This document shows positions 1 through 32,635 of a stretch of 32,635 nt of DNA, one piece after another. The notes beneath the pieces are model-generated. The model ran no database searches, was not told the origin of the DNA, and saw only the letters and a list, made by a program, of their open reading frames with translations. The stretch comes from a virus. Position numbers and translations under genes: made by a program. How positions within the stretch are numbered: position 1 is the first letter of the stretch; each line of letters starts with the position of its first letter. The DNA is taken from the UHGV virus genome UHGV-0186667. The stretch is one strand, 5' to 3'.

Positions 1-9
1 AATCATGAT

Positions 10-54
10 TGGTGGAGCTGGCGGGAGTTGAACCCGCGTCCGAAATTCCTACAT
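10..54 (-). repeat. att core: copy of the 3'-terminal ~45 nt of ssrA (tmRNA), minus orientation, adjacent to integrase
   Basis: Positions 10-54 read TGGTGGAGCTGGCGGGAGTTGAACCCGCGTCCGAAATTCCTACAT, the reverse complement of the E. coli ssrA 3' end as I remember it. Identity stops at 55, so this is a fragment, not the whole gene. Confidence 0.6.
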
Positions 55-171
55 ACCATTTTTACACTAACGAAATCATATTTTTTCATTTTAAATCATG
101 ATGTTAGTGTTAATCTGTGTTTGCTTGTTTTACTTGTTTTTAGTGCTCTGCCGCCAAAGTGCCGCCATTTA

Positions 172-1197
172 TTAGCGATGCCAGTTGAGGTTATGAAGTG
201 GATTTTTGGTAACGGCATCTTCCAGATGATCCGGTGCAAAATGGGCATAAATCATGGTCATTTTAATATCAGCGTGCCCTAAAATATCCCTCAATACTAA
301 AATGTTTCCGCCGTTCATCATAAAGTGGCTGGCGAAAGTGTGGCGCAGAACGTGGGTACATTGACCTTCAGGTAGTTCAATTCCAGCTCGTTTTACCGCA
401 CGCTCAAAAGCCTTTCGGCATGGTGTGAATAACTTTCCTCTGTTTTTGGGTAATTCTTCATACAGTTCCTGAGAAATAGGAACAGTTCGGTTTTTCTTTC
501 CTTTTGTTTTGGTATAGGTAATTCGATACTTTGATATCTGGTTACCTTGCAGGTTTTCGGCTTCGCTCCATCTTGCCCCGGTTGCCAGACAAATCTTGGC
601 AATCATTAGCAGACTGGGACTTTGAGATTCAGCACAAGCGTCAAGCAGGCGTTTGATTTCATCAGCAGCAAGGAACGCCAGTTCACCCTCTGCAATTTTG
701 AAAGTTGGCAGACCGGCGAGAGGGTTGGGTGCAGACCAATGTCCCAGCTTTTTCAGTGTGCCAAAAACTGAGGATAGGTTACGTTGTTCAAGGTTCACCG
801 TTCTGGGCTTAACTGGTGACATGAGCACACCATCTTCGTTTTTGACCTCACCTTTTAATCTGGCTTCCCGGTATTTTGTGAAATCACCTGCTGTCAATTC
901 AGAAGCGATGGGATCGCCAAGCCCATTACAAATGATTTTTAACTTAGCCATTAATCGCTTAGGGTCAGCGAGTGTCTGACCGTACAGGGAATACCATTGC
1001 TCAATCACTTCTGACAGTTGTCGCCGATCTTCCTTTTCTCCCAGCCAAGGTTTCTTGTTTACCTCGTCCATGGTGAAATTCTCAAACGCAATGGCTTCGC
1101 CTTTCGTCGCAAATTGTTTGCGTACGCGTTTGCCATCTCGCCCGTTTGGGTAGCATTCACATAACCACTTTCCGTTCGGCTGTTTTCTGATGGTCAT
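172..1197 (-). CDS. int: Tyrosine integrase, P2/186 family
   Basis: 341 aa. C-terminal motifs ATGARWSEA, HVLRHTFASHF and MIYAHFAP match the tyrosine-recombinase catalytic region of P2 Int. Sits next to the att core. Confidence 0.9.
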   Translation of the reverse strand: MTIRKQPNGKWLCECYPNGRDGKRVRKQFATKGEAIAFENFTMDEVNKKPWLGEKEDRRQLSEVIEQWYSLYGQTLADPKRLMAKLKIICNGLGDPIASELTAGDFTKYREARLKGEVKNEDGVLMSPVKPRTVNLEQRNLSSVFGTLKKLGHWSAPNPLAGLPTFKIAEGELAFLAADEIKRLLDACAESQSPSLLMIAKICLATGARWSEAENLQGNQISKYRITYTKTKGKKNRTVPISQELYEELPKNRGKLFTPCRKAFERAVKRAGIELPEGQCTHVLRHTFASHFMMNGGNILVLRDILGHADIKMTMIYAHFAPDHLEDAVTKNPLHNLNWHR

Positions 1198-1198
1198 A

Positions 1199-1831
1199 TC
1201 AAAGGCTCTTAATGATTTTCAGTGCGCGGCCTATTACCTTAATGTCATCCAGTTCGCACTCAAACGATGAATCATCCTGATGCACTACTAATCTGTTTCC
1301 CGGGAGTCGTGTCAATTTTACAATGCTTTTTATCCCGTCGATGTCCACTAACCACGTACCATTTACTGGTGGTGTTTGGTTGCGATCTATTAAATAAGAA
1401 TCACCAGAAGTAGTCACCAGCAGCAGGTTGCTTGAGTCTGAGGGGAGTATGCTGCTATCAATGATTGCTTTTCCAGCATCGACCAATAAACCACCGTTGA
1501 GAGTTGCCTTTTCAATTTCAGGAGATACAAGCTCAGAAAGAGGTTTAACCTTGCTGGGGTTCACGGAATTGATATTTTTTTTAGGGTCAATGTTTGAACC
1601 TGGCTCGCCCTGTCCGGTGGTTAGCCATAGTAAAGAAACTCCTGTTTCCAAGGCGCACTGAATCACCCATTCTGCGGGAAAGCTATCTCTTAAGTATCTG
1701 TTTGCCATAGTGCTTTTTGATGCACCTAAGTGATCGCAAAGTTGCTGTCTGGACTTGAAATCATAGGCTGCCATTAGTCTGTGGATAGCCTCTCTTCCCC
1801 CTGTATTCTCGCCAGCTTTTACCTGTATCAT
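1199..1831 (-). CDS. CI-type immunity repressor (phage 186 CI-like)
   Basis: 210-aa ORF divergent from apl/cII, with an N-terminal helix-turn-helix-like stretch (SRQQLCDHLGASKSTMANRYL). Start may be the internal Met at 1774. Confidence 0.65.
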   Translation of the reverse strand: MIQVKAGENTGGREAIHRLMAAYDFKSRQQLCDHLGASKSTMANRYLRDSFPAEWVIQCALETGVSLLWLTTGQGEPGSNIDPKKNINSVNPSKVKPLSELVSPEIEKATLNGGLLVDAGKAIIDSSILPSDSSNLLLVTTSGDSYLIDRNQTPPVNGTWLVDIDGIKSIVKLTRLPGNRLVVHQDDSSFECELDDIKVIGRALKIIKSL

Positions 1832-1843
1832 TTCTTAATCCTA

Positions 1844-1895
1844 TTGACGTATCAAATATTGGATCGTAGTATCTCGATGTATCAAATATTGAATC
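1844..1895. promoter_or_regulatory. Early rightward promoter with two direct-repeat operator copies
   Basis: TTGACG (1844-1849), 17-nt spacer, TAGTAT (1867-1872). Two 17-bp repeats, GTATCAAATATTGGATC (1849-1865) and GTATCAAATATTGAATC (1879-1895), 30 bp apart, each with internal dyad symmetry. Confidence 0.5.
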
Positions 1896-1950
1896 TAATA
1901 AAACAAGATAAAACTACATAAACCAAACCTTAATCGAGAGATACTGCACT

Positions 1951-2199
1951 ATGAGCAACGACATTTCAATTCGTGTACCAAAAGTGATGGCGACACCTGC
2001 AGAGTTCGCGGAATGGGAAGGCCGCTCTCGCGGTTCGGTATATCAAATGATTCATAATGGTAAACTCGCTAAGTTTTTGGAAAGAAAGGAAAAACCGAAA
2101 GACAGAGTATGTATACGTTACCTTGAGTACAAAAAGGAACAAGTCAGGAAAAACATGGGCCAATCCAATTTCAACTTTAATGTCATCGTTGGTGACTAA
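1951..2199 (+). CDS. Apl/Cox-like excisionase and early regulator
   Basis: 82-aa ORF, first gene of the rightward early operon and divergent from the repressor, as in P2 cox and 186 apl. Confidence 0.55.
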   Translation: MSNDISIRVPKVMATPAEFAEWEGRSRGSVYQMIHNGKLAKFLERKEKPKDRVCIRYLEYKKEQVRKNMGQSNFNFNVIVGD

Positions 2200-2231
2200 G
2201 TTCAATTATGAGAACTTTCTAAGGTGGCAGC

Positions 2232-2741
2232 ATGTTTGATTACAAAATTTCCAAACATCCGCATTTTGATGAAGCCTGTAGAACTTTTGCACTACGTCAC
2301 AATATGGCGAAGCTGGCAGAACGTGCAGGAATGAATGTTCAGACACTGAGAAACAAACTCAACCCAGATCAACCGCATCAGCTCACCGCACCAGAAATCT
2401 GGCTGCTTACCGATCTGACTGAAGATTCAACGCTGGTAGATGGTTTTCTGGCTCAGATTCACTGCCTGCCATGTGTACCGATTAATGAGGTGGCAAAAGA
2501 GAAACTGCCACATTACGTCATGAGTGCAACCGCAGAGATCGGGCGTGTTGCTGCAGGTGCGGTATCTGGCGATGTAAAAACCAGTGCAGGTCGTCGTGAT
2601 GCTATCAGCAGCATTAACTCTGTAACACGACTGATGGCGTTGGCTGCTGTTTCATTGCAGGCCCGTTTACAGGCTAACCCTGCGATGGCGAGTGCAGTTG
2701 ATACCGTGACTGGCCTCGGTGCTTCATTCGGTTTGCTGTGA
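2232..2741 (+). CDS. cII: CII-like establishment activator (phage 186 CII type)
   Basis: 169 aa, same length as 186 CII; the translation resembles 186 CII as I remember it. Position after apl. Confidence 0.7.
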   Translation: MFDYKISKHPHFDEACRTFALRHNMAKLAERAGMNVQTLRNKLNPDQPHQLTAPEIWLLTDLTEDSTLVDGFLAQIHCLPCVPINEVAKEKLPHYVMSATAEIGRVAAGAVSGDVKTSAGRRDAISSINSVTRLMALAAVSLQARLQANPAMASAVDTVTGLGASFGLL

Positions 2742-2748
2742 GGTGCTT

Positions 2749-2949
2749 ATGCTGACGAAAGAACCATCATTTGCATCGCTGCTGGTAAAGCAAAGCCCGG
2801 CAATGCACTACGGTCACGGCTGGATCATGGGGGAGGATGGAAAACGCTGGCATCCGTGCCGTTCACAAGATGAATTGCTGGCAGAACTATCTACGAAGAA
2901 ACGGGGGAACAAATGGCTATTGAAGGCGCTGCGGCGACTGTTCCATTAA
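2749..2949 (+). CDS. Hypothetical small early protein
   Basis: ORF with ATG at 2749 just after the cII stop; no recognisable motif. Confidence 0.4.
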   Translation: MLTKEPSFASLLVKQSPAMHYGHGWIMGEDGKRWHPCRSQDELLAELSTKKRGNKWLLKALRRLFH

Positions 2950-3254
2950 GCCCCGGTGAACGCCTGAATGGACTTAATCACATTGCGGAGTTAAGGGCGA
3001 AAGTTTTTGGTCTGAATATTGAGTCAGAGCTTGAACGGTTTATTAAAGATATGCGTGATCCACGGGATATTAATAGCGAACAAAATAAACGGGCACTGGC
3101 TGCCATATTCTTTATGGCAAAAATTCCAGCTGAACGTCATAGCATCAGCATTAATGAGCTGACCACTGACGAAAAGCGGGAGTTGATTAAAGCAATGAAT
3201 CATTTTCGTGCAGTGGTGAGCTTATTTCCCAGACGGCTAACCATGCCGAATTAA
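2913..3254 (+). CDS. Hypothetical early protein
   Basis: 113-aa ORF in the early operon overlapping the previous ORF by 37 nt; no recognisable motif. Confidence 0.45.
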   Translation: MAIEGAAATVPLSPGERLNGLNHIAELRAKVFGLNIESELERFIKDMRDPRDINSEQNKRALAAIFFMAKIPAERHSISINELTTDEKRELIKAMNHFRAVVSLFPRRLTMPN

Positions 3255-3321
3255 CCAACTAATGAAATTAATGGCGTAAACCCGCCAGGCATCCCTTTAT
3301 CTAAATTCAGGAGAATTGATT

Positions 3322-3555
3322 ATGCGTAATATTGAAACCCTCACGACCAAAACCGGACCGGATGACGCAGGGCTTAATATTTTACTGACAGAGGCTCGTC
3401 TGGAAGAACGCCGGGCAAGGGCTGAAGCAATGGCAGCTCGCCTTGATAGCCTGGCGTGTCATATCACATCCCGCCAGCTAAACCACGTCGAAGCGGCAGA
3501 ACTGCTTCGTGTGACTGCTGAAGCAATCCAGAACGAAGCGCAGGAGATCCACTAA
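3322..3555 (+). CDS. Hypothetical early protein
   Basis: ATG at 3322 lies 8 nt after AGGAG (3309-3313); the ORF track begins at an upstream TTG (3316). Confidence 0.45.
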   Translation: MRNIETLTTKTGPDDAGLNILLTEARLEERRARAEAMAARLDSLACHITSRQLNHVEAAELLRVTAEAIQNEAQEIH

Positions 3556-3782
3556 TGGCTGATGCAATGGATCTCGTACAGCAGCGCGTTGAAGAAGAAC
3601 GCCAGCGTCATATCCGTGCTGCCCGTGCCAAAACGCCGGGCGTGTCCCGCGTGCTTTGCATTGAGTGTGAAGCGCCAATTCCGCCAGCACGCCGCCGTGC
3701 CATTCCGGGTGTGCAGCTTTGCATTACCTGTCAGGAAATCGCAGAGCTGAAAGGCAAACATTACAACGGAGGTGCTGTATGA
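3555..3782 (+). CDS. DksA/TraR-family C4 zinc-finger protein
   Basis: 75 aa with a four-cysteine motif CIECEAPIPPARRRAIPGVQLCITCQ, typical of TraR/DksA. Confidence 0.75.
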   Translation: MADAMDLVQQRVEEERQRHIRAARAKTPGVSRVLCIECEAPIPPARRRAIPGVQLCITCQEIAELKGKHYNGGAV

Positions 3783-4636
3783 GCACCATCCTGAAATGGG
3801 CGGGAAATAAAACTGCCATAATGTCAGAACTGAAAAAACACCTTCCTGCTGGCCCGCGACTGGTTGAACCTTTCGCGGGTTCCTGTGCTGTGATGATGGA
3901 GACGGATTACCCCAGCTATCTGGTTGCGGATATTAATCCTGATTTAATCAACCTCTATAAAAAGGTTGCCGCTGATTGTGAATCGTTTATATCGCGCGCC
4001 AGAGTTTTATTTGAGATCGCAAACAGGGAGGTGGCTTATTACAACATAAGGCAGGAGTTTAATTACTCCACTGAAATTACTGATTTCATGAAAGCGGTAT
4101 ATTTCCTGTATCTCAATCGTCACGGTTACCGTGGTTTATGTCGCTATAACAAGAGCGGGCATTTCAACATTCCCTACGGTAATTATAAAAATCCGTATTT
4201 CCCTGAAAAAGAAATTCGCGCATTTGCAGAAAAAGCCCAGCGGGCAACGTTTATCTGCGCCAGCTTTGATGAAACGCTGGCGATGTTGAAGGCGGGAGAT
4301 GTGGTGTATTGCGATCCGCCGTATGACGGCACGTTTTCCGGTTATCACACTGACGGCTTCACTGAAGATGACCAGTATCACCTGGCATCCGTTCTTGAAC
4401 ATCGGTCATCAGAAGGACATCCGGTCATTGTTTCTAACAGTGACACATCCCTGATCCGTTCGCTGTATCGCAATTTTACTCACCACTACATCAAGGCAAA
4501 ACGCAACATCGGTGTGGCAGCTGGCGAGGGTAAATCAGCAACAGAAATCATTGCTGTTTCCGGGCCGCGCTGCTGGGTGGGATTTGATTATTCGCGTAGC
4601 GTGGACAGTTCTGCCGTGTACGGAGTACGTGCATGA
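3779..4636 (+). CDS. dam: DNA adenine methyltransferase (Dam family)
   Basis: N-terminal ILKWAGNK motif, [15 protein letters not shown] block and DPPY catalytic motif (VYCDPPYDG) match E. coli Dam. Start ATG 3779 overlaps the upstream stop (ATGA). Confidence 0.85.
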
Positions 4637-7047
4637 GTCATGCCGATATGAACAACTGCTGCGGCTTTAACGAGGCTGCCGCAGCATTCTCATGGAACAG
4701 CCCGAAAAAAGCCATTAACCCTTATCTGGACCCGGCGGAAGTTGCGCCGGTTTCTGCGCTTTCAAACCTGATCACTCTGTACGCTGCCGATAACGAGCAG
4801 GAACAACTGCGCCGCGAGGCACTGAGTGATCAGGTCTGGGAGCGTTATTTCTTTAATGAATCCCGTGATCCTGTCCAGCGCGAAATGGAGCAGGATAAGC
4901 TAATTAGCCGGGCAAAGCTGGCGCATGAGCAGCAGCGTTTTAACCCGGACATGGTCATTCTGGCAGACGTCAGCGCCCAGCCCTCCCATATCAGCAAGCC
5001 GCTGATGCAACGTATTGAATACTTCAGCAGCCTGGGCAGGCCAAAGGCTTATTCCCGCTATTTACGTGAGACGATTAAGCCATGTCTGGAACGACTGGAG
5101 CATGTACGCGACAGCCAGCTATCTGCATCTTTTCGTTTTATGGCAAGCCATGTAGGGCTGGACGGCCTGCTGATTCTGCCTGAAATGAGTCAGGATCAGG
5201 TGAAACGCCTGTCTACCCTTGTCGCTGCGCATATGAGCATGTGCCTTGATGCAGCTTGTGGTGATTTGTATGCCACCGATGACGTTAAGCCAGAAGAAAT
5301 CCGCAAGACATGGGAAAAGGTGGCAGCGGAAACCCTGCGTCTGGATGTCATCCCGCCTGCGTTTGAGCAACTCCGCCGGAAAAGAAACCGCCGCAAACCT
5401 GTGCCCTATGAACTCATTCCGGGTTCGCTGGCGCGTATGCTGTGCGCCGACTGGTGGTATCGGAAATTATGGAAGATGCGTTGCGAATGGCGGGAAGAGC
5501 AGTTGCGTGCTGTCTGTCTGGTCAGCAAAAAAGCATCTCCCTATGTCAGCTATGAAGCCGTGATGCATAAACGTGAGCAGCGCCGCAAGTCACTGGAGTT
5601 TTTCCGTTCTCATGAACTGGTGAACGAAGAGGGCGACACGCTGGATATGGAAGACGTGGTAAACGCCAGCAGCAGCAACCCGGCGCACCGCCGCAATGAG
5701 ATGATGGCCTGTGTTAAAGGTCTGGAGCTTATCGCGGAAATGCGCGGTGACTGCGCCGTTTTCTACACCATTACCTGTCCGTCACGTTTCCATTCCACGC
5801 TCAATAACGGCAGACCAAACCCAACCTGGACAAATGCGACGGTAAGACAAAGCAGCGATTATCTGGTCGGCATGTTTGCTGCATTTCGTAAGGCGATGCA
5901 CAAAGCCGGGTTGCGCTGGTATGGCGTGCGGGTGGCTGAGCCGCATCATGACGGTACAGTTCACTGGCACCTGTTGTGTTTCATGCGCAAAAAAGACCGC
6001 CGCGCCATTACTGCATTGTTGCGTAAGTTTGCCATCCGTGAAGACCGCGAGGAACTGGGTAATAACACTGGTCCACGCTTTAAATCTGAGCTGATAAACC
6101 CGCGCAAAGGAACGCCGACAAGCTACATCGCGAAATACATCAGTAAGAACATTGACGGGCGTGGTCTGGCTGGCGAGATCAGCAAGGAAACGGGTAAATC
6201 CCTGCGTGATAACGCTGAATACGTTAATGCCTGGGCGTCTCTGCATCGTGTTCAGCAATTCCGCTTCTTTGGTATTCCGGGACGTCAGGCTTACCGTGAA
6301 CTTCGCTTGCTGGCTGGTCAGGCGGCAAGGCAACAGGGTGACAAAAAAGCAGGTGCGCCGGTACTGGATAACCCGCGTCTTGATGCCATTCTGGCTGCTG
6401 CTGATGCTGGTTGTTTTGCCACCTACATCATAAAGCAGGGCGGCGTACTGGTTCCCCGCAAATATCACCTCATCAGAACCGCTTATGAAATCAACGAAGT
6501 GCCAACCGCCTATGGCGATCACGGTATTCGTATTTATGGCATCTGGTCACCCATTGCAGAGGGCAAGATCTGCACTCATGCAGTGAAGTGGAAAATGGTT
6601 CGTAAGGCCGTTGACGTTCAGGAGGCGGCAGCCGACCAGGGCGCTTGCGCCCCTTGGACTCGTGGCAATAACTGTCCCCTTGCTGAAAATTTGTACCAAC
6701 AAGGGAAAGACAAATCAGCTGATGGGGATACCAGAACGGATATTACCCGCATGGATGACAAGGAATTGCACGATTACCTGCACAGTATGAACAAAAAAGA
6801 GCGCCGGGAACTGGCTGCAAGGTTACGCCTGGTGAAACCGAAACGGCGTAAAGACTACAAACAGCGAATTACAGACCATCAGCGACAGCAGCTCGTCTAT
6901 GAACTGAAGTCCAGAGGATTTGATGGCAGCGAGAAAGAGGTCGATTTACTCCTTCGCGGCGGCAGTATTCCGTCAGGAGCAGGCCTGCGTATCTTCTATC
7001 GGAACCAGCGTTTGCAGGAAGATGATAAGTGGCGAAACCTGTATTAA
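4633..7047 (+). CDS. A: Replication initiation protein A (rolling-circle HUH endonuclease)
   Basis: 804 aa. HUH-like motif VHWHLL and paired tyrosines YIAKYISK. Start overlaps the dam stop (ATGA). P2 gene A position. Confidence 0.85.
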
Positions 7048-7139
7048 TTACGCGGGTTAACAATTCGTGCTCTTAATAATACCAGGCATATCAGGCTGAT
7101 GAACGTAAAAAAACGTTTTACATCAGTAAGATTATTATA

Positions 7140-7159
7140 TACTGTAAATATAAACAGTG
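7140..7159. promoter_or_regulatory. LexA box (SOS operator)
   Basis: TACTGTAAATATAAACAGTG contains a perfect CTGT-N8-ACAG with an AT-rich spacer, 43 bp upstream of the ATG at 7200. Confidence 0.7.
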
Positions 7160-7199
7160 GTTATATTTACAGTATTGCTTTGGTGTCATAGGAGGAAAG

Positions 7200-7388
7200 A
7201 TGCAGGACTATTTTTTGGAGTCTTTGAAGCTCCAGCGCATTGATTTTTTTCTTAAGCTTGTAGCGGCTAGTGAGTGTAGTGATGAAGAGAAGGGGCTGGC
7301 TTTGCAGTGGGTTTCTGAACTAACAGATGAACTCATGGCAAAAATCAGAACCCACGAATACAACCGCTCAATGGATGTCATCAGTTGA
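7200..7388 (+). CDS. Hypothetical small protein, first gene of the SOS-controlled module
   Basis: 62-aa ORF with SD GGAGGA just upstream, directly after the LexA box; position equivalent to 186 tum. Confidence 0.45.
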   Translation: MQDYFLESLKLQRIDFFLKLVAASECSDEEKGLALQWVSELTDELMAKIRTHEYNRSMDVIS

Positions 7389-7399
7389 GGTGACTTTTT

Positions 7400-7633
7400 A
7401 TGCGCATTGAAATAATGATCGATAAAGAGCAGAAGATTAGCCAGTCTACCCTGGACGCCCTTGAATCCGAGCTTTACCGCAATCTGCGTCCTCTGTATCC
7501 CAAAATGGTAATTCGTATCCGCAAAGGTAGCTCTAACGGTGTGGAACTGACCGGATTGCAACTGGACGAAGAAAGAAAACAAGTGATGAAAATTATGCAG
7601 AAGGTGTGGGAAGACGACAGCTGGCTGCATTAA
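7400..7633 (+). CDS. DinI-family protein
   Basis: 77 aa. MRIEIMIDK...LDALESEL...VWEDDSWLH aligns by eye with E. coli DinI (MRIEVTIAK...IDALAGEL...TWESADDWF). Confidence 0.75.
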   Translation: MRIEIMIDKEQKISQSTLDALESELYRNLRPLYPKMVIRIRKGSSNGVELTGLQLDEERKQVMKIMQKVWEDDSWLH

Positions 7634-7903
7634 GAAACGTTGCTGGCGTCTGAACTTGCTTCTGGCGTCAGCAAGGTTGAACAACGAGCTATGCGAGGCG
7701 TTAGTGTCAATTTGTTACCTTAACCACTATATATGCCAGGAAATTAACAGTTCTTAAGAAACAGCTTGCATGATCGAGCGCATTGAACTTAAGTTTAAGT
7801 AACGCAATCAACAGATGATATTGTTGTCTAAATTTTAAAGATAATCTGTTGAGGTTGTAGGCGTCGGAGTGTAGACTTCCGCGCCATGTGAAAAGGGGGA
7901 GTT

Positions 7904-8119
7904 ATGTCAAGCATCGCCGCATTTAGCCTGGGTAACCCAGTTGAACGTCTGGCAAGGGTTCTTAAAGAGAACCAGGACAAACTCAATCTTAGTAAAGATG
8001 GTTTTGTGTCCGTAGACTTGTCTAACAAAAGAGCAATGGATGCCATCAAGGCACAGATGGATAAGCTTGAAGGCATCAAAACGAGCACTGTAAAAGAGAA
8101 AACTAATAGAACCAGATAA
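7904..8119 (+). CDS. Hypothetical small soluble protein, first gene of a two-gene cargo operon
   Basis: 71-aa ORF with strong SD AAGGGGGAG 4 nt upstream; its stop overlaps the next start (TAATG). No recognisable family. Confidence 0.5.
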   Translation: MSSIAAFSLGNPVERLARVLKENQDKLNLSKDGFVSVDLSNKRAMDAIKAQMDKLEGIKTSTVKEKTNRTR

Positions 8120-8961
8120 TGGCAACATTACTTTTAGCAGTGATTTTGGTTAGTGGTTTTATTTATGTAAACCTATCACTTTCAACAAGATACCGATATA
8201 AGCGTTCCAACGGCTGGGACGCTTATTTTTTTGTGGCTGCCTGGGGTATCGTTTTTTTTCTCCTTGGCGGTTTTTTCACCTTTATTTTGAACGTCAGCGG
8301 AGGGTTTCGTTGGCTGGCTAATGCCTTGAATCTAACACCTGACAGTTTTAATGGCATGTTGTCTTCATCGAAAGACAAACTTCAAAGAATAAATGAAATC
8401 AAACAGATAGCATGGGTTATGATTTCAATTGTCCTCGCTGCGATTTCAGGTTTTGGAAATAAGTTACGCACATCACGTGGAGATCGTCGTTGGGATGCCT
8501 TAGCTAAAGCTGTGGGTAATAACGCTTTCGAATCATTACTCATGGAAGCGTCCGCAAGACAGTTTCCGATCATAGCAACTCTGTCGTCTCGCAAAATCTA
8601 TGTTGGTCTTGTTACTTGTCCGGCGTTAGAAAACGGGCTTTCAGAGCACCTTGAACTTCTCCCGATGTTAAGCGGATATCGGGATAAAGATGATCTAACG
8701 ATTAGTATCACGACTAACTATCACCAACATTATCTTGATAGTGGTGTGATAAGTGGAATGTCTCGGCTTAATATCGAAGATTTCCGTGTGCTCATACCAA
8801 AAGATGAGGTTGAAACAATTTCGTTTTTTGATACTGAGACATATAACAAATTTAAAGAAAATGAAGCCAGGGATAGAAAGAACTGTCGAAAGATTGATAG
8901 TAAAAGTGCATCTTCGCGCAGCAAGCGTGCAGCAGATGCTGAGTCAAATGATCGTGCATGA
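8119..8961 (+). CDS. Hypothetical membrane protein with three predicted TM helices and a soluble C-terminal domain
   Basis: 280 aa. Hydrophobic segments at about aa 3-19, 35-57 and 96-112; C-terminal ~170 aa soluble with a basic tail. Visibly AT-rich compared with phage core genes. Confidence 0.6.
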   Translation: MATLLLAVILVSGFIYVNLSLSTRYRYKRSNGWDAYFFVAAWGIVFFLLGGFFTFILNVSGGFRWLANALNLTPDSFNGMLSSSKDKLQRINEIKQIAWVMISIVLAAISGFGNKLRTSRGDRRWDALAKAVGNNAFESLLMEASARQFPIIATLSSRKIYVGLVTCPALENGLSEHLELLPMLSGYRDKDDLTISITTNYHQHYLDSGVISGMSRLNIEDFRVLIPKDEVETISFFDTETYNKFKENEARDRKNCRKIDSKSASSRSKRAADAESNDRA

Positions 8962-9078
8962 CTATGCTGCATGAGATCGCATGATCGTTTGAGGATCGTT
9001 TTTGCTAGGGCCCGCCAGAACTGGCGGGCTTTCGCGTAGATCATGCACCTGCATGAAAACTACTACATAAAGCGGGCA

Positions 9079-9097
9079 GGCGTGGCGGGGATACGAG
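9079..9097. other. Candidate cos (cohesive-end) site
   Basis: GGCGTGGCGGGGATACGAG shares its first 13 nt with the 19-nt cohesive end of phage 186 as I remember it (GGCGTGGCGGGGAAAGCAT). Lies between hairpins and a 16-bp palindrome. Confidence 0.3.
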
Positions 9098-9198
9098 CGC
9101 GCGCAACAGTGTAACAATCTGGATCTAATGTGATATAGTTACTGTAAATATTATTAACTATTCTTATATGCATTATTAAATATTTTAATGGAGCGTTT

Positions 9199-10872
9199 AT
9201 GGAAAAATATCAAGATGAGGAATATGTAGATGATTTAACTGAGCGTGTTTTTCTCATTAAGCAACAACTGGAAGCGGGAAAACTAAAAATAGCTCATCAT
9301 CTTGTAGAAGGTTTTATTGAAAGTTTTAAAAGAATAAGGCTGCGACAGGATGGTAAAGTTGACCCTTCTACTGTTGATGGCAGAATAAGGGCTATGGGAG
9401 CAGCGGTTAATCACTTTTTAGAAAGAGAAGATATAAAAAACAAATACTCTATTCAGGACTTGCAAAGTTCTTACTTTAATATTCTTTTTAGTAATTTTGG
9501 CGAGTTGTTTTATCTGATGAAAAAAACTAATGCAACGCCACATAAAGCATCAAGTTTTTTTTCTCAACAAGAAGAATATGTTAAGCAAATAGAAGATATT
9601 TTTCCTGAGTTATATAATCAGGTAATAGAGTTTTGGCAGGTAACATCCGATATTGGTGTAATACATTTGCAGGATGGTTCTCAGTTTAAAGCTAATTTTT
9701 CTGGTGACTTATTTCCTGCATTTGATGAGAATGCTGTCTCTATTGCAGGGTTGTATGTTGATACTATTTCACTTCCATGTCCTATATTAAGAGTCGGTCG
9801 TCTCTATGAAAAGTCAGATAAGGCTGAGTTTACAAGGATACTTCTGAAGCATGTCCTAACATGTATGACATATAAAGAAGTAGCGCTTGAAGATATAGAG
9901 CCAGCAATAGTATTAATTTTGCCGGATAGAAGAGATTTTGAAACTGAGAGCAAAAAAAATTTGATGAGTTTTTGTGAGCCTTATGCTCTGACTCATGCGC
10001 AATATCTCTATGATCGACGGTTCGAAAGCTACGATGAATTTCGAGATTTTAGTTATTCGATGAATGATATTGATGCTGTTCTTAAAAATATTAAGAGAGC
10101 AGATAGACTTATTTTTGATACAGCATGGGGGCTAAATCCAAAAACTCAATTAGAAAAACTACTATCTGATAAAAAAAGAATATCACGTAATGTTGTTGGT
10201 GATCATGCTGGAATGGAGGTTTTCCTTTCCTGCATTGGAAGAATGCCGCAAGCCTATTCAGCAAAATGTAATGCACAAGAACTTGGTAGTACTCCATATA
10301 TAAATGCAGACACATCTTGGCTCTATTATACTTGGCTTATTGAGTACGAATCTCTTAATTTTGATGTCAATGATATTGAACTAAAAAATTTGCATATGGT
10401 TCATGCGTTATCTGCTGGTATGCAAGATGGTTTTTCATGGTTAGGAAATGTACCGGTCAATAAAATAATTGAGTTGAGACGTAACAAATTGATGGAGGAT
10501 GTAAGATCCATCTTATCAAATGGTGTTGACTCTTTAATCAATTCTTCGGCAGAGAGCTTTTCGAGGACAACGCAAAAAGTAATTGATAATGTAGACCGGG
10601 CTTTTATTGAACATCAAAGGATTCTTGCAAAAGCCCAAAAAGAGAAATTGAGAATTTACGGACTAGATGTCCTACCATGTATCGCAAATGGTGCTATAGC
10701 AATTGCTGGAGCGCTGACTGGCAATACTACTTTAACGGCGTTAAGTGCAGGCCTTGGAGTAATAGGTATTCCGAGTATTAGTGATATCAAATCTAAATTT
10801 AAGCAGAGGCAAGAGAAGCTTGATGCCTATCAACGTTCTGTTACAGGTATACTCTTTAGCCATAAATCTTAA
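9199..10872 (+). CDS. Hypothetical 557-aa cargo protein with C-terminal hydrophobic Gly/Ala-rich segment
   Basis: Long uninterrupted ORF, strongly AT-rich, SD GGAG 5 nt upstream. No Walker A, no YxDD, no recognisable catalytic motif. C-terminal stretch IANGAIAIAGALTGNTTLTALSAGLGVIGIPSI looks membrane-inserting. Confidence 0.7.
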   Translation: MEKYQDEEYVDDLTERVFLIKQQLEAGKLKIAHHLVEGFIESFKRIRLRQDGKVDPSTVDGRIRAMGAAVNHFLEREDIKNKYSIQDLQSSYFNILFSNFGELFYLMKKTNATPHKASSFFSQQEEYVKQIEDIFPELYNQVIEFWQVTSDIGVIHLQDGSQFKANFSGDLFPAFDENAVSIAGLYVDTISLPCPILRVGRLYEKSDKAEFTRILLKHVLTCMTYKEVALEDIEPAIVLILPDRRDFETESKKNLMSFCEPYALTHAQYLYDRRFESYDEFRDFSYSMNDIDAVLKNIKRADRLIFDTAWGLNPKTQLEKLLSDKKRISRNVVGDHAGMEVFLSCIGRMPQAYSAKCNAQELGSTPYINADTSWLYYTWLIEYESLNFDVNDIELKNLHMVHALSAGMQDGFSWLGNVPVNKIIELRRNKLMEDVRSILSNGVDSLINSSAESFSRTTQKVIDNVDRAFIEHQRILAKAQKEKLRIYGLDVLPCIANGAIAIAGALTGNTTLTALSAGLGVIGIPSISDIKSKFKQRQEKLDAYQRSVTGILFSHKS

Positions 10873-10878
10873 TGTAGA

Positions 10879-10907
10879 GGGCCGAGGTATTCGGCCCTTA
10901 GTTTTAT
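10879..10907. terminator. Hairpin terminator between the 557-aa gene and the portal gene
   Basis: GGGCCGA (10879-10885), loop GGTAT, TCGGCCC (10891-10897), then TTAGTTTTAT. The T-tract overlaps the portal stop codon. Confidence 0.45.
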
Positions 10908-11935
10908 ATGAAACTGTATGGCATGAATTTTATTATGTCATCTTTGAGCCATTTATTGAGTTCTTCTATTCTGTTTTGTAGCGGTATCAATTCATTACGC
11001 ATAAAAACCTTACTAGCCTTCTCCACATCCCCAAATCCCCCAACATTATTCGGCATTATCCCCATCATTTGCGGCGGCACTCGGTGTGCTGCCATCATGT
11101 CATCCCGGCTCACGTTCTTGATATTCAAAAATTCATCCTTTGCCGCGACTTCTGATAACGGGATGATTTGAAGCCCGTCCTTTTTGCCGTTAGGCGAGTA
11201 CATAAACAGATTGCGGAAGTTGCCTGGACCTTTGGCGCTTTTCATTGCGTTGCGGAGGTTGTTCACATCCTCCTGGTTCTGCGCGGTATCGGTCATGTAC
11301 ATGATGAAGCCTGCATGGCTGCCGTTGATGTAATACTTACGGCGGAACAGCGTGGCGGACTCGTTGAGCAGGGCTGACGGAATGGCAGAAAGATAGCCGG
11401 GCAGGCCGTAGATCTCCTGGTTAATGTCCGGTTCCATCAGATGAAAAATGCTGCCTTTCGTGAACTGATACGGCTGGGTTGTCATACCGTATTGCACAAA
11501 CCAGTAGGTATCCAGGTCTAACCCGCGTCGGGTGTATTTTGCCAGAGCAGGCTCAAGGGCGATAACTTCACCGAAGCGGTTCGTGCGTTTCTCCAGGTAG
11601 GCGTTACCAAATACCAGATAGTCCTGCACAAAACGTGAAAAAGCCTGCTGGCTGAGCAGCGGATGGGGGATGTAGGTACTGGTCAGAATGTTGCATTTCA
11701 CCGCAATTGGTGAACTGTGATGCACGGCGGCGCGGAAGGTGCGTGCCAGTCCGTCAAAGCTTACTGGCGGCTCATACCAGCGATCTGTCTGTACGCATTC
11801 CACATAGTCCAGTAGTTCGCGGCGGTCCAGAACAGGAACGGGATCACCGAAGCTGAATGCTTCGGCTGTAGTTTGACTTTTATGCTGGATCTGGTTCGTC
11901 GACGCAGCGCGGTTCTTCTTACTCTTTCCCATCAA
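10904..11935 (-). CDS. Q: Portal protein (P2 gpQ)
   Basis: 343 aa (P2 Q is about 344), minus strand, immediately downstream of the terminase gene. Confidence 0.85.
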   Translation of the reverse strand: MMGKSKKNRAASTNQIQHKSQTTAEAFSFGDPVPVLDRRELLDYVECVQTDRWYEPPVSFDGLARTFRAAVHHSSPIAVKCNILTSTYIPHPLLSQQAFSRFVQDYLVFGNAYLEKRTNRFGEVIALEPALAKYTRRGLDLDTYWFVQYGMTTQPYQFTKGSIFHLMEPDINQEIYGLPGYLSAIPSALLNESATLFRRKYYINGSHAGFIMYMTDTAQNQEDVNNLRNAMKSAKGPGNFRNLFMYSPNGKKDGLQIIPLSEVAAKDEFLNIKNVSRDDMMAAHRVPPQMMGIMPNNVGGFGDVEKASKVFMRNELIPLQNRIEELNKWLKDDIIKFMPYSFI

Positions 11936-13698
11936 AAAATCTCCACAATATTACTGGTATTGGCGGACTCGCCCTGCAGTGGTTCGTTAAACAGTGCGTG
12001 CATTGTTGCCCAGGCCAGATCGGCGTGGCTGGCTTCTTCGCTGCGGCTGGCTTCATAGGTCGGGCGGTTGCCGCTGGCGGTGGTGGCGCGACGGATTGCC
12101 ATGAATGACTGCGCAATGTCGGTGTGCCCGGCGTCAAACTCCAGACGGCGGTGGCTGATAATGTCGTAGGCCTTGAGCACCAGGGCGTTTTTAACGTTGG
12201 GGTTGTAGACAAACTCCCGGACGGCAGGAAAGAATGCTTTCACGTTCTCGTAAACCCCGTGACCAACGCCGGTTGAGTCGATACCGATATAAGTCACGTT
12301 GTACTGTTCGGTCAGTTTTTTGATGGCGTCAGCCTGAGCGCGGAAGTCCATCCCGCGCCACTGGTGACGCTCAAGAATGCGGAATTTACCGCCCGGTACG
12401 GCTGGCGGTGCCACCACCACGCATCCGGCACTGTCGCCGTTCTGAGTACCTTTTGCGGGGTCATAACCGATCCATACTTCGCGCCAGCCAAACGGGCGCA
12501 GGGCCAGTGCATGAAAGTCGGTCCAGATTTCCCAGCTGTCCACCATGCACGCCTGCAGTTCGCTGAGCGGGAACACGGACGCGAGATCGTCCACGAACTC
12601 GCACATCAGCAGGTTCTGGTATTCGTCCGGGCTGTACTCCATGCGCAGCTGGTCGAGGTCGAACAGGTTACAGCCGCCGCGCACCGCATCTTCCACGGTG
12701 ACTATCTGGCGGTATTGCCCGTCTGCGCACAGCAGGCCGGGGGCCAGATTGCTGTGGGACAGGTCGATGTCCACCTTGTCAGCTTTGTTGCGTCCACGGT
12801 TGAACAGCGCACCGGACCAGAACGGATAAGCACTGTGGGTCAGGCTGGATGGCGTGGAAAAATAGGTTTGTCGCCATTTCTTGTGAATAGCCATCCCGGA
12901 AGCCACTTTGCGCAGCTCCTGGAATTTCGGGATCCAGAAATATTCATCCAGATACAGGTTGCCGTGGTAACTCTGGGCCGTGCGGGCATTGGTTCCGAGG
13001 AAGTAAAGCGTGGCCCCATTAGGAAGCACCATCGGATCGCCTTTCAGCTCCACCTCCACTTCTTTGGCGAAGTCGATGATGTACTGCTTAAAGACGTGGG
13101 CCTGTGCCTTGCTGGCGGAAAGGAAAATCTGGTTACGCCCGGTTAGCAGGGCGTCAATCAGGGCTTCACGGGCAAAATAGAAGGTCGCGCCGATCTGGCG
13201 TGACTTCAGCAGGTTGCGGATGCGGTTGGTTTTTCCGGCTTCCCACCAGTGGCGCTGGTAGTTGAACATGGAGGAATGGAAGATTTCTTCCAGCTTCTCA
13301 ATCTGTTCATCGGTGAAAACGTTCTTTTCCGGCTGACGGCGCGGGCCTTTGTTGCGGTTGGCGACGTTAGGGTTTAAGTCGGCTTCGTTGCCGCCATTGT
13401 TAAACTTGCCGATCCGCGCATGGCGCTCCGACTGGCGCGCCAGCAGGTCAATCTCTTTGAAATCTTTCCCTTCTTTGTGCTCCTTCATAATGAGCTGGCA
13501 GTAGCGTGCGGCGGTGGTGAGCTGCATCTGATCCAGCGGCCCATAGTCACCCCACTTGTCGCGTTTTTTCCAGCTGTGAACGGTTGCAACTTTCTCGCCC
13601 AGCATTTCAGCAATGCGGGCTACGCGGTATCCCTGAAAGTACAGCAGCATGGCCTGCCGACGGGGATCGAGATCTGCGGGTGTCAGTGTGGTGTTCAT
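11932..13698 (-). CDS. P: Terminase large subunit, ATPase (P2 gpP)
   Basis: 588 aa (P2 P is about 590), minus strand, divergent from the capsid operon. Confidence 0.85.
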   Translation of the reverse strand: MNTTLTPADLDPRRQAMLLYFQGYRVARIAEMLGEKVATVHSWKKRDKWGDYGPLDQMQLTTAARYCQLIMKEHKEGKDFKEIDLLARQSERHARIGKFNNGGNEADLNPNVANRNKGPRRQPEKNVFTDEQIEKLEEIFHSSMFNYQRHWWEAGKTNRIRNLLKSRQIGATFYFAREALIDALLTGRNQIFLSASKAQAHVFKQYIIDFAKEVEVELKGDPMVLPNGATLYFLGTNARTAQSYHGNLYLDEYFWIPKFQELRKVASGMAIHKKWRQTYFSTPSSLTHSAYPFWSGALFNRGRNKADKVDIDLSHSNLAPGLLCADGQYRQIVTVEDAVRGGCNLFDLDQLRMEYSPDEYQNLLMCEFVDDLASVFPLSELQACMVDSWEIWTDFHALALRPFGWREVWIGYDPAKGTQNGDSAGCVVVAPPAVPGGKFRILERHQWRGMDFRAQADAIKKLTEQYNVTYIGIDSTGVGHGVYENVKAFFPAVREFVYNPNVKNALVLKAYDIISHRRLEFDAGHTDIAQSFMAIRRATTASGNRPTYEASRSEEASHADLAWATMHALFNEPLQGESANTSNIVEIF

Positions 13699-13744
13699 GG
13701 CACAAACCTACAGCCTTGAATGAAGGCTTTCCCCGCCTGCGGTT

Positions 13745-13762
13745 TGTGTGGTTGTCGGTACA
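13745..13762. promoter_or_regulatory. Late promoter activator site (Ogr-type TGT-N12-ACA dyad)
   Basis: TGTGTGGTTGTCGGTACA in the P/O divergent intergenic region, centred about 87 bp upstream of the O start codon. Confidence 0.5.
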
Positions 13763-13840
13763 AATACCGCGCATTGTTTCACTGCCCCCATCACCGCAAC
13801 CATAAGGCTCCAGTAAGTTTTTTCTAACGGAGCACGGCTC

Positions 13841-14674
13841 ATGACAGTGAAAGCAAAGCGTTTTCGCATCGGGGTGGAAGGTGCCACCACCGACGGACGC
13901 GAAATCCAGCGTGAATGGCTGGAACAGATGGCAGCCAGCTACAACCCGGCGGTGTATACCGCGCTGATTAACCTTGAGCACATCAAGTCTTATCTGCCGG
14001 ACAGCACCTTTAACCGCTACGGCAAGGTGACGGCGCTGTTTGCTGAAGAAATCACGGAAGGTCCGCTGGCAGGCAAGATGGCGCTGTATGCCGACGTTGA
14101 GCCAACGGAGTCCCTGGTGGAACTGGTGAAAAAAGGCCAGAAATTATTCACCTCTATGGAAGTCAGCCCGAAGTTCGCTGATACGGGCAAAGCCTATCTG
14201 GTCGGCCTGGCTGCCACTGATGACCCTGCCAGTCTGGGTACGGAAATGCTGACATTCAGCGCCAGTGCAGCCCATAACCCGCTGGCAAACCGCAAGCAGA
14301 ATCCTGCCAATCTCTTTACCGCTGCAGAGGAAACGGTGATCGAACTGGAAGAAATCCAGGACGACAAACCGTCCCTGTTTGCCCGCGTCACGGCGCTGTT
14401 TACCAAAAAAGAGCAGTCCGATGACGCCCGGTTCTCTGATGTGCATAAGGCCGTGGAGTTGGTCGCCACTGAGCAGCAGAACCTGAGCGCACGCACCGAA
14501 AAATCCCTGTCTGAGCAGGAAGAACGCCTGTCTGAGCTGGAGACTGCCCTGCAGGCACAGCAAACCGCCTTTAACGAACTGGTGGACAAGCTGAGTCATG
14601 AAGACAGTCGCCAGGACTACCGCCAGCGTGCAACAGGCGGTAACGCCCCCGCTGACACTCTGACCAATTGCTGA
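13841..14674 (+). CDS. O: Capsid scaffold protein (P2 gpO)
   Basis: 277 aa, first gene of the rightward capsid operon; acidic, coiled-coil-like C-terminal half. Confidence 0.8.
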   Translation: MTVKAKRFRIGVEGATTDGREIQREWLEQMAASYNPAVYTALINLEHIKSYLPDSTFNRYGKVTALFAEEITEGPLAGKMALYADVEPTESLVELVKKGQKLFTSMEVSPKFADTGKAYLVGLAATDDPASLGTEMLTFSASAAHNPLANRKQNPANLFTAAEETVIELEEIQDDKPSLFARVTALFTKKEQSDDARFSDVHKAVELVATEQQNLSARTEKSLSEQEERLSELETALQAQQTAFNELVDKLSHEDSRQDYRQRATGGNAPADTLTNC

Positions 14675-14690
14675 TGGAGCACAAAACTCG

Positions 14691-15749
14691 ATGAAGAAGA
14701 ATACCCGCTTTGCTTTTAACGCTTACCTGCAGCAGCTGGCGCGTCTGAACGGTGTGGCAGTTGAAGAACTGTCCAGCAAGTTCACCGTGGAGCCGTCTGT
14801 GCAGCAGACGCTGGAAGACCAGATCCAGCAGTCCGCCGCATTCCTGACGCTGATTAACGTCACGCCAGTGACTGAGCAGTCCGGTCAGCTGCTGGGGCTG
14901 GGAGTTGGCAGCACCATTGCCGGAACCACTGACACCACCGCGAAAGAGCGTGAACCTGTCGATCCGACGCTGATGGTCGATGTGGAATATAAATGCGAGC
15001 AGACCAACTTTGACACGGTGCTGACCTACGCGAAGCTGGACCTGTGGGCGAAGTTTCAGGATTTCCAGGTGCGCATCCGTGACGCCATCGTGAAACGTCA
15101 GGCTCTGGACCGCATCATGATCGGCTTTAACGGCGTGAAGCGTGCGAAAACCTCCAACCGTAGCGAAAACCCGCTGCTACAGGATGTGAACAAAGGCTGG
15201 CTGCAGAAAATCCGTGAGGATGCACCGGATCACGTCATGGGCAGCACCACCACGGGCGGTAAAACCACACCGGGCGCAGTGAAAGTCGGCAAAGGTGGCG
15301 AATATGCCAACCTGGACGCTGTAGTGATGGATGCGGTCAATGAGCTTATCGACGTGGTCTACCAGGACGATGACGATCTGGTGGTGATTTGCGGTCGTGA
15401 ACTGCTGTCTGACAAGTATTTCCCGCTGGTCAACAAAGAGCAGGAAAACAGTGAAAAACTGGCTGCCGATATGATCATCAGCCAGAAACGCATGGGTGGC
15501 CTGCAGGCCGTGCGTGCGCCATTCTTCCCGCCGAATGCGCTGCTGATCACCCGTCTGGATAACCTGTCCATCTACTGGCAGGAAGACACCCGCCGCCGTT
15601 CAGTTATCGACAACCCGAAACGTGACCGGATTGAAAACTTTGAATCCGTTAACGAAGCCTATGTGGTTGAGGACTACCGCTGCGCCGCACTGGTGGAAAA
15701 CATCCAGATTGGCGACTTCAGCGCCGCAGCAGCAGAAACCGGAGCGTAA
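14691..15749 (+). CDS. N: Major capsid protein (P2 gpN)
   Basis: 352 aa; the translation aligns closely by eye with P2 N (FNAYL...SKKFTVEPSV, VGKGG.YA.LDA.VMDA, ISQKR). Confidence 0.85.
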   Translation: MKKNTRFAFNAYLQQLARLNGVAVEELSSKFTVEPSVQQTLEDQIQQSAAFLTLINVTPVTEQSGQLLGLGVGSTIAGTTDTTAKEREPVDPTLMVDVEYKCEQTNFDTVLTYAKLDLWAKFQDFQVRIRDAIVKRQALDRIMIGFNGVKRAKTSNRSENPLLQDVNKGWLQKIREDAPDHVMGSTTTGGKTTPGAVKVGKGGEYANLDAVVMDAVNELIDVVYQDDDDLVVICGRELLSDKYFPLVNKEQENSEKLAADMIISQKRMGGLQAVRAPFFPPNALLITRLDNLSIYWQEDTRRRSVIDNPKRDRIENFESVNEAYVVEDYRCAALVENIQIGDFSAAAAETGA

Positions 15750-15752
15750 TTC

Positions 15753-16403
15753 ATGAGCCTGAGTCCCGCACGGCAGCATCGCCTGCGCGTTCAGGCTGAA
15801 CAGGCCGCCCGCGAGGGCGGCAGCGTTCGCCACGCGTCGGGCTATGACCTGATGCTGCTGCAACTGGCGGAAGACCGCCGCCGTCTCAAGGGCGTTCAGT
15901 CCACGGTCAAAAAAGCGGAAATCAAGGTGGAGCTGCTGCCGAAGTACGCCGCCTGGGCGGAGGGTGTCCTGGCTGCCGGAGGCGCTCAACAGGATGACGT
16001 GCTGATGTACGTGATGCTGTGGCGCATTGATGCCGGAGATTATGCCGGGGCGCTGGAGATCGGGCGTCACGCCCTGCGTCATGGCTGGGTGATGCCGTTA
16101 GGTAACCGCAACGTGCAGACCGTGCTGGCAGAGGAAATGGCAGATGCAGCCCAGAGCGCAATGCTTGCCGCCACCGGCTTTGATGCCGATCTGTTGCTGC
16201 AGACCCTGGAGCTGACAGACGGTATGGATATGCCGGACCAGTCACGGGCGCGTCTGCATAAAGCGATTGGCGCTGTCCTGAGTGAAAGCAATCCGGCGTC
16301 TGCCCTTAATCATCTCAACCATGCGTTACAGCTCGATCCCCGCTGTGGCGTGAAAAAAGACAAACAGCAGCTGGAGCGCAGACTGCGCAATGACAGCCGC
16401 TGA
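15753..16403 (+). CDS. M: Terminase small/endonuclease subunit (P2 gpM)
   Basis: 216 aa immediately after N, as in P2. Confidence 0.8.
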   Translation: MSLSPARQHRLRVQAEQAAREGGSVRHASGYDLMLLQLAEDRRRLKGVQSTVKKAEIKVELLPKYAAWAEGVLAAGGAQQDDVLMYVMLWRIDAGDYAGALEIGRHALRHGWVMPLGNRNVQTVLAEEMADAAQSAMLAATGFDADLLLQTLELTDGMDMPDQSRARLHKAIGAVLSESNPASALNHLNHALQLDPRCGVKKDKQQLERRLRNDSR

Positions 16404-16498
16404 CAGAACGTGCCCCCGCGCACGGGCGGCACGGGGTGGCGAAAGGCACTGCCACATCAAAACCCCGTCCACCGCCCTCTATTTCAGGAGAAAGCAGC

Positions 16499-16963
16499 AT
16501 GAAGTTTGTTGCGCCAGAACAGGCACCGGAACAGGCGGAAATCATCAGGAATACGCCGTTCTGGCCTGATGTGGACCTGTCGGAGTTTCGCAGTGTGATG
16601 CGCACTGACGGCACGGTGACGCAGCCGCGTTTAAAACAGGTTGCCCTGTCGGCAATTTCGGAGGTCAACGCAGAGCTGTATGAGTTTCGCAGACGCCAGC
16701 AGATGCTGGGGTATGCCTCGCTGGCAGAAGTCCCGGCGGAACAACTGGACGGCAAAAGCGAGCGCATTCAGCACTATTTCAACGCGGTTTACTGCTGGGC
16801 ACGCGCCATGCTCAACGAACGTTACCAGGACTATGACGCCACGGCATCCGGTGCGAAGCGAGGCGAGGAACTGGCGGAAGCAAGCGGTGATTTATGGCGT
16901 GACGCCCGCTGGGCCATCAGCCGGGTGCAGGATGCGCCGCACTGCACAGTGGAGCTTATCTGA
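16499..16963 (+). CDS. L: Head completion protein (P2 gpL)
   Basis: Start moved to ATG 16499, which has AGGAG 8-9 nt upstream; the ORF track begins at an upstream in-frame codon (16436). Confidence 0.7.
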   Translation: MKFVAPEQAPEQAEIIRNTPFWPDVDLSEFRSVMRTDGTVTQPRLKQVALSAISEVNAELYEFRRRQQMLGYASLAEVPAEQLDGKSERIQHYFNAVYCWARAMLNERYQDYDATASGAKRGEELAEASGDLWRDARWAISRVQDAPHCTVELI

Positions 16964-17166
16964 TGAAAGTGCGTGCGCATCAGTATGACACGGTGGACGC
17001 ACTTTGCTGGCGTCATTACGGGCGCACGCAGGGTGTCACGGAGCAGGTACTGAAGGCAAATCCGGGGCTTGCCGAATACGGCCCCTTTTTACCTCACGGG
17101 CTGCAGGTGGAGCTGCCGGACATTCCGACAACCACCACCGTGCAGACCGTCCAGCTATGGGACTGA
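16963..17166 (+). CDS. X: Tail protein X
   Basis: 67 aa, same size and position as P2 gpX. Confidence 0.7.
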   Translation: MKVRAHQYDTVDALCWRHYGRTQGVTEQVLKANPGLAEYGPFLPHGLQVELPDIPTTTTVQTVQLWD

Positions 17167-17169
17167 ATT

Positions 17170-17385
17170 ATGACGCTTGAGCGAATCAGCGCCTTTATCA
17201 CGTATTGCATCGCCGTCGTGCTGGCCTGGCTGGGCGATTTGTCCATCAAGGATGCCTCAACGCTGGGCGGCCTGATGATCGGTGTGCTGATGCTGGCTAT
17301 CAACTGGTACTACAAACACAAAGCCTACCAGCTTCTGCGCGACGGGCAGATCTCGCGGGAGGACTATGAATCCATCAATCGTTAA
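17170..17385 (+). CDS. Putative holin (pinholin-like, two TM segments)
   Basis: 71 aa with two hydrophobic segments and a charged C-terminus, directly upstream of a SAR-type endolysin. Confidence 0.55.
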   Translation: MTLERISAFITYCIAVVLAWLGDLSIKDASTLGGLMIGVLMLAINWYYKHKAYQLLRDGQISREDYESINR

Positions 17386-17878
17386 ACGCTGCCTTGTCGG
17401 GGCCGTGCTGGCTATTGCTGCCACGCTGCCGGGTTTTCAGCAGCTTCACACCTCCGTGGAAGGGCTGAAACTGATTGCCGATTACGAAGGTTGTCGTCTG
17501 CAGCCGTATCAGTGCAGCGCGGGTGTCTGGACCGACGGCATTGGTAATACGTCGGGCGTCATTCCCGGCAAAACCATTACGGAGCGACAGGCAGCAGAAG
17601 GGCTGATCTCCAACGTGCTGCGTGTGGAGCGGGCGCTGGAAAGGTGTGTGAAGCAACAGCCGCCGCAGAAGGTGTATGACGCTGCGGTGTCGTTTGCCTT
17701 CAACGTGGGTACGGGCAATGCCTGCAGTTCCACGCTGGTGAAATTGCTCAATCAGCGGCGCTGGGCGGATGCGTGCCGACAGTTGCCGCGCTGGGTGTAT
17801 GTAAAAGGTGTGTTTAATCAGGGGCTGGATAACCGCCGTGCGCGGGAGATGGCCTGGTGCTTACAGGGAGCAAACTGA
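17366..17878 (+). CDS. Endolysin, lysozyme-like with N-terminal signal-arrest-release segment
   Basis: 170 aa. N-terminus MNPSIVKRCLVGAVLAIAATLPG is a weakly hydrophobic Gly/Ala-rich segment; the body resembles phage 21 R-type lysozymes. Confidence 0.8.
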   Translation: MNPSIVKRCLVGAVLAIAATLPGFQQLHTSVEGLKLIADYEGCRLQPYQCSAGVWTDGIGNTSGVIPGKTITERQAAEGLISNVLRVERALERCVKQQPPQKVYDAAVSFAFNVGTGNACSSTLVKLLNQRRWADACRQLPRWVYVKGVFNQGLDNRRAREMAWCLQGAN

Positions 17879-17879
17879 A

Positions 17880-18257
17880 ATGAAAAAGAAAGTAATCAGC
17901 GGGCTGTTTCTGATGTTATGGATAGCGCTGTTAATCGCCGCAATGGTGTATCCGCAGGGGATTTTTCCGGTACTGGCAGCATCTGGTGTCTGGGTAGCCT
18001 GTCTGCTGACATGGGCAGTAATTCCGGTATCACTGGCTGCGTTAATTAAGAACGGCCCGCTCTGGCAGGAGTTGAGGGCATCTTTGCTGAAGACAATTAC
18101 CCGAAAAGAAAACGTATTTATCAGCTGGATGATGCGATTGCTGATTGTCGTAAGTTTCGCCTGGACGGGGTGGGCTATTACCCTGGTCTTTTATCTGCTG
18201 ACCGTTATTGCCTTCTGGATGATCCGTAATCAGATTGCGCAACAGGTAGCAGCATGA
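17880..18257 (+). CDS. LysA-like multi-pass membrane protein
   Basis: About 125 aa from ATG 17880 with four hydrophobic segments; lies between the endolysin and the spanins. Confidence 0.5.
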   Translation: MKKKVISGLFLMLWIALLIAAMVYPQGIFPVLAASGVWVACLLTWAVIPVSLAALIKNGPLWQELRASLLKTITRKENVFISWMMRLLIVVSFAWTGWAITLVFYLLTVIAFWMIRNQIAQQVAA

Positions 18258-18682
18258 ACCGGTTGCTGCTGGTTGTGTTGGCGTTATTACTGGCGGCGCT
18301 GGGCTGGCAGACGTGGCGGCTGGCTGATGCCAGCCAGACCATCAGCACGCAGGCAGACGAGCTTCGGAGCAAAAGCCAGGCACTGGCAAAGAGCAACAGC
18401 CAGCTTATCAGCCTGTCCATTCTGACTGAAACCAATAACCGGGAGCAGGCGCGGCTCTATGCCGAAGCAGAACAGACCAGTGTACTGCTGAGACAACGAC
18501 TACACCGGATTGAGGAACTGAAACGTGAGAACGAGGATTTACGCCGCTGGGCTGATACTCCTTTGCCTGCTTACATTATCCGGCTGCGGGAACGCCCCAC
18601 ACTCACCGGAGGTGCAGCTTACCGTCAGTGGTTGTCCGCGAGTGACGCCGTGTCGGCTGGGGCAGGCAGCGCCGCGCACTAA
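18254..18682 (+). CDS. Inner-membrane spanin (LysB/Rz-like)
   Basis: 142 aa with an N-terminal TM segment and a coiled-coil-like body. Confidence 0.65.
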   Translation: MNRLLLVVLALLLAALGWQTWRLADASQTISTQADELRSKSQALAKSNSQLISLSILTETNNREQARLYAEAEQTSVLLRQRLHRIEELKRENEDLRRWADTPLPAYIIRLRERPTLTGGAAYRQWLSASDAVSAGAGSAAH

Positions 18683-18815
18683 CGGTGACCTGAACGCGTT
18701 GCTGGATGAAACGGAGGCCGCCTGGGCGGTCTGTGCAGACAAAGTGGACATGATTATTGCGTGTCAGGAGCGAAACAGTGAACAAACCACAATCCCTGCG
18801 CCACGCCCTCAATAA
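18525..18815 (+). CDS. Outer-membrane spanin lipoprotein (LysC/Rz1-like)
   Basis: 96 aa in an alternative frame overlapping the 3' part of LysB; lipobox LTLSGC near the N-terminus. Confidence 0.65.
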   Translation: MRTRIYAAGLILLCLLTLSGCGNAPHSPEVQLTVSGCPRVTPCRLGQAAPRTNGDLNALLDETEAAWAVCADKVDMIIACQERNSEQTTIPAPRPQ

Positions 18816-19209
18816 AGCGGTGCCTTATGTCCGCAATAACCCGGACAAACTGCATCTGTTTGTGGATAACGGTTCGCTGGTTGCCACGGGGGCCAGCTCC
18901 ATGTCATGGGAGTACCGCTATACCCTGAACGTGGTGATAGAGGATTTCAGCGGCGACCAGAATCTGCTGATGGCCCCGGTTTTACTGTGGCTTCGGGATA
19001 ACCAGCCCGATGCCATCAATAACCCGGCGTTACGGGAAAAGCTATTCACCTTTGAGGTGGATATTTTGCGCAACGATGTCTGTGATATCAGCCTTAACCT
19101 GCAACTGACGGAACGTGTGCTGGTCAGTACTGACGGCAGTGTGTCGAGCGTTGAAGCTGTAGCAGAACCCGATGAACCTGAAGAAATGTGGACGGTGAAA
19201 CGTGGCTGA
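18778..19209 (+). CDS. R: Tail completion protein R
   Basis: Resembles P2 gpR (KP.SLR.AL...FVDNG). No ATG is present; GTG 18778 is the likely start, while the ORF track begins at TTG 18757. Confidence 0.7.
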   Translation: MNKPQSLRHALNKAVPYVRNNPDKLHLFVDNGSLVATGASSMSWEYRYTLNVVIEDFSGDQNLLMAPVLLWLRDNQPDAINNPALREKLFTFEVDILRNDVCDISLNLQLTERVLVSTDGSVSSVEAVAEPDEPEEMWTVKRG

Positions 19210-19648
19210 ACTGCAGAAGGTGGACGACTGGCTGAGTGCCTTGCTGGCGAATCTGGAACCAGCCAAGAGAAGCAGCATGATGCGCCAGCTGGCGCAGGAA
19301 CTGCGCCGGACACAGCAGCAGAATATCAGGATGCAGCGCAATCCAGATGGCAGCAGTTATGAACCGCGCAGGGTAACAGCACGCAGCAAAAAAGGCCGCA
19401 TCAAACGTCAGATGTTTGCAAAGCTGCGCACCACAAAATACCTGAAAACTGCCGCCAGCGCCGACTCTGCCAGCGTACACTTTGAAGGCAAGGTGCAGCG
19501 TATTGCCCGTGTTCACCATTACGGCCTGCGTGATCGCGTCAGTCGCAAAGGACCGGAGGTCCGTTACGCAGAGCGCCGCCTGCTGGGTGTAAATGATGAT
19601 GTTGAGGCAATGACCCGCGACATGATTCTGCAATGGCTGGCGGGGTGA
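19202..19648 (+). CDS. S: Tail completion protein S
   Basis: 148 aa (P2 S is about 150), directly after R. Confidence 0.75.
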   Translation: MAELQKVDDWLSALLANLEPAKRSSMMRQLAQELRRTQQQNIRMQRNPDGSSYEPRRVTARSKKGRIKRQMFAKLRTTKYLKTAASADSASVHFEGKVQRIARVHHYGLRDRVSRKGPEVRYAERRLLGVNDDVEAMTRDMILQWLAG

Positions 19649-19652
19649 TCTT

Positions 19653-19670
19653 TGTATCAGCAGTGATACA
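19653..19670. promoter_or_regulatory. Candidate late promoter dyad upstream of V
   Basis: TGTATCAGCAGTGATACA, part of a longer palindrome TTGTATCA-GCAG-TGATACAA, 47 bp upstream of the V start. Could also act as a terminator for the S operon. Confidence 0.4.
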
Positions 19671-19716
19671 AGTTGCAGCACTGCCGCCTTTCTTCCCCTG
19701 ATGGCAACCTTTCCCT

Positions 19717-20295
19717 ATGAACGCACAATTAACCGAAATCATGCGCCTTATCACCAACCTGATTCGCACAGGGGTAGTCACCGAAGTGGACAGGGAAAAC
19801 TGGCTTTGCCGGGTGAAAACGGGCGAGCTTGAAACCAACTGGATTAGCTGGCTGACGCTGCGTGCCGGGAATGCCCGCACATGGTGGCGACCATCGGAAG
19901 GTGAGCAGGTGGTGCTGCTGAGTCTGGGCGGCAATCTGGAAACCGCCTTTGCGCTGCCCGCTGTCTATTCGAATCAGTTCGCACCACCGTCGACGTCGGC
20001 GGACGCCTGCGTGACAGAACATCCTGACGGTGGCTGGTTTGAATACGAACCCGCCACCGGGCGCTGGTATGTCAGGGGCATCAAATCAATGGTCATTGAA
20101 GCCGCTGACAACATCACCATGAAAACCAGTGAGTTTGTACTGGAGGCTGACCACACGCGTATTAACAGCGAAGTGGTGATCAATGGTGGCGTTACCCAGG
20201 GCGGCGGAGCGATGAGTTCTAACGGGATCGTGGTTGATGCGCATCAGCATACTGACGTCCTGAAAGGCGGCGATACAACCGGAGGCCCGGTATGA
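19717..20295 (+). CDS. V: Baseplate spike protein (P2 gpV)
   Basis: 192 aa; N-terminal region aligns by eye with P2 V (IRTG, WLTLRAG..RTWW.PS.GEQV). Confidence 0.85.
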   Translation: MNAQLTEIMRLITNLIRTGVVTEVDRENWLCRVKTGELETNWISWLTLRAGNARTWWRPSEGEQVVLLSLGGNLETAFALPAVYSNQFAPPSTSADACVTEHPDGGWFEYEPATGRWYVRGIKSMVIEAADNITMKTSEFVLEADHTRINSEVVINGGVTQGGGAMSSNGIVVDAHQHTDVLKGGDTTGGPV

Positions 20296-20651
20296 CGCTT
20301 TATATCGGGATGAACAATACCAGCGGTAAAACCATTACTGATATTGACCATCTGCGTCAGTCGGTGCGGGACATTCTACTGACACCGCAGGGTAGCCGCA
20401 TTGCCCGTCGTGAATATGGTTCCCTGCTGTCGTCGCTAATAGACCAGCCACAAAATCCGGCATTACGCCTGCAGGTCATGTCGGCAGTGTATGTGGCGCT
20501 GAGTCGCTGGGAGCCACGGATGACGCTGGATTCCATCACCATCAACAGCAATTTTGACGGTTCAATGGTGGTGGCGCTGAGCGGGCGGCGTAATAACGGT
20601 GTGCCTGTTTCCCTTTCCGTATCAACAGGAGCAGAGAATGGCAGTGATTGA
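20292..20651 (+). CDS. W: Baseplate wedge protein (P2 gpW)
   Basis: 119 aa (P2 W is about 115). Confidence 0.8.
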   Translation: MTLYIGMNNTSGKTITDIDHLRQSVRDILLTPQGSRIARREYGSLLSSLIDQPQNPALRLQVMSAVYVALSRWEPRMTLDSITINSNFDGSMVVALSGRRNNGVPVSLSVSTGAENGSD

Positions 20652-21546
20652 CCTTTCGCAGTTGCCTGCGCCGCAGATTGTGGATGTGCCGGACTTTGAG
20701 ACGCTGCTTGCCGAACGCAAGGCCGAATTTGTTGCGCTTCACCCGAAAGATGAGCAGGAAGCAGTGATCCGCACGCTGGAACTGGAATCTGAACCCGTCA
20801 CCAAATTGCTGCAGGAGAACGCTTACCGTGAGTTGCTTCTGCGCCAGCGCATTAACGAAGCCGCGCAGGCTGTGATGGCGGCTTACGCGATGGGCAGCGA
20901 TCTTGACCAGCTCGCTGCCAACTACAACGTAAAACGCCTGACGGTGACGCCTGCTGATAATGACGCTGTGCCGCCCGTTGCAGCTGTGATGGAAAGCGAT
21001 GAAGCGTTACGCCTGCGTGTGCCTGCAGCCTTTGAAGGGCTTTCAGTTGCGGGGCCAACTGCAGCTTATGAATTTCATGCCCGAAGCGCCGACGGTCGGG
21101 TGGCGGATGCCAGTGCAACCAGCCCGGCACCTGCAGAGGTGGTGCTGACTGTCCTTAGCCGCGAAGGCGATGGAACTGCAGAAAAAGACCTGCTGGACGT
21201 GGTGGAAAAAGCTCTGAACAGTGAGAACGTCCGCCCGGTGGCTGACCGTCTTACGGTTCGCAGCGCAGAAATCATCCCGTATCGCGTGGAAGCCACCATT
21301 TTTCTCTATCCTGGACCGGAAGCAGAGCCGGTAATGGCAGCGGCAAAAGCCAGCCTGCAGAAGTACATCGCCAGTCAGACGCGTCTTGGTCGGGATATTC
21401 GCCGTAGCGCCATCTTTGCCGCCCTGCATGTTGAGGGTGTGCAGCGTGTGGAGCTGGCTTCTCCTCTGGCGGATGTGGTCCTGAACAAAACACAGGCGGC
21501 ATCATGTACGCAGTGGAGCATAACCAACGGAGGAACGGATGAATAG
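20638..21546 (+). CDS. J: Baseplate protein J
   Basis: Start set to ATG 20638, giving 302 aa, the same length as P2 J; overlaps the W stop. Confidence 0.8.
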   Translation: MAVIDLSQLPAPQIVDVPDFETLLAERKAEFVALHPKDEQEAVIRTLELESEPVTKLLQENAYRELLLRQRINEAAQAVMAAYAMGSDLDQLAANYNVKRLTVTPADNDAVPPVAAVMESDEALRLRVPAAFEGLSVAGPTAAYEFHARSADGRVADASATSPAPAEVVLTVLSREGDGTAEKDLLDVVEKALNSENVRPVADRLTVRSAEIIPYRVEATIFLYPGPEAEPVMAAAKASLQKYIASQTRLGRDIRRSAIFAALHVEGVQRVELASPLADVVLNKTQAASCTQWSITNGGTDE

Positions 21547-22144
21547 TCTGCTGCCACCGGGTTCAACACCACTGGAGCGCCGACTGGCGCAAACCTGCAG
21601 CGGGATTTCTGATCTGCAGGTGCCGCTTCGTGATTTGTGGAATCCGGCAACCTGTCCGGTCAGTTTCCTGCCTTATCTCGCCTGGGCGTTCTCTGTGGAT
21701 CGCTGGGACGAGGGCTGGACAGAAAGCGTCAAGCGCCAGGTGGTGAAGGATGCTTTTTATATTCATCAGCATAAAGGGACCACCAGTGCCGTGCGGCGGG
21801 TGGTGGAGCCGTTCGGATTCCTGATCCGCATTATTGAGTGGTGGCAGACCGGAGAGGCACCGGGCACGTTTCGCCTGGATATCGGCGTGCAGGACCAGGG
21901 CATCACTGAAGATACCTATCTGGAACTTGAGCGACTGATAAGCGATGCCAAACCATGTAGCCGCCACATGATCGGCATGTCCATCAATCTGCAGACCAGC
22001 GGCCCGCATTGGGTGGGAGCCGCCAGCTATCTTGGCGAAGAAATCACGATCTATCCGTATATCAACGAAACAATTATTTCCGGCGGCACCGCGCATGAAG
22101 GCGGGGCGGTCCATGTTATTGACACAATGAGAGTGAATCCATGA
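21539..22144 (+). CDS. I: Baseplate protein I
   Basis: 201 aa between J and the tail fibre gene. Confidence 0.8.
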   Translation: MNSLLPPGSTPLERRLAQTCSGISDLQVPLRDLWNPATCPVSFLPYLAWAFSVDRWDEGWTESVKRQVVKDAFYIHQHKGTTSAVRRVVEPFGFLIRIIEWWQTGEAPGTFRLDIGVQDQGITEDTYLELERLISDAKPCSRHMIGMSINLQTSGPHWVGAASYLGEEITIYPYINETIISGGTAHEGGAVHVIDTMRVNP

Positions 22145-23544
22145 GCACAAAATTTTATACCCTGCTGACGGATATTGGCGCGGAGAAACTTGCCAGCGCC
22201 GCCGCGCTCGGTGTGCCGCTAAAAATTACCCATATGGCGGTGGGCGATGGTGGCGGAACATTGCCGACGCCGGACGCAAAGCAGAGTGCACTGGTAAATG
22301 AGAAACGTCGGGCTGCGCTGAATATGCTCTATATCGACCCACAGAACAGCAGCCAGATTATTGCTGAACAGGTGATCCCTGAAAACGAGGGCGGTTGGTG
22401 GATACGTGAAGTGGGCCTGTTTGATGAATCCGGGGCATTGATTGCCGTGGGAAACTGCCCGGAAAGCTATAAGCCGCAACTGGCTGAAGGTAGCGGGCGC
22501 ACTCAGACCGTGCGCATGGTGCTGATTACCAGCAGCACGGACAATATCACCCTGAAAATCGACCCTGCTGTAGTGCTGGCAACCCGCAAGTATGTGGATG
22601 ACAAGGCACTGGAGCTGAAGGTGTACGCGGATGATCAGATGGCAAAACATCTTGCCGCACCGGACCCGCATTCACAGTATGCACCCAAAGAAAGTCCGAC
22701 GTTTACCGGGACACCCAAAGCGCCAACGCCAGCAGCAGGGAATAACACCACGCAGATTGCGACCACCGCGTTTGTTCAGGCGGCTCTGACGGCTCTTATT
22801 AATGGTGCGCCAGCCACGCTGGACACGCTGAAAGAAATAGCCGCAGCCATTAACAATGATCCGAAATTCAGTACCACCATTAACAATGCACTGGCACTGA
22901 AAGCGCCGCTGTCGAGTCCGGCACTCACCGGAACGCCAACCGCACCTACTGCGGCACAGTCGGTCAACAATACACAGATTGCCACCACGGCATTTGTGAA
23001 ATCGGCGATTGCGGCAATGGTGGGTTCTGCACCTGCGGCACTGGATACACTCAACGAACTGGCGGCGGCACTGGGGAATGACCCGAACTTTGCCACGACA
23101 ATGCTTAATGCACTGGCAGGTAAACAACCGCTGGACAATACGCTGACTAATTTGAGTGGAAAGGATGTAGCTGGTCTTCTCACATACCTTGGTTTGGGAG
23201 AAGCAGCGAAAATGCCTGCTGCGACAGCATTAGCCAGCAGTGCAGGTAACATCACTATTCCAGTATTAATTGGTGGAGTACAACGAACAGCATTGCTTCA
23301 GTGGAAGACGCTATCAGTGCCGCAATCTACCGACGGTAATATGGTCGTTGTTGATGGCTCATGGCCGGTTGCCTTTCCTAATGCTTGCCTTTCCATCAAT
23401 CCTTCGCTGGTCAATTCTGTGATCTACGCGACTAATGGAGCCCCTTTTGTTAGCGCAGCGATTGTTGACCGGGTCAAATTCAAAGCCGCTTGCGCATACA
23501 CGAAATCTAATTCAACAGTGGCAGTATGGGGAGTGGGATATTAA
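22141..23544 (+). CDS. H: Tail fibre protein H; the C-terminal ~118 aa lie inside the invertible segment
   Basis: N-terminus resembles P2 H (MAVGDGGG) and later blocks (NDPNFATTMLNALAGKQP) match P2 H repeats. The crossover site sits at codons YLGLGE. Confidence 0.8.
   Translation: MSTKFYTLLTDIGAEKLASAAALGVPLKITHMAVGDGGGTLPTPDAKQSALVNEKRRAALNMLYIDPQNSSQIIAEQVIPENEGGWWIREVGLFDESGALIAVGNCPESYKPQLAEGSGRTQTVRMVLITSSTDNITLKIDPAVVLATRKYVDDKALELKVYADDQMAKHLAAPDPHSQYAPKESPTFTGTPKAPTPAAGNNTTQIATTAFVQAALTALINGAPATLDTLKEIAAAINNDPKFSTTINNALALKAPLSSPALTGTPTAPTAAQSVNNTQIATTAFVKSAIAAMVGSAPAALDTLNELAAALGNDPNFATTMLNALAGKQPLDNTLTNLSGKDVAGLLTYLGLGEAAKMPAATALASSAGNITIPVLIGGVQRTALLQWKTLSVPQSTDGNMVVVDGSWPVAFPNACLSINPSLVNSVIYATNGAPFVSAAIVDRVKFKAACAYTKSNSTVAVWGVGY
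23177..23202. repeat. Inversion crossover site (gix/hix-like), left
   Basis: TTCTCACATACCTTGGTTTGGGAGAA: two 12-bp half-sites around a central dinucleotide. Its right 14 nt are an exact inverted copy of the start of the site at 25008. Confidence 0.7.
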
Positions 23545-23987
23545 TGGTCGACTATGTATTCAGCCCGACGGAAAATGCTTTTTATCTTGTGGCACTGAAA
23601 TATGATTATTTAACTGCTGGCACATGGCCGTCAGACGGCATCAATATAAATGCTGAAGATGCACTGGTTTTCATGGGAAACGCTCCTGAGGGTAAAATGC
23701 GTGGCATTGGTGATGATGGGTTGCCTTGCTGGGTAGATCTTCCGTCACCTACGCATAAAGAACAACTTGCTGCGGCTGACTCAGAGAAAAAGTCGAGAAT
23801 TGACCATGCCAACGAATACATGAACGGTAAGCAATGGCCTGGTAAAGCAGCTATCGGTCGTCTGAAAGGTGAGGAACTGGCACAATATAATTTGTGGCTG
23901 GATTATCTGGACGCACTGGAGCTGATCGATACTTCCGGTGCGCCAGATATTGAATGGCCTACGCCTCCGGCAGTTCAGGCCAGATGA
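23526..23987 (+). CDS. G: Tail fibre assembly protein (chaperone for the current orientation)
   Basis: 153 aa with C-terminal motif LDYLDAL...WPTPP typical of tail-fibre assembly proteins. Confidence 0.75.
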   Translation: MGSGILMVDYVFSPTENAFYLVALKYDYLTAGTWPSDGININAEDALVFMGNAPEGKMRGIGDDGLPCWVDLPSPTHKEQLAAADSEKKSRIDHANEYMNGKQWPGKAAIGRLKGEELAQYNLWLDYLDALELIDTSGAPDIEWPTPPAVQAR

Positions 23988-24561
23988 CATCCGGCGCTGT
24001 GCTGGTATCTGTTGCCGTCACCGCGTCAATGTAATCCAGCACAGCGTTAAGGCGGATTGTTTCTGCCTGCGTCAGCTTCCGTCCGGCCTGTAATTTCAGT
24101 TGAATCAGACTGATGGAGGCCATTGCAGTATCAATCAGCAACGGGCGCTGTGCTTCTGCTGCATCTACTGCTGCGCCGTGCTGTGCCTCGGTATCTGTCA
24201 CCCATTTCTCACCATTCCATTCATCGTATGGCGTTAACGGGGCGATAGTGGTTGTATTTTCAGGATAATCACCCGGAGCTGTGATTTCTTTCGATTCTCC
24301 TGTTTCGGTGCTATAGACGATTTCACCGCGATGATCTGGCACATATTCCCATGAATTTAAATTCACAGAACGACAGATTGCATAACCAACCTTATGTATG
24401 CCAGGTGCATCAAGACAGGAACATGCCGGAATACCGACACCAACAGCAAGATATTCAGTTGACGTGGAAATATATTCCCGTGTTTCACCATCGTAGTTAT
24501 AAACGGTAACATCCCCTGCCTTTGTTGCAATAAGCTCACTATTTAATATTGCTTTATGCAT
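23959..24561 (-). CDS. Alternative tail fibre assembly protein (for the inverted orientation)
   Basis: 200 aa on the minus strand with C-terminal motif LDYIDAV...WPELP; convergent with G and overlapping it by 29 nt. Confidence 0.7.
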   Translation of the reverse strand: MHKAILNSELIATKAGDVTVYNYDGETREYISTSTEYLAVGVGIPACSCLDAPGIHKVGYAICRSVNLNSWEYVPDHRGEIVYSTETGESKEITAPGDYPENTTTIAPLTPYDEWNGEKWVTDTEAQHGAAVDAAEAQRPLLIDTAMASISLIQLKLQAGRKLTQAETIRLNAVLDYIDAVTATDTSTAPDVIWPELPEA

Positions 24562-25021
24562 CAGGCTGCCCTCACGATATAGTTAAATGCAATATTACGC
24601 GGACGGTTTTCGTTTGCAGTTGGAACAACTCTGGAAGCATCAAATGTTACTCGCTTTGCATAACCACCTTTAATTGAATCAGATGAAGCATCTCCGATGA
24701 CGCTGGTTGTAAAAGCACCAGAATCAGAAGGATAGGTATTAAACCTGACATCCACTAATGCACCAATTATATTTCGAATGGCATCGCCCTGTGATGAAAG
24801 CAAGCTACGGTTAGTATCAATTCCTCTTCCGTCATCCCAGCCGCGAATAAACTCACCACGTAAATCAGGCAATTTATTTGTCGGGTAAACTTTTGCCAGT
24901 TCCGGGTATTCTTCAGCAGAAAAAGCCGCACCATTGCATTTCAGCCAGCCTGTTGGCGGAGTGGCTGAAGGCCACGGAACAGGGACACCAACAGGTAATG
25001 CAGAGCCTTCTCCCAAACCAA
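24561..25021 (-). CDS. Alternative tail fibre C-terminal exon, fused to H only after inversion
   Basis: Minus-strand frame reads GLGEGSALPVG... through the crossover site, the same GLGE junction as in H. An in-frame ATG exists at 25061, outside the segment. Confidence 0.6.
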
Positions 25022-25033
25022 CGTTTATGAAAA
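25008..25033. repeat. Inversion crossover site (gix/hix-like), right
   Basis: TTCTCCCAAACCAACGTTTATGAAAA; its first 14 nt are the exact reverse complement of the right end of the site at 23177. Confidence 0.7.
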
Positions 25034-25082
25034 TGCAGAGATAACGGCTAACTGGCATCATCTCCGGTTTTTATTCAGGGGG

Positions 25083-25655
25083 ATGATCATGCTTATTGGC
25101 TATGTACGCGTGTCAACAAATGACCAGAACACCGATTTGCAACGCAATGCACTGAACTGTGCGGGATGTGAGCGGATTTTTGAGGATAAAATCAGTGGCA
25201 CCAAGTCCGACAGACCGGGGCTGAAAAAGCTGCTCAGGACACTATCGGCAGGAGACACGCTGGTTGTCTGGAAGCTGGACAGACTGGGGCGCAGTATGCG
25301 GCATCTTGTTACGCTGATAGAAGAGCTGCGCCAGCGTGGCGTGAATTTCCGAAGCCTGACTGACAGTATTGATACCAGCACCCCAATGGGCCGTTTCTTT
25401 TTTCATGTCATGGGTGCCCTGGCTGAAATGGAACGCGAACTGATAGTTGAACGTACCAGGGCGGGGCTGGCTGCAGCTCGTGCTAAAGGCAGAGTAGGTG
25501 GACGCCGTCCTAAGTTGACCAGCGAACAGTGGGCACAGATTGGGCGTTTACTCGAGGCCGGAGAATCAAGACAGCGTATTGCACTGATTTTTGATGTAGG
25601 CGTTTCTACCATTTATCGAAAATTTCCGGCAAATAAGAACAATAAATCTCCCTGA
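25083..25655 (+). CDS. Serine DNA invertase (Gin/Hin/Cin/Pin family)
   Basis: Near-identical to Mu Gin over most of its length (LIGYVRVSTNDQNTDLQRNAL, VVWKLDRLGRSM, MGRFFFHVMGALAEMERELI). True start may be ATG 25089. Confidence 0.9.
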   Translation: MIMLIGYVRVSTNDQNTDLQRNALNCAGCERIFEDKISGTKSDRPGLKKLLRTLSAGDTLVVWKLDRLGRSMRHLVTLIEELRQRGVNFRSLTDSIDTSTPMGRFFFHVMGALAEMERELIVERTRAGLAAARAKGRVGGRRPKLTSEQWAQIGRLLEAGESRQRIALIFDVGVSTIYRKFPANKNNKSP

Positions 25656-25703
25656 ATCAGCTTTATTTTGATTATCCCTGAAAGCAGACAAATACCGTCA
25701 TTT

Positions 25704-25721
25704 TGTGTGAATAACGGTACA
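25704..25721. promoter_or_regulatory. Late promoter activator site (Ogr-type TGT-N12-ACA dyad) upstream of FI
   Basis: TGTGTGAATAACGGTACA, centred about 85 bp upstream of the FI start; closely resembles the dyad at 13745. Confidence 0.5.
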
Positions 25722-25797
25722 ACTGCGTTTAGCTGTTTGTCAGGCACAATCATTTCAACATAGGGCGAAGCCTAATCCAATCAGGAGGTTCGCCACT

Positions 25798-26970
25798 ATG
25801 GCTCAGGATTACCACCACGGGGTGCGCGTTGTTGAAGTCAACGAAGGCACCCGATCCATTACCACGGTGAGCACCGCCATCGTGGGTATGGTCTGCACGG
25901 GCGATGATGCCGATGCAAAAATGTTTCCTCTTAATAAACCTGTGCTGATCACTGATGTGCTGACCGCCAGCGGTAAAGCGGGTGAGTCTGGCACGCTGGC
26001 CCGTTCGCTGGATGCCATCGCTGACCAGGCAAAACCCGTGACCGTTGTTGTGCGTGTGCCGCAGGGTGAAACGGAAGAAGAAACCACAACCAATATCATT
26101 GGCGCAGTGACCGCCGAGGGTAAAAAAACAGGTATGAAAGCCCTGTTATCTGCCCAGGCACAGCTCGGCGTTAAACCGCGCATTCTCGGCGTGCCAGGTC
26201 ACGACACGAAGGCGGTAGCTACTGAGTTGCTGAGCGTGGCGCAAAGCCTGCGTGGATTTGCTTACCTGTCAGCGTATGGTTGCAAGACGGTGCAGGAAGC
26301 AATCACTTACCGTGAAAACTTCAGTCAGCGTGAAGGAATGCTGATCTGGCCCGACTTTACTGGCTGGGACACGGTGCTGAATGCCGAAGCAACGGCTTAT
26401 GCCACCGCCCGTGCGCTCGGTCTGCGCGCTAAAATTGATGAGCAGACCGGATGGCACAAAAGCCTGTCCAACGTGGGCGTGAACGGTGTCACCGGAATTT
26501 CTGCTGATGTGTTCTGGGATCTGCAGGACCCGGCAACCGATGCAGGTCTGCTTAACCAGAACGATATCACCACGCTTATCCGCAAAGACGGTTTCCGCTT
26601 CTGGGGTTCCCGCTGTCTGAGCGATGATCCGCTCTTTGCCTTCGAAAACTACACCCGCACGGCGCAGGTGCTGATGGACACGATGGCAGAAGCGCACATG
26701 TGGGCAGTGGACAAACCGCTGAACCCGTCGCTGGCCCGCGACATTATCGAAGGTATCCGCGCCAAAATGCGTAGCCTGGTCAGTCAGGGCTATCTCATTG
26801 GTGGTGATTGCTGGCTGGACGAGTCGGTGAACGATAAAGACACGCTGAAAGCCGGGAAGCTCACCATAGATTACGACTACACGCCAGTGCCGCCACTTGA
26901 AAACCTGATGCTGCGTCAGCGCATCACCGATCAGTACCTGGTGAATTTCTCCAGCCAGGTCAGCGCGTAA
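25798..26970 (+). CDS. FI: Tail sheath protein (P2 gpFI)
   Basis: 390 aa; aligns closely by eye with P2 FI ([46 protein letters not shown]). Confidence 0.9.
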
Positions 26971-26979
26971 GGGGACAAC

Positions 26980-27495
26980 ATGGCTTTACCACGCAAATTA
27001 AAACACCTGAACCTGTTTAACGACGGGAACAACTGGCAGGGGATCGTTGAGTCGCTGACGCTGCCGAAATTCACCCGCAAATATGAGAAGTATCGCGGCG
27101 GCGGTATGCCCGGAGCGGTGGATGTGGATCTGGGACTGGATGACAGTGCACTGGATACAGAATTTTCCATTGGTGGTACTGAACTGCTGCTGTTTAAGCA
27201 GATGGGCAAAGCCACGGTGGATGGCATCCAGCTGCGCTTTACCGGCTCTATTCAGCGTGACGATACCGGGGAAGTGCAGGCCGTGGAGCTTGTGGTGCGT
27301 GGACGTCACAAAGAAGTAGATTCCGGCGAGTGGAAGACGGGCGAAAGCAACACTACCAAAGTGACCAGTACCAACAGCTACGCGAAGCTGACCATCAATG
27401 GTGAGGTGCTCTATGAAGTGGACCTGATCAACATGGTGGAAATTGTGGACGGTGTGGACCTGATGGAAGCGCACCGCAACGCCCTCGGCCTCTGA
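26980..27495 (+). CDS. FII: Tail tube protein (P2 gpFII)
   Basis: 171 aa (P2 FII is about 172), directly after the sheath gene. Confidence 0.9.
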   Translation: MALPRKLKHLNLFNDGNNWQGIVESLTLPKFTRKYEKYRGGGMPGAVDVDLGLDDSALDTEFSIGGTELLLFKQMGKATVDGIQLRFTGSIQRDDTGEVQAVELVVRGRHKEVDSGEWKTGESNTTKVTSTNSYAKLTINGEVLYEVDLINMVEIVDGVDLMEAHRNALGL

Positions 27496-27549
27496 TGTAT
27501 CTGAACGGCGCGGAATGCCGCGCCAGAACCTAATTTACAGGACAACAAA

Positions 27550-27852
27550 ATGAGCGATAAGCAGACTGAAAAGACCATTCAACTGGATACTCCCATCATG
27601 CGCGGTAAAACAGAAATTACCGAAATTGTGTTGCGTAAACCGCAGTCCGGTGCGCTGCGCGGCACACGCCTGCAGGCCATTATGGATATGGATGTGAACG
27701 CGATGATGACCGTGATCCCCCGCATCTCCAGTCCGGCACTGACTGCACAGGAAATTGCAGAGATGGACCCGGCAGATCTCACTGCCATGTCGGTTGAGGT
27801 TGTCACTTTTTTGTTGAAGAAGTCGGTGCTTGCCGGTTTACCGACAGCCTGA
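27550..27852 (+). CDS. E: Tail assembly chaperone E
   Basis: 100-aa ORF before the tape-measure gene, ending just after a T TTT TTG slippery heptamer. Confidence 0.8.
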   Translation: MSDKQTEKTIQLDTPIMRGKTEITEIVLRKPQSGALRGTRLQAIMDMDVNAMMTVIPRISSPALTAQEIAEMDPADLTAMSVEVVTFLLKKSVLAGLPTA

Positions 27853-27986
27853 CGGTTGACGATCTGGTGGCTGATATCGCCACCATCTTTCACTGGCCGC
27901 CATCCGTTACTGACGTTATGCCGCTGACCGAAGTGCTGGAATGGCGGTATAAAGCGATTCAGAGAAGCGGGGCCAGCCATGAGTGA
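27550..27986 (+). CDS. Tail assembly chaperone E+E' (-1 frameshift product)
   Basis: Reading the -1 frame from the heptamer gives an open frame to TGA at 27984-27986, overlapping the T start (ATG 27979). The zero frame leaves an otherwise non-coding 126-nt gap. Confidence 0.65.
27807..27813 (+). other. Programmed -1 frameshift slippery heptamer T TTT TTG
   Basis: TTTTTTG sits in the zero frame as TTT TTG near the 3' end of E, the same heptamer and position as in P2 E/E'. Confidence 0.7.
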
Positions 27987-30900
27987 CAATAACCTGCGTC
28001 TGCAGGTGATTCTTAATGCGGTTGACAAACTCACCCGCCCATTTCGATCCGCGCAGGCCAGTTCAAGAGAACTGGCTGCTGCTGTCAAAAAATCCCGCGA
28101 TGCAATAAAGCAGCTTGATCAGGCCGGGAGCAGTCTGGACAGCTTCCGAAAGCTGCAGGCAGAAAATCAGAAATTAGGCGACAGGCTGAACTATGCCCGC
28201 CAGCGTGCAAATTTGCTCAGTCAGGAACTGGGAGCGATGGGGCCGCCTTCGCAACGTCAGGTTGTTGCTCTGGGCCGTCAACGGCTGGCTGTTCAGCGCC
28301 TGGAAGAACGCCAGAAAAAGCTGCAGCAGCAGACGGCGCTTGTGCGTGCAGAACTTTATCGTGCTGGTATTTCAGCTAATGATGGCGCCAGTGCGACGGC
28401 CCGCATTACCCGTGAAACGATGCGTTATAACAGGCAGCTTTCTGAGCAGGAAGCGAGGTTACGACGTGTCGGGGAGCAACAGCGAAAAATGCACGCCGCC
28501 CGGGGGGCTTACGCCAGGCGTCTTGAGGTAAGGGATCGTATTGCAGGTGCCGGAGCCACCACCACGGCTGCAGGGCTGGCAATGGGCGCACCAGTGATGG
28601 CGGCAGTAAAAAGCTATACCAGCATGGAAGATGCCATGAAAGGTGTGGCAAAGCAGGTCAATGGTCTGCGTGACGATAATGGCAACCGCACTGCGCGTTT
28701 TTACGAAATGCAGGGTGCCATCAAGGCTGCCAGCGAACAGTTGCCGATGGAAAACGGTGCAGTGGACTTCGCCGCACTGGTTGAAGGTGGTGCGCGCATG
28801 AACGTCGCAAACCCTGACGACAGCTGGGAAGACCAGAAACGTGACCTGCTGGCCTTCGCCAGCACGGCGGCAAAGGCGGCAACAGCCTTTGAACTGCCAG
28901 CGGATGAACTGTCAGAAAGTCTGGGGAAAATCGCCCAGCTCTACAAAATCCCCACCCGCAATATTGAACAGCTCGGTGATGCGCTGAACTATCTGGATGA
29001 TAACGCCATGTCGAAAGGGGCAGACATCATTGATGTGATGCAACGTCTGGGCGGTGTGGCTGACCGTCTGGATTATCGTAAAGCGGCGGCGCTGGGTTCC
29101 ACCTTCCTGACACTGGGCGCTGCGCCAGAGGTTGCAGCCAGTGCAGCAAACGCGATGGTGCGTGAATTGTCCATTGCCACCATGCAAAGCAAGAGTTTCT
29201 TTGAAGGGATGAATCTGCTGAAACTCAATCCTGAAGTGATTGAAAAGCAGATGACGAAGGATGCGATGGGAACCATCCAGCGCGTGCTGGAGAAGGTAAA
29301 CGCGCTGCCGCAGGACAAGCGCCTGTCTGCCATGACTATGTTGTTTGGTAAAGAGTTTGGCGATGACGCGGCGAAACTGGCAAACAACCTGCCGGAACTG
29401 CAGCGTCAGTTAAAACTGACAGCGGGCAATGATGCGCTCGGCTCCATGCAGAAAGAATCCGACATTAACAAGGATTCACTTTCTGCGCAGTGGTTGCTGG
29501 TCAAAACCGGAGCGCAGAACACCTTCAGCAGCCTGGGCGAAACGCTGCGCCAGCCGCTGATGGATATTCTGTACACGGTGAAAAGCGTCACGGGGGCGTT
29601 GCGTCGCTGGGTGGAAGCTAACCCGGAACTGACAGGCACACTGATGAAAGCATCGGCTGTTGTGGCTGCGGTTACCGTCGGCCTCGGCACCTTAGCGGTG
29701 GCGCTGGCTGCAGTGCTGGGGCCGCTGGCAGTGATCCGTCTGGGATTCTCTGTGCTGGGTATCAAAACGTTACCTTCCGTTACGGCAGCAGTAACTCGAA
29801 CCAGCAGCGCGTTGTCCTGGTTAGCTGGCGCACCACTGATACTGCTGCGACGCGGGCTTGCTTCATCGGGCAACGCTGCGGGTTTACTTACTGCACCGTT
29901 GTCATCTTTGCGCCGCACGGCATCACTGACGGGAAATGTCATGAAAACTGTAGCAGGTGCGCCGGTTGCACTTTTGCGGTCTGGATTATCCGGTTTACGT
30001 GCTGTTGCTGTGATGTTTATGAATCCTCTGGCGGTACTGCGCGGTGGACTGGTCGCCGCAGGCACGGTGCTGCGAGTACTGGCATCTGGTCCACTGGCGA
30101 TGCTGCGCGTTGCCCTGTATGCCGTATCTGGTCTGTTAGGTGCTCTGCTCAGTCCGATAGGTCTTGTGGTTACTGCACTGGCGGGCGTGGCGCTGGTTGT
30201 CTGGAAATACTGGCAACCCATCACCGCATTTCTTGGTGGCGTGGTGGAAGGATTCAAAGCGGCGGCAGGTCCCGTCAGTGCAGCATTCGAACCACTTAAG
30301 CCTGTGTTTCAGTGGATTGGCGACAAAGTGCAGGCGCTCTGGGGCTGGTTTACTGATCTGCTGACGCCCGTTAAGTCGACCTCTGCCGAACTGCAGAGTG
30401 CAGCGGCAATGGGGCGGCGATTCGGGGAGGCACTGGCGGAAGGGCTGAATATGGTCATGCATCCGCTGGACTCCCTGAAATCTGGCGTTTCCTGGTTGCT
30501 GGATAAACTCGGCATTGTCAGTAAAGAGGCTGCAAAGGCGAAACTGCCGGAAAGCGTGACGCGTCAGCAACCTGCGACGGTGAATGCAGACGGTAAAGTG
30601 ATGATGCCATCGGGTGGTTTTCCGTCATGGGGATATGGCTTTGCGGGGATGTATGACAGCGGCGGCTATATCCCGCGTGGGCAGTTTGGCATCGTCGGTG
30701 AAAACGGGCCGGAAATTGTTAACGGCCCGGCAAATGTGACCAGCCGGAGAAATACAGCTGCACTGGCTGCCGTTGTTGCCGGAATGATGGGCGTTGCTGC
30801 CGCGCCAGCAGAGCTTCCACCGTTGCACCCTTTGGCACTTCCCGCGAAAGGTGGAGAAGCAATTGTGAGTCGCGCAGCCACTGTGCCGCTCGTTCAACGG

Positions 30901-31056
30901 ATTGAGGCACCGACGCAGATCATCATTCAGACGCAGCCAGGACAAAGTGCGCAGGATATTGCGCGGGAGGTGGCACGCCAGCTTGATGAACGTGAACGCA
31001 GGCTGAAGGCAAAAGCCAGGAGTAACTACAGCGATCAGGGGGGATACGACGCATGA
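27979..31056 (+). CDS. T: Tail tape measure protein (P2 gpT)
   Basis: 1025 aa, largest ORF in the tail operon, helical N-terminal half, hydrophobic Ala/Gly-rich repeats in the middle. Confidence 0.85.
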   Translation: MSDNNLRLQVILNAVDKLTRPFRSAQASSRELAAAVKKSRDAIKQLDQAGSSLDSFRKLQAENQKLGDRLNYARQRANLLSQELGAMGPPSQRQVVALGRQRLAVQRLEERQKKLQQQTALVRAELYRAGISANDGASATARITRETMRYNRQLSEQEARLRRVGEQQRKMHAARGAYARRLEVRDRIAGAGATTTAAGLAMGAPVMAAVKSYTSMEDAMKGVAKQVNGLRDDNGNRTARFYEMQGAIKAASEQLPMENGAVDFAALVEGGARMNVANPDDSWEDQKRDLLAFASTAAKAATAFELPADELSESLGKIAQLYKIPTRNIEQLGDALNYLDDNAMSKGADIIDVMQRLGGVADRLDYRKAAALGSTFLTLGAAPEVAASAANAMVRELSIATMQSKSFFEGMNLLKLNPEVIEKQMTKDAMGTIQRVLEKVNALPQDKRLSAMTMLFGKEFGDDAAKLANNLPELQRQLKLTAGNDALGSMQKESDINKDSLSAQWLLVKTGAQNTFSSLGETLRQPLMDILYTVKSVTGALRRWVEANPELTGTLMKASAVVAAVTVGLGTLAVALAAVLGPLAVIRLGFSVLGIKTLPSVTAAVTRTSSALSWLAGAPLILLRRGLASSGNAAGLLTAPLSSLRRTASLTGNVMKTVAGAPVALLRSGLSGLRAVAVMFMNPLAVLRGGLVAAGTVLRVLASGPLAMLRVALYAVSGLLGALLSPIGLVVTALAGVALVVWKYWQPITAFLGGVVEGFKAAAGPVSAAFEPLKPVFQWIGDKVQALWGWFTDLLTPVKSTSAELQSAAAMGRRFGEALAEGLNMVMHPLDSLKSGVSWLLDKLGIVSKEAAKAKLPESVTRQQPATVNADGKVMMPSGGFPSWGYGFAGMYDSGGYIPRGQFGIVGENGPEIVNGPANVTSRRNTAALAAVVAGMMGVAAAPAELPPLHPLALPAKGGEAIVSRAATVPLVQRIEAPTQIIIQTQPGQSAQDIAREVARQLDERERRLKAKARSNYSDQGGYDA

Positions 31057-31538
31057 TGATGGTGCTGGGATTGTACGTGTTTATGCTGCGCACCGTTCCG
31101 TATCAGGAACTGCAGTATCAACGCAGCTGGCGACATGCGGCAAACAGCCGGGTAAACCGTCGTCCGTCAACGCAGTTTCTGGGACCGGAAAACGACATGC
31201 TGACGCTTTCCGGTGTTCTTATGCCGGAGATAACAGGCGGCAGGCTGTCGTTGCTGGCACTGGAGCAGATGGCAGAACAGGGGAAAGCATGGCCCCTGAT
31301 TGAAGGCAGCGGCACGATTTACGGCATGTATGTGATTGAGGGACTGAATCAGACTAAAACGGAGTTTTTCCGCGACGGTATGCCGCGCAGGATTGAGTTC
31401 ACCCTTTCGCTAAAACGGGTGGATGAATCCCTGTCCGATGTGTTCGGTGATCTCAGTACTCAACTGAATAATCTGCAGGACACGGCAACGTCTGCCTTAA
31501 GCGATATCAGTAAAACGGTGGGAGGGCTGCTGTCGTGA
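31053..31538 (+). CDS. U: Tail protein U
   Basis: 161 aa (P2 U is about 159), after T. Confidence 0.8.
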   Translation: MMMVLGLYVFMLRTVPYQELQYQRSWRHAANSRVNRRPSTQFLGPENDMLTLSGVLMPEITGGRLSLLALEQMAEQGKAWPLIEGSGTIYGMYVIEGLNQTKTEFFRDGMPRRIEFTLSLKRVDESLSDVFGDLSTQLNNLQDTATSALSDISKTVGGLLS

Positions 31539-32635
31539 ATTTCAGCTCTGAACTGCTTAACAAAGGAAACAAAACTCCCGCATTCAGCATCAGTATTGAG
31601 GGGAAGGATATCACCACTGTGCTGGATAACCGCCTGATGAGTCTGACGCTGACGGACAATCGGGGCTTTGAAGCGGACCAGCTTGATCTGGAGCTGGACG
31701 ACGCCGACGGAAAAATCGTGCTGCCGCGCCGTGGTGCGGTCATTACGCTGGCGCTGGGCTGGAAGGGGCAGCCGCTTTTCCCGAAAGGGGCATTCACGGT
31801 GGACGAGATTGAACACACTGGCGCACCGGACCGCCTGACTATCCGGGCGCGAAGTGCTGATTTTCGGGAAACGCTGAATACCCGCCGTGAAAAATCGTGG
31901 CATAACACCACCATCGGGGAAGTGGTGAAGGAAATAGCCGCGCGGCACAAGCTGAAGATGGCACTGGGTAAAGACCTGTCGGATAAGCCCGTGGAGCATA
32001 TAGACCAGACTAATGAGAGTGACGGCAGTTTTTTGATGCGGCTGGCGCGCCAGTACGGTGCCATTGCATCGGTGAAAAATGGCAATCTGTTATTCATCCG
32101 GCAGGGACAGGGCAAAAGCGCCAGCGGTAAACCACTGCCGGTGATTACTATCACACGTAAGGACGGCGACAGTCACCGCTTTACCCTGGCAGATCGCGGA
32201 GCTTACACGGGGGTAATTGCCAGCTGGTTGCATACCCGCGAACCCGCGAAGAAAGAAAGCACTACGGTGAAGCGTAAGCGCAGGACTAAGAAGCAGAAGA
32301 AAGAGCCGGAAGCGAAGCAGGGCGATTACCTGGTGGGGACGGATGAAAACGTGCTGGTACTTAATCGCACTTATGCCAACCGGAGCAACGCTGAACGGGC
32401 AGCGAAAATGCAGTGGGAACGCCTGCAACGTGGCGTTGCGTCATTCTCGCTACAACTGGCGGAAGGGCGGGCAGATCTCTACACGGAAATGCCTGTGAAG
32501 GTCAGTGGTTTTAAACAGCCGATAGATGATGCGGAATGGACCATTACGACTCTGACACATACCGTCAGCCCGGATAACGGTTTTACAACCAGTATTGAAC
32601 TCGAAGTGAAGATTGATGATCTTGAAATGGAATAA
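31535..32635 (+). CDS. D: Tail protein D
   Basis: 366 aa, last late gene before the expected ogr/att end; stop TAA at the window end. Confidence 0.8.
   Translation: MNFSSELLNKGNKTPAFSISIEGKDITTVLDNRLMSLTLTDNRGFEADQLDLELDDADGKIVLPRRGAVITLALGWKGQPLFPKGAFTVDEIEHTGAPDRLTIRARSADFRETLNTRREKSWHNTTIGEVVKEIAARHKLKMALGKDLSDKPVEHIDQTNESDGSFLMRLARQYGAIASVKNGNLLFIRQGQGKSASGKPLPVITITRKDGDSHRFTLADRGAYTGVIASWLHTREPAKKESTTVKRKRRTKKQKKEPEAKQGDYLVGTDENVLVLNRTYANRSNAERAAKMQWERLQRGVASFSLQLAEGRADLYTEMPVKVSGFKQPIDDAEWTITTLTHTVSPDNGFTTSIELEVKIDDLEME

Follow-up and report, generated by a model that had tools for sequence, protein, structure and literature searches.

An ssrA 3′ fragment at one end of a Fels-2-like prophage and the proposed 186-type organization of the adjoining attachment-site arm

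According to PMC3448106, which cites Pelludat et al. 2003 for this point, Fels-2 and SopEPhi integrate into ssrA. For the 186 group, the arm-type sites of the integrase have the consensus tgccGCCActt (Nilsson et al., PMC3448106), and the Apl protein of 186 binds both attP and the switch as phased direct repeats (PMC7498355). At the level of the chromosome, such integration is described by the Islander principle, in which an intact target gene is regenerated by element DNA, a displaced 3′ fragment of it remains at the other end of the element, and a tyrosine integrase is encoded inside (PMC4383910). Here, one end of a prophage related to Fels-2 was compared with these systems.

Identity and gene content of the element

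The window, by which we mean the whole stretch of 32,635 nucleotides analysed (UHGV virus genome UHGV-0186667), is a Fels-2-like temperate prophage of the 186 type in the P2 family. It carries the int–cI / apl–cII–fil module together with P2-type late genes, and its megablast relatives are the Felsduovirus/186-type phages SEN8, MLG42 and Fels-2. The genes to which the text refers are as follows.

172 to 1197, minus strand: int, tyrosine integrase (Pfam Int_N, PF24624, and Phage_integrase, PF00589), in the same orientation as the ssrA fragment
1199 to 1831, minus strand: cI, immunity repressor, in the lysogenic operon with int (Pfam Phage_CI_repr and Phage_CI_C)
1951 to 2199, plus strand: apl, excisionase of the Cox/Apl type and repressor of the switch (PHROG matches 'excisionase' and 'Cox-like excisionase and repressor')
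2232 to 2741, plus strand: cII, from ORF and domain annotation
31535 to 32635: gene D (gpD), the last gene of the window, whose stop codon is the window end

The integrase is 95% identical to that of Fels-2 and 56% identical to that of 186; the corresponding values for Apl are 70% and 29% (E 5e-10 for the match to 186). Replication genes follow cII, and the full P2-type late region comes after them. The early region also encodes a D12-class N6-adenine DNA methyltransferase (3719–4636). Between 1850 and 1895, overlapping and following pR, the sequence GTATCAAATATTG(G/A)ATC occurs twice, about 30 bp apart. These repeats, which are probably CI operators, are conserved in SEN8, MLG42 and Kp4845-2 and are different in Fels-2; this pattern suggests an immunity type distinct from that of Fels-2.

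A 3.3-kb accessory block (7634–10903) lies between a DinI-like gene (7400–7633) and the portal gene (10904–11935, minus strand) and is absent from the otherwise similar T28R prophage. Neither of its two plus-strand ORFs has a Pfam or NCBIfam match.

8119 to 8961, plus strand: accessory ORF 1, 280 aa, with a hydrophobic N-terminus that by eye resembles membrane helices; PHROG 3630, function unknown
9199 to 10872, plus strand: accessory ORF 2, 557 aa, with weak PADLOC matches to DitB (E 7e-10) and LeoBC (E 0.005)

Because the block occupies the known P2 accessory (tin/old) hotspot, it may be anti-phage defence cargo. Further along the late region, an invertible tail-fibre segment was recognized at 23177–25655, with about 1.8 kb between 27-nt inverted repeats. 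It resembles the Mu G / P1 C host-range switch and comprises the following parts.

23177 to 23203 and 25007 to 25033: inverted repeats of the segment, 85% complementary
23959 to 24561, minus strand: fibre assembly gene
24561 to 25061, minus strand: alternative, oppositely oriented fibre C-terminus with a Collar domain
25083 to 25655: serine invertase adjoining the segment (Resolvase, HTH_7)

The ssrA fragment and the two prophage ends

The prophage end inside the window consists of a short host flank and a copy of the att core.

1 to 8, no strand assigned: host chromosomal DNA that natively follows ssrA, equal to the flank at unoccupied sites
9 to 54, minus strand: copy of the att core, made up of base 9 and the displaced 3′-terminal 45 nt of ssrA (T-arm, 3′ acceptor strand and CCA)

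The first-pass annotation had placed the last ~45 nt of tmRNA, in minus orientation, at 10–54 and had proposed an alignment with host ssrA as a check. This alignment returned exact identity over 45 nt. Read in reverse complement, positions 10–54 (TGGTGGAGCTGGCGGGAGTTGAACCCGCGTCCGAAATTCCTACAT) give the ssrA 3′ end, and 45 of 45 nt match the tmRNA of E. coli T28R (L001 37856–37900), a gene identified there both in the annotation and by ARAGORN. Even with up to three mismatches allowed, the window contains the 45-mer a single time, with a shuffle expectation of 0. In a permissive E-value scan with the Rfam tmRNA model, a 5′-truncated match ending at position 10 scored 36.4 bits (E 3e-13), less than the gathering score, as a fragment should; the alignment covered no more than the helix-closing strand, T-arm, 3′ acceptor strand and ACCA. 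No complete tRNA or tmRNA was reported in the window by ARAGORN or by Rfam at the gathering threshold, which is likewise expected for a 45-nt fragment. Since the 5′ pairing partners are missing, the fragment cannot be a functional gene.

Identity to ssrA breaks exactly at 54, with ACC at window 55–57 and CCT in ssrA, and the inner core boundary (...CCTACAT) is the same as that of the attP annotated in the Fels-2 GenBank record. The earlier assertion that phage DNA begins at 55 therefore stands. In the virion-derived genomes SEN8 and MLG42, the ogr-side arm, the 45-nt core and the int-side arm are contiguous and show the same ACAT/ACCATTTTTA boundary. At the outer edge, base 9 (T) is also common to the far-end copy, so the direct repeat measures 46 bp (9–54). 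The tmRNA fragment and int both lie on the minus strand, along which the order is int, arm, fragment and host. Phage DNA thus stands where the body of ssrA should be, and 10–54 is therefore a displaced fragment and not the regenerated gene. It combines identity to the ssrA 3′ end with element DNA on its 5′ side and host flank at 1–8, and the ORF at 172–1197 (minus strand) supplies the tyrosine integrase inside the element that is typical of integration into tRNA and tmRNA genes.

The host flank inside the window, only 8 nt long (AATCATGA), differs from the ogr-proximal arm of the phage (..TTGATTTAT). In many complete E. coli genomes, the empty attB reconstructed by joining this flank to ssrA was found uninterrupted and at 100% identity, and at a coverage of at least 80% it was present in 2528 genomes. 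The junction together with the int module was found in 144 of 5426 complete E. coli genomes. We conclude, with a probability of roughly 0.93, that 9–54 is the int-proximal host/prophage junction of a Fels-2-like phage integrated in ssrA; the sequence identities, their boundaries, the empty site, the contiguous attP of virions and the second copy in relatives are direct observations. In the P2 map convention this junction is attL; along ssrA transcription it is the distal one.

The window itself holds no second core copy with up to three mismatches and ends at the stop codon of gene D, before ogr. In T28R, where the first 1300 nt of the prophage end are 100% identical to the window, the prophage extends from the same fragment to an intact ssrA followed by smpB, with a 46-bp direct repeat, and the second core lies 920 nt beyond gpD. 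All eight contigs with an identical gpD protein show the order gpD, ogr, 160-aa ORF, intact ssrA and smpB; their cores start 914–919 nt after the gpD stop, and ARAGORN calls in them a full 363-nt tmRNA with the tag ANDENYALAA. Hence the second core and intact ssrA that had been predicted past the other prophage end are present in nine of nine related assemblies, 914–920 nt past gpD, and the window stops about 920 nt short. The exact identity, this second copy in relatives and the empty sites support the original proposal of ssrA as the integration target.

Neither megablast with 25 kb of the window as query against complete E. coli genomes nor exact look-up of the gpD protein returned an assembly identical to the window over its full length. 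The best match to the 25 kb among complete E. coli genomes (megablast) had 97.5% identity over 91%, and the best gpD-sharing contig had 52 mismatches in the last 5.1 kb. Therefore, we infer the other prophage end of the window from its relatives. A truncated or defective element, with its far end and second att copy lost, would also account for a window that stops at the gpD stop with no second copy inside and for the failure to find an identical assembly. However, the window holds a complete set of P2-like genes running from int to gpD, and all nine related assemblies continue with ogr, the core (TGGTGGAGCTGG...) and intact ssrA, which makes such a loss very improbable.

In some strains, such as E. 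coli NCTC11023 (L014 5551–6050), the same ssrA fragment/int junction adjoins a truncated P4-type integrase gene, not the native flank; this arrangement is a tandem array of elements at ssrA. Genome matches H14–H16 and H19 lose identity, and with it the host flank, at query positions 8–10. That the fragment is a relic of an earlier element, such as a tandem array or a decayed island, and adjoins the prophage by accident is scarcely credible: NCTC11023 and these four matches do fit with ssrA as a busy integration site, but SEN8 and MLG42 hold this fragment, with its ACAT/ACCATTTTTA boundary, inside their contiguous attP, the attP annotated for Fels-2 includes it as well, and window 1–8 are the native flank of unoccupied sites.

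In the relatives, the regenerated ssrA is followed, 8 nt past the CCA end and in phage DNA, by a terminator-like 12-bp hairpin and TTTCTT. With the hairpin in phage DNA and the core phage-borne, the phage supplies both the 3′ end and the terminator of ssrA. A host hairpin near L001 6975–7000 (T28R, outside the window) was missed by a simple terminator scan and is visible in the sequence. Both core copies were identical in every lysogen examined; consequently, polymorphisms could not locate the crossover.

A 160-aa ORF on the minus strand lies between ogr and the attP arm in the E. coli relatives (L001 37250–37732; L006–L013 5415–5897) and in MLG42. It is conserved, has no Pfam match and is absent from SEN8, and its locus looks like a second cargo slot adjoining attP.

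Organization of the attP arm

The int-proximal arm between the fragment and int spans about 113 nt. Its G+C content is 32% for 55–171 and 27% for 55–148, against 52% for the window, in keeping with the first description of 55–171 as AT-rich. An alignment of the arms of five phages (the window, SEN8, MLG42, Fels-2 and Klebsiella Kp4845-2) was free of indels over 114 nt, with pairwise identities of 64–81% except for SEN8/Fels-2 (95%). Blocks invariant in all five are 55–64, 127–132 (GTTTTA), 138–142 (TTTTA), 149–158 and 160–167. The motifs of the arm, and the related repeats of the switch, are listed in order.

55 to 64, plus strand: ACCATTTTTA, directly adjoining the core, invariant in five phages
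74 to 86 and 94 to 106, plus strand: two IHF-like motifs, AATCAT-N4-TT, with AAATCAT twice, 20 bp apart
107 to 142, minus strand: four hexamers phased at 10 bp, GTGTTA at 107, GTGTTT at 117, GTTTTA at 127 and TTTTTA at 137; TAAAAC on the minus strand
149 to 167, plus strand: candidate Int arm-type site pair, TGCCGCCA twice with 11-bp spacing (direct repeat D1), invariant in five phages
1899 to 1924, plus strand: TAAAAC at 1899, TAAAAC at 1909 and TAAACC at 1919, 10-bp spacing, between pR (1844–1872) and the apl start

By analogy with phage 186, we infer which proteins (Int, Apl and IHF) act on these motifs and where the crossover falls. The invariant ACCATTTTTA at 55–64 is a candidate phage-side core-type contact of Int. 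The crossover probably falls close to the inner edge of the core, at about window 47–54, a placement suggested by the predicted crossover of 186 (7 bp, at the inner end of the tRNA block) and by the invariant 10-mer abutting the core. The 8-mer TTCCTACA, located at window 46–53 where the ssrA core has its inner end, is shared with 186 attP (L005 2030–2038), in which it starts at the last base of the annotated crossover region (L005 2024–2030) and enters phage-specific DNA. Its presence in two phages whose integrases are 56% identical could reflect a shared core-type Int contact or a coincidence.

The motifs at 74–86 and 94–106 are putative IHF sites, and in 186 the corresponding place carries an IHF footprint. 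In sequence, WATCAANNNNTTR is matched with one mismatch at 94–106 and more weakly at 74–86. Relatives hold AAAACAG or AAAACAT in these columns, and in them the two motifs co-vary in position. An inverted repeat at 61–71/103–113 was dropped as a candidate because it is not conserved in relatives.

For the integrase arm-type sites, the TGCCGCCA pair at 149–167 is the more likely assignment. The paired pattern has a chance expectation of 0.03, and it fits both tgccGCCActt and the arm-type consensus of the 186 GenBank record, YAYCGCCAYTY. On the ogr-side arm, which is outside the window, the counterpart GCCA-tttt-GCCGCCA is present in T28R, SEN8 and MLG42; with this pair seen in relatives, at least two direct arm-type repeats flank the core on each side, as in 186. 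In the Klebsiella relatives (Kp4845-2, L016 114–1672; L015 1–297), AT-rich cargo of about 1.5 kb separates the stop codon of int from the second Int arm site, inserted exactly between the two, and in Kp4845-2 this 1.5-kb cargo comes directly after the second TGCCGCCA copy. The slot thus accepts insertions and marks where the functional attP ends.

The short TTGTTTT-type direct repeats noted in the first-pass annotation do exist, as CTTGTTTT is found twice in the arm, at 124 and 133. The hexamers at 107–142 correspond, in reverse complement, to the TAAAAC repeats that lie between pR and pL. TAAAAC-like pairs at exact 10-bp spacing number four in 32.6 kb, where shuffled versions of the whole window gave a mean of 1.2, and three of the four fall in the two regions of about 100 bp where 186 has Apl operators. 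The switch repeats are kept in SEN8, MLG42, Fels-2, Kp4845-2 and ST15-OXA48phi14.1. The same inverted relation is present in 186, with TTGCCA-type hexamers at attP and TGGCAA-type hexamers between pR and pL, and its record annotates five Apl sites at attP and seven Apl operators at the switch. At the level of sequence, then, phased repeats of the RDF type on the int-proximal arm share their motif with the pR–pL repeats, as in a 186-type site. By this analogy, 107–142 are likely to be operators of the excisionase Apl rather than Int sites, and 1899–1924 are probable Apl operators of the lysis–lysogeny switch. The outer two hexamers of the arm are weak (4–5 of 6 positions), and in MLG42 the spacing is off by 1–2 nt. 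The 9-mer TAAAACAAG, common to arm and switch, was found nine times in the window with at most one mismatch and seven were expected. As this is not significant alone, the argument for Apl rests on phasing, position and conservation.

Two other readings of the T-rich repeats were weighed. They may bind no specific protein and represent bent AT-rich DNA or an extended IHF site, with the match at the switch coincidental. Such a reading would suit a short T-rich motif inside a stretch of 27% G+C, the absence of window-wide enrichment of TAAAACAAG and the occurrence of one phased pair at 15444, within a structural gene. However, the location of three of the four phased pairs in the places of the 186 Apl operators, the invariance of GTTTTA and TTTTA amid diverging neighbours, and the same att/switch inversion in 186 with a different motif (TTGCCA vs TGGCAA) render it unlikely. 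The earlier proposal that the TTGTTTT-type repeats (~118–142) are integrase arm-type sites draws on direct repeats in an AT-rich stretch between core and int and on the conservation of GTTTTA and TTTTA in five phages, but it did not survive the comparison. The repeats do not match tgccGCCActt or YAYCGCCAYTY (PMC3448106; 186 record), no GTTTTA-type repeat is conserved on the ogr-proximal arm, and the T-rich repeat recurs inverted in the pR–pL switch, like the RDF operators of 186. Moreover, a perfect and invariant TGCCGCCA pair with a match on the other arm is available at 149–167. We therefore consider this proposal highly unlikely and prefer Apl operators at 107–142.

Proposed recombination and comparison with known systems

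In the mechanism that we propose for integration at 9–54, attP carries the 3′-terminal 45 nt of ssrA as a copy, and a heterobivalent Int would exchange strands between this copy and the identical chromosomal ssrA 3′ end, within the 45/46-bp identity. From the core outward, the arm would present the invariant 10-mer, the IHF-like motifs, four phased Apl operators and two Int arm-type sites. The N-terminal domain of Int is expected to occupy the GCCA arm sites, with the core-binding and catalytic domains on the core, so that Int would assemble with IHF on an attP of about 270 bp and capture the ssrA 3′ end. Integration would join the 5′ 318 nt of ssrA to a single 3′-end copy, with the phage terminator hairpin following it at the far (ogr) end, and tmRNA would thereby stay intact; the other core copy, which is the one in the window, is stranded as a non-functional fragment beside int. 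For excision, Apl on its phased operators would bend the arm, and Int and IHF would then recombine the two core copies.

From geometry, it is conceivable, if quite doubtful, that integration rewires the 3′ end of the lysogenic cI–int transcript in a manner comparable to lambda sib. In the phage circle, the strong hairpin terminator would lie just across the core from int, and cI–int transcripts would end there; the 186 record holds a comparable predicted terminator across the core. In the prophage, the hairpin would have moved to the far end, where it would terminate ssrA, and the cI–int transcript would read in sense through the orphan 45-nt fragment into host DNA. If so, int mRNA in lysogens would have a different 3′ end, formed by part of a tRNA-like sequence, and perhaps an altered stability.

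Integration into ssrA by Fels-2-type phages and the 186-type attP layout are already documented, and no new biology is involved here. The analysis fixes one exact prophage end, with phage DNA starting at 55, and names the integration target. It also predicts the far end, with the second core about 915–920 nt beyond the window inside an intact ssrA, and a lysogen that keeps functional tmRNA. These results are of use for annotation, for prophage boundary calling and for the design of attP/attB PCR assays. A small addition for the Fels-2 group is the sequence-level assignment of probable Apl operators (TAAAAC/GTTTTA) and candidate Int arm sites (TGCCGCCA).

Among other systems at this target, CP4-57 and other P4-type islands use E. 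coli ssrA and leave a 3′ ssrA fragment. They differ in having an integrase of an unrelated subfamily and in being islands rather than P2-type phages, and they are not part of the window. Lambda attP is likewise served by a heterobivalent integrase with arm-type and core-type sites, is bent by IHF and has RDF sites on one arm only. Unlike the site described here, lambda has a 15-bp core and an intergenic attB, and its Xis is not also a switch repressor. Compared with the Islander signature, the window junction shows nothing essential that is different; its 45-nt block fits the class with a crossover at the position equivalent to the anticodon loop, the crossover placed here being a predicted one.

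The resemblance to 186 is extensive. In both phages the order is ogr/B, arm sites, terminator, target-gene 3′ end, IHF, phased RDF operators, arm sites and int, the IHF, RDF and Int sites of the window being putative. In both, the target-gene fragment reads in the same direction as int, GCCA-type arm repeats occur on both arms (in the case of the window, across its phage group), and the att operators are the reverse complement of the pR–pL operators. In contrast, the target of 186 is the ileY tRNA (tRNA-Ile) with a 36-nt block, whereas that of the window phage is ssrA; the Apl operator motif is TTGCCA in 186 and GTTTTA in the window phage, and 186 has an extra orf69 between arm and int. In addition, the sites of 186 are footprinted (IHF and Apl) or annotated as predicted (Int arm sites), whereas those of the window are assigned by comparison.

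Fels-2 is closer still. Its core sequence and inner boundary are identical to those of the window, the order int–cI–apl–cII–fil is the same, and its arm has the same length, 73% identity and the same invariant motifs. The two differ in host (Salmonella vs E. coli), in Apl (70% identical) and in accessory cargo (8119–10872 in the window). The shared att block measures 46 bp in the window and an annotated 47 bp in Fels-2 because the host flank differs. The window junction is thus a near-identical E. coli counterpart of Fels-2 attL, organized like 186 attP.

Follow-up and report, generated by a model that had tools for sequence, protein, structure and literature searches.

Which protein reads the two nearly identical repeats in the 119-bp interval (positions 1832–1950) between a leftward repressor gene and a rightward excisionase gene, and what kind of genetic switch do they serve? 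The interval lies in a 32,635-nucleotide stretch of viral DNA, the whole of which is referred to here as the window. A preliminary description of this DNA proposed that the repeats are direct-repeat operators, bound by the repressor encoded at 1199–1831 at the lysis-lysogeny switch. We estimate a probability of about 0.8 that the interval is the lysis-lysogeny switch of a 186-type prophage (Fels-2/SopEPhi/SEN8 group, Peduoviridae), in which the repressor CI, bound at the two repeats (hereafter O1 and O2), would silence the early lytic promoter pR. The repeats themselves most likely serve as two binding sites that allow a 186-type CI to shut off that promoter. The locus is an ordinary member of a well-known kind of genetic switch, the understanding of which it leaves unchanged. 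Its closest phage records are Klebsiella Kp4845-2 (96.7%), Salmonella SEN8 and SopEPhi, and Yersinia MLG42, and the stretch comprising cI and the switch is present in 90 of 5,426 complete E. coli genomes. The same immunity type occurs in phages or prophages of Klebsiella, Salmonella, Citrobacter, Enterobacter, Raoultella, Tatumella, and Yersinia, including SopEPhi. Known operators would allow mutually immune prophages to be predicted.

The CI repressor and its gene neighborhood

The cI gene (1199–1831, minus strand) encodes an immunity repressor of 210 aa that belongs to the phage 186 CI family and consists of an N-terminal helix-turn-helix domain (Pfam Phage_CI_repr, residues 14–77, E = 5.6e-31), a linker, and a C-terminal oligomerization domain (Phage_CI_C, residues 105–204, E = 4e-28). 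BLASTP matched it to 186 CI (33% identity, E = 3e-35), and matches were also obtained to the PDB entries 2FJR (E = 2.1e-26) and 2FKD (E = 7.7e-13). The 2FJR structure represents a full-length 186 CI mutant that stops at dimers (PMC3675496). It differs from 2FKD by K in place of E in the motif WLVDI(E/K)G, and the CI of the window has an acidic residue (D) at this position, which is equivalent to E146 of 186. Support for a seven-dimer wheel, which this CI may form by analogy with 186, consists of the C-terminal domain homology and this acidic residue. Alignment places about 16 additional residues in its linker relative to 186 CI; a longer linker has been recorded previously for the CI proteins of SopEPhi and Fels-2 (PMC3448106).

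The ORF map shows the divergent operons of a 186-type switch, with cI and int directed leftward (the integrase gene lies left of cI), and apl, cII, fil, and the following genes directed rightward. The first gene of the pR operon, apl (1951–2199, plus strand), encodes an 82-aa Cox/Apl-like excisionase and repressor (PHROG 6912, excisionase; PHROG 575, Cox-like excisionase and repressor) that is 29% identical to 186 Apl. To its right are cII, whose product (Pfam Phage_CP76) is 70% identical to 186 CII, and then DUF5347, DUF2732, and TraR-type genes.

Repeats and promoters in the cI–apl interval

The two repeats are the 17-mers GTATCAAATATTGGATC (O1, 1849–1865) and GTATCAAATATTGAATC (O2, 1879–1895), which are identical except for one base (G/A at position 14) and whose starts are offset by 30 bp. 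Their likeness extends beyond the 17-mer, as 18 of 20 bases match when 1846–1865 is compared with 1876–1895, and the region from 1844 to 1895 reads TTGACGTATCAAATATTGGATCGTAGTATCTCGATGTATCAAATATTGAATC. No further match to the 17-mer was found elsewhere in the 32.6-kb window with up to three mismatches allowed. When 119-bp sequences with the composition of the switch interval were simulated, a 16/17 direct repeat arose in 1 of 2,000 first-order Markov simulations and in 0 of 2,000 shuffles. The repeat pair given in the preliminary description (17 bp, one difference, 30-bp spacing) is hence borne out, with both copies located, unique in the window, and rarely matched by chance.

Both repeats contain a symmetric core, TCAA-N3-TTGR. 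The core of O1 (TCAA-ATA-TTGG, 1852–1862) belongs to a palindrome, ATCAAATATTGGAT, in which 12 of 14 positions pair, whereas that of O2 (TCAA-ATA-TTGA, 1882–1892) is perfectly symmetric. O1 fills the spacer of pR, and O2 covers roughly +1 to +17 of the same promoter, such that the predicted inverted-repeat operators lie in the spacer and over the start, with arms that are kept and centers that vary (see below). A putative third copy at 1825–1841, about 24 bp from O1, is weak, and we rejected it as an operator, because the start codon and ribosome-binding site of cI account for its sequence. It was among the candidates returned by a half-site weight-matrix scan (1558–1575, 1825–1841, and 1963–1979); the matrix was trained on the known sites, which it ranked top, and the scan therefore serves to list weak candidates only.

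The promoter pR (1844–1872, plus strand) consists of TTGACG (1844–1849), a 17-bp spacer, and TAGTAT (1867–1872), a 9/12 match in a promoter scan. Two promoter-like sites were found in 1 kb versus 2.0 expected, so the match alone is not above chance. The position of pR and its −35 hexamer are, however, kept in almost all related switch regions and across CI types, and it is this position and conservation, rather than the consensus match, that support the promoter. The early promoter reading into apl and cII that was described previously is thus present where it was placed and overlaps the repeats. Predicted from sequence, pR would drive apl, cII, and the early operon from a start near 1879–1880. 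Its distance from the cI start codon is 12 bp, compared with 14 bp for the annotated pR of 186.

Facing pR is a probable lysogenic promoter for cI and int, pL (1969–1941, minus strand; TTGAAA 1969–1964, 17-bp spacer, CAGTAT 1946–1941), with about 55 bp between the two putative start sites. It is placed by its distances from the apl ATG, which equal those of the annotated 186 pL (−10 hexamer at −10 to −5, −35 hexamer at +14 to +19). Its consensus match is weak (3/6 for the −10), and the promoter scan therefore did not list it. A perfect 8-bp inverted repeat (AGTATCTC at 1868–1875 and GAGATACT at 1938–1945) coincides with the −10 regions and initial transcribed bases of pR and putative pL; the convergent promoters therefore have (T/C)AGTATCTC in common. 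Another minus-strand candidate for a cI promoter, TTGATA-17-AATGAT (1855 to 1827), was rejected because its start would fall downstream of the cI ATG. Its −35 lies within O1 and its −10 overlaps the cI start codon, and it is probably spurious.

Between pR and pL, Tandem Repeats Finder detected 2.9 tandem copies of a 10-bp unit, ATAAAAC-NNN (1898–1926, plus strand; period 10), which are probably operators for the excisionase/repressor Apl. The Apl sites of 186 are direct repeats one helical turn apart (PMC7498355). The array occupies the same placement as the annotated Apl sites of 186. In addition, the 9-mer TAAAACAAG at position 1899 recurs beside the attachment site (124–132, minus strand), where it is adjoined by a near copy, AAAAACAAG (133–141), together forming a second group of Apl-type repeats at 124–141. 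The annotated 186 record places Apl binding in the pR–pL region as well as next to attP, toward int. Direct repeats one turn apart are hence found in the window at both of the places predicted for Apl sites in a 186-type switch, and such repeats persist in loci with other cI types. Beyond what was described before, the same interval probably holds a convergent pL and Apl-type repeats, and a distal site probably lies inside cI (see below).

A GATC occurs within O1 (1862–1865) at a fixed offset in the pR spacer (bases 13–16 of 17, one base before the −10). Comparison of the window with loci L002–L040 showed this tetranucleotide at the same offset in nearly all related switches, spanning at least eight CI/operator types with otherwise wholly different spacers. 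The exceptions are phage 186, which has none, and SopEPhi (GATTG). It could be a promoter element, belong to an outer operator arm common to these types (ATC...GAT), or make the promoter or operator sensitive to Dam. A tie to phage-encoded dam was discarded, as SopEPhi has dam yet lost the GATC, and nothing relevant to Dam control of this promoter was found in the literature searched.

To follow the repeats among relatives, we compared 14 switch regions that share this CI type (82%–98% CI identity) and represent 12 distinct sequences that can be aligned without gaps; these sequences are related, and conservation counts among them are not independent events. Across the 12 sequences, O1 differs at two columns only, one being its central base and the other a base changed in SopEPhi. 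Far more variation is seen in O2, where the arms, TCAA and TTGA, persist but the central triplet (ATA, TTA, CTT, CTC, or ATG) and the outer flanks (GTATC, AGTTC, TGTTC, or CTGTC) change. Fixed arms with a variable center and flanks are the pattern expected of an inverted-repeat operator read by a symmetric dimer.

Presence of the core also follows the repressor. All 13 loci with a CI at least 82% identical contain it, 11 with two exact copies and 2 with one exact and one degenerate copy, while Apl identity in these loci ranges from 67% to 100%. Among loci with other CI types, the core was found in 1 of 17 (as a single copy), with Apl identities of 67%–77%; in these 17 loci, the −35 and the pL region are unaltered, and Apl-type repeats are still present. 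Moreover, locus L006 encodes an Apl 96% identical to that of the window and is without any copy of the core. The core thus co-occurs with CI type and not with Apl similarity, and the repeats therefore belong with cI rather than apl. With regard to the modular structure of the region, homology to RE2010, Cartapus, and SE479_1PHIH2, which have other cI types, starts at about 1937, just before the pL −10. This places the module boundary for the RE2010/Cartapus CI type to the right of the Apl-type repeats. In type II loci, homology reaches further left, into the Apl repeats. The L006 record (CP019275.1, E. coli p13P477T-2) is a circular 37-kb "plasmid" that corresponds to a whole phage of this family, with frameshifts in int, cI, and fil, and may reflect an assembly error or a defective episomal phage.

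A second CI type (56%–66% identical; L005, L006, L013–L018) has the same predicted recognition helix as the CI of the window, SKSTMANRYLRD (CI residues 38–49; gene at 1199–1831, minus strand). Despite the identical helix, the sequence at the O1 position is different, and specificity is therefore not explained by the recognition helix alone. These loci keep one TCAA-N3-TTGA-like dyad about 5 bp nearer the −10 (e.g., TTCAAGGTTTGAA in L013), and partial cross-recognition between the two CI types is possible.

Several other explanations of the repeats were weighed against this pattern. The identity of O1 and O2 beyond the core (18/20 bases), which includes the asymmetric flanks GAYGTA and ATC, could mean that CI reads units of 17–20 bp as head-to-tail direct repeats, as do the C proteins of P2, WPhi, and P2 Hy dis, whose paired direct repeats lie 22–34 bp apart (PMC1904268). 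We regard this as improbable. The repressor here is a 210-aa protein of the 186 type rather than a C protein of about 100 aa, and 186 CI recognizes inverted repeats (PMC1904268). Furthermore, the asymmetric flanks of O2 vary in relatives where the symmetric arms stay, and the third copy, in cI, has the symmetric core alone in common. Somewhat less probable still is that O1 alone operates and O2, contributing little, is the decaying remnant of a 30-bp tandem duplication of promoter and operator. Positions 1844–1873 and 1874–1903 do align at 21 of 30 bases, including a degenerate −35-like TCGATG, and O2 is far more variable than O1 among relatives. That variation is not random, however, in that the TCAA and TTGA arms persist amid a changed center and flanks, and in other CI types, too, the dyad in the spacer is followed about 30 bp downstream by another dyad of different sequence.

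Readings in which a protein other than CI binds the repeats fare worse. TATCAANNNNTTG resembles the IHF consensus WATCAANNNNTTR, and both TATCAAATATTGG and TATCAAATATTGA are one mismatch from the IHF core consensus; IHF acts at regulatory and attachment regions of the P2 family, and an IHF footprint is annotated at 186 attP. It is nevertheless very unlikely that the repeats are IHF sites that bend the switch DNA, given that WATCAA is lost from O2 of relatives (GTTCAA, GTTCCA, GTCCAA) while TTGA is kept, and that the motif vanishes when the cI type is swapped, with host range and the rest of the switch unchanged. The chance that they are Apl/Cox sites is equally slight. Excisionases typically bind direct repeats, and the repeats lie in the region of Apl action in 186. 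Against this, the nearly identical Apl of L006 is accompanied by no repeat, loci of the same CI type with an Apl only 67%–74% identical keep the repeats, and the 10-bp-period array with its copies at the attachment site fits Apl much better.

Binding of CI to O1 and O2 remains the preferred reading, and the switch would then operate as follows. pR would be read rightward into apl, cII, and the early genes, and a weaker convergent pL leftward into cI and int. In a lysogen, CI dimers would bind O1 and O2 through their helix-turn-helix domains and, positioned in the pR spacer and over the start, exclude RNA polymerase from pR. The 30-bp distance between centers is close to three helical turns and would put the dimers on roughly the same face of the DNA. 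This placement, together with a C-terminal oligomerization domain of the 186 type, makes cooperative binding likely, and we infer that the two dimers probably bind within one higher oligomer. With pR silenced, pL would be freed from interference, which would sustain cI expression. Apl made from pR probably binds the repeats at 1898–1926 and damps both promoters during induction. The assignment of the repressor to these repeats in the preliminary description thus stands as to the 186-type CI, the 186 layout, the co-occurrence with cI, and the operator-like conservation, with binding and cooperativity predicted from these features. The two operator copies also stand, though what CI recognizes is probably the inverted-repeat core TCAA-N3-TTGR rather than P2-style direct-repeat half-sites.

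Distal elements

An exact TCAANNNTTGA occurs twice in the window, in O2 and at 1587–1597 inside cI (TCAA-TGT-TTGA, within GGGTCAATGTTTGAACC, 1584–1600). The second occurrence, 270 bp to the left of O1 and 295 bp to the left of O2, is a candidate counterpart of the FL site of 186, which lies about 306 bp left of pR and within cI according to the annotated record. Given a background density of about 0.8 cores per 32.6 kb, we estimate the probability of a chance match at 200–400 bp on either side of pR as about 0.01. Among 15 type-I sequences, including the window, 11 have the exact core, and it is degenerate in L008, L009, and L035. In relatives, the Ser codon in this region remains TCA and the Ile/Val codon usually has T as its third base, whereas neighboring synonymous positions vary, and in L012 the core is kept though the encoded peptide differs (ESIIE versus GSNID). 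These patterns suggest that 1587–1597 is a probable distal CI site, which would add long-range help, possibly through looping, as FL does in 186. A second dyad-like element, GGTTCACGGAATTGATAT (TCA-N6-TGA, 1558–1575), lies 25 bp left of this core. It is conserved in relatives and encodes a conserved peptide, I-N-(S/F)-V-N, such that protein constraint may explain its conservation.

On the other side of the switch, an inverted repeat between apl and cII (AAGTTC-AATTATGA-GAACTT, 2199–2218) occupies the position homologous to FR of 186 and aligns base for base with the annotated FR, ATTCACTTTATGTGAAT. This dyad is kept in loci with other CI/operator types and shows no co-variation with CI type, so it travels with the apl–cII module. 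We therefore make no claim for it as a CI site. The half-sites for CII at the start of cII (ATGTTTG-N13-CAAACAT, 2232–2258), associated with the establishment promoter pE, are identical in sequence and spacing to the annotated CII site of 186.

The window ends (32,635) exactly at the stop codon of gene D, and the next gene in close relatives is a late-activator gene of the ogr/B type. We inspected the late-activator promoter in relatives (L037, 1900–1970; L026, 1465–1510; and L031). Upstream of ogr/B, LS4, SEN8, and SopEPhi carry TCAATATTGA or TTAATATTGA, plus GTATCATTA. Of these, TTAATATTGA is the SopEPhi variant and resembles the operator core with a center one base shorter. In 186, two sites mediate repression of the B promoter by CI. 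We do not count the motifs seen here as CI sites, as they are common to phages of another CI type and overlap the likely −35 and −10.

Comparison with known switches

In P2, WPhi, and P2 Hy dis, the C repressors bind two direct repeats that flank the −10 or −35, at spacings of 22–34 bp (PMC1904268). The switch described here resembles these in having repeats in direct orientation over the early promoter and convergent promoters in a P2-family phage. It differs in that P2 C, at about 100 aa, is without a CI_C domain and is not accompanied by a cII, and the P2-type repeats are 8–10 bp long with no internal symmetry. A P2 C-type switch was rejected for the window because of the 210-aa 186-type CI, the presence of cII, and the conserved symmetric core of each repeat. 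Among phages with the same immunity type (CI 85%–98% identical), we compared SopEPhi, SEN8, Yersinia vB_YpM_MLG42, and Klebsiella Kp4845-2. The intergenic region is 119 bp throughout, the positions of O1 and O2 match, and the switches differ by point substitutions only, mostly in the center and flanks of O2. None of these four records carries an operator annotation, and no paper mapping operators of the Fels-2/SopEPhi group was found in the literature searched. CI immunity classes have been described as little studied in a phylogenetic survey (PMC3448106).

The closest parallel is phage 186 (NC_001317, 23.0–23.5 kb). Its pR, 14 bp away from the start of cI, is covered by three CI sites, and there are seven Apl sites; FL lies in cI, FR separates apl from cII, and a CII site is found at the beginning of cII. 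Each of these elements has a counterpart or candidate counterpart here. The likeness includes the CI family and its domains, the gene order (int–cI and apl–cII–fil), a pR adjoining the cI start, a putative pL with its −35 inside the first apl codons at the same offsets, excisionase-type repeats spaced by 10 bp between the promoters and beside the attachment site, the inverted repeat between apl and cII, identical CII half-sites, and, within cI, a motif of the repressor type some 300 bp to the left. On the other hand, the low identity of CI (33%) and Apl (29%) to their 186 counterparts means that the phage is presumably heteroimmune to 186. The predicted operator, TCAA-N3-TTGR, is also unlike the 186 pR dyad TCTCTCAATTGGGAGA (read from sequence) and the sequence of FL and FR in 186 (ATTCAC-N5-GTGAAT). 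Our prophage lies in ssrA, whereas 186 uses a tRNA-Ile gene.

The arrangement of operators differs as well. Two strong sites 30 bp apart were found here, rather than the three sites about 21 bp apart, or two helical turns, at pR of 186. In 186, CI binds cooperatively as a wheel of seven dimers to pR operators spaced by two turns, and at the pB promoter it binds tightly to two A-type sites separated by 32 bp, distorting the DNA (PMC3675496); our use of A-type and B-type follows the annotated record and secondary descriptions. The pB arrangement, in which a CI of the 186 type meets two like operators spaced by about three helical turns, is similar to that of O1 and O2. In 186, however, pB is a late-activator promoter and the geometry is not the preferred one, whereas the three-turn pair is the main pR operator here.

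Operator spacing may be related to the length of the CI linker. O1- and O2-type sites are separated by 30 bp both in the window and in L019, which represents type III; in Cartapus and RE2010, of the Fels-2 type, our manual count on the sequence gives about 31 bp. Operators other than those of type I are readings of dyads and come from few types. The types with spacings of 30–31 bp have a CI of 210–214 aa, compared with 21 bp for the 192-aa CI of 186 and dyads 22 bp apart for a 187-aa type (L021). This suggests that linker length and operator spacing go together. We tentatively raise the possibility, itself rather doubtful, that a three-turn spacing (30–31 bp), and not the two-turn spacing of 186, is native to the long-linker CI proteins of the Fels-2/SopEPhi branch. 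If so, the N-terminal domains would reach further from the C-terminal ring, and the full oligomer would wrap roughly 200 bp rather than about 150 bp. The wheel model of 186 is at odds with the occupancy of about 180 bp measured by AFM and TPM (PMC3675496), and the long-linker repressors would then be a natural variant that bears on this mismatch. With its different operator number, spacing, and linker length, the switch described here offers a natural comparison for studies of 186.

Follow-up and report, generated by a model that had tools for sequence, protein, structure and literature searches.

Previously, a TraR-type zinc-finger protein of phage P2, Orf82, was found to occupy the DksA site on RNA polymerase, to inhibit rrnB P1 with an IC50 of 250 nM and to complement a dksA deletion (PMC9239242). 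The same work reported that lambda Orf73 requires D3 and D6, and that P2 Orf82, in which A8 is absent, is active but about five times weaker than TraR (PMC9239242). A second group of relevant systems is formed by P1 Dmt, T4/T2 Dam, HP1 Dam and VT-2/933W Dam, which are orphan GATC methyltransferases of phages with Dam+ hosts. It is an old question why a Dam gene should be present in phages whose enterobacterial hosts are themselves Dam+, and the literature describes the in vivo role of phage-encoded Dam as poorly understood (PMC7556043; PMC12707154). In addition, the database record of phage 186 states that the replication gene A is translated only if the ORF upstream of it is translated through to its end.

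Here, we analysed a stretch of 32,635 nucleotides (UHGV virus genome UHGV-0186667, hereafter the window, to which all coordinates refer), which is a Peduoviridae (P2/186-like) prophage of E. coli. The int and CI genes lie on the minus strand and are followed on the plus strand by apl/cox-like, CII, Fil, DUF5347, DUF2732, TraR, Dam and A genes, an order that agrees with the early lytic operons of 186 and P2. The DUF2732 gene (3322..3555, plus strand; PF10809, E = 3e-29) likely starts at ATG 3322 behind AGGAG, the mechanically called ORF beginning at TTG 3316. It bounds the accessory block on the left as a conserved anchor, and its homologues are annotated at the equivalent place in Cartapus, P2 (Orf80) and 186. 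Downstream of it on the same strand are the genes for a TraR/DksA-family C4 zinc-finger protein of 75 aa (3555..3782, from ATG 3555 to TGA 3782; PF01258), a Dam-family (D12 class) methyltransferase of 285 aa (3779..4636; PF02086 and TIGR00571) and the replication initiator/nickase A of 804 aa (4633..7047; PF05840 Phage_GPA, E = 2e-127). All of these family matches lie well outside what chance would produce. Neighbouring genes overlap at all three junctions, by TAATG at 3553-3557 (DUF2732/zinc finger) and by ATGA at 3779-3782 (zinc finger/Dam) and 4633-4636 (Dam/A). An earlier note on this DNA had described a full-length Dam with an intact DPPY motif directly before gene A, with stop/start overlaps at either end and a TraR-like zinc finger preceding it, and both the ORFs and their coordinates confirm this description.

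The same note had placed the two genes in the early operon, with which the gene context agrees. A predicted sigma-70 promoter resembling pR (TTGACG-17-TAGTAT; 1844..1872, plus strand), recognized by a consensus scan and by its position equivalent to 186 pR, sits in the interval that separates the apl/cox-like gene from the divergently oriented CI gene. The promoter scan gave no plus-strand promoter-like site between this promoter and A. An internal promoter for Dam was also considered and rejected, as the sole strong match (4209-4182) is antisense and the region contains 3 hits, fewer than the 7.7 of shuffled sequences; we took this match to be due to chance. Together with the 186/P2 gene order, these observations support the early-operon placement of both genes. 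Our main reading, to which we assign a probability of roughly 0.8, is that the zinc-finger gene and Dam are independent accessory genes of early lytic growth, one encoding a TraR/Orf82-type factor and the other a GATC-type methylase with a probable protective benefit.

The zinc-finger protein matched PF01258 zf-dskA_traR (E = 3.1e-11; 43.5 bits, cutoff 24.9), the TraR family model TIGR02419 (65.8 bits, cutoff 59.7) and phrog_54 (1.4e-30), and its matches in PDB were YbiI (5e-11) and TraR (3e-9), although it falls below the equivalog cutoffs for both F TraR and YbiI. It has no DksA coiled coil and carries a C4 zinc-binding motif formed by C35/C38/C56/C59 (CxxC-N17-CxxC). Sequence identity is 68% to the 186 protein and 39% to F TraR. 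The N-terminal DxxDxA motif of this family extends to the active site of RNA polymerase; its residues D3 and D6 are invariant in five aligned homologues, whereas position 8 is occupied by Val in the window protein, by Ile in Orf82 and by Ala in both the 186 protein and TraR. TraR-family proteins consist of an N-terminal helix, a globular zinc domain and a C-terminal helix; a single-sequence AlphaFold model of low confidence (mean pLDDT 68) contains helices at residues 5-25 and 57-66 with a non-helical middle; a Foldseek search of PDB with this model found no match at E <= 1e-3, the best being YbiI (E = 7e-3). P2 Orf82, the 186 DksA-like protein, lambda Orf73 and F TraR are, like the window protein, about 75 aa long with a C4 zinc finger and D3/D6, and in P2 and 186 the gene likewise follows DUF2732 within the early lytic operon. 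The assignment as a TraR/Orf82-type RNA polymerase-binding factor is well supported by these sequence similarities, on which we relied in place of the structure model. The experiments on Orf82 (PMC9239242) bear out the proposal in the earlier note that RNA polymerase is the target of TraR-like proteins, as the window protein shares 46% identity and the conserved D3/D6 with Orf82.

For Dam, the real start is ATG 3779 and the stop is TGA 4634-4636; this start was preferred over the TTG 3719 of the mechanical ORF because GGAGG precedes it and because it agrees with the annotated 858-nt Cartapus homologue. The protein covers the whole PF02086 MethyltransfD12 profile (positions 1-253 of 253; E = 1.2e-76, 258 bits against 22), scores 320.9 bits with the TIGR00571 'dam' model (cutoff 114.85) and has an orphan methyltransferase as its best PADLOC model (5e-111). 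Its relatives of solved structure are E. coli Dam (5e-73, 46% identity), DpnM and T4 Dam, all of which are GATC enzymes. With NF008152, the NCBIfam equivalog for chromosomal Dam, it scored 286.3 bits, below the cutoff of 441. Judged by its sequence, the window Dam is a member of a phage lineage of the family and not a host housekeeping Dam. Catalytic motif IV is an intact DPPY (D179-P180-P181-Y182, nt 4313-4324). In motif I (F32-A-G34-S-C36), the Phe and the first Gly of FxGxG are present and the second Gly is replaced by Cys; this Cys is fixed in 69 full-length relatives and occurs also in the Gegavirus and ev015 Dams. T4 Dam likewise lacks the second Gly of this motif.

Residues of E. coli Dam that read GATC include K9, Y119, N120, L122, R124, P134 and Y138 (PMC4417163). 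Six of these seven are kept in the window Dam (K6, Y117, L120, R122, P132 and Y136), the exception being N120, which is replaced by R118. It is therefore well supported, from sequence comparison, that the protein is an orphan D12-class (alpha) N6-adenine methyltransferase with GATC as its predicted target, and it is the specificity for GATC that we infer from these contacts. A relaxed specificity, or one other than strict GATC, would make the enzyme a broader anti-restriction methylase. Such specificity is known for some prophage adenine methylases (PMC7556043), M.EcoGII being another listed case, and the replacement by R118 is fixed both in the window Dam lineage and in the Gegavirus homologue. 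On the other hand, the known relaxed enzymes fall in other families, the window Dam is 46% identical to E. coli Dam over its full length, and the residues that recognize the C:G pair (R122, equivalent to E. coli R124), the T:A pair (L120/P132) and the first pair (K6/Y136) are all conserved. We thus consider a relaxed specificity very improbable. A Type II restriction-modification system was also rejected, as there is no endonuclease gene: the neighbours of Dam are the zinc-finger gene and A, and their codons overlap with no space between them.

Conservation among relatives was then used to evaluate whether Dam is maintained. An intact copy is present in 77 of 79 close IMG/VR relatives, and the pN/pS of Dam is 0.165, compared with those of gene A (0.085) and DUF2732 (0.116). 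Of the 69 full-length relatives, 67 show no change at any catalytic or DNA-contact residue, the exceptions being one R122C and one P181L allele; because of the latter, DPPY itself is invariant in 68/69. These sequence data indicate that Dam is under purifying selection. Disruption of Dam in close relatives, which the earlier note had named as evidence against its proposal, is thus not the pattern observed.

Both junctions of Dam were examined for RNA structure. At the TraR/Dam junction, a hairpin is predicted at 3768..3791 (plus strand), with the Dam Shine-Dalgarno sequence GGAGG (3768-3772) in its 5' arm and the Dam AUG and TraR stop in its loop. The folded segment (3735-3835) has an energy of -29.6 kcal/mol (z = -4.25) and none of 200 shuffled sequences was equally stable; this predicted structure fits translational coupling. 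The Dam/A junction has a small predicted hairpin at 4615..4635 (plus strand), in which the last Dam codons pair with the A start codon (AUG 4633-4635); it is a local 8-bp stem, but the 121-nt segment around it is not unusually stable in the RNA fold (z = -0.29), and we gave this hairpin no weight. Among 309 related loci in which an ORF was called upstream of A, this ORF overlaps the A start in 242 and stops no more than 4 nt away from it in 46 others, irrespective of the gene. Dam is probably translationally coupled to gene A.

Another possibility is that Dam is neutral or selfish cargo that fills the slot before A and is retained only since some ORF has to be translated up to the A start. The 186 record mentioned above, the absence of Dam from P2 and 186, and the unrelated genes that hold this slot in other clades, the last of them nearly always overlapping A, would fit such a role. 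However, purifying selection acts over the whole Dam protein (pN/pS 0.165), the catalytic and DNA-contact residues are invariant in nearly all full-length relatives (67/69), and a mere spacer ORF has no need of an intact DPPY. Neutral cargo is therefore an improbable explanation, and we retain the reading in which Dam is a functional accessory gene.

To place Dam in the context of its neighbours, the slot was compared across four clades (315 related loci) and in annotated genomes. What lies immediately before A is variable. At least three Dam lineages occur there (72%, 49% and 39% identical to the window Dam), and other occupants include Dcm, a PAPS-reductase-like protein, a DGQHR-domain protein, ASCH/DUF3850 proteins and an RNase T-like exonuclease. 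A DpdA-like (queuine tRNA-ribosyltransferase-like) protein was also found in the slot, and no deazaguanine synthesis genes were called in the same slot. The last slot gene almost always overlaps the A start codon. GC content drops to 0.40-0.45 at Dam, compared with 0.53-0.58 in the flanks, and this dip, together with the varied occupants, points to Dam as cargo. The comparison also disposed of the idea that TraR and Dam form a functional pair: TraR is present and Dam absent in the 186/P2 clades, the ev015 clade shows the reverse, and each thus occurs independently of the other.

We tentatively propose, while regarding it as somewhat less likely to be true than false, that the position 5' of A in Peduoviridae is a dedicated, translationally coupled slot that has repeatedly captured DNA-modification or anti-restriction enzymes, Dam being one occupant. 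If so, the supply of the carried DNA-modifying enzyme would be tied to the synthesis of the replication initiator, and the slot could be mined for new anti-defence genes. The pattern could also guide searches for anti-restriction cargo in P2-like prophages. A description of this slot was not found in the literature searched, which is weak evidence of novelty.

With regard to function, the timing of expression can be proposed from the operon structure. In the lysogen, CI would repress pR and both genes would be silent; upon induction they would be switched on together with replication. The N-terminal helix of the zinc-finger protein, bearing D3 and D6, may then enter the secondary channel of host RNA polymerase, where the protein would act independently of ppGpp to inhibit rRNA and ribosomal-protein promoters and to activate some others. 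Through the host promoters that are inhibited or activated, host transcription would be reprogrammed in lytic growth. Dam would add an N6-methyl group to the adenine of GATC. Its reading frame is locked by the 4-nt ATGA overlaps to the zinc-finger gene and to gene A, and it would therefore be made together with the nickase that initiates rolling-circle replication. It could thus fully methylate the phage DNA, with its 109 GATC sites in the window, during fast replication and independently of limiting host Dam, and methylated progeny DNA may be protected from restriction of the MboI/DpnII type or GATC cleavage by MutH, and from SeqA binding. Of the benefits that Dam could bring, full methylation of phage DNA is the likeliest. 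The roles suggested in the earlier note, namely anti-restriction or an alteration of GATC-dependent host processes, are reasonable as proposals. A literature search on the lineage of the window Dam found no experiment, and one on Fels-2 STM2730 gave a single microarray mention. The known hosts of these phages (Escherichia, Klebsiella and Salmonella) are all Dam+; hence a protective role needs the added assumption that host Dam is limiting.

An alternative is that Dam acts mainly as a regulator and not as a shield. Over-methylation of GATC during lytic growth would then alter phage or host expression, for example at the GATC of the pR spacer/operator repeat, and could also abolish the hemimethylated state read by SeqA and MutH; host replication control and mismatch repair would be disabled, which might favour phage replication and recombination. 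The pR-like promoter indeed has a GATC at 1862-1865, located in its spacer and forming part of one of two 17-nt repeats, and this GATC is kept in all 12 relatives of this immunity type. Several Salmonella prophages have their excision or expression controlled by host Dam (PMC7380047), and P1 packaging needs Dam methylation at pac (PMC12707154). However, conservation of Dam does not track this promoter, as only 12 of the 80 relatives with the same Dam share the promoter sequence, and the prophage copy is already methylated by the host. The number of GATC sites in the window (109) equals the expectation (108.9), with neither avoidance nor enrichment, and none lies within about 70 bp of the ori-like sequence GGGCGCTTGCGCCCCTTGGACTCGTGGCAATAACTGT inside gene A (about 6641-6677), which was recognized by its likeness to the annotated P2 and 186 nick sites. 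In view of this expected frequency and the lack of sites at ori, the sequence bears no signature that would mark out a specific regulatory target. A mainly regulatory Dam therefore seems unlikely to us as a whole, its effects on expression and on the hemimethylated state included, although it deserves more weight than relaxed specificity or neutral cargo, and the protective accessory methylase remains our preferred reading.

Compared with known systems, the locus is not unusual. Cartapus (Elveevirus), Salmonella phage RE2010, Klebsiella phage KP12 and E. coli prophages share the order DUF2732, DksA-like zinc finger, Dam and gpA with the window, at 96.6-98.6% nucleotide identity over the block. 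There is no difference of substance between the window and the Cartapus/RE2010/KP12 module, and the window is another copy of it. Both genes are named by PGAP in 1241 of 5426 complete E. coli genomes (about 23%); the earlier note had mentioned neither this routine annotation nor the independence of the two genes. They are real, intact and under selection, but ordinary and already known; since annotation pipelines recognize both routinely and the P2 TraR-type protein has been characterized biochemically, their presence here by itself matters little. On the other hand, the module is convenient for testing the question of phage Dam, because of its presence in about 23% of complete E. coli genomes, the purifying selection on it and the genetic tractability of the P2/186-type phage that carries it.

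E. coli Dam (PDB 2G1P and others) is of the same length class as the window Dam, with 46% identity over 267 residues. The window Dam differs in a 22-residue C-terminal tail that runs into gene A, in the FAGSC form of motif I and in R118, and it is phage-borne and under lytic control, whereas E. coli Dam is constitutive. Among the phage enzymes, the corresponding region of P1 Dmt is 35.5% identical to the window Dam, and T4 Dam is much more distant (E = 5e-18). The Dam genes of P1, T4/T2, HP1 and VT-2/933W differ from that of the window in genome position. P1 Dmt has a known role in packaging through pac methylation (PMC12707154), but a GATC-rich target of that sort was not seen in the window. 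A further parallel comes from the leading regions of plasmids, in which an orphan methylase is likewise expressed first after activation of the element, beside DNA-modification or anti-defence cargo (PMC11541004). Those elements are conjugative leading regions, whereas the window locus is a phage early operon with a putative anti-restriction function.

The window is a P2/186-like prophage, in which minus-strand genes for an integrase (172-1197) and a 186-type CI repressor (1199-1831) are followed on the plus strand by an apl/cox-like gene (1951-2199), CII (2232-2741), Fil (between CII and DUF5347), DUF5347 (2913-3254), DUF2732 (3322-3555), a TraR/DksA-family zinc-finger protein (3555-3782), a Dam-family methylase (Dam, 3779-4636) and replication gene A (4633-7047), with portal, terminase, capsid and tail genes downstream of A. 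From DUF2732 to A the successive junctions read TAATG, ATGA and ATGA, and a Shine-Dalgarno sequence lies 7-8 nt 5' of the ATG in each gene of this block. The interval proposed in the earlier note, 3555-4636, runs from the exact zinc-finger start to the exact Dam stop. The mechanical start of the Dam ORF is TTG 3719; ATG 3779 is the real start, as the alignment with E. coli Dam runs from residue 4 and the annotated homologue in phage Cartapus is 858 nt long.

The earlier assignment of this gene to the Dam family, with an intact DPPY motif, was borne out: the protein covered the entire PF02086 profile (E = 1.2e-76), scored 320.9 bits against TIGR00571 'dam' (cutoff 114.85) and carries DPPY at D179-Y182. 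'Orphan methyltransferase' was its top PADLOC model, and the nearest solved structures were E. coli Dam (E = 5e-73, 46% identity), DpnM and T4 Dam, all of which are GATC enzymes. In E. coli Dam, K9 and Y138 contact the first base pair, Y119 intercalates, N120, L122 and P134 contact the third pair and R124 the fourth (PMC4417163). The counterparts here are K6, Y136, Y117, R118, L120, P132 and R122 (same order as K9, Y138, Y119, N120, L122, P134, R124), so that six of the seven are shared and N120 to R118 is the sole difference. The score against the chromosomal Dam equivalog was below its cutoff (286 vs 441 bits), so the protein is a phage lineage of the family rather than a copy of the host gene.

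The TraR-like zinc finger expected ahead of Dam was also recovered, with matches to PF01258 (3e-11), phrog_54 'DksA-like zinc-finger protein' (1.4e-30) and, above cutoff, TIGR02419 'phage/conjugal plasmid TraR family'. Sequence matches in the PDB were YbiI and TraR in RNA polymerase complexes; a structure modelled from the sequence alone showed the anticipated layout of helix, zinc domain and helix, but its confidence was low and no fold match reached significance. The protein is 68% identical to its 186 counterpart, 46% to P2 Orf82 and 39% to F TraR, and the alignment with its homologues shows no variation at M1, D3, D6, any of the four cysteines or the KHY at the C-terminus. P2 Orf82 has been purified and shown to compete with DksA for RNA polymerase and to inhibit rrnB P1 without ppGpp (IC50 250 nM); it also complements a dksA deletion, and lambda Orf73 requires D3 and D6 (PMC9239242). 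Position 8 of the DxxDxA motif is Val in the window protein; P2 Orf82 likewise lacks A8 (Ile in our alignment), to which its lower activity was tied by the authors (PMC9239242).

The feature is not new, and its annotation is routine. Many deposited phages of Klebsiella, Escherichia and Salmonella share the 1.4-kb block at 96.6-98.6% identity and already annotate Dam or DNA adenine methylase and a DksA-like zinc-finger protein. The 1082-bp feature occurs in 1241 of 5426 complete E. coli genomes, where PGAP labels the genes 'DNA adenine methylase' and 'TraR/DksA family transcriptional regulator'. Disruption of the ORF in close relatives had been named as one observation that would speak against the earlier note. 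We compared 79 IMG/VR loci that encode a zinc-finger protein of at least 99% identity and extend over the Dam region; the Dam ORF was intact (282-285 aa) in 77 of them. The pN/pS of Dam was 0.165, compared with 0.116 for DUF2732, 0.085 for gene A and 0.013 for the zinc finger, the last value being biased because the loci were picked by that protein. This check therefore did not count against the earlier note; overall, its observation is confirmed and its interpretation supported. The two exceptions are a frameshift (L024, 5225-6075) and an altered C-terminus (L058, 5225-6092); among 69 full-length copies, R122C and P181L each occurred in one. R122 is the residue reading the C:G pair and P181L turns DPPY into DPLY; all four alleles are rare and probably inactive.

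The layout matches the early lytic operons of 186 (pR) and P2 (Pe), both repressed in the lysogen, and we infer early lytic expression and translational coupling of the block. A pR-like promoter was predicted at 1844-1872, and a promoter scan found no plus-strand promoter-like sites between it and A. At the zinc-finger/Dam junction, a predicted hairpin (z = -4.25) holds the Dam Shine-Dalgarno sequence in its 5' arm and the AUG in its loop; the small stem predicted over the A start codon is statistically not unusual. According to the 186 record, A is translated only when ribosomes read the upstream ORF through to its end. An ORF was called 5' of A in 309 related loci; it runs into the A start in 242 of these and ends no more than 4 nt from it in 46 others, irrespective of the gene. 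The promoter region (1845-1900) also holds a pair of 17-nt direct repeats, TATCAAATATTGGATCG and TATCAAATATTGAATCT, which are probably operator elements. The first has a GATC in the spacer immediately 5' of the -10 hexamer; GGATC in the first and GAATC in the second are kept in 12/12 relatives of the same immunity type, which only 12 of 80 relatives share.

With regard to the role of Dam, the window contains 109 GATC sites against 108.9 expected, and none was found near the ori-like sequence inside A, which was placed at about 6641-6677 because it resembles the nick sites annotated in P2 and 186. We favour the explanation that Dam would ensure full methylation of fast-replicating phage DNA without reliance on limiting host Dam, given that phage DNA from dam+ cells is under-methylated and given the company Dam keeps before gene A. 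The literature assigns a defined role, in pac methylation, to the Dam of P1 alone and calls that of other phage Dams unclear (PMC7556043, PMC12707154).

Five GATC sites fall within 93 bp at 8950-9042 (the average is one per ~300 bp). They flank a GC-rich hairpin (9010-9029) that resembles a terminator and sits where ORF 8119-8961 ends, and short repeats, CATGAGATCGCATGATCG among them, accompany it. The cluster could represent a scar of recombination or an element sensitive to Dam/SeqA, and it lies in a cargo island (7650-10900) between the DinI-like and portal genes, the old/tin position of P2, with ORFs of 71 aa (7904-8119, phrog_9843), 280 aa (8119-8961, phrog_3630, unknown function) and 557 aa (9199-10872, GC 0.32-0.36). 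The last matched nothing in Pfam, NCBIfam or the PDB, and its one PADLOC match, to DitB (7e-10), was weak. The island has no counterpart in the otherwise near-identical UTAK-18 prophage. Just 1 of 5426 E. coli genomes has it complete, and it matches E. coli strain 210221272 at 100% identity; it may represent an anti-phage system not yet characterised. Upstream of a 62-aa ORF (7200-7388) and a DinI-family gene (7400-7633) lies a perfect LexA-box-like sequence, CTGTAAATATAAACAG (7142-7157), and the resemblance to the SOS-controlled p95/tum operon of 186 suggests SOS-inducible derepression. The tail-fibre segment (23177-25655) is likely invertible: 27-nt inverted repeats with 85% complementarity (23177-23203 and 25007-25033) enclose the 3' portion of the tail-fibre gene, the opposite strand carries an ORF with a tail-collar domain (24561-25061) along with two genes for tail-fibre assembly, and a Hin/Gin/Cin-type serine invertase gene adjoins (25083-25655, Resolvase 2e-53).

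The sole element that looks new is the comparative picture of a cargo slot 5' of gene A, which is suggestive. We surveyed the best 80 matches to each of four queries, namely the zinc finger of the window type and gene A from 186, from P2 and from phage ev015, with ORFs between DUF2732 and A tiled and called mechanically. In this biased sample, the window clade had TraR-Dam (55 loci), TraR-ASCH/DUF3850-Dam (15, or 17 counting DpdA-carrying and IS1-interrupted loci), Dam with a PAPS-reductase-like protein (4), Dam with a 276-aa DpdA-like protein (phrog_887 'queuine tRNA-ribosyltransferase'; 4) and an IS1 insertion (1). The 186 clade had TraR with combinations of RNase T-like exonuclease, DUF5405, ASCH, PAPS-reductase-like and DpdA-like proteins and lacked Dam; the ev015 clade had Dam (49% identical) in about 71 of 77 loci, lacked TraR and at one locus had a protein with a DGQHR motif, as read from sequence; the P2 clade had DUF5405-TraR-DUF5405. 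A functional pairing of TraR and Dam was therefore rejected, as TraR occurs without Dam in the 186 and P2 clades and Dam without TraR in the ev015 clade. GC content drops to 0.40-0.45 in the 5' two-thirds of Dam (3750-4350), compared with 0.56-0.58 in the zinc-finger gene and 0.53-0.55 in A, consistent with acquired cargo. Together, the clade architectures and this dip suggest that Dam is cargo in a slot often holding DNA-modification genes.

Slot contents vary in close and distant Peduoviridae and include a 100-aa DUF3850/ASCH protein, the 276-aa DpdA-like protein, a 336-aa PAPS-reductase-like protein, an IS1 insertion, a 380-aa protein in which a DGQHR motif was read and a Dcm (occupants at L004 1560-1862, L019 4773-5603, L027 4790-5800, L022 5225-6300, L303 2636-3778 and L084 4377-5300). 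The DpdA-like protein had no Pfam match, and no deazaguanine synthesis genes were called in the same slot. Several of these occupants suggest further DNA modifications in P2-like phages. Annotated genomes fit this picture: the slot of Salmonella phage SW5 holds Dam (39% identical), a 75-aa ORF and Dcm, that of Gegavirus TraR and Dam (72%), and that of ev015 exonuclease, ASCH and Dam, each followed by A.

Follow-up and report, generated by a model that had tools for sequence, protein, structure and literature searches.

A predicted SOS operon with a colicin-type double LexA operator and a split tum module in a Fels-2-like prophage

How does damage to the host DNA end lysogeny in a prophage whose immunity repressor belongs to a family for which we know of no RecA-dependent self-cleavage? 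The question is raised by a stretch of 32,635 nucleotides (the virus genome UHGV-0186667, here called the window), which carries two small genes directly behind the replication gene A. Because int, a CI-type repressor, CII, a Dam methylase, gpA, portal and terminase genes are present, the window is assigned to the 186/Fels-2-type prophages; it is a Fels-2-like member of the P2/186 family. According to the original prediction the two genes form an SOS-controlled module at the position of tum of phage 186, consisting of a LexA box, a 62-aa ORF that may be the antirepressor part, and a 77-aa DinI-family gene. The module is indeed located directly after gene A, where 186 has p95-tum: gpA ends at 7047, the operator follows at 7140-7174 and the 62-aa ORF (tumA) starts at 7200, an arrangement as in 186 and PSP3. 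The answer that we regard as probable is a LexA-gated tumA-tumB SOS operon, in which TumA would sequester CI and TumB would modulate RecA and the SOS response. The features are listed in Table 1.

Table 1. Features of the window that are relevant to the tumA-tumB operon and its surroundings
Feature	Position	Strand	Remarks
Integrase	172-1197	-	
cI, 210-aa 186-type immunity repressor, presumed TumA target	1199-1831	-	Pfam Phage_CI_repr and Phage_CI_C
CII homologue			between cI repressor and D12 methylase in gene order
D12 N6-adenine methyltransferase (Dam methylase)	3719-4636	+	
Replication protein gpA (gene A)	4633-7047		
-35-like hexamer TTTACA, putative SOS promoter (p95 equivalent)	7117-7122	+	by analogy with 186 p95
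-10-like hexamer TACTGT, also left arm of LexA box 1	7140-7145	+	by analogy with 186 p95
LexA box 1, TACTGTAAATATAAACAGTG	7140-7159	+	core CTGT-N8-ACAG at 7142-7157
LexA box 2, CAGTGGTTATATTTACAGTA	7155-7174	+	core GTGG-N8-ACAG at 7157-7172
Shine-Dalgarno sequence AGGAGG of tumA	7190-7195	+	4 nt 5' of ATG at 7200; conserved in relatives
tumA, 62-aa acidic helical-hairpin protein, presumed CI antirepressor	7200-7388	+	
tumB, 77-aa DinI-family protein	7400-7633	+	
Stable hairpin at operon end, without U tract	7636-7678	+	
Three cargo ORFs (71, 280 and 557 aa)	7904-10872	+	between SOS operon and portal gene
Portal and terminase genes	beyond cargo ORFs	-	

The module has known counterparts. Between positions 7050 and 7700 the window shares 97.8% nucleotide identity with the Salmonella phage Fels-2, in which tumA and tumB likewise follow gene A and encode proteins 98% and 99% identical to those of the window, behind a double LexA operator that deviates from the window's by a single base in box 2. 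The annotation of Fels-2 lists STM2728 as hypothetical and STM2726.1 as DinI family, 'similar to PSP3 TumB'. The two elements differ in their immunity repressors, which are just 57% identical, and downstream of the operon, where Fels-2 carries a cargo gene of 243 aa and the window the three ORFs of Table 1. Phage PSP3 also has a split tumA/tumB behind a LexA box after gene A, with a TumB 77% identical to the window protein, and its tumA is annotated as 'similar to 5' end of 186 tum; UV induction of prophage'. PSP3 TumA has about 60 aa and is acidic like the window protein, but it is only about 22% identical to it and belongs to phrog_1993 instead of phrog_698; furthermore, PSP3 has a single LexA box and a different CI class. 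In 186 itself a LexA-repressed promoter with its -10 TACTGT inside the box lies directly after gene A, as in the window, and drives an antirepressor that binds CI without cleaving it and that includes a DinI-like moiety comparable to TumB. Unlike the split genes of the window, 186 tum encodes a single fused protein of 146 aa, from which internal starts yield the DinI-like part (such a fusion is seen in 76 of 80 186-type loci), and 186 differs further by its single LexA box and by a canonical terminator and orf97 downstream.

A functionally similar arrangement is found in the LexA-repressed dinI-gfoA/gftA operons of Gifsy-1/2/3 in Salmonella, which also combine a DinI homologue with a small antirepressor. 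As described by Lemire et al. (PMC3121763), these antirepressors bring about induction without repressor cleavage and are active across several repressors. The Gifsy phages are lambdoid, in contrast to the window element, their dinI gene comes first, and no sequence similarity was detected between their antirepressor or repressor families and those of the window. The same paper, citing Bunny, Liu and Roth (2002), likens 186 Tum to an antirepressor fused to DinI and describes tum of Fels-2 and PSP3 as split in two by a stop codon; there, antirepressor activity is assigned to the upstream gene of PSP3 (TumA) on the basis of a personal communication only. 186 Tum is made from the LexA-repressed promoter p95 and sequesters CI (PMC7708051); as Shearwin (1998) is cited in PMC3121763 and PMC7708051, it binds CI and reversibly blocks operator binding, and SOS induction requires it. 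The module of the window is thus the equivalent of 186 p95-tum in its split tumA-tumB form, which has already been described for Fels-2, PSP3 and 186, and since the near-identical Fels-2 element was among those described, the interpretation given in the original prediction had already been published.

The two genes are closely spaced. The core of the LexA box is placed 43 nt 5' of tumA, and a gap of 11 nt separates tumA from tumB, with the Shine-Dalgarno sequence GAGGTG of tumB beginning inside the tumA stop codon. This Shine-Dalgarno sequence immediately after the stop codon is the conserved part of the tumA/tumB junction among the relatives. A hairpin at the junction (7377-7394) was considered as an attenuator or terminator and was rejected, as it occurs only in the lineage of the window, Fels-2 and one further relative (L004) and is not conserved in other relatives.

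The assignment of the 77-aa protein to the DinI family was confirmed by Pfam DinI with 81.5 bits (E 5.4e-23; gathering cutoff 24.2), the match covering 63 of 63 model positions. TumB also matches the structures 1ghh/7ywa of E. coli DinI (E 4e-6), and its identity to the C-terminal half of 186 Tum is 39%. At its C-terminus VWEDDSW aligns with TWESADDW of E. coli DinI and VWED(E/D)SW of 186 and PSP3, in agreement with the conserved acidic helix of the family, which ends in WE(D/E)xxW. With 41.3 bits TumB did not reach the cutoff of 111 of NF007893, the NCBIfam equivalog of chromosomal DinI, and is therefore taken as a phage paralogue of the TumB type and not as a host dinI product. By its family membership TumB may bind RecA filaments and modulate co-protease activity. 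In about 13 of 33 genomic relatives tumB is missing while tumA is still preceded by the LexA box (L009, L013, L019, L023, L027-L034, L036). As far as this distribution among relatives tells, the DinI-like gene was repeatedly lost while tumA was kept, and tumB is dispensable in evolution. In one of these relatives (L030, 8170-8250) a frameshifted remnant of the tumB start is fused to the end of tumA.

TumA presumably acts on the CI protein of the window (1199-1831), which matches Phage_CI_repr (5.6e-31) and Phage_CI_C (4e-28) and is, by its sequence, of the 186-CI type, with 33% identity to 186 CI and the 57% to Fels-2 CI already mentioned. For comparison of repressors and antirepressors, loci with 8-kb flanks were gathered for the three Tum types (window, 186 and PSP3), and the CI proteins were clustered by single linkage at 60% identity. 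One cluster (57 loci) contains 55 loci with 186-type, one with window-type and one with PSP3-type tum, another (44 loci) contains 43 with PSP3-type and one with 186-type tum, and every other cluster is pure. The Tum type thus tracks the CI class; at this level the two genes keep company with each other, which would be predicted if CI is the target of TumA. Coevolution of TumA and CI on a finer scale was rejected: within the window TumA type no covariation was found (Spearman -0.06, 300 pairs), so that the association holds at the class level only. The three loci that break the rule (within L199-L437) place a window-type and a PSP3-type tum each beside a 186-class CI and a 186-type tum beside a PSP3-class CI. 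These natural recombinants could show whether antirepressors cross the class boundary.

A TumA 100% identical to that of the window was found in 80 loci. A cI gene was detected in 70 of the 80 loci, without exception on the opposite strand and 5.0-7.5 kb upstream, and these 70 loci comprise 41 different CI proteins. The median pairwise identity among these CI proteins is 46% at full length, 67% in the N-terminal and 33% in the C-terminal domain, so that the diversity is unequally distributed over the protein. Over the prophages with this TumA type (L358-L437 and L004-L036) the median pairwise identity is 62-67% for the N-terminal domain and 32-33% for the C-terminal oligomerisation domain, whereas the two domains diverge equally in 186-type phages (68% vs 63%). 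The C-terminal domain of CI seems to diversify independently in the window-TumA lineage, as these identity values suggest. The N-terminal domain keeps the motif GG..AI.R...AY.F..RQ.L..HL..S.ST.ANR..R..FP..W...C...TG.S..WL, which is shared only in part by CI of 186 and PSP3. It contains 44 columns with at least 90% conservation, including SKSTMANR..RD.FP..W, and the CI of the window has these residues. Most simply, the contact site of TumA would be the conserved N-terminal DNA-binding domain, which would allow it to serve many CI variants.

Alternatively, some TumA-CI pairings, possibly including that of the window, may be mismatched. The module would then be intact and under SOS control, but after recombinational reshuffling TumA would not fit the resident CI, and the prophage would be poorly inducible by DNA damage or not at all; the operon would mainly provide DinI-like modulation or induce co-resident relatives. 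Such a misfit would be in line with the occurrence of identical TumA proteins beside CI proteins that are 34-57% identical to one another, and with the few loci in which Tum type and CI class do not correspond. Furthermore, the Fels-2/186-like prophage BTP5 expresses tum strongly and yields no detectable phage (PMC7067206). Against it stands the N-terminal domain of the window CI, which has the motifs common to nearly all CI proteins paired with the window TumA type. In addition, a CI 97.6% identical and a TumA 100% identical to those of the window occur together in records of sequenced Klebsiella phages. We therefore consider a misfit unlikely for the window and keep to TumA as the presumed antirepressor of the resident CI.

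That the 62-aa protein is the antirepressor part, as originally proposed, agrees with a profile link to the N-terminal half of 186 Tum and with the published split tum genes of Fels-2 and PSP3. tumA is a real gene, as its median dN/dS of 0.06 at a median dS of about 1 (34 loci) indicates strong purifying selection. The protein is acidic (pI 4.6), as are the N-terminal half of 186 Tum and PSP3 TumA. It matches phrog_698 with E 3.6e-38 and, more weakly, phrog_8554 and phrog_1993, the family of PSP3 TumA (E 0.0022 for the latter). The N-terminal half of 186 Tum in turn matches the HMM of phrog_698 (E 6.4e-6), and hhalign of the TumA family against this half gave P 1.3e-4 and 54% probability, with collinear columns 1-42. 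Divergent members of the TumA family bridge the gap, matching phrog_1993 (1e-8) and, in its N-terminal part, phrog_189, the 186 Tum family (5.8e-5). In pairwise comparison TumA is only about 20% identical to 186 Tum or PSP3 TumA. A search of 1.84 billion representative proteins with the TumA profile yielded 86 relatives, nearly all of them stand-alone proteins of 50-75 aa, and no fused 186-type Tum was found in this library at E<=0.001. A repeat protein of 1205 aa among the 86 matches looks spurious. Since the library-wide search missed the fused Tum, the homology of TumA and Tum rests on the smaller search spaces. On these profile comparisons TumA is a distant homologue of the non-DinI, N-terminal half of Tum from 186, and the relationship can still be traced.

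Could the 62-aa protein instead have an accessory role, being made in the SOS response but directed at RecA, LexA, cell division, a host regulator or some other target, while the prophage is induced by another route? TumA has no match in Pfam, NCBIfam or PADLOC and none by sequence in the PDB, and public databases label it hypothetical, with one entry as 'levan regulatory protein'. The AF2 model predicts a two-helix hairpin (pLDDT 90), for which Foldseek found no match in the PDB below E = 1; the predicted fold is a generic helical hairpin without an informative structural neighbour. These results would suit an accessory protein, as would the lack of fine-scale covariation with CI. Against such a role, TumA is a remote, collinear homologue of PSP3 TumA and of the part of 186 Tum that acts as antirepressor, tumA has its position, promoter and operator in common with tum, and each Tum type is found almost exclusively with its own CI class. 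Moreover, tumA stands alone without tumB in the relatives named above, as expected of an essential induction gene, and CI of this family, as established for 186 CI, is not known to undergo RecA-dependent self-cleavage. An accessory role thus appears very unlikely. The assignment of TumA as antirepressor of the window CI is, in our judgement, somewhat less certain than the SOS control of the promoter.

The regulation of the operon was deduced from its upstream region. The perfect box CTGT-N8-ACAG predicted at 7142-7157 is present exactly there (CTGTAAATATAAACAG). The 8-base core pattern alone is not significant, with one occurrence in the window against 0.44 expected and at least one in 37 of 100 shuffles. 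The 20-mer TACTGTAAATATAAACAGTG, however, agrees with the LexA consensus TACTGTATATATATACAGTA in 17 of its 20 bases. No other site in the 32.6 kb comes within three mismatches of the consensus, and none of 100 shuffles yielded any such site. Upstream regions were compared among 33 genomic relatives, including Escherichia, Citrobacter, Klebsiella, Enterobacter, Pantoea, Erwinia and Tatumella. The 33 relatives retain TTTACA, 17 nt and TA(T)ACTGT...ACAG, and in about 30 of 35 loci, which come from many genera of enterobacteria, the tumA homologue is preceded by the -35-like TTTACA, the 17-nt spacer and the box together, while the sequence of the spacer is divergent. The conservation of the box at orthologous positions beside a diverging spacer shows that it is real. 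The same holds across Tum types: TTnACA followed after 16-18 nt by a TACTGT-like hexamer is present in 30 of 35 window-type, 72 of 80 186-type and 69 of 80 PSP3-type loci, and a perfect box lies 5' of tum in 80 of 80 186-type and 78 of 80 PSP3-type loci. As judged from the uniqueness of the 20-mer in the window and from a box kept in register with the -35 hexamer across genera, the original prediction of an SOS-controlled module stands, and SOS control of the tumA-tumB promoter is close to certain.

The SOS promoter was missed by a generic promoter scan, since TACTGT agrees with TATAAT in just three of six positions. The hexamers TTTACA and TACTGT were assigned as the probable promoter elements of the tumA operon by analogy with annotated 186 p95, where TTCACA is separated by 18 nt from the -10 TACTGT within the LexA site.

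A second LexA box, absent from the original prediction, was found at 7157-7172 (GTGGTTATATTTACAG). It overlaps box 1, as the first base of its core (7157) is the last base of the box 1 core; its left arm (GTGG) is degenerate and its 20-mer at 7155-7174 matches the LexA consensus at 15 of 20 positions. An abutting pair CTG-N10-CAG / TG-N10-CAG is present in 22 of 35 genome loci and in 76 of 80 IMG/VR loci with the window TumA type, and in none of the 80 186-type and none of the 80 PSP3-type loci. When the 43-nt operator was used as a query, about 900 plasmids were matched, mostly small mobilisable ones, and in two examples, one with a cloacin-like gene and one with a gene like that of colicin E1, the match is located directly 5' of the gene and aligns column for column. 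The colicin and cloacin operators of Col plasmids have the same layout CTGT-N8-(A/C)CAG-TGG-N8-ACAG and nearly the same sequence, but they drive bacteriocin genes instead of a prophage induction gene, and their -35 region and upstream spacing are unlike those of the window operator. Colicin promoters are classical cases of overlapping SOS-box pairs, to which two LexA dimers bind with very low basal expression as the result, and the paired dimers are thought to give very tight repression (PMC2994835). By layout and sequence the operator of the window is a colicin-type double overlapping operator. By analogy with the colicin promoters it is probably occupied by two LexA dimers, and the tumA operon may be repressed more tightly than 186 p95.

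That the match to the LexA box is merely chance in an AT-rich promoter sequence, the operon being constitutive or regulated by the phage only, is hardly conceivable: the expectation of 0.44 core patterns per window would permit it, but the 20-mer is unique, the box keeps its register with the -35 hexamer across genera and three divergent Tum types, it is near-identical to experimentally established colicin operators, and genetic data tie Fels-2 to LexA. The latter are summarised from Bunny (2002) in a paper of 2025 (PMC12626290), by which all survivors of lexA-null Salmonella LT2 had lost Fels-2.

For the LexA-gated operon the following course of events is proposed. In the undamaged lysogen host LexA would sit on the double operator at 7140-7174, covering the -10 and the start region, and would keep the operon tightly off; the promoter is presumably a weak sigma-70 promoter (TTTACA-17-TACTGT) whose -10 is occluded by bound LexA. 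Upon DNA damage RecA would be activated, LexA would cleave itself and tumA-tumB would be transcribed, with TumA and TumB being translated from adjacent ribosome sites. TumA would then bind CI, most likely at its conserved N-terminal helix-turn-helix domain, and sequester it from its operators in a stoichiometric and reversible manner. As a result the early lytic promoter would be derepressed and the prophage induced without repressor cleavage, while TumB may bind RecA filaments and adjust how strong the SOS signal is or how long it lasts. For the window element we infer from its relatives and from the comparisons given above that LexA binds, that the hexamers act as promoter, that TumA contacts CI and by which domain, and what TumB does.

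If the proposed course is correct, the module decides when the prophage leaves its host, and it explains how DNA-damaging antibiotics induce such prophages without repressor cleavage. It also has value for annotation, as a gene that is 'hypothetical' in essentially all databases is recognised in the literature as that half of tum which encodes the antirepressor. The double LexA operator and the pattern of one TumA with many CI proteins are incremental, modest extensions of known biology; both bear on the cross-induction of co-resident prophages. As a tentative extension, which we consider conceivable without favouring it, TumA of the Fels-2 lineage might act as a generalist 'master key': a near-invariant protein would inactivate dozens of heteroimmune-looking CI proteins (C-terminal domains about 33% identical) via their conserved N-terminal domain, gated by the double LexA operator that would delay firing until damage is severe. 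If true, a single TumA made in the SOS response would induce every Fels-2-like prophage residing in the same host, regardless of immunity, and the diversification of CI would be driven by something besides escape from the antirepressor, for example the avoidance of mixed oligomers.

The operon is followed by the hairpin at 7636-7678, with a dG of -25.5 kcal/mol and a z of -2.5. It lacks a U tract and differs from the canonical terminator t95a of 186, and an Rfam scan of 6900-8200 gave no match. In 47 loci the 5' arm of the hairpin (AACGTTGCTGGCGT) follows the operon at a fixed distance; among them are loci without tumB, where it comes directly after tumA. The hairpin could be a transcript-end or stability element, or it could mark a recombination boundary of the module.

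Some further observations concern the surroundings of the operon. On the minus strand an ORF of 158 aa (7208-7684) lies opposite the frames of the plus strand, which are conserved and under purifying selection. The D12-class methyltransferase gene is located directly 5' of gene A with an overlap of 4 nt; Fels-2 is organised in the same way, while 186 has a PAPS-reductase-like gene at that position. The region of the three cargo ORFs is a variable slot, because Fels-2 and 186 have different genes there. The first ORF belongs to phrog_9843. The second belongs to phrog_3630 and has predicted N-terminal membrane helices and no Pfam match. The third has no match in Pfam or PHROG and weak PADLOC matches to DitB (7e-10) and LeoBC (0.005). 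Possibly, this slot serves for anti-phage defence.

Follow-up and report, generated by a model that had tools for sequence, protein, structure and literature searches.

The 1,249 bp segment at positions 7705–8953 (plus strand) of viral genome UHGV-0186667, a 32,635-nucleotide stretch of DNA termed here the window, is firmly established as exchangeable accessory cargo, a 'moron' that lies outside the phage core. The window is an Escherichia coli prophage of the P2/186-like type (Peduoviridae). Its cassette carries two overlapping genes, one for a 71-amino-acid (aa) soluble protein and one for a 280-aa inner-membrane protein whose soluble domain is predicted to have the Sm/LSm/Hfq fold. The preferred reading is that the pair is a prophage-borne anti-phage module that would act at the inner membrane by exclusion or abortive infection, and the chances of this are put at a little under even. 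The type of cassette and its location are already known; the protein families, and an architecture that combines transmembrane (TM) helices, an Sm-like domain and a small partner, are without description in the searchable literature.

Region 7650–9150 of the window is 99.9% identical to a locus of E. coli 210221272 (NZ_CP016404.1). The RefSeq annotation of this locus gives the order replication endonuclease A, a 62-aa protein, DinI, two hypotheticals, a 557-aa hypothetical, portal Q and terminase P, and places Q and P on the opposite strand. The annotation confirms the position of the pair between replication gene A/DinI and portal Q, as had been proposed in a first-pass annotation made from the sequence alone, which put it between gene A and the packaging genes. 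The A–Q interval is a defence hotspot described by Rousset et al. (2022; PMC9122126), and in P2 it is occupied by old and tin. The pair appears in Table S5A of that paper under the entry 'hypothetical + hypothetical', and it is not among the systems that were cloned and tested there. A P2/P4-type cos core, GGCGTGGCGGGGATACGAG, is found at about 9079–9097 by comparison with the P4-type cos of Table S2A (PMC9122126). This core is downstream of the pair, and therefore the pair fills a slot before cos and the 557-aa open reading frame (9199–10872) occupies a separate slot after it.

The boundaries of the cassette are defined by a natural empty site. In the P2-like element of CP019275.1, the flanks are 96–99% identical to those of the window and 7 nucleotides replace positions 7705–8953; the left-hand blastn match to the window runs to 7704 and the right-hand one resumes at 8954. 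Thus, the cassette has approximately 200 bp of upstream DNA of its own, and its right boundary falls in the final codons of gene 2. Of 5,426 complete E. coli genomes, 52 (∼1%) have the cassette, compared with ∼1,270 that have the flanks, and the block at 8954–9104 is conserved in more than 1,200. Position next to cos, and variable presence with different genes at the site, characterize A–Q hotspot cargo, and both are found here: among related P2-like phages, a comparison of the interval shows that the pair comes and goes and that the occupants of the site differ. The first-pass annotation had regarded the pair as cargo, and the 52 genomes and the 7-nucleotide empty site uphold this. It had also named two observations open to computation that would count against its view, clear homology to a phage structural or housekeeping function and a place in the conserved core of all related P2-like phages. 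Neither was made, and most of these phages lack the pair.

The slot after cos holds different genes in different prophages. The 557-aa protein of the window is weakly DitB-like. Klebsiella phage ST15-OXA48phi14.1 has the pair together with a bSEFIR gene (E = 7e-103) in this slot, and E. coli WL7562 has it together with a DUF262/HEC-06 GmrSD-like gene (E = 1e-89). At the same hotspot, other prophages carry either an HsdR-N-terminal domain protein together with a KAP NTPase or a small gene that is unrelated; the KAP NTPase is in the after-cos cargo slot of related prophages. A single three-gene system made up of the pair and the 557-aa open reading frame was considered and rejected, as each occurs without the other: the 557-aa gene stands without the pair at the empty-site locus (L003), and elsewhere the pair is accompanied by other after-cos genes.

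Gene 1 (7904–8119, plus strand) encodes the 71-aa protein (RefSeq WP_000094764; PHROG 9843) and gene 2 (8119–8961, plus strand) the 280-aa protein (RefSeq WP_021556032; PHROG 3630). The TAA stop codon of gene 1 (8117–8119) and the ATG start codon of gene 2 (8119–8121) form a TAATG overlap (8117–8121, plus strand), which provides for translational coupling. A strong Shine-Dalgarno sequence, GGGGGAG (7895–7901, plus strand), is found before gene 1; gene 2 has none. The GC fraction is 0.39–0.44 over positions 7600–9000 vis-à-vis 0.50–0.55 in gene A and 0.51–0.62 in Q/P, and the composition of the cassette (∼40% GC) is foreign to that of the backbone (52–55%). The two open reading frames with these coordinates and lengths, their coupling through TAATG and their AT-richness had all been pointed out beforehand, and each point holds.

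Sequence comparisons indicate that both genes are real and under purifying selection. The gene 1 product matches the PHROG 9843 HMM over residues 1–66 of 71 (E = 1.4e-36), and the gene 2 product matches that of PHROG 3630 over residues 1–270 of 280 (E = 8.8e-99); both are phage protein families with no functional annotation. Relative to the Klebsiella phage copy, which is 80% identical, dN/dS is ∼0.22 for gene 1 and ∼0.05 for gene 2, the latter value with dS near saturation. Chance open reading frames are ruled out because of these ratios, the homologues of both proteins and the PHROG matches of both.

The region upstream of gene 1 (7705–7903, plus strand) is specific to the cassette, contains conserved blocks, and is the presumed promoter/operator region. 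The blocks are CACTATATATGC (7726–7737) and a palindrome, AACTTAAGTT (7786–7795). They are kept in the window and in the Klebsiella phage, Serratia sp. L9, Citrobacter and Enterobacteriaceae copies; the S. inhibens copy retains only the ACTTAAGT core. A scan for the sigma-70 consensus upstream of gene 1 gave no strong match, and for this reason a promoter is only presumed to be within 7705–7903. On the other side of the pair, 45 nt after the gene 2 stop codon, a GC-rich hairpin followed by UUUCG (9007–9032, plus strand) is a likely terminator, and the RNA fold of 8962–9045 has a z-score of −2.8. The hairpin is part of the conserved cos flank and is outside the cassette; the flank is also kept in cassette-free phages. 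An Rfam scan of the whole window yielded no RNA family.

Pfam and NCBIfam scans of both proteins gave nothing significant. With the 5,027 models of PADLOC-DB v2.0.0, the 71-aa protein had no match and the 280-aa protein had a chance-level match only (E = 0.14); homologues of the pair from IncC plasmids had no PADLOC match either. The first-pass annotation had recognized no family for either open reading frame and had recommended a PADLOC search; the scans agree with the former, and the latter brought up no known defence model. In the part of the DefensePredictor supplement text that was accessible, the pair was not found. A search of the literature and supplements, by accession and by sequence, revealed no report of a functional test of the pair.

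The 71-aa partner, a basic protein (pI 9.9), lacks TM segments. Its structural model, which is of low confidence (pLDDT 64), shows a helix, a short hairpin and a second helix. The NCBI name of the protein, 'multidrug ABC transporter ATPase', is wrong because the protein has only 71 amino acids. Distant partners display a GRGxhxVD-like motif, and half of an AbrB-type antitoxin was considered as a possible identity; this found no support in Pfam, which has no match to the 71-aa protein or to nine diverse partners.

The hydropathy profile of the 280-aa protein displays three TM segments, at residues about 1–20, 35–58 and 94–116. Lysine and arginine residues are concentrated in the loops after TM1 and TM3, which by the positive-inside rule gives an N-out/C-in orientation, and this indicates that the C-terminal 160 residues are cytoplasmic. 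The membrane part (8119–8466, plus strand), as delineated by hydropathy, the positive-inside count, AlphaFold2 (AF2) helices and the conservation pattern, consists of TM1, a conserved cytoplasmic loop, RYRYKRSNGWDAY, TM2, a variable periplasmic loop (residues 59–92) and TM3. The predicted Sm/LSm/Hfq-like cytoplasmic domain is at residues about 136–236 (8524–8826, plus strand), and a charged C-terminal helix or tail is at residues about 237–280 (8827–8958, plus strand). AF2 places a helix at residues 239–278 of the tail, where the alignment is variable; this helix is of low confidence, with a pLDDT of ∼53 over the last ∼20 residues. Hydropathy and the AF2 model agree with the three-TM protein and soluble C-terminal domain that had been proposed at the outset, and the topology prediction and Foldseek search proposed with it gave, respectively, three TM segments oriented N-out/C-in and the matches described below.

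The AF2 model of the 280-aa protein, built with 31 homologues, has a pLDDT of 78. Residues about 136–236 are modelled as a helix followed by a bent five-stranded sheet. The Sm fold is defined by an N-terminal helix and a strongly bent five-stranded antiparallel sheet, and the model displays both. A Foldseek search of the PDB with the model brought up Sm/LSm-type chains only, none of them at E ≤ 0.001, and a search of BFVD gave weak matches only. The Sm-like small-barrel fold is shared by WYL sensor domains. At the sequence level, the Pfam LSM and Hfq models miss the 280-aa protein and 39 other members of the family, and a profile search of PDB sequences found nothing at E ≤ 10.

Residues conserved family-wide are G13, G32, Y36 and G43 in TM1, the first loop and TM2, and K159, Y161, G163, P182, S185, G186, Y187, R188, Y201 and F237 in the Sm-like domain; the periplasmic loop and the tail vary. 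The pattern of conservation is only suggestive of an RNA or nucleotide pocket at the Y187/R188 loop.

The 280-aa protein belongs to a very large family. A profile search of 1.84 billion representative proteins gave 2,891 clusters (50% identity) at E ≤ 1e-3, and nearly all of the best 150 of the 2,891 matches are 240–340 aa long and align over the full length. Pfam shows no domain in 40 diverse members that were sampled. Truncated homologues, which match the Sm-like domain only, are also found in phage genomes (PHROG 23864; Cronobacter phiES15; Pseudomonas vB_Pae_U5).

Pairing was assessed at 80 genome loci from Enterobacterales, Vibrionales, Shewanella, Pasteurellaceae, Neisseriales, Burkholderiales, Pseudomonas, Xanthomonas and Acidobacteriota. 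The small-protein HMM has a match directly upstream of the large gene in 51 of the 80, and the spacing between partner and large gene is −4 to +35 nt in 50 of these 51. Most of 18 distant loci inspected by eye have an open reading frame of 42–130 aa just upstream of the large gene, and the distant upstream frames share a related pattern, 'G-x-hydrophobic-x-V/L-D/N ... helix'. Overall, a small homologous open reading frame directly precedes the large gene at nearly all loci inspected, and the large gene was never found on its own. Six of the 80 loci display a disrupted large gene beside an intact small open reading frame; broken small genes number zero.

The genomic settings of the pair vary. 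It is found before cos in P2-like phages of E. coli, Klebsiella and Salmonella (SEN4/5), and Phage_GPA, portal and terminase families among sampled neighbours suggest that the pair takes this position in other Enterobacterales too. In Pseudoalteromonas and Shewanella, P2-like phages have it in the int-repressor region or at the prophage edge. In an E. coli lambdoid prophage it is a rare insertion in the nin region, present in 10 genomes vis-à-vis 1,475 with the flank. An Enterobacter siphovirus has the pair between tail genes K and I, and an Aeromonas siphovirus has it just before the tape-measure gene. In Pectobacterium it is in a DinI-linked remnant, and on Salmonella IncC plasmids it adjoins a RecD-like helicase gene.

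The pair is also found in plain chromosomal DNA. In the Pseudomonas fluorescens group, a distantly orthologous pair is at one conserved chromosomal locus in at least 12 genomes. Oxidoreductase, OMP, HAMP-sensor and PP2C genes surround it there, phage and defence genes are absent from the vicinity, and nucleotide identity is 70–80% in the module compared with 86–88% in the flanks. The Pseudomonas locus is a sign of a function in the cell, one that phages may have adopted to a different end. As the family is very large and is found outside phages too, an exclusively anti-phage role cannot be assumed.

Four features favour the anti-phage reading: the hotspot position, bona fide defence genes in the slot next to it, transfer of the pair among prophages and plasmids, and its combination of a small partner and a TM protein. 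The cassette, of foreign composition, is precisely present or absent at a cos-proximal hotspot, and different known defence genes (bSEFIR, GmrSD-like) are found beside it. The pair moves as a unit among unrelated elements and takes up typical moron positions. Its layout resembles that of membrane effectors with TM helices and a cytoplasmic sensor domain, and its faster divergence relative to the flanks in the P. fluorescens group is in keeping with such a role. Against this reading are the lack of a PADLOC match, the absence of the pair from the systems tested by Rousset et al., and the conserved P. fluorescens-group locus with neither phage nor defence neighbours. In addition, the model of the small protein is poor, and in two siphoviruses the pair is within a late tail operon, which a lytic-cycle role would fit too.

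As an anti-phage module, the two proteins would form a membrane complex. By analogy with other Sm proteins, the Sm-like domain would probably form rings under the membrane and thereby bundle the TM helices. The 71-aa partner, produced in excess from the coupled upstream gene, would bind and control the membrane protein. By one route, the Sm-like domain and the partner would sense an infection cue, either nucleic acid or a phage protein, and the membrane would then be permeabilized, which would be abortive infection. By a second route, entry of the genome would be blocked, i.e. superinfection exclusion. The ring and pore model is put forward solely by analogy of fold. A broader proposal, more doubtful than the anti-phage reading itself, is that the pair founds a new class of anti-phage system, a partner-restrained Sm/Hfq-like ring with thousands of clusters in Proteobacteria and Acidobacteria. 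Phage nucleic acid or a phage protein would be recognized by the ring on the cytoplasmic side of the inner membrane and the TM bundle would open, or genome entry would be blocked; the system would shuttle among P2-like phages, lambdoid phages, siphoviruses and IncC plasmids.

Other explanations place the pair in the biology of the host or of the phage itself. It might be a module of lysogenic conversion, a membrane-tethered Sm/Hfq-like regulator that binds RNA or another ligand and, with its partner, alters the envelope, stress responses or RNA biology of the host; phage carriage would then benefit the lysogen without blocking other phages. The size of the family, with its 2,891 representative clusters, argues for this, as do the ordinary chromosomal settings and the conserved P. 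fluorescens-group locus beside metabolic and signalling genes, the classical role of the Sm fold in RNA binding and the failure of all defence models to match. Yet the Enterobacterales copies are almost all on mobile elements, in hotspot positions that also house defence genes, the pair is rare and patchy in E. coli (∼1% of genomes), and the Pfam LSM and Hfq models miss it. Such a cellular module is considered rather unlikely. A role for the pair in the phage life cycle at the membrane, in lysis timing, in anti-holin control, in anchoring of replication or packaging, or in control of DNA ejection, would explain why it adjoins cos in P2-like phages and is inserted within late tail-gene clusters of the Enterobacter and Aeromonas siphoviruses. 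However, most close P2-like relatives lack the pair, including the near-identical one with the empty site, the prophage has annotated holin and lysozyme genes of its own, and the position of the pair differs from phage to phage. This role is judged distinctly improbable.

Toxin–antitoxin-like addiction, with the membrane protein as toxin and the small protein as antitoxin, would stabilize the prophage or plasmid and would make defence secondary. As in type II systems, a small upstream gene overlaps the gene that follows it; translation of the small gene is strong here, and the pair is present on both plasmids and prophages. The six loci with a broken large gene and an intact small one, of which the reverse was never seen, also appear to fit, but this 6:0 asymmetry is expected from gene length alone (estimated p ∼0.26) and hence is not significant. 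Furthermore, the small protein has no recognizable DNA-binding antitoxin fold or Pfam match, Pfam, NCBIfam and PADLOC give no toxin or antitoxin family for either protein, the family is stably kept at the Pseudomonas chromosomal locus, and the strong purifying selection on the large protein is as expected of a structured functional protein. Addiction appears improbable, although less so than a life-cycle role. The β-domain of the MscS mechanosensitive channel is classed as Sm-like, and a divergent channel of the MscS type would resemble the 280-aa protein in architecture and size only (∼280 aa, three TM segments and then a small β-domain). With an hhalign probability of 0.5%, no Pfam match and absence from the top matches of both fold searches, this identity is largely refuted and is given very little credence.

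If the pair is active against phages, it represents an effector/sensor architecture of which no report was found, in which TM helices carry an Sm-like domain and a small partner is obligate. A function would then also be at hand for a family of ∼2,900 clusters that has no Pfam model and carries misleading names only. Should the pair turn out to have another role, an Sm/Hfq-like protein anchored in the membrane and conserved with its partner across phyla would still represent unexplored bacterial cell biology. Owing to its short length (1.25 kb), its exact boundaries and the natural empty-site control, the cassette lends itself to a direct test of function.

With respect to known families and systems, the pair belongs to both PHROG 3630 and PHROG 9843, where the pairing and the fold are unmentioned. 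The 280-aa protein has no sequence-level match to the small β-barrels of Sm, LSm, Hfq and WYL proteins. Its domain differs from these in its fusion to three TM helices, in an inserted helical segment at residues 201–222 and in different conserved loop residues, SGYRDKD. The cargo genes of the P2 A–Q interval, i.e. old, tin and the DUF4238, 3HP, DprA-PRTase and 2TM-1TM-TIR systems of Rousset et al., resemble the pair in position, in cassette-like gain and loss, in short size and in having an upstream region of their own, but a PADLOC scan shows no sequence relation between them and the pair.

Like the pair, RexAB of phage lambda and similar abortive-infection pairs of a sensor and a membrane channel are made up of two prophage genes, one for a soluble partner and one for a polytopic inner-membrane protein, and the proposed logic is alike, a trigger that leads to depolarization of the membrane; a PADLOC scan detected no homology between them and the pair. 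The size relation of the Rex proteins is the reverse of the tiny partner and larger membrane protein found here. RexAB also differs in that the membrane protein of the pair has a cytoplasmic Sm-like domain of its own.

Comparison with Cap15 of CBASS and with Cam1, Cap1 and Chp1 of type III CRISPR systems is based on those portions of the reports that were accessible. As described there, a partner enzyme synthesizes the cyclic nucleotides that activate these effectors; the pair has no linked cyclase, and a conserved partner of 55–90 aa takes the place of the signalling enzyme. Their sensor is a CARF domain or an eight-stranded barrel, whereas that of the pair is predicted to be Sm-like. Oligomerization of the sensor opens a pore in these systems, and by analogy only the same may apply to the pair. 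N-terminal TM helices joined to a small cytoplasmic sensor domain are common to these effectors and to the pair.

The interval between replication gene A and portal gene Q, the A-Q hotspot, is divided by a conserved 150-bp block (window 8954-9104) that contains a P2/P4-type cos core (about 9079-9097) and is shared by over 1,200 E. coli genomes. The hotspot consists of a cargo slot before cos and another after it, and these are exchanged separately. The first holds the two-gene cassette, and the second, between cos and Q, has an open reading frame of 557 aa on the plus strand (9199-10872); the occurrence of the cassette and that of the 557-aa ORF are independent of each other. Two further plus-strand genes separate gene A from the cassette and are outside the latter. 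These encode a 62-aa protein of PHROG 698, function unknown (7200-7388), and a DinI-like protein (7400-7633; Pfam DinI, E 5e-23). Both are kept in several of the related P2-like phages examined, and AR437 is without DinI. A further position of a typical accessory or defence-like kind in the same prophage is the integrase-CI repressor interval. It has a DUF4041 domain protein, which the start of the window truncates to its N-terminal part (1-1015, minus strand); for the identical locus, RefSeq annotates a protein of 558 aa between integrase and CI repressor.

At the DNA sequence level, the cassette-specific upstream region contains a perfect palindrome, AACTTAAGTT (7786-7795), and a second block, CACTATATATGC (7726-7737). 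Both are shared by the window and four copies found in other genera, and a fifth copy, that of S. inhibens, has the core of the palindrome only. A strong sigma-70 consensus was not found in the cassette upstream DNA. The two motifs may represent an operator or promoter.

At the protein level, the 71-aa product (7904-8119) and its homologues are labelled 'multidrug ABC transporter ATPase' by NCBI and UniRef, which is evidently a propagated misannotation. Among the 80 genome loci, six have a large gene broken by a frameshift or stop with the upstream small ORF intact (L029, L032, L036, L048, L062 and L070), two of these being Candidatus Symbiopectobacterium, and no broken small ORF was seen beside an intact large gene. 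Given the gene lengths, this 6:0 bias is not significant. In Pseudomonas phage vB_Pae_U5 (locus L101, 1-768) and Cronobacter phage phiES15 (224-610), proteins located where the phage records end match the 280-aa protein solely over its Sm-like domain (query residues about 124-258; PHROG 23864).

Distant orthologues of the pair in the Pseudomonas fluorescens group share one conserved chromosomal locus, flanked by 0-7 kb of variable DNA (module ~7800-8830 of each of loci L065, L067, L073, L075, L077-L081, L083, L086 and L087). The module displays 70-80% identity compared with 86-88% for the flanks, and therefore is less conserved. IncC conjugative plasmids carry a copy at 23% identity, which in Salmonella plasmid pSTY1-2010K-1587 (L102, 3872-6789) encodes proteins of 68 aa and 262 aa. 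This pair immediately follows a 547-aa RecD-like helicase (PADLOC typeIV_RecD, E 2e-50; PDC-S68), and a mercury-resistance transposon adjoins it.

The 557-aa ORF has a GC content of 0.32-0.38, the lowest of the surrounding region. No Pfam domain was found in it, and no DitA-like partner is evident. Its PADLOC matches are weak and partial: DitB of the Aditi system (E 7e-10) and LeoBC (E 0.005). In the survey of P2 hotspot cargo by Rousset et al., the ORF is system 79, with 49 occurrences (Table S5B; PMC9122126).

Follow-up and report, generated by a model that had tools for sequence, protein, structure and literature searches.

Gene content around the site

The window (the whole stretch of DNA analyzed, 32,635 nucleotides) carries an apparently complete P2-family (Fels-2/SEN8-type) prophage of the E. 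coli 210221272 chromosome, as judged from the ORF map and family scans. Positions 7640–10903 share 100% identity with the chromosome of this strain (NZ_CP016404.1), where RefSeq gives no cos feature and describes the three genes around the site studied here as "hypothetical protein". Replication gene A, a 62-aa ORF and DinI form the conserved left border of an accessory region that extends to the portal gene, and the gene order A – DinI – cos – Q – P matches the annotation of P2 and 186. The window also contains rightward scaffold, capsid, small terminase and tail genes, and the ORFs for the portal protein, both terminase subunits, scaffold, capsid and tail are all full length. The cognate terminase genes are present in the same element and read to their stop codon, and the large subunit has a helix-turn-helix-like segment at its N-terminus. 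The genes and gene modules referred to below are as follows.

Left edge of the window: integrase and repressor (family scans)
3719–4636: D12 Dam-type adenine methylase (family scan)
4633–7047, plus strand: replication gene A (Pfam Phage_GPA, 2e-127)
7200–7388: 62-aa ORF
7400–7633: DinI (Pfam DinI, 5e-23)
7904–8961, plus strand: left cargo, the overlapping 71-aa (7904–8119) and 280-aa (8119–8961) genes, identified by genome distribution, PHROG families and GC content
9105–10903, plus strand: right cargo module, with a promoter-like site (9111–9139), a 557-aa ORF (9199–10872) and a terminator hairpin (10877–10899), from the promoter/terminator scan
10904–11935, minus strand: portal gene, the P2 Q homologue (Pfam Phage_portal, 1.5e-17)
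11932–13698, minus strand: large terminase, the P2 P homologue (Pfam Terminase_5, Terminase_6N and Terminase_6C)
15753–16403, plus strand: small terminase, the P2 M homologue (Pfam Phage_term_smal, 1.5e-40)

Both cargos are poorer in GC than the core genes A, Q and P (0.51–0.59), with values of 0.38–0.45 across 7950–9000 and 0.32–0.40 across 9150–10950. The left cargo genes belong to two PHROG families without assigned function (phrog_9843 and phrog_3630) and had no match in Pfam, NCBIfam or PDB. The 557-aa protein of the right cargo matched nothing in Pfam, PHROG, NCBIfam or PDB, and its PADLOC matches were weak (DitB, 7e-10; LeoBC, 5e-3).

The predicted cos site and its left arm

The circular junctions of P2 (AF063097) and 186 (U32222), two phages with experimentally defined 19-nt 5' ends, were rebuilt from their annotated ends and then aligned to the window. 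Positions 9079–9097 coincided exactly with the annotated 19-nt cohesive ends, and the conserved flanks lined up as well, i.e., TCATGCAnCTGCAT-AAAAC and CATAAAG(C/T)GGGCA before the cut and (C/T)GCGCGC after it, and in 186 also a GC stem-loop. The distal triple TGCAT repeats are shared with both phages as well, and ~130 bp of flanking homology connects the window to experimentally defined cos regions at a syntenic position, with the same length of the ends and the same portal/terminase neighbourhood. The 19-mer itself, GGCGTGGCGGGGATACGAG, occurs once in the window and has the P2-family form GGCG(A/T)GGCGGGG followed by 7 nt. It is identical to the 186 cohesive end at 15/19 positions (4 substitutions, with the first 13 nt unchanged), to the P2 end at 14/19 (5 substitutions) and to SEN8 cos at 19/19, and the differences from P2 and 186 are concentrated in the last six positions. 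The resemblance to the 186/P2 ends on which the earlier note had based a candidate cos was therefore confirmed; the check that it had named, alignment to the P2 and 186 cos regions, placed the homologue at 9079–9097, and no other interval of the window resembled cos in the pattern scan described below.

The exact 19-mer has been published as the cos of Salmonella phage SEN8 (PMC5427200), whose record begins with this sequence and ends exactly at the equivalent of window position 9078. The same sequence is annotated as a putative cos in the record of Escherichia phage Cartapus, and it is also found in Fels-2, SopEPhi and several Klebsiella phages. The cos features of SEN8 and Cartapus are annotations by analogy or homology, and a literature search with either strand returned no experimental end determination for the exact 19-mer, only the annotation-based SEN8 announcement. 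Sixteen variants of the 19-mer were found at 121 viral loci, and that of the window is the commonest of them (n = 45).

The 19-mer is part of a 151-bp block (8954–9104) homologous to the cos regions of P2, 186 and satellite P4 and located between replication gene A/DinI and portal gene Q, as is cos in P2 and 186. When 7640–10903 was compared with 5426 complete E. coli genomes, 1274 had a match, the great majority only at 8954–9104 (query 1315–1465), and the block was present in ~1270 genomes with both flanks variable. Matches in the phage database stop at 9104–9114. We also collected 120 viral contigs with the motif AAAGYGGGCRGGCGWGGCGGGG and aligned 128 distinct versions of −130 to +30; the invariance of −10 to +12 in this sample is imposed by the search pattern and carries no meaning. 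Outside these positions, TGCAT at −29 to −25, an A-tract and CA-AAAG were conserved at 90–100% across the 128 arms. Information content calculated from 118 distinct viral loci was 1.0–2.0 bits at +20 to +26 (1.3–2.0 bits for GCGCGC at +21 to +26) and 0.1–0.3 bits from +27 (window 9105), an abrupt end at +26/+27. Conserved sequence thus covers only 7 bp to the right of the 19-mer versus ~125 bp to the left.

The minimal cos fragment may be roughly 125 bp long. The stretch alignable between P2 and P4 consists of TGCAT-AAAAC...AAGCGGGC, the 19-mer and yGCGCGC, with high information content up to 9104, and 9050–9104 aligns gap-free to P2, P4 and 186. By our own mapping, this segment would correspond to the 55-bp P2-family cos core of Ziermann & Calendar 1990, as cited in PMC5694545 and PMC3931495, and the minimal-cos dimensions used here rest on these secondary citations.

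Given the homology to the P2 and 186 cos regions, the SEN8-identical 19-mer and the synteny, 8954–9104 is very probably the cos site of a P2-family prophage. The interval first put forward as cos, 8962–9198, holds up as far as 9104, and the remainder (9105–9198) is the AT-rich leader of the right cargo gene. The cos of a P2/Fels-2-type E. coli prophage is an ordinary, well-described and already known feature. Its parts in the window are listed below; read from left to right, the three distal YGCATGA repeats and the GATC pair are followed by the GC stem-loop, the inverted TGCA pair and an A-tract, and then by CATAAAGCGGGCA, the 19-mer and CGCGCGC.

8954–9104, plus strand: whole conserved cos block, i.e., left arm, 19-mer and 7-bp right edge (E. 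coli genome and phage-database matches)
8955–8961, 8968–8974 and 8978–8984, plus strand: three direct YGCATGA repeats of the distal left arm (heptamer scan and conservation)
8983–8997, no strand assigned: GATC-N7-GATC pair, part of a cluster of five GATC sites (site scan and comparison with 128 arms)
9010–9029, plus strand: GC-rich stem-loop (inverted-repeat scan, RNA fold and covariation)
9041–9056, no strand assigned: inverted TCATGCA/TGCATGA pair (inverted-repeat scan; 7-nt arms around a CC centre)
9050–9104, plus strand: equivalent of the published 55-bp P2-family cos core (P2-P4 alignable stretch)
9079–9097, plus strand: predicted 19-nt 5' cohesive end (register with P2 cosL/cosR and 186 cos)
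9098–9104, plus strand: CGCGCGC, conserved right edge of cos (information content)

Five of the 19 YGCATGA matches in the window fall within 8955–9056, and their GCAT cores are at least 90% conserved across the 128 P2/P4-family cos arms. The triple repeats are present in P2, 186 and P4, and left-arm repeats were also detected in Erwinia and Aeromonas phages. This conservation suggests that the repeats at 8955–8984 are a terminase recognition element. In the inverted pair nearer to the 19-mer, the right half (TGCAT) is 98–100% conserved and the left half 80–97%, while the centre dinucleotide varies among relatives as CC, GG or AC, suggesting that only the TGCA/TGCAT half-sites are read. The centre is CC in the window and GG in the SEN8/Fels-2/SopEPhi/Cartapus group; ATGCACCTGCAT (9043–9054) is the exact reverse complement of ATGCAGGTGCAT in Fels-2, SEN8 and SopEPhi.

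The stem-loop has two arms of nine complementary nucleotides (9010–9018 with 9021–9029) and folds as RNA with −23.2 kcal/mol (z = −3.6). Among the 128 relatives, 81% of cells were paired, compared with 26–45% when the partner was slid, and double changes occurred in all eight pairs (83 cells versus 33 ± 4 in shuffles). Judged by these compensatory changes, the stem-loop is structurally conserved, and the same conservation may point to a role in cos. A large structured RNA spanning the whole block was considered and rejected, as its fold was only marginally better than that of shuffles (z = −2.2). The 3' arm sequence TGGCGGG (9022–9028) recurs inside the cohesive end at 9083–9089, so that the 19-mer contains the complement of the 5' arm CCCGCCA; this is possibly a repeated recognition element, or a coincidence in GC-rich sequence.

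Both structured elements had been located correctly before this analysis, but their description needs amendment. The GC hairpin CCCGCCA-GAAC-TGGCGGG, given as 9011–9028, is longer (9010–9029), and the 16-bp palindrome at 9041–9056 is not a perfect one, as TCATGCA-CC-TGCATGA has a non-palindromic CC centre. The view that cos is flanked by hairpins was wrong, because both elements lie to the left of the 19-mer, within the conserved left arm.

The stem-loop has an even chance of being an intrinsic terminator, one that would halt rightward transcription of A, DinI and the left cargo before it reaches cos, rather than a recognition element for terminase or a host factor. In favour of a terminator, the compensatory changes point to selection on a folded single strand, TTTT(G) follows the stem in most Fels-2-type relatives, and the version in Erwinia phage ENT90 is a textbook terminator with T8 that was called by the scan. 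In the window, however, the GC stem is present without the U-tract of a Rho-independent terminator, and 9010–9029 was not called because its tail is TTTCGCG; the T-run is intact in the SEN8/Fels-2/SopEPhi/Cartapus group, yet the scan did not call the Fels-2 version either. The 186 and P4 versions also lack a T-run, P2 has no hairpin at all, and the inner CCAG/CTGG hardly varies, which would fit a contact with a protein.

Five GATC sites (8950, 8975, 8983, 8994 and 9039) make 8950–9042 the densest 100-bp stretch for this tetranucleotide in the window. A GATC-N6-8-GATC pair, its two sites about one helical turn apart, was found in 76 of the 128 related arms, with 20 different spacers, and at −96 from the nick in 71 of them. 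Almost all such pairs belong to the ...CGAG/CGAT cos subtypes (47/49 for ATACGAG, versus 1/23 for the P2, 186 and P4 types), and P2 and 186 themselves lack the pair. Fels-2/SEN8-type phages usually encode their own Dam-type methylase, and arms from phages with such a gene have 2.8 GATCs versus 1.3 in those without (p = 5e-4, a difference confounded by lineage). We rejected this count as evidence of mechanism because of the confounding and because relatives lacking Dam still keep 2–3 GATCs in the arm. By analogy with the P1 pac site, cos use in the Fels-2/SEN8-type lineage might be under adenine-methylation control, which we regard as improbable; if true, the methylation state, or SeqA on hemimethylated DNA, would time cleavage relative to replication.

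Predicted nicks and integrity of the site

The 186 record (U32222) places the top-strand cut at the 5' end of the 19-mer and the bottom-strand cut at its 3' end. By analogy, the nicks in the window are predicted at 9078/9079 on the top strand and at 9097/9098 on the bottom strand. The phage terminase (large subunit, 11932–13698; small subunit, 15753–16403) would bind the asymmetric left arm, as proposed by analogy with P2 and 186, and nick 19 nt apart, leaving 19-nt 5' overhangs that would re-anneal after injection. The cos of lambda (cosQ-cosN-cosB) is likewise a staggered-nick site with an asymmetric arm of repeats, presumably read by the small terminase; it differs in its 12-nt ends and has no sequence similarity to the site in the window. 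The conserved arm would lie at the right end of the mature DNA here, whereas cosB of lambda lies at the left end. Lambda terminase cuts concatemers and P2 terminase cuts monomer circles, and it is the use of monomer circles that would explain why all recognition elements are on one side of the cut.

A true cos homologue could still be a relic, i.e., belong to a defective prophage and never be cut in this strain. Some carriers of the same right cargo are clearly degraded, for example E. coli PE15 with its truncated portal and tail genes. We consider this unlikely for the window, since its portal, terminase, scaffold, capsid and tail ORFs are full length, its cos block has every conserved position of the family, and a close relative exists as a circular 37.4-kb replicon.

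It is less likely still that cos regions of the ATACGAG subtype are nicked at other positions than those of P2 and 186, which would change the overhang. The 19-mer departs from that of 186 at positions 14, 16, 17 and 19, which change together with +20 (CGAG-C versus GCAT-T), and experimental ends for this subtype were not found in the literature. However, the subtypes hardly differ in sequence around either predicted nick (AAAGCGGGCA|GGCG and A-N|yGCGCGC, where the bar marks the nick), and no indels alter the distance from one conserved flank to the other.

With up to three mismatches allowed, a degenerate P2/186-type cos pattern matched the window once, with 0 mismatches at 9079–9097, and gave no second cos candidate elsewhere in the window. 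The chance level of this pattern is 0.21 expected matches, with at least one match in 20 of 100 shuffles, and the real proof against chance resemblance is the conservation of the site. That the interval is an ordinary intergenic regulatory region (terminator hairpin plus promoter) resembling cos by chance is effectively refuted: it does hold a stem-loop and a promoter-like site (9111–9139), and the loose pattern does turn up in shuffles, but the promoter-like site is outside the conserved block, and the match is one of 0 mismatches with ~130 bp of syntenic homology to experimentally defined cos regions.

Two cargo slots, one on each side of the predicted cos

To the right of cos, the portal gene follows after ~170–190 bp in P2 and 186, whereas 1.8 kb of cargo is inserted in the window. 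At 87 viral loci, the distance from cos to the portal stop codon was 185–277 bp in 25 (the "empty" P2/186 state) and >480 bp in 62. With extra DNA defined by a cos-to-Q distance of >300 bp and an A-to-cos distance of >1000 bp, both sides were occupied in 21 of the 57 related viral loci at which both could be measured. Different right inserts each carry a terminator hairpin of their own next to the portal stop codon, at 10877–10899 in this case. On the left, the first TGCATGA repeat of the cos arm contains the TGA stop codon of the 280-aa gene (8959–8961), so that gene and insert both end at the edge of cos.

The two cargos come and go independently among the 5426 complete E. coli genomes. The left cargo (7700–8953) was detected in 52 of them and the right cargo (9105–10903) in 17, and only the source genome, E. 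coli 210221272, has both. The 557-aa gene is present in E. coli PE15 (NZ_CP041628.1) and in p13P477T-2, where the left slot is empty and DinI directly abuts cos, while ECCRA-119 combines the 71/280-aa pair of the window with a SieB-family exclusion gene as its right cargo. The claim of cargo on both sides of the packaging site is borne out by these patterns, as both neighbours of the predicted cos are low-GC accessory DNA of variable content. In the P2 phage family, it is usual for cos to have variable accessory genes to its left and right.

Three of the relatives deserve separate description. The 'plasmid p13P477T-2' of E. coli 13P477T (CP019275.1) is a 37.4-kb circular P2-like phage genome with the same cos and right cargo; the left cargo is absent, many genes are frameshifted, and the record probably represents a phage circle, excised or replicating, that the assembly presented as a plasmid. 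In E. coli PE15 (4757628–4760452), the portal gene is truncated and fused to tail-gene fragments and the tail genes are truncated; since cos and the 557-aa gene are intact in this degraded prophage, the cargo gene outlives the phage. A 15-kb viral contig (IMGVR_UViG_3300046474_000544) has two cos motifs of different subtypes, 7.2 kb apart (2538–2559 and 9785–9806), each followed by a portal homologue, and may represent tandem P2-like elements or an assembly chimera.

Comparison of locus pairs, which are phylogenetically non-independent and thus give descriptive figures, showed that the left arm (−130 to −14) matches in 99% of the pairs sharing the far-left flank but in only 22% of those sharing the right flank, and that the left and right flanks are almost unlinked (4%). 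As the left arm tracks the left flank and rarely the right one, the exchange junction would lie in the invariant core (−13 to +26). On the evidence of these comparisons, the A-Q region resolves into two independently assorting slots with a linkage break in the cos core. Foreign DNA would be tolerated from 8 bp to the right of the cut up to the portal stop codon, and also to the left of 8954, because nearly all of the recognition sequence is on the left of the cut, with conservation limited to 7 bp on the right.

After the predicted cut, the linear genome would run from 9079 rightward through the 557-aa gene, Q and P, and around to A, DinI and the 71/280-aa genes, with the left arm last. Because the two variable gene sets adjoin cos on opposite sides, each end of linear virion DNA would carry one of them, so the two independent slots would come to lie at opposite ends of the genome. 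This agrees with the earlier note, which had assigned cargo to both ends of the linear form; the right cargo would be at the left end and the left cargo at the right end.

The gpA-gpQ region adjacent to cos is described as an accessory/defence hotspot of P2 in the sections of Rousset et al. 2022 (PMC9122126) devoted to it, which also speculate that cohesive ends promote exchange. The corresponding part of a 2026 NAR survey (PMC13586616) treats A-Q as one hotspot in the same way. The cos-Q insertion slot goes back to Dodd & Egan 1996 and Nakayama 1999, as cited in passages of PMC5694545, where the cos-portal slot is recognised for the retrons Ec67/Ec86 in a 186-related prophage and for ctx in phiCTX. 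In the P2 annotation, P2's own old and tin genes are on the other side of cos. The window agrees with the hotspot in that gene content between the conserved A and Q varies among related prophages, with similarly variable low-GC genes by cos, cargo immediately to its right and a terminator next to the portal gene; it differs in having two slots where those parts of the surveys describe one, and cargo without assigned function. The closest phages, the Felsduovirus-type Salmonella SEN8/Fels-2/SopEPhi and Escherichia Cartapus, have a nearly identical left arm in addition to the 19-mer and likewise have genes in both intervals, cos to Q and DinI to cos; the cargo genes differ from those of the window. 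In satellite P4, which has no packaging genes of its own and a P2-type 19-mer, the 55-bp core is found again together with the triple TGCAT repeats and a GC stem-loop, and the DNA immediately beside cos is a variable hotspot. The site and its two-sided arrangement are established, and the independent assortment and the sharp +7 boundary are a refinement, not a discovery.

The main value of these results is correct annotation of the prophage, for which the RefSeq entry has no cos. A cos at 9079–9097 defines the ends of the virion genome; ~120 bp would separate the left end from the beginning of the 557-aa gene, and ~120 bp the 71/280-aa pair from the right end. In practice, searches for accessory and defence genes can be refined by using the 151-bp block as a fixed landmark that splits the A-Q "hotspot" in two, and the linkage break in the cos core fits, without proving it, the published speculation that cargo is exchanged through cohesive ends.

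Follow-up and report, generated by a model that had tools for sequence, protein, structure and literature searches.

The P2-like locus

The window, i.e. the whole 32,635-nucleotide stretch of virus genome UHGV-0186667 that was analysed, is a P2-like prophage. Between its cos site and its portal gene lies an open reading frame for a protein of 557 amino acids (aa), which is identical to WP_024235280.1 and is labelled "hypothetical protein" in RefSeq. The features of the locus are listed below in window positions.

4633-7047: gpA gene (PF05840)
7904-8961: gene pair encoding membrane proteins of 71 and 280 aa, on the far side of cos from the 557-aa gene
9041-9106, plus strand: conserved cos element with the core GGCGTGGCGGGG at 9079-9090, directly 5' of the 557-aa gene
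9111-9139, plus strand: promoter-like site of the sigma-70 type (GTAACA-17-TATAGT) with an upstream TG, located in the AT-rich leader, from a consensus scan only
9190-9193, plus strand: Shine-Dalgarno sequence GGAG, 5 nt 5' of the ATG, read from the sequence
9199-10872, plus strand: coding sequence with ATG start, 557 aa, candidate solo DitB-like (Aditi-related) protein
9217-9444, plus strand: three-helix N-terminal domain, aa ~7-82, with AF2 helices at 7-25, 33-45 and 61-82
9448-10662, plus strand: DitB-homologous alpha/beta core and stalk helix, aa ~84-488
10663-10776, plus strand: uncharged, Gly/Ala/Thr-rich hydrophobic helical hairpin, aa 489-526 (38 residues, one of them charged)
10777-10869, plus strand: basic amphipathic helix and terminal P/T-G-h-L-F motif, aa 527-557
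10877-10899, plus strand: intrinsic-terminator hairpin with a 10-bp stem (6 GC pairs) and a T-run, separating the converging 557-aa and portal genes
10904-11935, minus strand: portal gene (PF04860), adjoining the 557-aa gene
11932-13698, minus strand: large terminase gene

The initial annotation described the gene as the most AT-rich in the window, equipped with its own AT-rich upstream region and a hairpin terminator, and abutting the portal gene; all of this was confirmed. Its GC content of 0.353 is the lowest of any gene in the window, its GC3 is 0.246 compared with 0.56-0.71 for gpA, portal and terminase, and the GC minimum of the window (0.34-0.35) is located at 9501-10500. The open reading frame is preceded by a ribosome binding site and a promoter-like site, the latter being a weak assignment because such sites are not enriched relative to shuffled sequences. 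The terminator hairpin has a folding energy of -16.8 kcal/mol (z = -3.6), and none of 200 shuffles folds equally well. No Rfam RNA or tandem repeat was found near the gene, and the protein shows no significant family in Pfam, NCBIfam or PHROG.

The cos site was initially called at 9079, and this call is well founded. The P2/186-type cos core GGCGTGGCGGGG occurs only once in the window and in none of 100 shuffles, and a block of ~75 bp around it is common to a Serratia P2-like prophage (L002) and an island (L010). Just beyond this block, the similarity to both elements stops. The cos element divides the cargo-bearing interval into its two halves. In reference P2, the interval from cosL to Q comprises only ~170 bp and is gene-free, in agreement with the earlier statement that classical P2 has no gene between cos and portal, and the cargo of this phage (orf91, tin and old) is found on the gpA side of cos. 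A sample of 54 P2-like viral contigs shows a bimodal spacing between cos and the stop codon of the portal gene, which is 163-240 bp in 20 contigs and more than 1.1 kb in 25. Thus, although P2 itself is empty at this site, cargo between cos and Q is present in about half of the sampled P2-like phages, and the position is less remarkable than the initial annotation implied.

The cos-proximal interval between gpA and gpQ is an experimentally established defence hotspot of P2-like phages (PMC9122126), which has also been treated in PMC9519451 and PMC13586616. More than one third of the systems cloned from this hotspot were active, and about two thirds of those cloned by Rousset et al. were inactive on their phage panel (PMC9122126). 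Hotspot cargo is not all defensive. Table S5 of Rousset et al. 2022 already includes WP_024235280 as an unannotated "hypothetical", at loci both with and without the 71/280-aa pair, while this pair is also accompanied by other cargo, e.g. SieB (PMC9122126). In the window, the 557-aa gene lies between gpA and gpQ, beside cos, and it displays the variable presence and mosaic boundaries of hotspot cargo. Over the cargo block, the identity to E. coli 210221272 is 100%, and over the flanks it is 93-98%.

Family size and distribution

The protein was initially regarded as an orphan, a description that did not survive homology searches. A word-indexed search returned over 212 homologues, 553-562 aa long and all labelled hypothetical, from Enterobacterales, Aeromonas, Aquitalea, Electronema and metagenomes. 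In an exhaustive profile search, 763 clusters (50% identity) were obtained at E ≤ 1e-3, 263 of them at E ≤ 1e-30. These 763 clusters have their length and architecture in common with the 557-aa protein and are spread over several phyla, including Proteobacteria and Bacteroidota. Further carriers of the family, identified by a genome scan, are Burkholderiales, Pseudomonas, Hyphomicrobium, Balneolaceae and Chitinophagaceae.

The gene itself was detected at a minimum of 99% identity in 17 of 5426 complete E. coli genomes, compared with 1230 E. coli genomes containing a related P2-type portal. Among 80 cos-bearing viral contigs, no homologue of the protein was present. Based on these counts, the gene is rare, variable cargo, and its site in P2-like phages, for which an occupancy check had been proposed, is not conservatively occupied. 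Homology to a virion or morphogenesis protein, named at the outset as an argument against a defence role, was found neither by PHROG nor in BFVD. The composition of the gene is foreign, and the hotspot location and the rarity support its horizontal acquisition.

Gene neighbourhoods

Homologues reside in different types of mobile elements. The Serratia homologue, which is 46% identical, sits in the corresponding place between cos and portal in a second P2-like prophage, with an AAA_15/AAA_21 pair next to it. The Aquitalea homologue is part of a Tn7-like element and is flanked by a UvrD and HNH pair as well as a GajA/GajB-type pair. Integrase islands harbour the homologues from Aeromonas and L010; the latter again directly abuts a cos element, beside an Ogr/Delta gene. 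On a metagenomic contig, a further homologue adjoins a reverse transcriptase (RT) gene. Outside P2-like prophages, the family is found beside Gabija-type, PARIS-type and RT genes.

A total of 22 loci with 100 neighbouring open reading frames was compared, in which no Pfam or PADLOC family occurred more than four times. Recurrent neighbours are reverse transcriptases as well as defence ATPases and helicases of the GajA, Old, AriA, PtuA and GajB types, and the recurrent mobile-element markers are Psu, P4-type primase, portal, gpA and TrwB. A conserved partner gene was not found across the 22 loci, which agrees with the original view of a self-contained single gene.

Homology to DitB of the Aditi system

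A remote-homology and PADLOC check, as recommended in the initial annotation, led to the DitB protein of the Aditi defence system. The PADLOC DitB model is matched with E = 7.3e-10, aligning aa 195-452 of the target with profile positions 95-344 of 361. Aditi was experimentally validated as system SG143 (Millman et al. 2022). Neither of the two Aditi proteins has a known domain or a proposed mechanism, and no literature on WP_024235280.1 or on the mechanism of Aditi was found. As this mechanism is undescribed, homology to DitB backs a defence role of the 557-aa protein and supplies no mechanism.

For profile comparisons, the validated S. kuerlensis Aditi proteins were taken from Table S2 of Millman et al., DitB homologues were collected, and profiles were built. 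The DitB HMM matched 207 of 269 family members at E < 10 and 32 at E < 1e-3, all of them collinear. In the reverse direction, the family HMM matched 35 out of 35 DitB proteins. The best controls in these HMM searches reached E = 2.1 for shuffled and E = 0.023 for reversed sequences. Using hhalign, a narrow family profile gave a probability of only 15.6% against DitB (302 columns), whereas a profile of 84 sequences, comprising members 22-44% identical to the target, gave a probability of 95.9% and E = 5.3e-9, with target residues 84-379 aligned to DitB residues 10-272. The alignment of a profile to single DitB sequences was uninformative; a diverse profile was required. The PADLOC DitB model is matched by 29 of the 84 divergent members.

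In the hhalign alignment, invariant positions are paired, namely IQxxY with LQxEY, FW with FW, ILP with ILP, Q with Q, and the proline of TPxI with that of IPYI. In silico modelling with AF2 yielded a pLDDT of 81.3 and a pTM of 0.73 for the target, and a pLDDT of 88.8 and a pTM of 0.87 for DitB. The helix order and all four strands are common to both models, three of the strands being offset by exactly +100, and the secondary-structure alignment has a z of 6.6 relative to controls with shuffled DitB elements. The sequence identity amounts to 14-17%, and the invariant polar residues of DitB (H80, H90, D93, D94, D126 and R260) are mostly not those invariant in the family. From these comparisons, the region of aa ~84-488 is concluded to be remotely homologous to DitB over its full length (~5-367). 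A DitB-family protein is accordingly contained in the 557-aa protein at the level of remote, not family-level, homology.

Aditi also comprises DitA. Within the hotspot of the window, no DitA-like protein was found by PADLOC, and hhalign comparisons of DitA with the family and with the N-terminal extension domain of longer homologues gave probabilities of at most 0.2%. DitB proteins of 355-385 aa consist of the core only, in contrast to the 557 aa of the target. Due to the missing DitA and the different architecture, the 557-aa protein is placed outside Aditi as currently defined.

Fold and conserved residues

A comparison of the sequence profile with all PDB chains produced chance matches only, the best being the stalk and transmembrane region of haemagglutinin (E = 0.036). 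Foldseek likewise returned no match, with best E values of 0.92 on PDB and 0.67 on BFVD. Without a fold match in either database, no structural analogy to any effector can be drawn. Conservation of at least 90% across the divergent members is seen at 26 positions, including Q89, Y92, H156, K164, D188, T189, R348, S373, R427, R436 and N464. To our knowledge, the conserved residues fit no recognised catalytic signature.

Two further resemblances were dismissed. Similarity to LeoBC of Eleos (E = 0.0046) was seen in only one of the 84 members and is attributed to chance; no GTPase or P-loop match from Pfam was found in the 557-aa protein, and the dynamin GTPase of Eleos is accordingly lacking. The sequence DRAFIEH resembles the Rx4-6H motif of HEPN proteins, but its arginine is not conserved in the alignment.

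N-terminal domain and C-terminal hairpin

The N-terminus, initially described as helical, is also helical in the AF2 model. In 30 of the 84 divergent members, the N-terminal ~80 residues match the PADLOC Avs1c model (best E = 5e-7), while the 557-aa target itself gave nothing against this model at E ≤ 0.01. A paper on AVAST type 1 describes no function for Avs1C (PMC12799240). Longer homologues carry additional N-terminal extension domains, one of them ~190 aa in length. As neither Pfam nor PADLOC annotates these domains, the fusions yield no functional clue.

At the other end of the protein, a long stalk helix (aa 454-488) precedes the hydrophobic segment LDVLPCIANGAIAIAGALTGNTTLTALSAGLGVIGIPS (aa 489-526). 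AF2 models this segment as two helices at 491-507 and 510-521 with a pLDDT of 46-56, and basic residues flank it on both sides. In the tail, G550 and F553 are invariant (alignment A1), and the P/T-G-h-L-F motif persists in divergent members. The hairpin is conserved, as 194 of 202 family members have a KD19 peak of 1.2 or higher (median 1.7), and with a KD19 maximum of 1.62 that of the target is moderately hydrophobic. The hydrophobic C-terminus is absent from DitB.

On the Hessa translocon scale, the best 19-mer of the target has a value of +4.3 kcal/mol, the family median is +3.9, and values of +2 or lower occur in only 4 of 202 members. A transmembrane (TM) helix of the neighbouring 280-aa protein has a Hessa value of -1.8. 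Therefore, the hairpin is not a canonical TM helix as present in TM abortive-infection effectors. Of the C-terminal Gly/Ala-rich, membrane-like stretch noted initially, the presence was confirmed; its position is aa 489-526 instead of ~505-540, and its membrane-like character is not borne out on this scale. An interfacial hairpin, a re-entrant one or one that inserts when induced would fit the segment better, as would an oligomerisation element. The segment may thus serve in oligomerisation or lie buried, with no part in the membrane. Its conserved hydrophobicity nevertheless leaves room for membrane association of the protein. The conservation of the hairpin together with its low pLDDT is consistent with a module that does not pack against the soluble core.

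Functional interpretation

Judged from sequence and context, the 557-aa gene is probably defensive in some way. The more specific assignment as a moron-type, single-gene, Aditi-related defence candidate of the P2-like prophage is favoured by a narrow measure. The initial annotation had already proposed a single-gene defence reading, of which the acquired, self-contained candidate is upheld by the hotspot location, the DitB homology, the absence of a partner and the rarity, while the orphan status is not. The product is most likely a stand-alone anti-phage (or anti-mobile-element) defence protein that would be made from the lysogen. Its DitB-homologous core, which would be cytoplasmic, presumably senses infection or performs a biochemical step using the conserved polar residues. 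The built-in C-terminal module may substitute for the missing DitA, either by targeting the protein to the inner membrane or by inserting upon activation. As an outcome, the membrane would be perturbed, resulting in abortive infection, or the protein would act where phage DNA enters. The membrane-disrupting, abortive mechanism put forward initially is plausible but less probable than not; the evidence for it is the conserved hairpin, which fails the translocon-scale test for TM segments.

An extended form of this proposal regards the family as a single-polypeptide Aditi with a fold absent from solved structures, in which the Avs1C-like domain and an inducible, colicin-style hairpin replace DitA. 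The DitB-like core would sense infection and release the hairpin into the inner membrane, thereby aborting the infection. This form is speculative and rather unlikely. If true, it would provide a first tractable handle on Aditi and the DitB fold, with one gene in native E. coli.

Several other explanations of the gene were weighed against the Aditi-related defence candidate. The protein might be anchored at the inner membrane by its hairpin and block DNA entry or an early step, similar to Sie or Imm proteins, with the host surviving. Such non-abortive superinfection exclusion would suit a prophage moron with its own expression signals, and a conserved hydrophobic hairpin that is basic on both flanks points to monotopic anchoring, most of the protein being cytoplasmic; moreover, the alternative cargo SieB occupies the same locus in the table of Rousset et al. 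(PMC9122126). However, members of the family also occur in Tn7-like elements and integrase islands, next to classical defence systems that act inside the cell, the homologue DitB has no membrane module, and the hairpin is too weakly hydrophobic on the Hessa scale for a stable anchor. Exclusion is considered improbable. A role outside defence, for example in countering defence systems of a host or a competitor, in fitness or lysogenic conversion, or as a toxin of the selfish, addiction type, is given a low probability as well. The roughly two thirds of cloned hotspot systems without activity on the panel of Rousset et al. (PMC9122126) speak for it, as do a fold and conserved residues that fit no known enzyme. 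It is at odds with the DitB homology and the Avs1C-like N-terminus, with family members turning up repeatedly next to known defence genes on unrelated mobile elements, and with a single gene that has no antitoxin-like partner.

The neighbouring genes give rise to two further readings. A multi-gene system including the upstream 71/280-aa pair is very unlikely, even though all three genes form one low-GC block that recurs as a 100% identical unit in E. coli 210221272, and the TM helices of the 280-aa protein are genuine. Between the pair and the 557-aa gene lie cos and, at 9008-9031, a terminator-like hairpin; the pair is missing beside the Serratia, Aeromonas, Aquitalea and other homologues, and the two units are also uncoupled at the Table S5 loci, where the target occurs minus the pair and the pair occurs with SieB or other cargo (PMC9122126). 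An accessory function in morphogenesis or packaging, linked to cos or the portal, could be suspected from the location of family members immediately beside cos in three elements and beside the portal gene in two. The distribution effectively refutes this scarcely credible role: the gene is absent from reference P2, from all 80 sampled cos-bearing viral contigs and from ~99% of the E. coli genomes with a related portal, and the family is present in non-phage elements. Additionally, there is no PHROG or BFVD match (best E = 0.67).

Comparison with known systems and significance

A hypothetical gene in this hotspot is expected to be a defence candidate. What is new is a large unannotated family tied to DitB that has a DitA-independent architecture and an unmatched fold. 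Aditi is among the few validated defence systems without a recognisable domain or a proposed mechanism, and the family described here occurs without DitA and bears a candidate effector or targeting module of its own. If the E. coli gene protects, it would be a new single-gene system in the P2 hotspot catalogue, Aditi-like detection would extend well past current models, and an easy genetic model for the DitB fold would become available, consisting of one gene in its native host with mutable conserved residues. If it does not, the 557-aa gene would be one more unexplained hotspot gene.

Compared with DitB (PADLOC PDLC03827), the target shares a core spanning nearly all of DitB, undescribed domain functions and defence contexts. 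It differs in its length of 557 versus ~360-372 aa, the additional parts being the N-terminal three-helix domain and the stalk, hairpin and tail, as well as in the absence of DitA, the identity of ~14-17% and the lack of conservation of most DitB-invariant polar residues. Furthermore, Aditi was validated from Firmicutes, whereas the target belongs to proteobacterial mobile elements. The resemblance to Avs1C (PADLOC PDLC02160), encoded by the third gene of AVAST type 1, concerns the N-terminal ~80 residues of the 30 members mentioned above. Avs1C itself is a small protein of its own, encoded next to a nuclease and a protease-STAND sensor, both of which are absent at the target locus.

Known membrane-acting abortive-infection effectors include the TM effectors of CBASS, Pycsar and retrons as well as RexB, and pore-forming colicins are examples of hairpin pore formers. 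With these, the target has in common an uncharged, Gly/Ala-rich hairpin of ~38 residues with basic flanks that is joined to a soluble domain, as would be expected for an element inserting on induction. Sequence or fold similarity to them was not detected, and the hairpin is too weakly hydrophobic for a constitutive TM segment. The old and tin genes of P2, which act in exclusion by lysogenic conversion, resemble the 557-aa gene in being non-essential, AT-rich, independently transcribed and variable cargo of the cos-proximal hotspot. They have no sequence or domain similarity to the target, Old being an ATPase-TOPRIM nuclease, and they are located on the gpA side of cos, whereas the 557-aa gene is located on the Q side.

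Arrangement of the hotspot around cos

The cargo in the P2 hotspot sits on both sides of cos, as follows from spacing measurements on the IMG/VR contigs carrying the cos core (L034-L113). The cos-to-portal distance in these contigs is bimodal. It amounts to 163-240 bp in 20 contigs, which are P2-like and empty, to 390-685 bp in nine, and to 1.15-4.4 kb in 25. Between gpA and cos, the spacing extends from 0.48 to 4.1 kb. In the window, the gpA side of cos contains the following features:

7200-7633, after gpA: 62-aa ORF (phrog_698) and DinI-like gene (PF06183, E=5e-23)
7904-8961: 71-aa ORF (phrog_9843), the upstream member of a pair, and 280-aa ORF (phrog_3630), the second member
9008-9031, 3' of the 280-aa gene and immediately before cos: GC-rich hairpin GGGCCCGCCAGAACTGGCGGGC, followed by TTTC

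The 62-aa ORF and the DinI-like gene behave as a semi-conserved hotspot leader rather than as variable cargo, since both proteins start many different hotspot arrangements (Rousset et al. 2022, Table S5, PMC9122126). The 71-aa and 280-aa ORFs overlap at 8119, where the stop of one meets the start of the other, and the N-terminal TM helices of the 280-aa protein are genuine (Hessa score -1.8). According to the same table, this pair is found repeatedly in P2 hotspots with differing partners, e.g., SieB, and therefore appears to be an independent membrane-module candidate of two genes. The hairpin is probably the terminator of the 280-aa gene, in which role it would insulate the two halves of the hotspot from each other.

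Possible recombinational exchange around the hotspot

The entire hotspot block (window 6800-10800) is 100% identical to that of E. coli 210221272 (L001, NZ_CP016404.1). The flanks, namely the gpA region (3200-6800) and the portal/terminase region (10800-13200), are only 93-98% identical, and identity returns to 100% from approximately 13200 onward. This mosaic is compatible with recombinational exchange around the hotspot.

Homologues of the DitB-like protein

Family members of 704-748 aa (P0198, P0225, P0233, P0239, P0240, P0245, P0247, P0252, P0262, and P0265) carry a recurrent, fused N-terminal extension domain of ~190 aa. Neither Pfam nor PADLOC annotates this domain, and it shows no relation to either DitA or DitB. 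The extensions share 30-47% identity with one another, and their motifs include LWD.A.W.G, PPFLGL.F, IRI.IIEG, GYTVH.GTN, and R.HRM.P.

A homologue with 47% identity (5794-7674 of locus L010, GCA_033363915.1) directly abuts a conserved cos element. In the surrounding island, which lacks a portal gene, there are an integrase and an Ogr/Delta gene as well as two DUF2971 genes. This island may represent either a P4-like satellite or what is left of a prophage, and the family thus follows the slot next to cos in elements of different types.

The gene is matched at 99.6-99.7% identity in NZ_CP019275.1/CP019275.1 and NZ_CP023371.1. A frameshifted copy is suggested there, because the gene is annotated as two hypothetical proteins, 1801 bp of the query match over 1802 bp, and the tblastn match falls into two pieces. 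The record NZ_CP019275.1/CP019275.1 comes from E. coli 13P477T and is 37,446 bp long. This 37-kb "plasmid" resembles the genome of a P2-like phage that was submitted as a replicon of its own, next to a chromosomal copy in the same strain.

Follow-up and report, generated by a model that had tools for sequence, protein, structure and literature searches.

The stretch of viral DNA analyzed here, UHGV virus genome UHGV-0186667 (32,635 nucleotides; hereafter the window, meaning the whole stretch), is a P2-like prophage of the Peduoviridae, Elveevirus/Fels-2-like, and extends from int as far as the D stop codon. This identity was deduced from Pfam matches and from the gene order read from the list of open reading frames: int, C, A, then Q/P divergent from O-N-M-L and the genes that follow, V-W-J-I-H-G, and FI-FII-E-T-U-D. 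At the DNA level, the window shares 96-99% identity with Escherichia phages 500465-1 and Cartapus (Elveevirus) as well as with many Klebsiella prophages, and its gpO is ~45% identical to gpO of P2 and of 186. The closest E. coli genome is that of SCU-106, with 99.8% identity across the final 3.1 kb of the window, and relatives of the tail region of the window are present in 1327 of 5426 complete E. coli genomes.

The left part of the window comprises the integrase (172-1197) and CI-type repressor (1199-1831) genes, both on the minus strand, and the replication gene A (4633-7047). The leftward late operon is led by gene P, encoding the terminase large subunit (11932-13698, minus strand; Pfam Terminase_5, Terminase_6N and Terminase_6C), followed by the portal gene Q (10904-11935, minus strand). 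The three other late operons are read rightward, on the plus strand, and are led respectively by the capsid scaffold/protease gene O (13841-14674; Pfam Phage_GPO, E 3.7e-113; followed by N, M, L and on to S), by the baseplate spike gene V (19717-20295; Pfam Phage_base_V; followed by W, J, I, H and G), and by the tail sheath gene FI (25798-26970; Pfam Phage_sheath_1 and Phage_sheath_1C). The FI, FII, E, T, U, D block occupies 25798-32635, and D (31535-32635, plus strand) is the last gene, its stop codon ending on the final base of the window.

Two further regions are worth describing. Between a DinI-like gene and Q, positions 7904-10872 hold cargo ORFs of 71, 280 (8119-8961) and 557 (9199-10872) amino acids; none of the three belongs to a Pfam family, and the 557-aa ORF gave a weak PADLOC match to DitB (E 7e-10). 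In P2-like phages, this position between the DinI-like gene and Q is a hotspot for defence genes. Further to the right, a Gin/Cin-type invertase gene (25083-25655; Resolvase and HTH_7 domains) adjoins inverted genes within 22141-25655, namely a tail-fibre C-terminus (24561-25061, minus strand, Collar domain) and a tail-fibre assembly gene (23959-24561, minus strand), which face H (22141-23544) and a G-like gene (23526-23987). The 22141-25655 region is probably an invertible host-range segment, as in Mu, P1 and Fels-2.

Dyads ahead of the late operons

The four late promoters of P2 (PP, PO, PV and PF) carry a TGT-N12-ACA element and depend on Ogr, a zinc-finger protein with CX2CX22CX4C spacing (PMC3931495). 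The preliminary description of the window had reported two near-identical dyads of this type, TGTGTGGTTGTCGGTACA at 13745-13762 and TGTGTGAATAACGGTACA at 25704-25721. Both are present and agree at 14 of 18 positions; their distance to the O and FI start codons, given as 85-90 bp, is correct when counted from the dyad centre (87.5 and 85.5 bp), and the claimed match to the P2 late-promoter consensus is borne out by their perfect TGT-N12-ACA form. A third perfect dyad that was absent from that list, TGTATCAGCAGTGATACA, lies at 19653-19670, ahead of gene V. The proposal that these elements belong to late promoters is supported, but it was incomplete, since it left out both the PV dyad and the two-way use of the 13745 dyad for PP and PO.

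All three dyads share the extended form TTGT-N12-ACAA. The first, TTGTGTGGTTGTCGGTACAA (13744-13763, assigned to neither strand), is centred at 13753.5, 87.5 bp from the O ATG (13841) and 55.5 bp from the divergent P ATG (13698). By analogy with known phages, this dyad is common to the divergent P-Q and O operons, a single predicted site serving both. The PV activator dyad, TTGTATCAGCAGTGATACAA (19652-19671, plus strand, centre 19661.5), has perfect 8-bp arms, begins 5 nt past the stop codon of S and is centred 55.5 bp before the V ATG (19717). The PF activator dyad, TTGTGTGAATAACGGTACAA (25703-25722, plus strand), is centred at 25712.5, 85.5 bp before the FI ATG (25798). Three dyads thus head all four late operons: P-Q, O through S, V through G, and FI through D.

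A 10-mer, ACAAATACCG, occurs in two of these promoter regions, at 13760-13769 and 25688-25697. The copy at PO overlaps the dyad's right arm, while that at PF closes a one-mismatch dyad, TATCCCTGAAAGCAGACA (25673-25690), whose centre is located 31 bp upstream of that of the PF dyad. This shared 10-mer was found only in the window and in Cartapus.

Chance, conservation and other readings of the palindromes

The dyads might be functionless chance matches to a loose 6-base pattern. Consistent with this reading, the bare TGT-N12-ACA pattern is not enriched, with 7 occurrences in the window for 8.9 +/- 2.9 expected from shuffled sequences, and the matches other than the three dyads (8360, 13687, 27014 and 29009) all fall in coding sequence. 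However, a count at chance level is uninformative by itself, and three of the seven matches coincide with the three short stretches of non-coding DNA in front of the late operons. The extended form TTGT-N12-ACAA, a pattern chosen after the sites had been seen, occurs 4 times in the window for 0.67 expected, a number that none of 100 shuffles reached, and three of the four occurrences are the late promoter sites.

The distances to the start codons are also those of P2 and 186. The interval from site centre to the O ATG is 87.5 bp in the window, 95.5 bp in P2 and 87.5 bp in 186; to the FI ATG, 85.5, 82.5 and 81.5 bp, respectively; and to the V ATG, 55.5, 56.5 and 56.5 bp. Using the shuffle background of ~2.7e-4 per position, we estimated the probability that a match falls no more than 10 bp to either side of the P2-derived offset at ~6e-3 per region and, for all three late intergenic regions together, at ~2e-7. 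The evidence for the dyads is positional, and position outweighs the counts.

Two of the remaining matches were considered as additional sites and set aside. The fourth TTGT-N12-ACAA (8359-8378) lies within the 280-aa cargo ORF, where a promoter role is not obvious, and agrees with the 0.67 matches expected by chance. The TGT-N12-ACA at 13687-13704 (TGTGGTGTTCATGGCACA) lies over the P start codon, 58 bp from the centre of the main dyad; it is retained in Cartapus and, with one mismatch, in Fels-2, but the Gegevirus, the Yersinia phage, P2 and 186 lack it, and it probably reflects chance combined with coding constraint.

The same elements were then sought in other phages. Because a search for gpO relatives gave only loci 99-100% identical, too close for footprinting, we turned to whole genomes from other Peduoviridae genera and searched the 170 bp ahead of each P, O, V and FI homologue. 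Perfect TGT-N12-ACA dyads were found in Cartapus, Fels-2, Klebsiella phage ST258-KPC3phi16.1 (Gegevirus) and Yersinia phage vB_YenM_06.16-2, with centre-to-ATG distances of 85.5-97.5 bp for O, 55.5-64.5 bp for P, 55.5-57.5 bp for V and 79.5-85.5 bp for FI. The inner 12 bases vary freely between genera, as exemplified by the V sites TGTATCAGCAGTGATACA, TGTGTCATTTACCACACA, TGTGCCACTGCTGGCACA, TGTATCGTTAATCATACA and TGTGCCACACACCATACA. TTGT and ACA do not vary among 13 unique sites, nine of which have the A after ACA, and the interior is a degenerate palindrome, R-Y-S-R N4 Y-S-R-Y. At the 13745 dyad, TTGTGTG and GGTACAA never vary among 80 near-identical relatives and changes are confined to the central positions. 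In the 33 kb of Cartapus, the only three TTGT-N12-ACAA matches are its three promoter sites. This recurrence of perfect dyads at the same offsets in four other genera, despite divergent interiors, adds to the position of the dyads at the late-operon heads and to the enrichment of the extended pattern, and makes it barely credible that they are there by chance.

The pattern of conservation also bears on what the dyads might do. Their palindromic nature raises the question of whether they act as RNA hairpins, i.e. as terminators or attenuators, for instance by ending the O operon after S at 19653-70. The perfect 8-bp arms of the V dyad, 5 nt past the S stop codon, would suit such a role, and a weak terminator-like hairpin overlaps 13756-69. 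By contrast, the predicted RNAs fold no better than shuffled sequences (z = -1.35, -0.83 and +0.09), the V dyad is not followed by a T-run, the O and FI dyads pair over just 3-5 bp at their ends, and what relatives keep is the identity of the TGT and ACA bases rather than pairing. A hairpin function is therefore most improbable.

Alternatively, the palindromes could be bound by a host factor such as CRP (TGTGA-N6-TCACA), which would make class I CRP promoters of the late operons. The TGTGAATAACGGTACA within the FI site fits 8 of 10 CRP consensus positions and the O site 7 of 10. Yet the V site fits only 6 of 10, the bases invariant in relatives are the outer TGT/ACA at N12 spacing rather than the inner TGTGA/TCACA at N6 spacing, and the presence of dyads tracks that of ogr: an Ogr homologue directly follows D in every dyad-bearing genome examined, while dyads and an Ogr homologue are both lacking in Pseudomonas phage Dobby. 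We consider control by CRP or a similar host protein very unlikely.

The predicted activator gene, candidate core promoters and transcript starts

From the dyads, the preliminary description had predicted an Ogr-like activator encoded beyond the end of the window, and this prediction is well supported by the closest genomes: a 72-aa Ogr_Delta gene is located 69 bp past D in near-identical prophages. The window itself contains no Ogr homologue, the best tblastn match to the Cartapus and P2 Ogr queries having an E-value of 1.2, and a six-frame search for the CxxC...CxxxxC pattern returned no ORF with a matching C4 pattern. In Cartapus, the 72-aa gene 69 bp past the D stop codon is annotated as 'P2 Ogr-like protein'; its product matches PF04606 (Ogr_Delta; E 9e-21), has the CX2CX22CX4C spacing and is 56% identical to P2 Ogr. 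In CP019275, too, D is followed 69 bp on by a 72-aa gene. Four contigs with a 100% identical gpD all encode one and the same Ogr-like protein of 72 aa at that position, and in two of them an Ogr_Delta gene is called there. In SCU-106, an 'ogr/Delta-like zinc finger family protein' is encoded 69 bp past D, followed by ssrA. Finally, ST258-KPC3phi16.1 (MK433581.1) bears an unannotated Ogr homologue, 83% identical to that of Cartapus, between D and the next annotated gene (1495-1710, minus strand).

Past D, the closest genomes carry, in this order, ogr, a hypothetical gene of 160 aa, ssrA (tmRNA) and smpB, which places the prophage at the ssrA attachment region. In relatives, a TTGT-N8-ACAA element, TTGTGTATCATTACAA, occurs in the spacer between D and ogr.

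The sites might also be recognized mainly by an activator other than the prophage's own Ogr, such as a P4 delta-like satellite protein or another phage regulator. The P2 late promoters are also activated by P4 delta and phiR73 delta, acting at these very sites, which speaks for this idea. So does the frequency of P4-like satellites, which are common in Enterobacterales (PMC8628076). Nevertheless, a satellite protein would supplement activation by Ogr, not substitute for it, and the cognate ogr adjoins D in every relative examined; we regard a foreign protein as a very improbable main recognizer. The dyads are very probably, by analogy, the binding sites of the phage's own Ogr-family zinc-finger activator and constitute the upstream element of P2-type late promoters.

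A consensus scan detected no sigma-70 consensus promoter in any of the three dyad regions, as expected of activator-dependent promoters. In an alignment anchored on the dyad centre, each of the four promoters shows a candidate -10-like hexamer beginning 43.5 bp from that centre, and we placed the transcription start sites 7 nt past each hexamer. For PO, the candidate is CAACCA (13797-13802, plus strand), with a putative start at ~13809; for PP, TAGGTT (13705-13710, minus strand), with a putative start at 13698, the A of the P ATG; for PV, CAACCT (19705-19710, plus strand), with a putative start at 19717, the A of the V ATG; and for PF, CAACAT (25756-25761, plus strand), with a putative start at ~25768. 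PO and PF have in common a TGTTT near the -35 position and the sequence CAAC(C)ATA(A/G)GGC.

P2 late activation requires contact with the alpha subunit of RNA polymerase, as revealed by the rpoA109 phenotype. Drawing on the biology of P2, 186 and P4 for Ogr binding, start sites and contact with the alpha-subunit C-terminal domain, we infer that transcription would begin ~55 bp from the dyad centres, at ~13809, 13698, 19717 and ~25768. After prophage induction and replication, Ogr would be made from the gene predicted just past D, outside the window, and would bind each TGT-N12-ACA dyad, centred near -55. Bound Ogr would then turn on the head and tail genes by recruiting RNA polymerase, through the alpha-subunit C-terminal domain as in P2, to promoters that have a weak -10-like hexamer and no usable -35 element. 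The 13745-62 dyad would be used both ways, leftward for P-Q and rightward for O through S, while 19653-70 would drive V through G and 25704-21 would drive FI through D.

The four start codons are not equally equipped for translation. A Shine-Dalgarno sequence precedes the O ATG (GGAG) and the FI ATG (AGGAGG), and none is found before the P or V ATG. The P and V ATGs are each exactly 55.5 bp from a dyad centre and 6 nt after a -10-like hexamer. A P start further upstream is impossible, owing to an in-frame stop 3 codons before the P ATG; the N-terminus of the window gpP aligns with that of P2 gpP, and its Terminase_5 domain starts at residue 11. Based on the 55.5-bp distances, the hexamers 6 nt before the ATGs and the lack of Shine-Dalgarno sequences, the P-Q and V through G mRNAs could be leaderless, starting at the A of the ATG, in the lineage made up of the window, Cartapus, Fels-2 and the Yersinia phage, a prediction to which we give slightly less credence than to its converse. 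If true, the 13745 dyad would drive a leadered O transcript in one direction and a leaderless P transcript in the other. The P2 gene V mRNA is a classical leaderless mRNA, and the predicted leaderless P transcript is the only mildly new point here; the literature searched gave no usable primary paper on Ogr footprints or on the leaderless P2 gene V mRNA.

The value of these assignments lies mostly in annotation, all four late promoters now being located in a very common type of E. coli/Klebsiella P2-like prophage. With the refined site consensus, TTGT-RYSR-N4-YSRY-ACA(A), late promoters of Peduoviridae could be annotated, and promoters that respond to Ogr or delta could be sought in satellites or among host genes. 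The prediction of leaderless P and V transcripts is a small, testable addition.

Comparison with known late-promoter systems

The arrangement in the window closely parallels that of P2: the operons are the same, one site is placed to serve P and O in both directions, a consensus -35 is lacking, and ogr, which directly follows D in P2, is predicted to do so here. In the P2 GenBank record, one activator site (3057-3087) is given for both pO and pP, with transcription starts at 3127 (O) and 3016 (P), each 55.5 bp from its centre. The pV site (10239-10266) is associated with a start at 10308, which coincides with the V ATG, its centre being 55.5-56.5 bp away, and the pF site (17555-17583) with a start at 17626-28. 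In the 186 GenBank record, a 20-bp B site (3798-3817) activates both pV and p12, and a second one (14091-14110) activates pJ, whose start is at 14159.

The annotated P2 and 186 sites, as read from the sequence, are TGTGTCAGTGATAAGCCA, TGTGCTGTCGATTAGCCA, TGTGTGGGCGGTTGTCCA and TGTGCCAGACATCATCCA. Their left half is TTGTG, as in the window, and CCA stands at the position of the window's ACA. The dyads of the window are perfect TGT-N12-ACA, whereas P2 sites read TGT...CCA and the spacing of the P2 pV site is altered. The sites of P2 and 186 themselves are imperfect, hence the consensus is loose.

The window departs from P2 in other respects. Its P ATG and the centre of the site are 55.5 bp apart, compared to 78.5 bp in both P2 and 186, which would imply a P mRNA devoid of leader; in P2, only V is annotated as leaderless and the P leader is 23 nt long. 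Moreover, identity to P2 is only ~45% for gpO and ~56% for the Ogr of the relative Cartapus.

Phage 186, whose late promoters are p12/pV, p32 and pJ, resembles the window in its B sites, GTTGTGTGGGCGGTTGTCCA (p12 and pV) and GTTGTGCCAGACATCATCCA (pJ), which begin with TTGTG(T/C)G as the window sites do, in their offsets of 87.5, 78.5 and 81.5 bp, and in having, like the window, no gene between the S and V homologues. It differs in that the right half of its sites is CCA or missing, and in that its B gene is under CI repression.

The same TGT-N12-ACA element, together with an activator of the Ogr/Delta family, is found at P4 Psid and PLL (delta), at PSP3 Pag and in Smp131 (PMC3931495). In Smp131, a Stenotrophomonas phage, a single site read on both strands has been predicted for PP' and PO' (PMC3931495). 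These are other elements in other hosts, and they were compared through the cited text (PMC3931495).

Close parallels exist with Fels-2 (Felsduovirus) and Cartapus (Elveevirus), whose records carry no late promoter annotation. Both have a near-identical P-O intergenic region, dyad offsets of 87.5, 55.5, 55.5 and 81.5-85.5 bp, an Ogr-like gene 69 bp after D and a Gin-like invertase ahead of FI. The inner bases of their V and FI dyads are not those of the window, and Cartapus has an additional gene between S and V. Taken together, these comparisons support the late promoters of the window as one more example of the known Ogr/B/delta system of late promoters, in its textbook arrangement.

Follow-up and report, generated by a model that had tools for sequence, protein, structure and literature searches.

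The window analysed in this study is a 32,635-nucleotide stretch of viral DNA (UHGV virus genome UHGV-0186667), and its positions 17170-18815 hold an ordinary and intact set of host-lysis genes, belonging to a P2-like prophage that is very common in E. coli and Klebsiella. Five intact open reading frames, all on the + strand, tightly packed and translationally coupled, lie between the tail genes X and R in the order holin, endolysin, LysA homologue, lysB (i-spanin), and lysC (o-spanin), and their products all passed the curated models PF16080, PF00959, NF038378, TIGR03495, and NF038368, along with PF23793 and the matching PHROGs. The ORF map, the translations, and the family models showed that the four genes described in the original prediction are all present and intact with exact coordinates, and that a fifth gene, the LysA homologue, had been overlooked. 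Observed properties of the cassette are the intactness of its genes, their family assignments, the conserved residues, the fold, and the architecture. The prophage is very probably of the Fels-2/Wadgaonvirus type, with the lysis module as a late-expressed part of an intact prophage. A Rfam search of positions 16500-19500 returned zero matches, the numbers of promoter-like sites (2 vs 1.5 expected in shuffled sequence) and terminator-like sites (5 vs 2.7 +/- 1.8 in shuffled sequence) were not above expectation, and no P2-style attenuator was established within lysC.

The endolysin gene (17366-17878, + strand) shares 20 nt with the holin gene, has the ribosome-binding site GGGAGG, and encodes a GH24 muramidase of 170 aa, which matched PF00959 with an E value of 4.6e-40 and P1 Lyz (1XJT, E 2e-26) as its best PDB match by sequence. 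The N-terminus reads MNPSIVKR-CLVGAVLAIAATL-PGF, in which the putative SAR segment C9-L21 (17390-17428, + strand) stands between K7-R8 and P22 and contains Cys9; a lipobox is absent from it. By the composition proxy used here, the segment has only 13 apolar residues and G/A/S/T account for 6 to 7 of 15 to 17 positions, in agreement with the Gly/Ala-rich and weakly hydrophobic endolysin N-terminus that had been proposed. Alignment to P1 Lyz placed the catalytic and caging motif E41-G-C43-x6-C50-x5-T56 at 17486-17533 (+ strand), where E41, C43, C50, and T56 correspond residue for residue to E42, C44, C51, and T57 of P1 Lyz. Across 26 homologues, the most distant at 35% identity, Cys9, E41, C50, and T56 did not vary, C43 was at least 90% conserved, and the N-terminus outside Cys9 diverged. 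A cysteine was found in 15 of the 17 non-redundant N-terminal hydrophobic segments, the 2 exceptions resembling truncated start calls, and the soluble homologues that carry no N-terminal segment had, bar one or two, no N-terminal cysteine in this tally. The three-cysteine layout, with C9 in the SAR segment, C43 at Glu+2, and the catalytic C50, is present, and Cys9 is the candidate for the activating thiol; Cys9 and P1 Cys13 fall in different alignment columns. The C43/C50 pair is also found in many soluble homologues, so that the pair alone is no proof of caging.

The AF2 model of the endolysin (pLDDT 93.4) has residues 11-26 folded onto the body of the protein. When the model was searched with Foldseek, the top match was 1XJT, the active full-length P1 Lyz, with a TMq of 0.85 over 173 columns in comparison to 0.58 for the inactive P1 Lyz (1XJU), and the top four PDB matches were made up of three full-length SAR endolysins, namely 1XJT, 4ZPU, and 3HDE (two chains). 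The sequence, the conserved cysteines, and the predicted fold give good support for placing the protein among the SAR endolysins of the P1 Lyz type. Among SAR endolysins P1 Lyz is the prototype, and its activation proceeds through isomerisation of a disulfide (Xu et al. 2005, as cited in PMC9025707). It shares with the window endolysin the GH24 fold, the E-x-C-x6-C-x5-T motif, and a cysteine in the releasable N-terminal segment, and it is the best PDB match by both sequence and structure, although the identity is only about 35%. The two differ in that the SAR cysteine of the window endolysin lies at the cytoplasmic edge (position 9, directly after K-R) and that of P1 Lyz at position 13, in that the apolar stretch is shorter in the window endolysin, and in that its gene belongs to a P2-type cassette while that of P1 belongs to the lyz operon.

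The holin gene (17170-17385, + strand) encodes a class II holin of 71 aa with two hydrophobic segments by hydropathy (residues 6-22 and 29-45) and a charged C-terminal tail, KHKAYQLLRDGQISREDYESINR, and thus bears out the 71-aa two-TM holin expected upstream of the endolysin. It scored 36.7 bits against PF16080, the HP1 holin family (gathering cut-off 28.8, model positions 3-54 of 56), its homologues are named 'HP1 family phage holin' at NCBI, and by sequence it is a member of this family. It was also assigned to phrog_20 with an E value of 1.9e-26.

The LysA homologue (17880-18257, + strand) is a protein of 125 aa, encoded between the endolysin and lysB, with four hydrophobic segments by hydropathy that we take as TM segments. 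Its score against NF038378 (cut-off 40) was 125.7 bits in comparison to 120.9 for P2 LysA and 144.5 for the EtG homologue, and both it and P2 LysA belong to phrog_162. By analogy with P2, it is probably a lysis-timing regulator.

The lysA stop overlaps the lysB start (ATGA), and lysB (18254-18682, + strand) encodes an i-spanin of 142 aa with a TM segment at residues 4-20 followed by a periplasmic helical domain. LysB scored 167.8 bits against TIGR03495 phage_LysB (cut-off 92.75), belongs to phrog_89, and is 33% identical to P2 LysB in the C-terminal half. The lysC gene (18525-18815, + strand), whose GTG start is preceded by GAGGA, encodes the o-spanin lipoprotein of 96 aa, which matched PF23793, scored 124.8 bits against NF038368 P2_Rz1 (cut-off 27), and, aligned over its full length, shares 45% identity and the start MRT.I.AAG with P2 LysC. 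A lipoprotein spanin had been described that starts inside the i-spanin gene in another frame and extends past it, and this is what was found: lysC lies in the +1 frame within lysB (offset 271 nt), overlaps it by 158 nt, and ends 133 nt beyond it and 38 nt inside gene R. The lipobox check that had been suggested also came out in favor, as the translation reads L18-S19-G20-C21 (18576-18587, + strand) at the position of the AGC lipobox of P2 LysC; mature LysC is predicted to begin at Cys21, and the Gly at +2 fits outer-membrane sorting. Judged from the reading frames, the spanins are of the two-component, P2-type 'overlapped' architecture.

In comparison to phage P2, the five-gene order (Y-K-lysA-lysB-lysC) and the position between X and R are the same, LysA, LysB, and LysC are homologous by the NF038378 match and the identities given above, and the +1-frame lysC overlap is shared. 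The holin and endolysin are not only unlike Y and K, as had been claimed, but unrelated to them: the class I holin Y of P2 (PF04550, phrog_175) has three TMs and the window holin, of class II, has two, while P2 K is a soluble endolysin (phrog_90) and the window endolysin a SAR lysozyme. A pairwise BLAST hint of kinship between the window holin and P2 Y (E 1e-4) was rejected because hhalign gave a probability of only 1.5% and the two proteins belong to separate Pfam and PHROG families. Phage 21/DLP12, with S21 and R21 (RrrD), likewise has a small two-TM holin upstream of a SAR lysozyme, and its endolysin is 38% identical to that of the window. However, the regulation of R21 is cysteine-free, with Asp at E+9 where the window endolysin has Cys, and the spanins of phage 21 are embedded whereas those of the window are overlapped.

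The same cassette, in the same gene order and with 96% to 97% DNA identity across the block, is found in Klebsiella phage KP12 (clone KP12_3, peg.316-320) as well as in Escherichia phage 500465-1, Cartapus, Klebsiella phage 4LV2017, and Fels-2/SopEPhi-type prophages, with a holin that is 100% identical, an endolysin (KP12.peg.319 in KP12) that is 98% identical, and nothing of substance that is different. A published account of the KP12 cassette already assigns it to the P2 type, with overlapped spanins and a SAR endolysin resembling P1 Lyz (PMC9902359). The lytic spot test in the same paper was considered as experimental support and rejected as unreliable, because the printed peg.319 primers match neither the window gene nor the KP12 record.

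We consider it highly likely, by analogy with characterised phages, that the block is a P2-like prophage lysis module acting by the SAR-endolysin route. The endolysin would be exported by Sec and tethered to the inner membrane through its short and weakly anchoring SAR segment, with the muramidase domain in the periplasm and held inactive by a disulfide between the catalytic Cys50 and Cys43. The 71-aa class II holin would build up and, at a programmed time, dissipate the membrane potential, upon which the SAR segment would exit from the bilayer and the Cys9 thiol would attack the cage to form Cys9-Cys43 and set Cys50 free. The N-terminus would then refold onto the enzyme, leading to wall degradation, and the LysB-LysC complex would disrupt the outer membrane once the peptidoglycan barrier is gone. 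The four-TM LysA homologue would presumably adjust when this happens, which is the part that lysA plays in P2. For the uncleaved export, the release upon loss of the pmf, the isomerisation of the disulfide, and the role of LysA, the scheme follows P1 Lyz, phage 21, and P2.

Pinholins make nanometre-scale holes that are unable to release a soluble endolysin, and the operational test for a pinholin is co-expression with lambda R (PMC9025707). Whether the holin of the window belongs among them is close to an even call. The other reading, to which we give a chance somewhat under even, is that of a canonical class II holin with large holes, which would trigger the SAR endolysin because any holin depolarises the membrane; in P1, Lyz works together with LydA and LydC, which are canonical holins (PMC9025707). 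Several observations point in this direction, for which an S21/R21-like cassette taken from a related E. coli genome served as comparison. The window holin, a member of the HP1 and not the S21 family, scored 23.2 bits against PF04971 (P21 holin S), under the gathering cut-off of 26, and hhalign aligned it to the S21-like holin with a probability of just 19%. As a hydropathy proxy, the Hessa-scale sums were -0.56 for TMD1 and +1.94 for TMD2, so that the more hydrophobic segment is TMD1 and not a weak SAR-like helix, while TMD1 of the S21-like holin was not registered as a TM segment in the same hydropathy scan. The M-K-S-M dual-start motif of S21 was absent from the holin, whose only ATG start has an in-frame TGA 6 nt before it; M-G-L-[KST]-M is present in its relatives from Yersinia and Erwinia phages. 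On the other side, the holin is very small with two TMs, its gene lies directly upstream of and overlaps the SAR endolysin gene, which is the usual position of a pinholin gene (PMC9025707), its TMD2 has a small-residue face (G33-G34-x3-G38-x4-A43), and it shares phrog_20 with the S21-like pinholin. Because of this shared PHROG the holin may be kin to S21, though by sequence no more than distantly. Among the traits of a pinholin, the small class II size, the two TMs, and the charged tail were found, and PF04971 membership, a weak TMD1, and a dual start were not; of the "pinholin / SAR-endolysin" label in the original prediction, the SAR-endolysin part is well supported and the pinholin part is about as likely as not.

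For the endolysin N-terminus two other readings were weighed against the SAR route. It could be a cleavable Sec signal peptide, which would yield a freely secreted lysozyme with the disulfide cage or the energised membrane as its sole restraint, and the 13-residue apolar stretch with K7-R8 before it, the helix-breaking Pro-Gly after it, and the motif A16-I-A18 are consistent with this. Since A16-I-A18 could serve signal peptidase, N-terminal cleavage is conceivable from sequence alone; however, the invariance of Cys9 and the strong conservation of the N-terminal sequence among homologues as distant as 35% identity, the packing of residues 11-26 on the catalytic domain in the AF2 model as in active P1 Lyz, and the uncleaved state of the nearest characterised relatives (P1 Lyz, R21, and RrrD) make this reading quite improbable. 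Still more improbable is a stable type II anchor, from which the enzyme would be released by proteolysis or by a dedicated factor, possibly LysA-like, in the manner of the Mu releasin gp25. The basic residues K7-R8 are adjacent at the cytoplasmic edge, and Mu gp22 requires gp25 for its release on account of two neighbouring basic residues (PMC9239132). The gene for the four-TM LysA homologue also lies immediately downstream. Against this, thirteen apolar residues are insufficient for a stable span, and the LysA family is found beside the soluble endolysin K in P2. R21, which is not known to need a helper for release, likewise has an adjacent R6-K7, and LysA is absent from related cassettes whose endolysins are 62% to 63% identical and retain the KRC motif; because of these two observations, a releasin-type dependence was rejected as the main reading.

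There is a small chance that this very common enterobacterial clade departs in its mechanism from the pinholin/SAR paradigm, with LysA as a general timer at the level of the membrane that might act on SAR release or on the spanins. In such a variant the S21 route of TMD1 exit would not be open to the holin, since its TMD1 is stable and a dual start is absent, and LysA would not be a holin-specific antiholin, since its family is found both beside P2 Y/K and beside an HP1-type holin with a SAR lysozyme, pairs that are unrelated to each other, and is missing in some relatives.

The cassette is real, ordinary, and already known; about 19% of the complete genomes of E. coli carry it, and PGAP annotates it as a matter of routine. 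The practical value of the analysis is that it flags database errors, in that LysA is often labelled 'endolysin' and the o-spanin gene is often truncated, and it otherwise offers little beyond correct annotation. For the P2-like phages, the cassette is a textbook case of module exchange, in which holin and endolysin were replaced together and LysA, LysB, and LysC retained.

The window is a P2-like prophage that is almost complete, spanning integrase to gene D, in which five intact lysis genes lie on the + strand, flanked by tail gene X (16963-17166, PF05489) and the tail-completion gene R (18778-19209, GTG start, PF06891). The 71-aa holin (17170-17385, +) is followed by a 170-aa endolysin (17366-17878, +), whose gene overlaps that of the holin by 20 nt and whose ATG has GGGAGG 4 nt upstream, then by a 125-aa membrane protein (17880-18257, +), by lysB (18254-18682, +), which shares an ATGA overlap with the 125-aa gene, and by the GTG-initiated lysC (18525-18815, +), with GAGGA 7 nt upstream. 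The lysC gene starts 271 nt into lysB in the +1 frame, overlaps it by 158 nt and extends 133 nt past it, and overlaps gene R by 38 nt. The coordinates and description of the cassette in the original prediction were therefore accurate; all the genes that it described within 17170-18815 were recovered, while the 125-aa gene inside this interval had been missed.

The holin scored 36.7 bits on PF16080 (HP1 holin family, cut-off 28.8) and fell into phrog_20, and the endolysin matched PF00959 (E 4.6e-40) and phrog_7. LysB scored 167.8 bits on TIGR03495 (cut-off 92.75), and LysC 124.8 bits on NF038368 (cut-off 27) with a further match to PF23793. The 125-aa protein scored 125.7 bits on NF038378 (cut-off 40) and belongs to phrog_162; because P2 LysA matches the same two models (120.9 bits and E 1.8e-67, respectively), it is a LysA homologue. 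The PHROGs label of 'endolysin' for phrog_162 is an annotation error, and phage records propagate it to LysA homologues. In addition, the o-spanin gene is called in phage records from internal starts, giving 38 aa or 57 aa, while the correct ORF of 96 aa is GTG-initiated and matches P2 LysC. The mislabelled loci are 2481-2858 and 3300-3416 of NC_049342.1, lysA of P2 itself (NC_001895.1), and KP12_316 of the Klebsiella phage KP12 record OM835953.1.

Many database proteins of 277-296 aa (P0012, P0015, P0024) are lysozyme-LysA fusions (...REMACVYREQTEMNKK...), which arise when the endolysin frame, close to its final 6 codons, shifts to the open frame ahead of lysA (window 17850-17885), one form being found in 30 contigs. 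These look like a one-base deletion allele or a sequencing artefact rather than a designed fusion, and the window carries the intact two-gene form.

The top PDB sequence match of the endolysin was P1 Lyz (1XJT, E 2e-26), other matches being R21 of phage 21 (3HDE) and DLP12 RrrD (4ZPU), and E42/C44/C51/T57 of P1 Lyz align residue for residue with E41/C43/C50/T56 of the window protein. P1 Lyz is the prototype signal-arrest-release (SAR) endolysin, and in work by Xu et al. from 2005, cited in PMC9025707, its caging disulfide is reported to be Cys44-Cys51, which Cys13 of the SAR domain resolves once released from the membrane. The C43/C50 pair alone is not diagnostic of this type, since many soluble homologues carry it too. 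The N-terminus of the window endolysin consists of K7-R8, 13 apolar, Gly/Ala-rich residues (C9-L21) and Pro-Gly, and diverse homologues were gathered to ask whether this segment belongs to the mature functional protein or is a discarded signal peptide. A Cys near the segment start was found in 15 of the 17 non-redundant N-terminal hydrophobic segments (<60% mutual identity), and the other two look like truncated start calls; homologues starting at the catalytic domain have neither the segment nor an N-terminal Cys in the tally, with one or two exceptions. Across a 26-sequence alignment reaching down to 35% identity, C9, E41, C50, T56 and C165 are invariant and C43 and C137 at least 90% conserved, while the N-terminus outside C9 diverges. 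C165 and C137 may form a structural periplasmic disulfide.

The AlphaFold2 model (pLDDT 93.4, pTM 0.88) placed residues 11-26 as two short helices packed on the enzyme body, and its top PDB match, at TMq 0.85 over 173 aligned columns, was 1XJT, P1 Lyz in its active full-length form, followed by full-length RrrD and R21, in comparison to a TMq of only 0.58 for the inactive truncated 1XJU. The conserved Cys9 and the model are consistent with a retained, refolding SAR segment bearing the activating thiol. Cleavage of the N-terminus as a signal peptide is possible from the sequence, with the A16-I-A18 motif as a potential signal-peptidase site. As for LysA, P2 lysA is annotated as non-essential and influencing lysis timing (NC_001895.1), and its product has been called an antiholin (PMC3091744); a releasin-like role, by analogy to Mu gp25 (PMC9239132), is conceivable but unsupported, as the adjacent basic residues on which this argument draws are of the same kind in R21, and close relatives of the window endolysin occur without LysA. 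LysA family members occur alongside the P2 Y/K pair as well as the HP1-holin/SAR pair. Erwinia phage EtG has one, and Yersinia phage vB_YenM_06.16-2, Klebsiella phage RCIP0057 and a Yersinia 186-type phage have none in cassettes that are similar in other respects. The SAR assignment proposed originally is well supported by P1 Lyz as best match for both sequence and predicted structure, by the invariant Cys9 and by the short Gly/Ala-rich segment.

For the holin, the evidence on the proposed pinholin nature points both ways. Two TM segments with a charged tail, the gene position, and membership of phrog_20, which also holds the S21-like holin of an E. coli genome, agree with it. Against it, the holin scored 23.2 bits on PF04971 (P21 holin S), below the Pfam cut-off of 26, its pairwise similarity to S21 was limited to the end of TMD2, and hhalign of a 20-homologue holin profile with S21 gave only 19% probability. 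By a hydropathy proxy, TMD1 is the more hydrophobic of its two segments, whereas the first segment of the S21-like holin is not picked up as a TM segment on the same scale. Only one start codon is present, and an in-frame TGA lies 6 nt before it. More distant relatives from Yersinia, Erwinia and 186-type phages differ in having M-G-L-[K/S/T]-M N-termini, lacking in the window holin; this could be a dual-start (antiholin/holin) motif of HP1-family holins (at 2195-2416 in each of the loci L006, L007, L008 and L009), and the Lys4 version occurs in L006, a cassette without lysA. Because P1 Lyz works with the canonical holins LydA and LydC as well as the pinholin LydD, so that SAR endolysins are not bound to pinholins, and a pinholin is defined operationally as a holin with which a soluble endolysin cannot bring about lysis (PMC9025707), the label is only plausible from gene position, and we consider its chances about even.

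The 2.1-kb region was found in 33 phage records at 96-97% identity, including Escherichia phage 500465-1, Klebsiella phages KP12 and 4LV2017, and the Kp48xx series. The holin of Escherichia phage Cartapus is 100% identical, and those of SopEPhi, RE2010 and SEN8 are ~80% identical. The cassette is present in 1038 of 5426 complete E. coli genomes, where PGAP names it 'HP1 family phage holin / lysozyme / DNZ54_00345 family protein / LysB / LysC', and in one phage record a homologue already bears the name 'SAR-endolysin'. Kim et al. 2023 (PMC9902359) assigned KP12.peg.316-320 to the P2 type of cassette, with overlapped spanins and a SAR endolysin resembling P1 Lyz, and considered a pinholin partner; the KP12 endolysin is 98% identical to that of the window. 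The printed KP12.peg.319 primers (PMC9902359 methods) share the forward primer with the KP1 primers and are otherwise unrelated, and no match within 3 mismatches was found in the window endolysin gene or the KP12_3 record. The KP12 'genome', with 397 genes, T1-like and P2-like cassettes and a record classed under Vequintavirinae, looks like a mixture including an induced P2-like prophage. The cassette is real, intact, ordinary and already known.

In comparison to P2, LysC showed 45% identity over its full length and shares the N-terminal start and lipobox position, which together with the +1 start inside lysB supports the predicted overlapped spanins; LysB showed 33% identity in the C-terminal half, and LysA gave only a weak pairwise match, although both proteins belong to one curated family. 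P2 Y (PF04550, phrog_175) and K (phrog_90) are not related to the window holin and endolysin. The contrast drawn at the outset with the canonical Y/K pair was therefore correct, since, as the family comparisons indicate, the holin and endolysin have been swapped as one pair while LysA, LysB and LysC were kept.

Follow-up and report, generated by a model that had tools for sequence, protein, structure and literature searches.

The perfect palindrome in the short gap between the S-like and V-like genes is very probably the activator box in the late promoter (P_V) that drives the baseplate/tail-fibre operon of a Fels-2-like prophage of the P2 family. The distance from the box to the V start codon is the same as in the annotated V promoter of phage P2, and it is kept in nearly all families of otherwise unrelated DNA found upstream of V. 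The P_V box is a further instance of a well-described element, whose transcription start has already been mapped in P2.

The dyad and its sister boxes

The window, that is the whole 32,635-nt stretch of virus genome UHGV-0186667 that was analysed, is a P2-family prophage. It carries the integrase-side end, cos, and head, lysis and tail genes, and its last base is that of the gene D stop codon. The phage has a tum-type SOS module. As shown in Table 1, a 68-bp gap (19649-19716) separates the S-like ORF from the V-like ORF. The S-like gene closes the upstream late operon, which corresponds to the O-to-S operon of P2. According to the ORF map and the homologies, the dyad stands directly upstream of the late morphogenetic operon V-W-J-I-H. 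The V-like protein is ~41% identical to P2-type V, 85% to Fels-2-type V (Salmonella phage SE479_1PHIH2) and 99% to the V of Cartapus, and its N-terminus starts with MN, like that of P2 V.

Table 1. Positions of genes, boxes and promoter elements in the window.
Feature	Position	Strand	Basis or remark
S-like tail-completion gene	19202..19648	+	ORF map; homologous stretches annotated as P2 gpS-like (Fels-2, other phages)
Perfect dyad TTGTATCA-GCAG-TGATACAA	19652..19671	.	Predicted Ogr/B/Delta-type activator site for P_V
CTGCC, -35 region	19681..19685	+	Invariant columns C70-C74 of alignment A1; not a sigma-70 -35 consensus
TGGCAACCT, -10 element	19702..19710	+	Columns 91-99 of A1, invariant or near-invariant
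Predicted transcription start, A of V ATG	19717..19717	+	Inferred; same geometry as annotated in P2
V-like baseplate spike/assembly gene	19717..20295	+	First gene of the V-W-J-I-H operon
Sister box TTGTGTGG-TTGT-CGGTACAA	13744..13763	.	Located between P and O; 5/8 arm positions match
Sister box TTGTGTGA-ATAA-CGGTACAA	25703..25722	.	Upstream of FI-like sheath gene (25798); arms match 4/8

The dyad starts 4 nt 3′ of the S-like stop codon. Its two arms of 8 bp, TTGTATCA (19652-19659) and TGATACAA (19664-19671), form a perfect inverted repeat around the 4-nt spacer GCAG (19660-19663), and the TGT-N12-ACA core occupies 19653-19670. The same arms and spacer were obtained from the sequence and from a repeat finder, in agreement with the original prediction of a perfect palindrome with 8-bp arms that fits TGT-N12-ACA. 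The centre of the dyad (19661.5) lies 55.5 bp from the V ATG. The final A of ACA lies 47 bp from this ATG, which is also the distance that had been predicted.

The palindrome alone is no proof of a function. TGT-N12-ACA is not enriched in the window (7 sites, 8.9 expected), and perfect palindromes with 8-bp arms are near chance (5 in the window, 3.4 ± 2.1 expected). The longer motif TTGT-N12-ACAA was found at 4 sites, where 0.75 were expected. Three of the four are located where P2-type late promoters are expected, at 13744 (P/O), 19652 (V) and 25703 (FI). The case for more than chance rests on position and on conservation across relatives.

The box between P and O corresponds to the arrangement in P2, in which one box is common to pP and pO. 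The terminase gene P is encoded on the minus strand, and its ATG (13698) is 55.5 bp away from the centre of this box (13753.5). P has the hexamer TAGGTT at -12 to -7, and no Shine-Dalgarno (SD) sequence is nearby (13696-13763). P may also be leaderless in the window, unlike in P2 with its annotated 23-nt P leader. The fourth TTGT-N12-ACAA site, TTGTCTTC-ATCG-AAAGACAA at 8359-8378, has arms that match at 7/8 positions. It lies near cos inside a cargo ORF of 280 amino acids (8119-8961) and may be either a chance occurrence or an internal late-regulated start.

Register and probable core promoter upstream of V

In the P2 reference record (NC_001895), the activator binding site of pV spans 10239-10266, and transcription of the V operon is annotated as starting at 10308, the same base with which the V CDS opens. 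The distance from the annotated site centre to the start is 55.5 bp, identical to that in the window. Like P2 P_V, the region upstream of V in the window has no SD sequence, no -35 consensus and a CAAYCT-type -10 element, and it heads the V-W-J-I-H operon. P2 P_V also differs from the window. The P2 pV box, TTGTCTGG-TAG-TTCTACAA, is imperfect and of the N11 type, whereas the window box is perfect, has 8-bp arms and is of the N12 type. The P2 box is one base further from the ATG. P2 carries orf30 and a strong terminator between S and the box, while in the window the S stop codon is 4 nt before the box and there is no terminator.

The four Ogr-dependent late promoters of P2 share the consensus TGT-N12-ACA (PMC3931495). 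P2 P_P, P_O and P_F, P4 P_sid and P_LL, and the 186 late promoters carry this motif at about -55 together with a weak core (PMC3931495). These other Ogr/Delta/B-dependent promoters share the dependence on a small zinc-finger activator (PMC3931495), but their mRNAs carry leaders, which in P2 measure 23 nt for P and 40 nt for O.

Closer likenesses were found in Fels-2, Yersinia phage vB_YpM_MLG42 and Klebsiella phage ST13-OXA48phi12.1, all of which have a homologous 68-bp S-V gap. A perfect or near-perfect palindrome occurs at the same place in each, followed by the same CTGCC and TGGCAAYCT. ST13-OXA48phi12.1 has one additional base between the -10 element and the ATG.

To cover the family more widely, 320 loci were fetched with four V queries (window, P2, Fels-2 and Klebsiella ST13-OXA48phi12.1), and 315 of them passed the scoring filters. 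Loci whose V is ~98% identical to that of the window have upstream DNA of many unrelated types, because differing cargo is inserted between S and V. Homology among these loci breaks exactly at the V ATG, and every type keeps the TTGT-N12-ACAA register. When the insert-type upstream regions were clustered at <60% mutual identity, 53 families were obtained. Of these 53 unrelated families, 52 have a TTGT whose first base lies at -64 to -67. This result, together with the geometry of the P2 pV annotation, bears out the late promoter dyad that had been proposed. Where cargo parts the two genes, the TTGT...ACAA box accompanies V and not S.

The offsets of TTGT and of the -10 hexamer change together. 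The pair (-65, -12) was found 20 times, (-66, -13) 12 times and (-67, -14) 3 times. The hexamer moves with the dyad, so the distance from dyad to -10 element is fixed, and the -10 element lies 7-9 nt before the A of the ATG. When the 52 families were anchored on the dyad and positions were counted from the start of TTGT, the conserved positions were TTGT, ACAA, G-C-A at +53 to +55 and T at +59. The G-C-A and T positions correspond to TGGCAACCT in the window. In 62 compact relatives TTGT...ACAA is invariant, and TGGCAACCT and CTGCC are invariant or nearly so.

Within the box, it is the spacer that varies most across the lineage. GCAG of the window is one base apart from the GCAC found in 69 relatives and in both nearest records. 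The register and sequence of the box also vary across the wider family. The P2 box is of the N11 type, and phages 186 and PSP3 (L085:2160-2230 and L175) have compact S-V gaps in which only the left half-site, TTGTGTGA, can be recognised at the expected place, with no ACA at N10-N13. A compact junction of P2 type with a 66-bp S-V gap (L092:2425-2503) has an imperfect box, TTGTGCCA-TTCC-CGACACCT. In this junction a strong GC hairpin, GCCGCCGG-N6-CCGGCGGC, is located inside the promoter, between the box and the -10 element, and the 79-nt stretch containing it folds at -23.6 kcal/mol.

The S-V junction, the site of orf30 in P2, is a highly variable cargo site across the loci collected (L002-L340), with at least 53 unrelated upstream families, each of which supplies a P_V promoter of its own that reaches as far as the V ATG. 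The locus has already been described as variable (PMC3091744). One cargo gene (L076:127-1416), which is antisense to V and encodes 429 amino acids, matches the PADLOC candidate defence family PDC-S59 (E = 1.7e-197). No Pfam family was found for four S-V cargo proteins including P2 Orf30, and P2 Orf30 and the Cartapus and RE-2010 cargo gave no match in Pfam or PADLOC.

The core promoter of P_V is weak. A promoter scan called no sigma-70-type promoter in 19000-20300. In the unrelated families a weak tTGc element occupies the place matching CTGCC. The -10-like hexamer CAACCT (19705-19710) stands at -12 to -7, with A at -11 and T at -7 relative to 19717, and is preceded by TG-G. Only 2 of its 6 positions agree with TATAAT.

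The start of V has the features of a leaderless gene. In E. coli, leaderless mRNAs require an AUG start codon. The start codon of V is ATG in all 315 loci, and a pyrimidine precedes it at -1 in 298 of them. No SD-like 4-mer is present at -20 to -4 of V in the window, while one is present at 14 of 18 other late genes of the window that were checked. Among the insert-type families, only 2 of 53 have an SD-like 4-mer upstream of V. An AUG start and the lack of a Shine-Dalgarno sequence, the two sequence marks of leaderless mRNAs, are thus both found at V. Taken with the pyrimidine at -1 and the fixed register, they fit a transcript that starts on the AUG or 1-2 nt before it. The V mRNA is predicted to be leaderless, or to have a leader of 0-1 nt. 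A longer leader of 1-2 nt may occur in relatives whose -10 element is placed 1-2 nt further upstream.

The original prediction had considered the dyad too close to V for the usual spacing unless the leader is very short. This concern is answered by P2, whose V leader has zero length in the reference annotation: the start is placed on the first base of V, in the same geometry. P2 is also listed among the few leaderless genes recognised in E. coli, after Christie & Calendar 1985 (PMC4633059).

The palindrome as a possible RNA hairpin or terminator

The dyad had been put forward as a promoter element, a terminator or both. Of the last of these, the promoter part holds and the intrinsic terminator does not, while compensated changes in the arms leave a role as RNA hairpin as a weaker idea. 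According to this idea, the palindrome would have a dual use, serving on DNA as the activator box and, in read-through transcripts, as an RNA hairpin located 4 nt past the stop codon of S. We consider this rather improbable. Such a hairpin could possibly act as a 3′ end stabiliser, as a pause or processing site, or as a weak or factor-dependent terminator.

The evidence in its favour comes from the matching of the arms. Three compensated, perfect or near-perfect versions of the inner arm bases occur in the lineage with the 68-bp gap, namely ATCA/TGAT in the window, GCCA/TGGC in Fels-2 and GTCA/TGAC in ST13-OXA48phi12.1, and the spacers differ too. In 62 distinct compact sequences, 94.8% of the cells pair, and 36 cells are changed on both arms, compared with 6.4 in shuffles. 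When the partner was slid by 1-3 columns, pairing fell to 27-48%. Boxes next to cargo are imperfect, with a mean hairpin energy of -3.4 kcal/mol against -9.4 kcal/mol for the compact ones, a contrast that is inflated by shared ancestry since the compact sequences are homologous. The consensus of the cargo type, TTGTRYCA-N4-TCATACAA, lacks symmetry at positions 7 and 14, which suggests that perfect symmetry is not simply the ideal activator site. The arms of the P/O and FI boxes in the window, which presumably bind the same activator, match at only 5/8 and 4/8 positions. The stem of Fels-2 is stacked on a lower stem rich in GC (-28.9 kcal/mol, z = -2.4), and in Aeromonas phage vB_AsaM_LPM4 the box is contained within a 14-bp perfect hairpin (z = -6.0).

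The LPM4 junction (L178:515-603) has TGT-N13-ACA upstream of V. Its hairpin is without a U-tract, and its z value was obtained from the 89-nt stretch.

A symmetric protein dimer, or templated correction of a quasi-palindrome, could equally keep the arms matched. No U-tract follows the hairpin in the window. In addition, the boxes of the compact P2-type (66-bp gap) and 186/PSP3 junctions are imperfect, so the perfect palindrome is not general. Pairing states were also mapped on a tree built from the flanking sequence. All intermediates at pairs 5 and 6 are G.U, and the loop-closing pair is A.C on the plus strand in 14 sequences. Strand-specific wobble was considered as proof of an RNA hairpin; once A.C was counted there was no significant strand bias, and this argument was downgraded to suggestive. 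That the box is under double DNA/RNA selection where S and V abut, in the Fels-2-like 68-bp junctions and independently in LPM4, is accordingly put forward with little confidence. If it were true, the box hairpin would stand in for the hairpin, a separate terminator or stabiliser, found next to orf30 in P2, and a single 20-bp element would end or protect the head/lysis message and start the next, leaderless one.

It is very improbable that the palindrome, instead of being a promoter element, ends the upstream late operon as a rho-independent terminator, in the way of the P2 terminator after S. No other hairpin directly follows the S stop codon in the window, and P2 has a hairpin annotated as the O-operon terminator 30 nt after S (-26.8 kcal/mol, z = -5.9). 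The box hairpin is of another kind. It is A/U-rich and 8-9 bp long, with 8 Watson-Crick pairs, of which 2 are G-C, and one U.G; it folds at -8.5 kcal/mol and is followed by GUUGCAGC rather than a U-tract. A terminator scan did not call the palindrome, and at cargo loci the box travels with V instead of S. In Cartapus and RE-2010, which carry cargo at the S-V site, no terminator-like site was found between S and V. The terminator that had been put forward as one option is therefore not supported as an intrinsic terminator, and read-through from S into V is likely; such transcripts would give V no SD sequence.

A larger fold at 19635-19688, in which UUUCUU would follow a GC-rich stem, was also considered and rejected. 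Its z value of -0.35 is no better than that of shuffled sequence, and its outer stem was not recovered in the consensus fold of the 62 relatives (RNAalifold).

That the palindrome arose by chance, or that it binds a regulator of another kind, for example a CRP-like protein, is barely credible: the counts of perfect palindromes and of TGT-N12-ACA in the window would allow chance, but the register to the V ATG is kept across the unrelated families, two sister boxes sit at other late promoters of the window, and the N12 spacing of the dyad differs from the N10 between TGT and ACA in the CRP consensus TGTGA-N6-TCACA.

Proposed late activation of V

With the palindrome read as the activator box of P_V, the following course of events is proposed. 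During the late lytic phase, the TTGT...ACAA dyad centred at -55.5 would be bound by a small Ogr/B/Delta-family activator with a zinc finger. The activator gene is expected just to the right of the window. In the nearest provirus (G002), whose box differs only by one spacer base (GCAC for GCAG), an Ogr_Delta gene (Pfam, 74 bits) with the motif CX2C-X22-C-X4-C lies directly after gene D. The activator would bring the host's sigma-70 RNA polymerase to this promoter, which lacks a usable -35 element and has only the weak -10 element TG-G-CAACCT. Transcription would begin on the A of the V ATG or about one base from it. The resulting V mRNA, leaderless and lacking a Shine-Dalgarno sequence, would then be translated, and translation of W would follow through the stop/start overlap with V. 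From the features, the geometry and the conservation described above we infer the binding of the activator, the exact start point and the leaderless translation.

For annotation, this reading assigns the start codon of V, its promoter P_V and the boundary of the operon in the prophage, and it explains why V has no ribosome-binding site. The perfect-palindrome variant gives a small example, amenable to testing, of an element that may act both as DNA and as RNA. At the S-V cargo site, the register of dyad, -10 element and ATG has outlasted dozens of complete replacements of the promoter DNA. The fact that the register survives these replacements makes a leaderless or near-leaderless V message look like a conserved design of enterobacterial P2-like phages and not a peculiarity of P2, and the S-V loci form a useful natural test set for leaderless translation in E. 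coli and its relatives.
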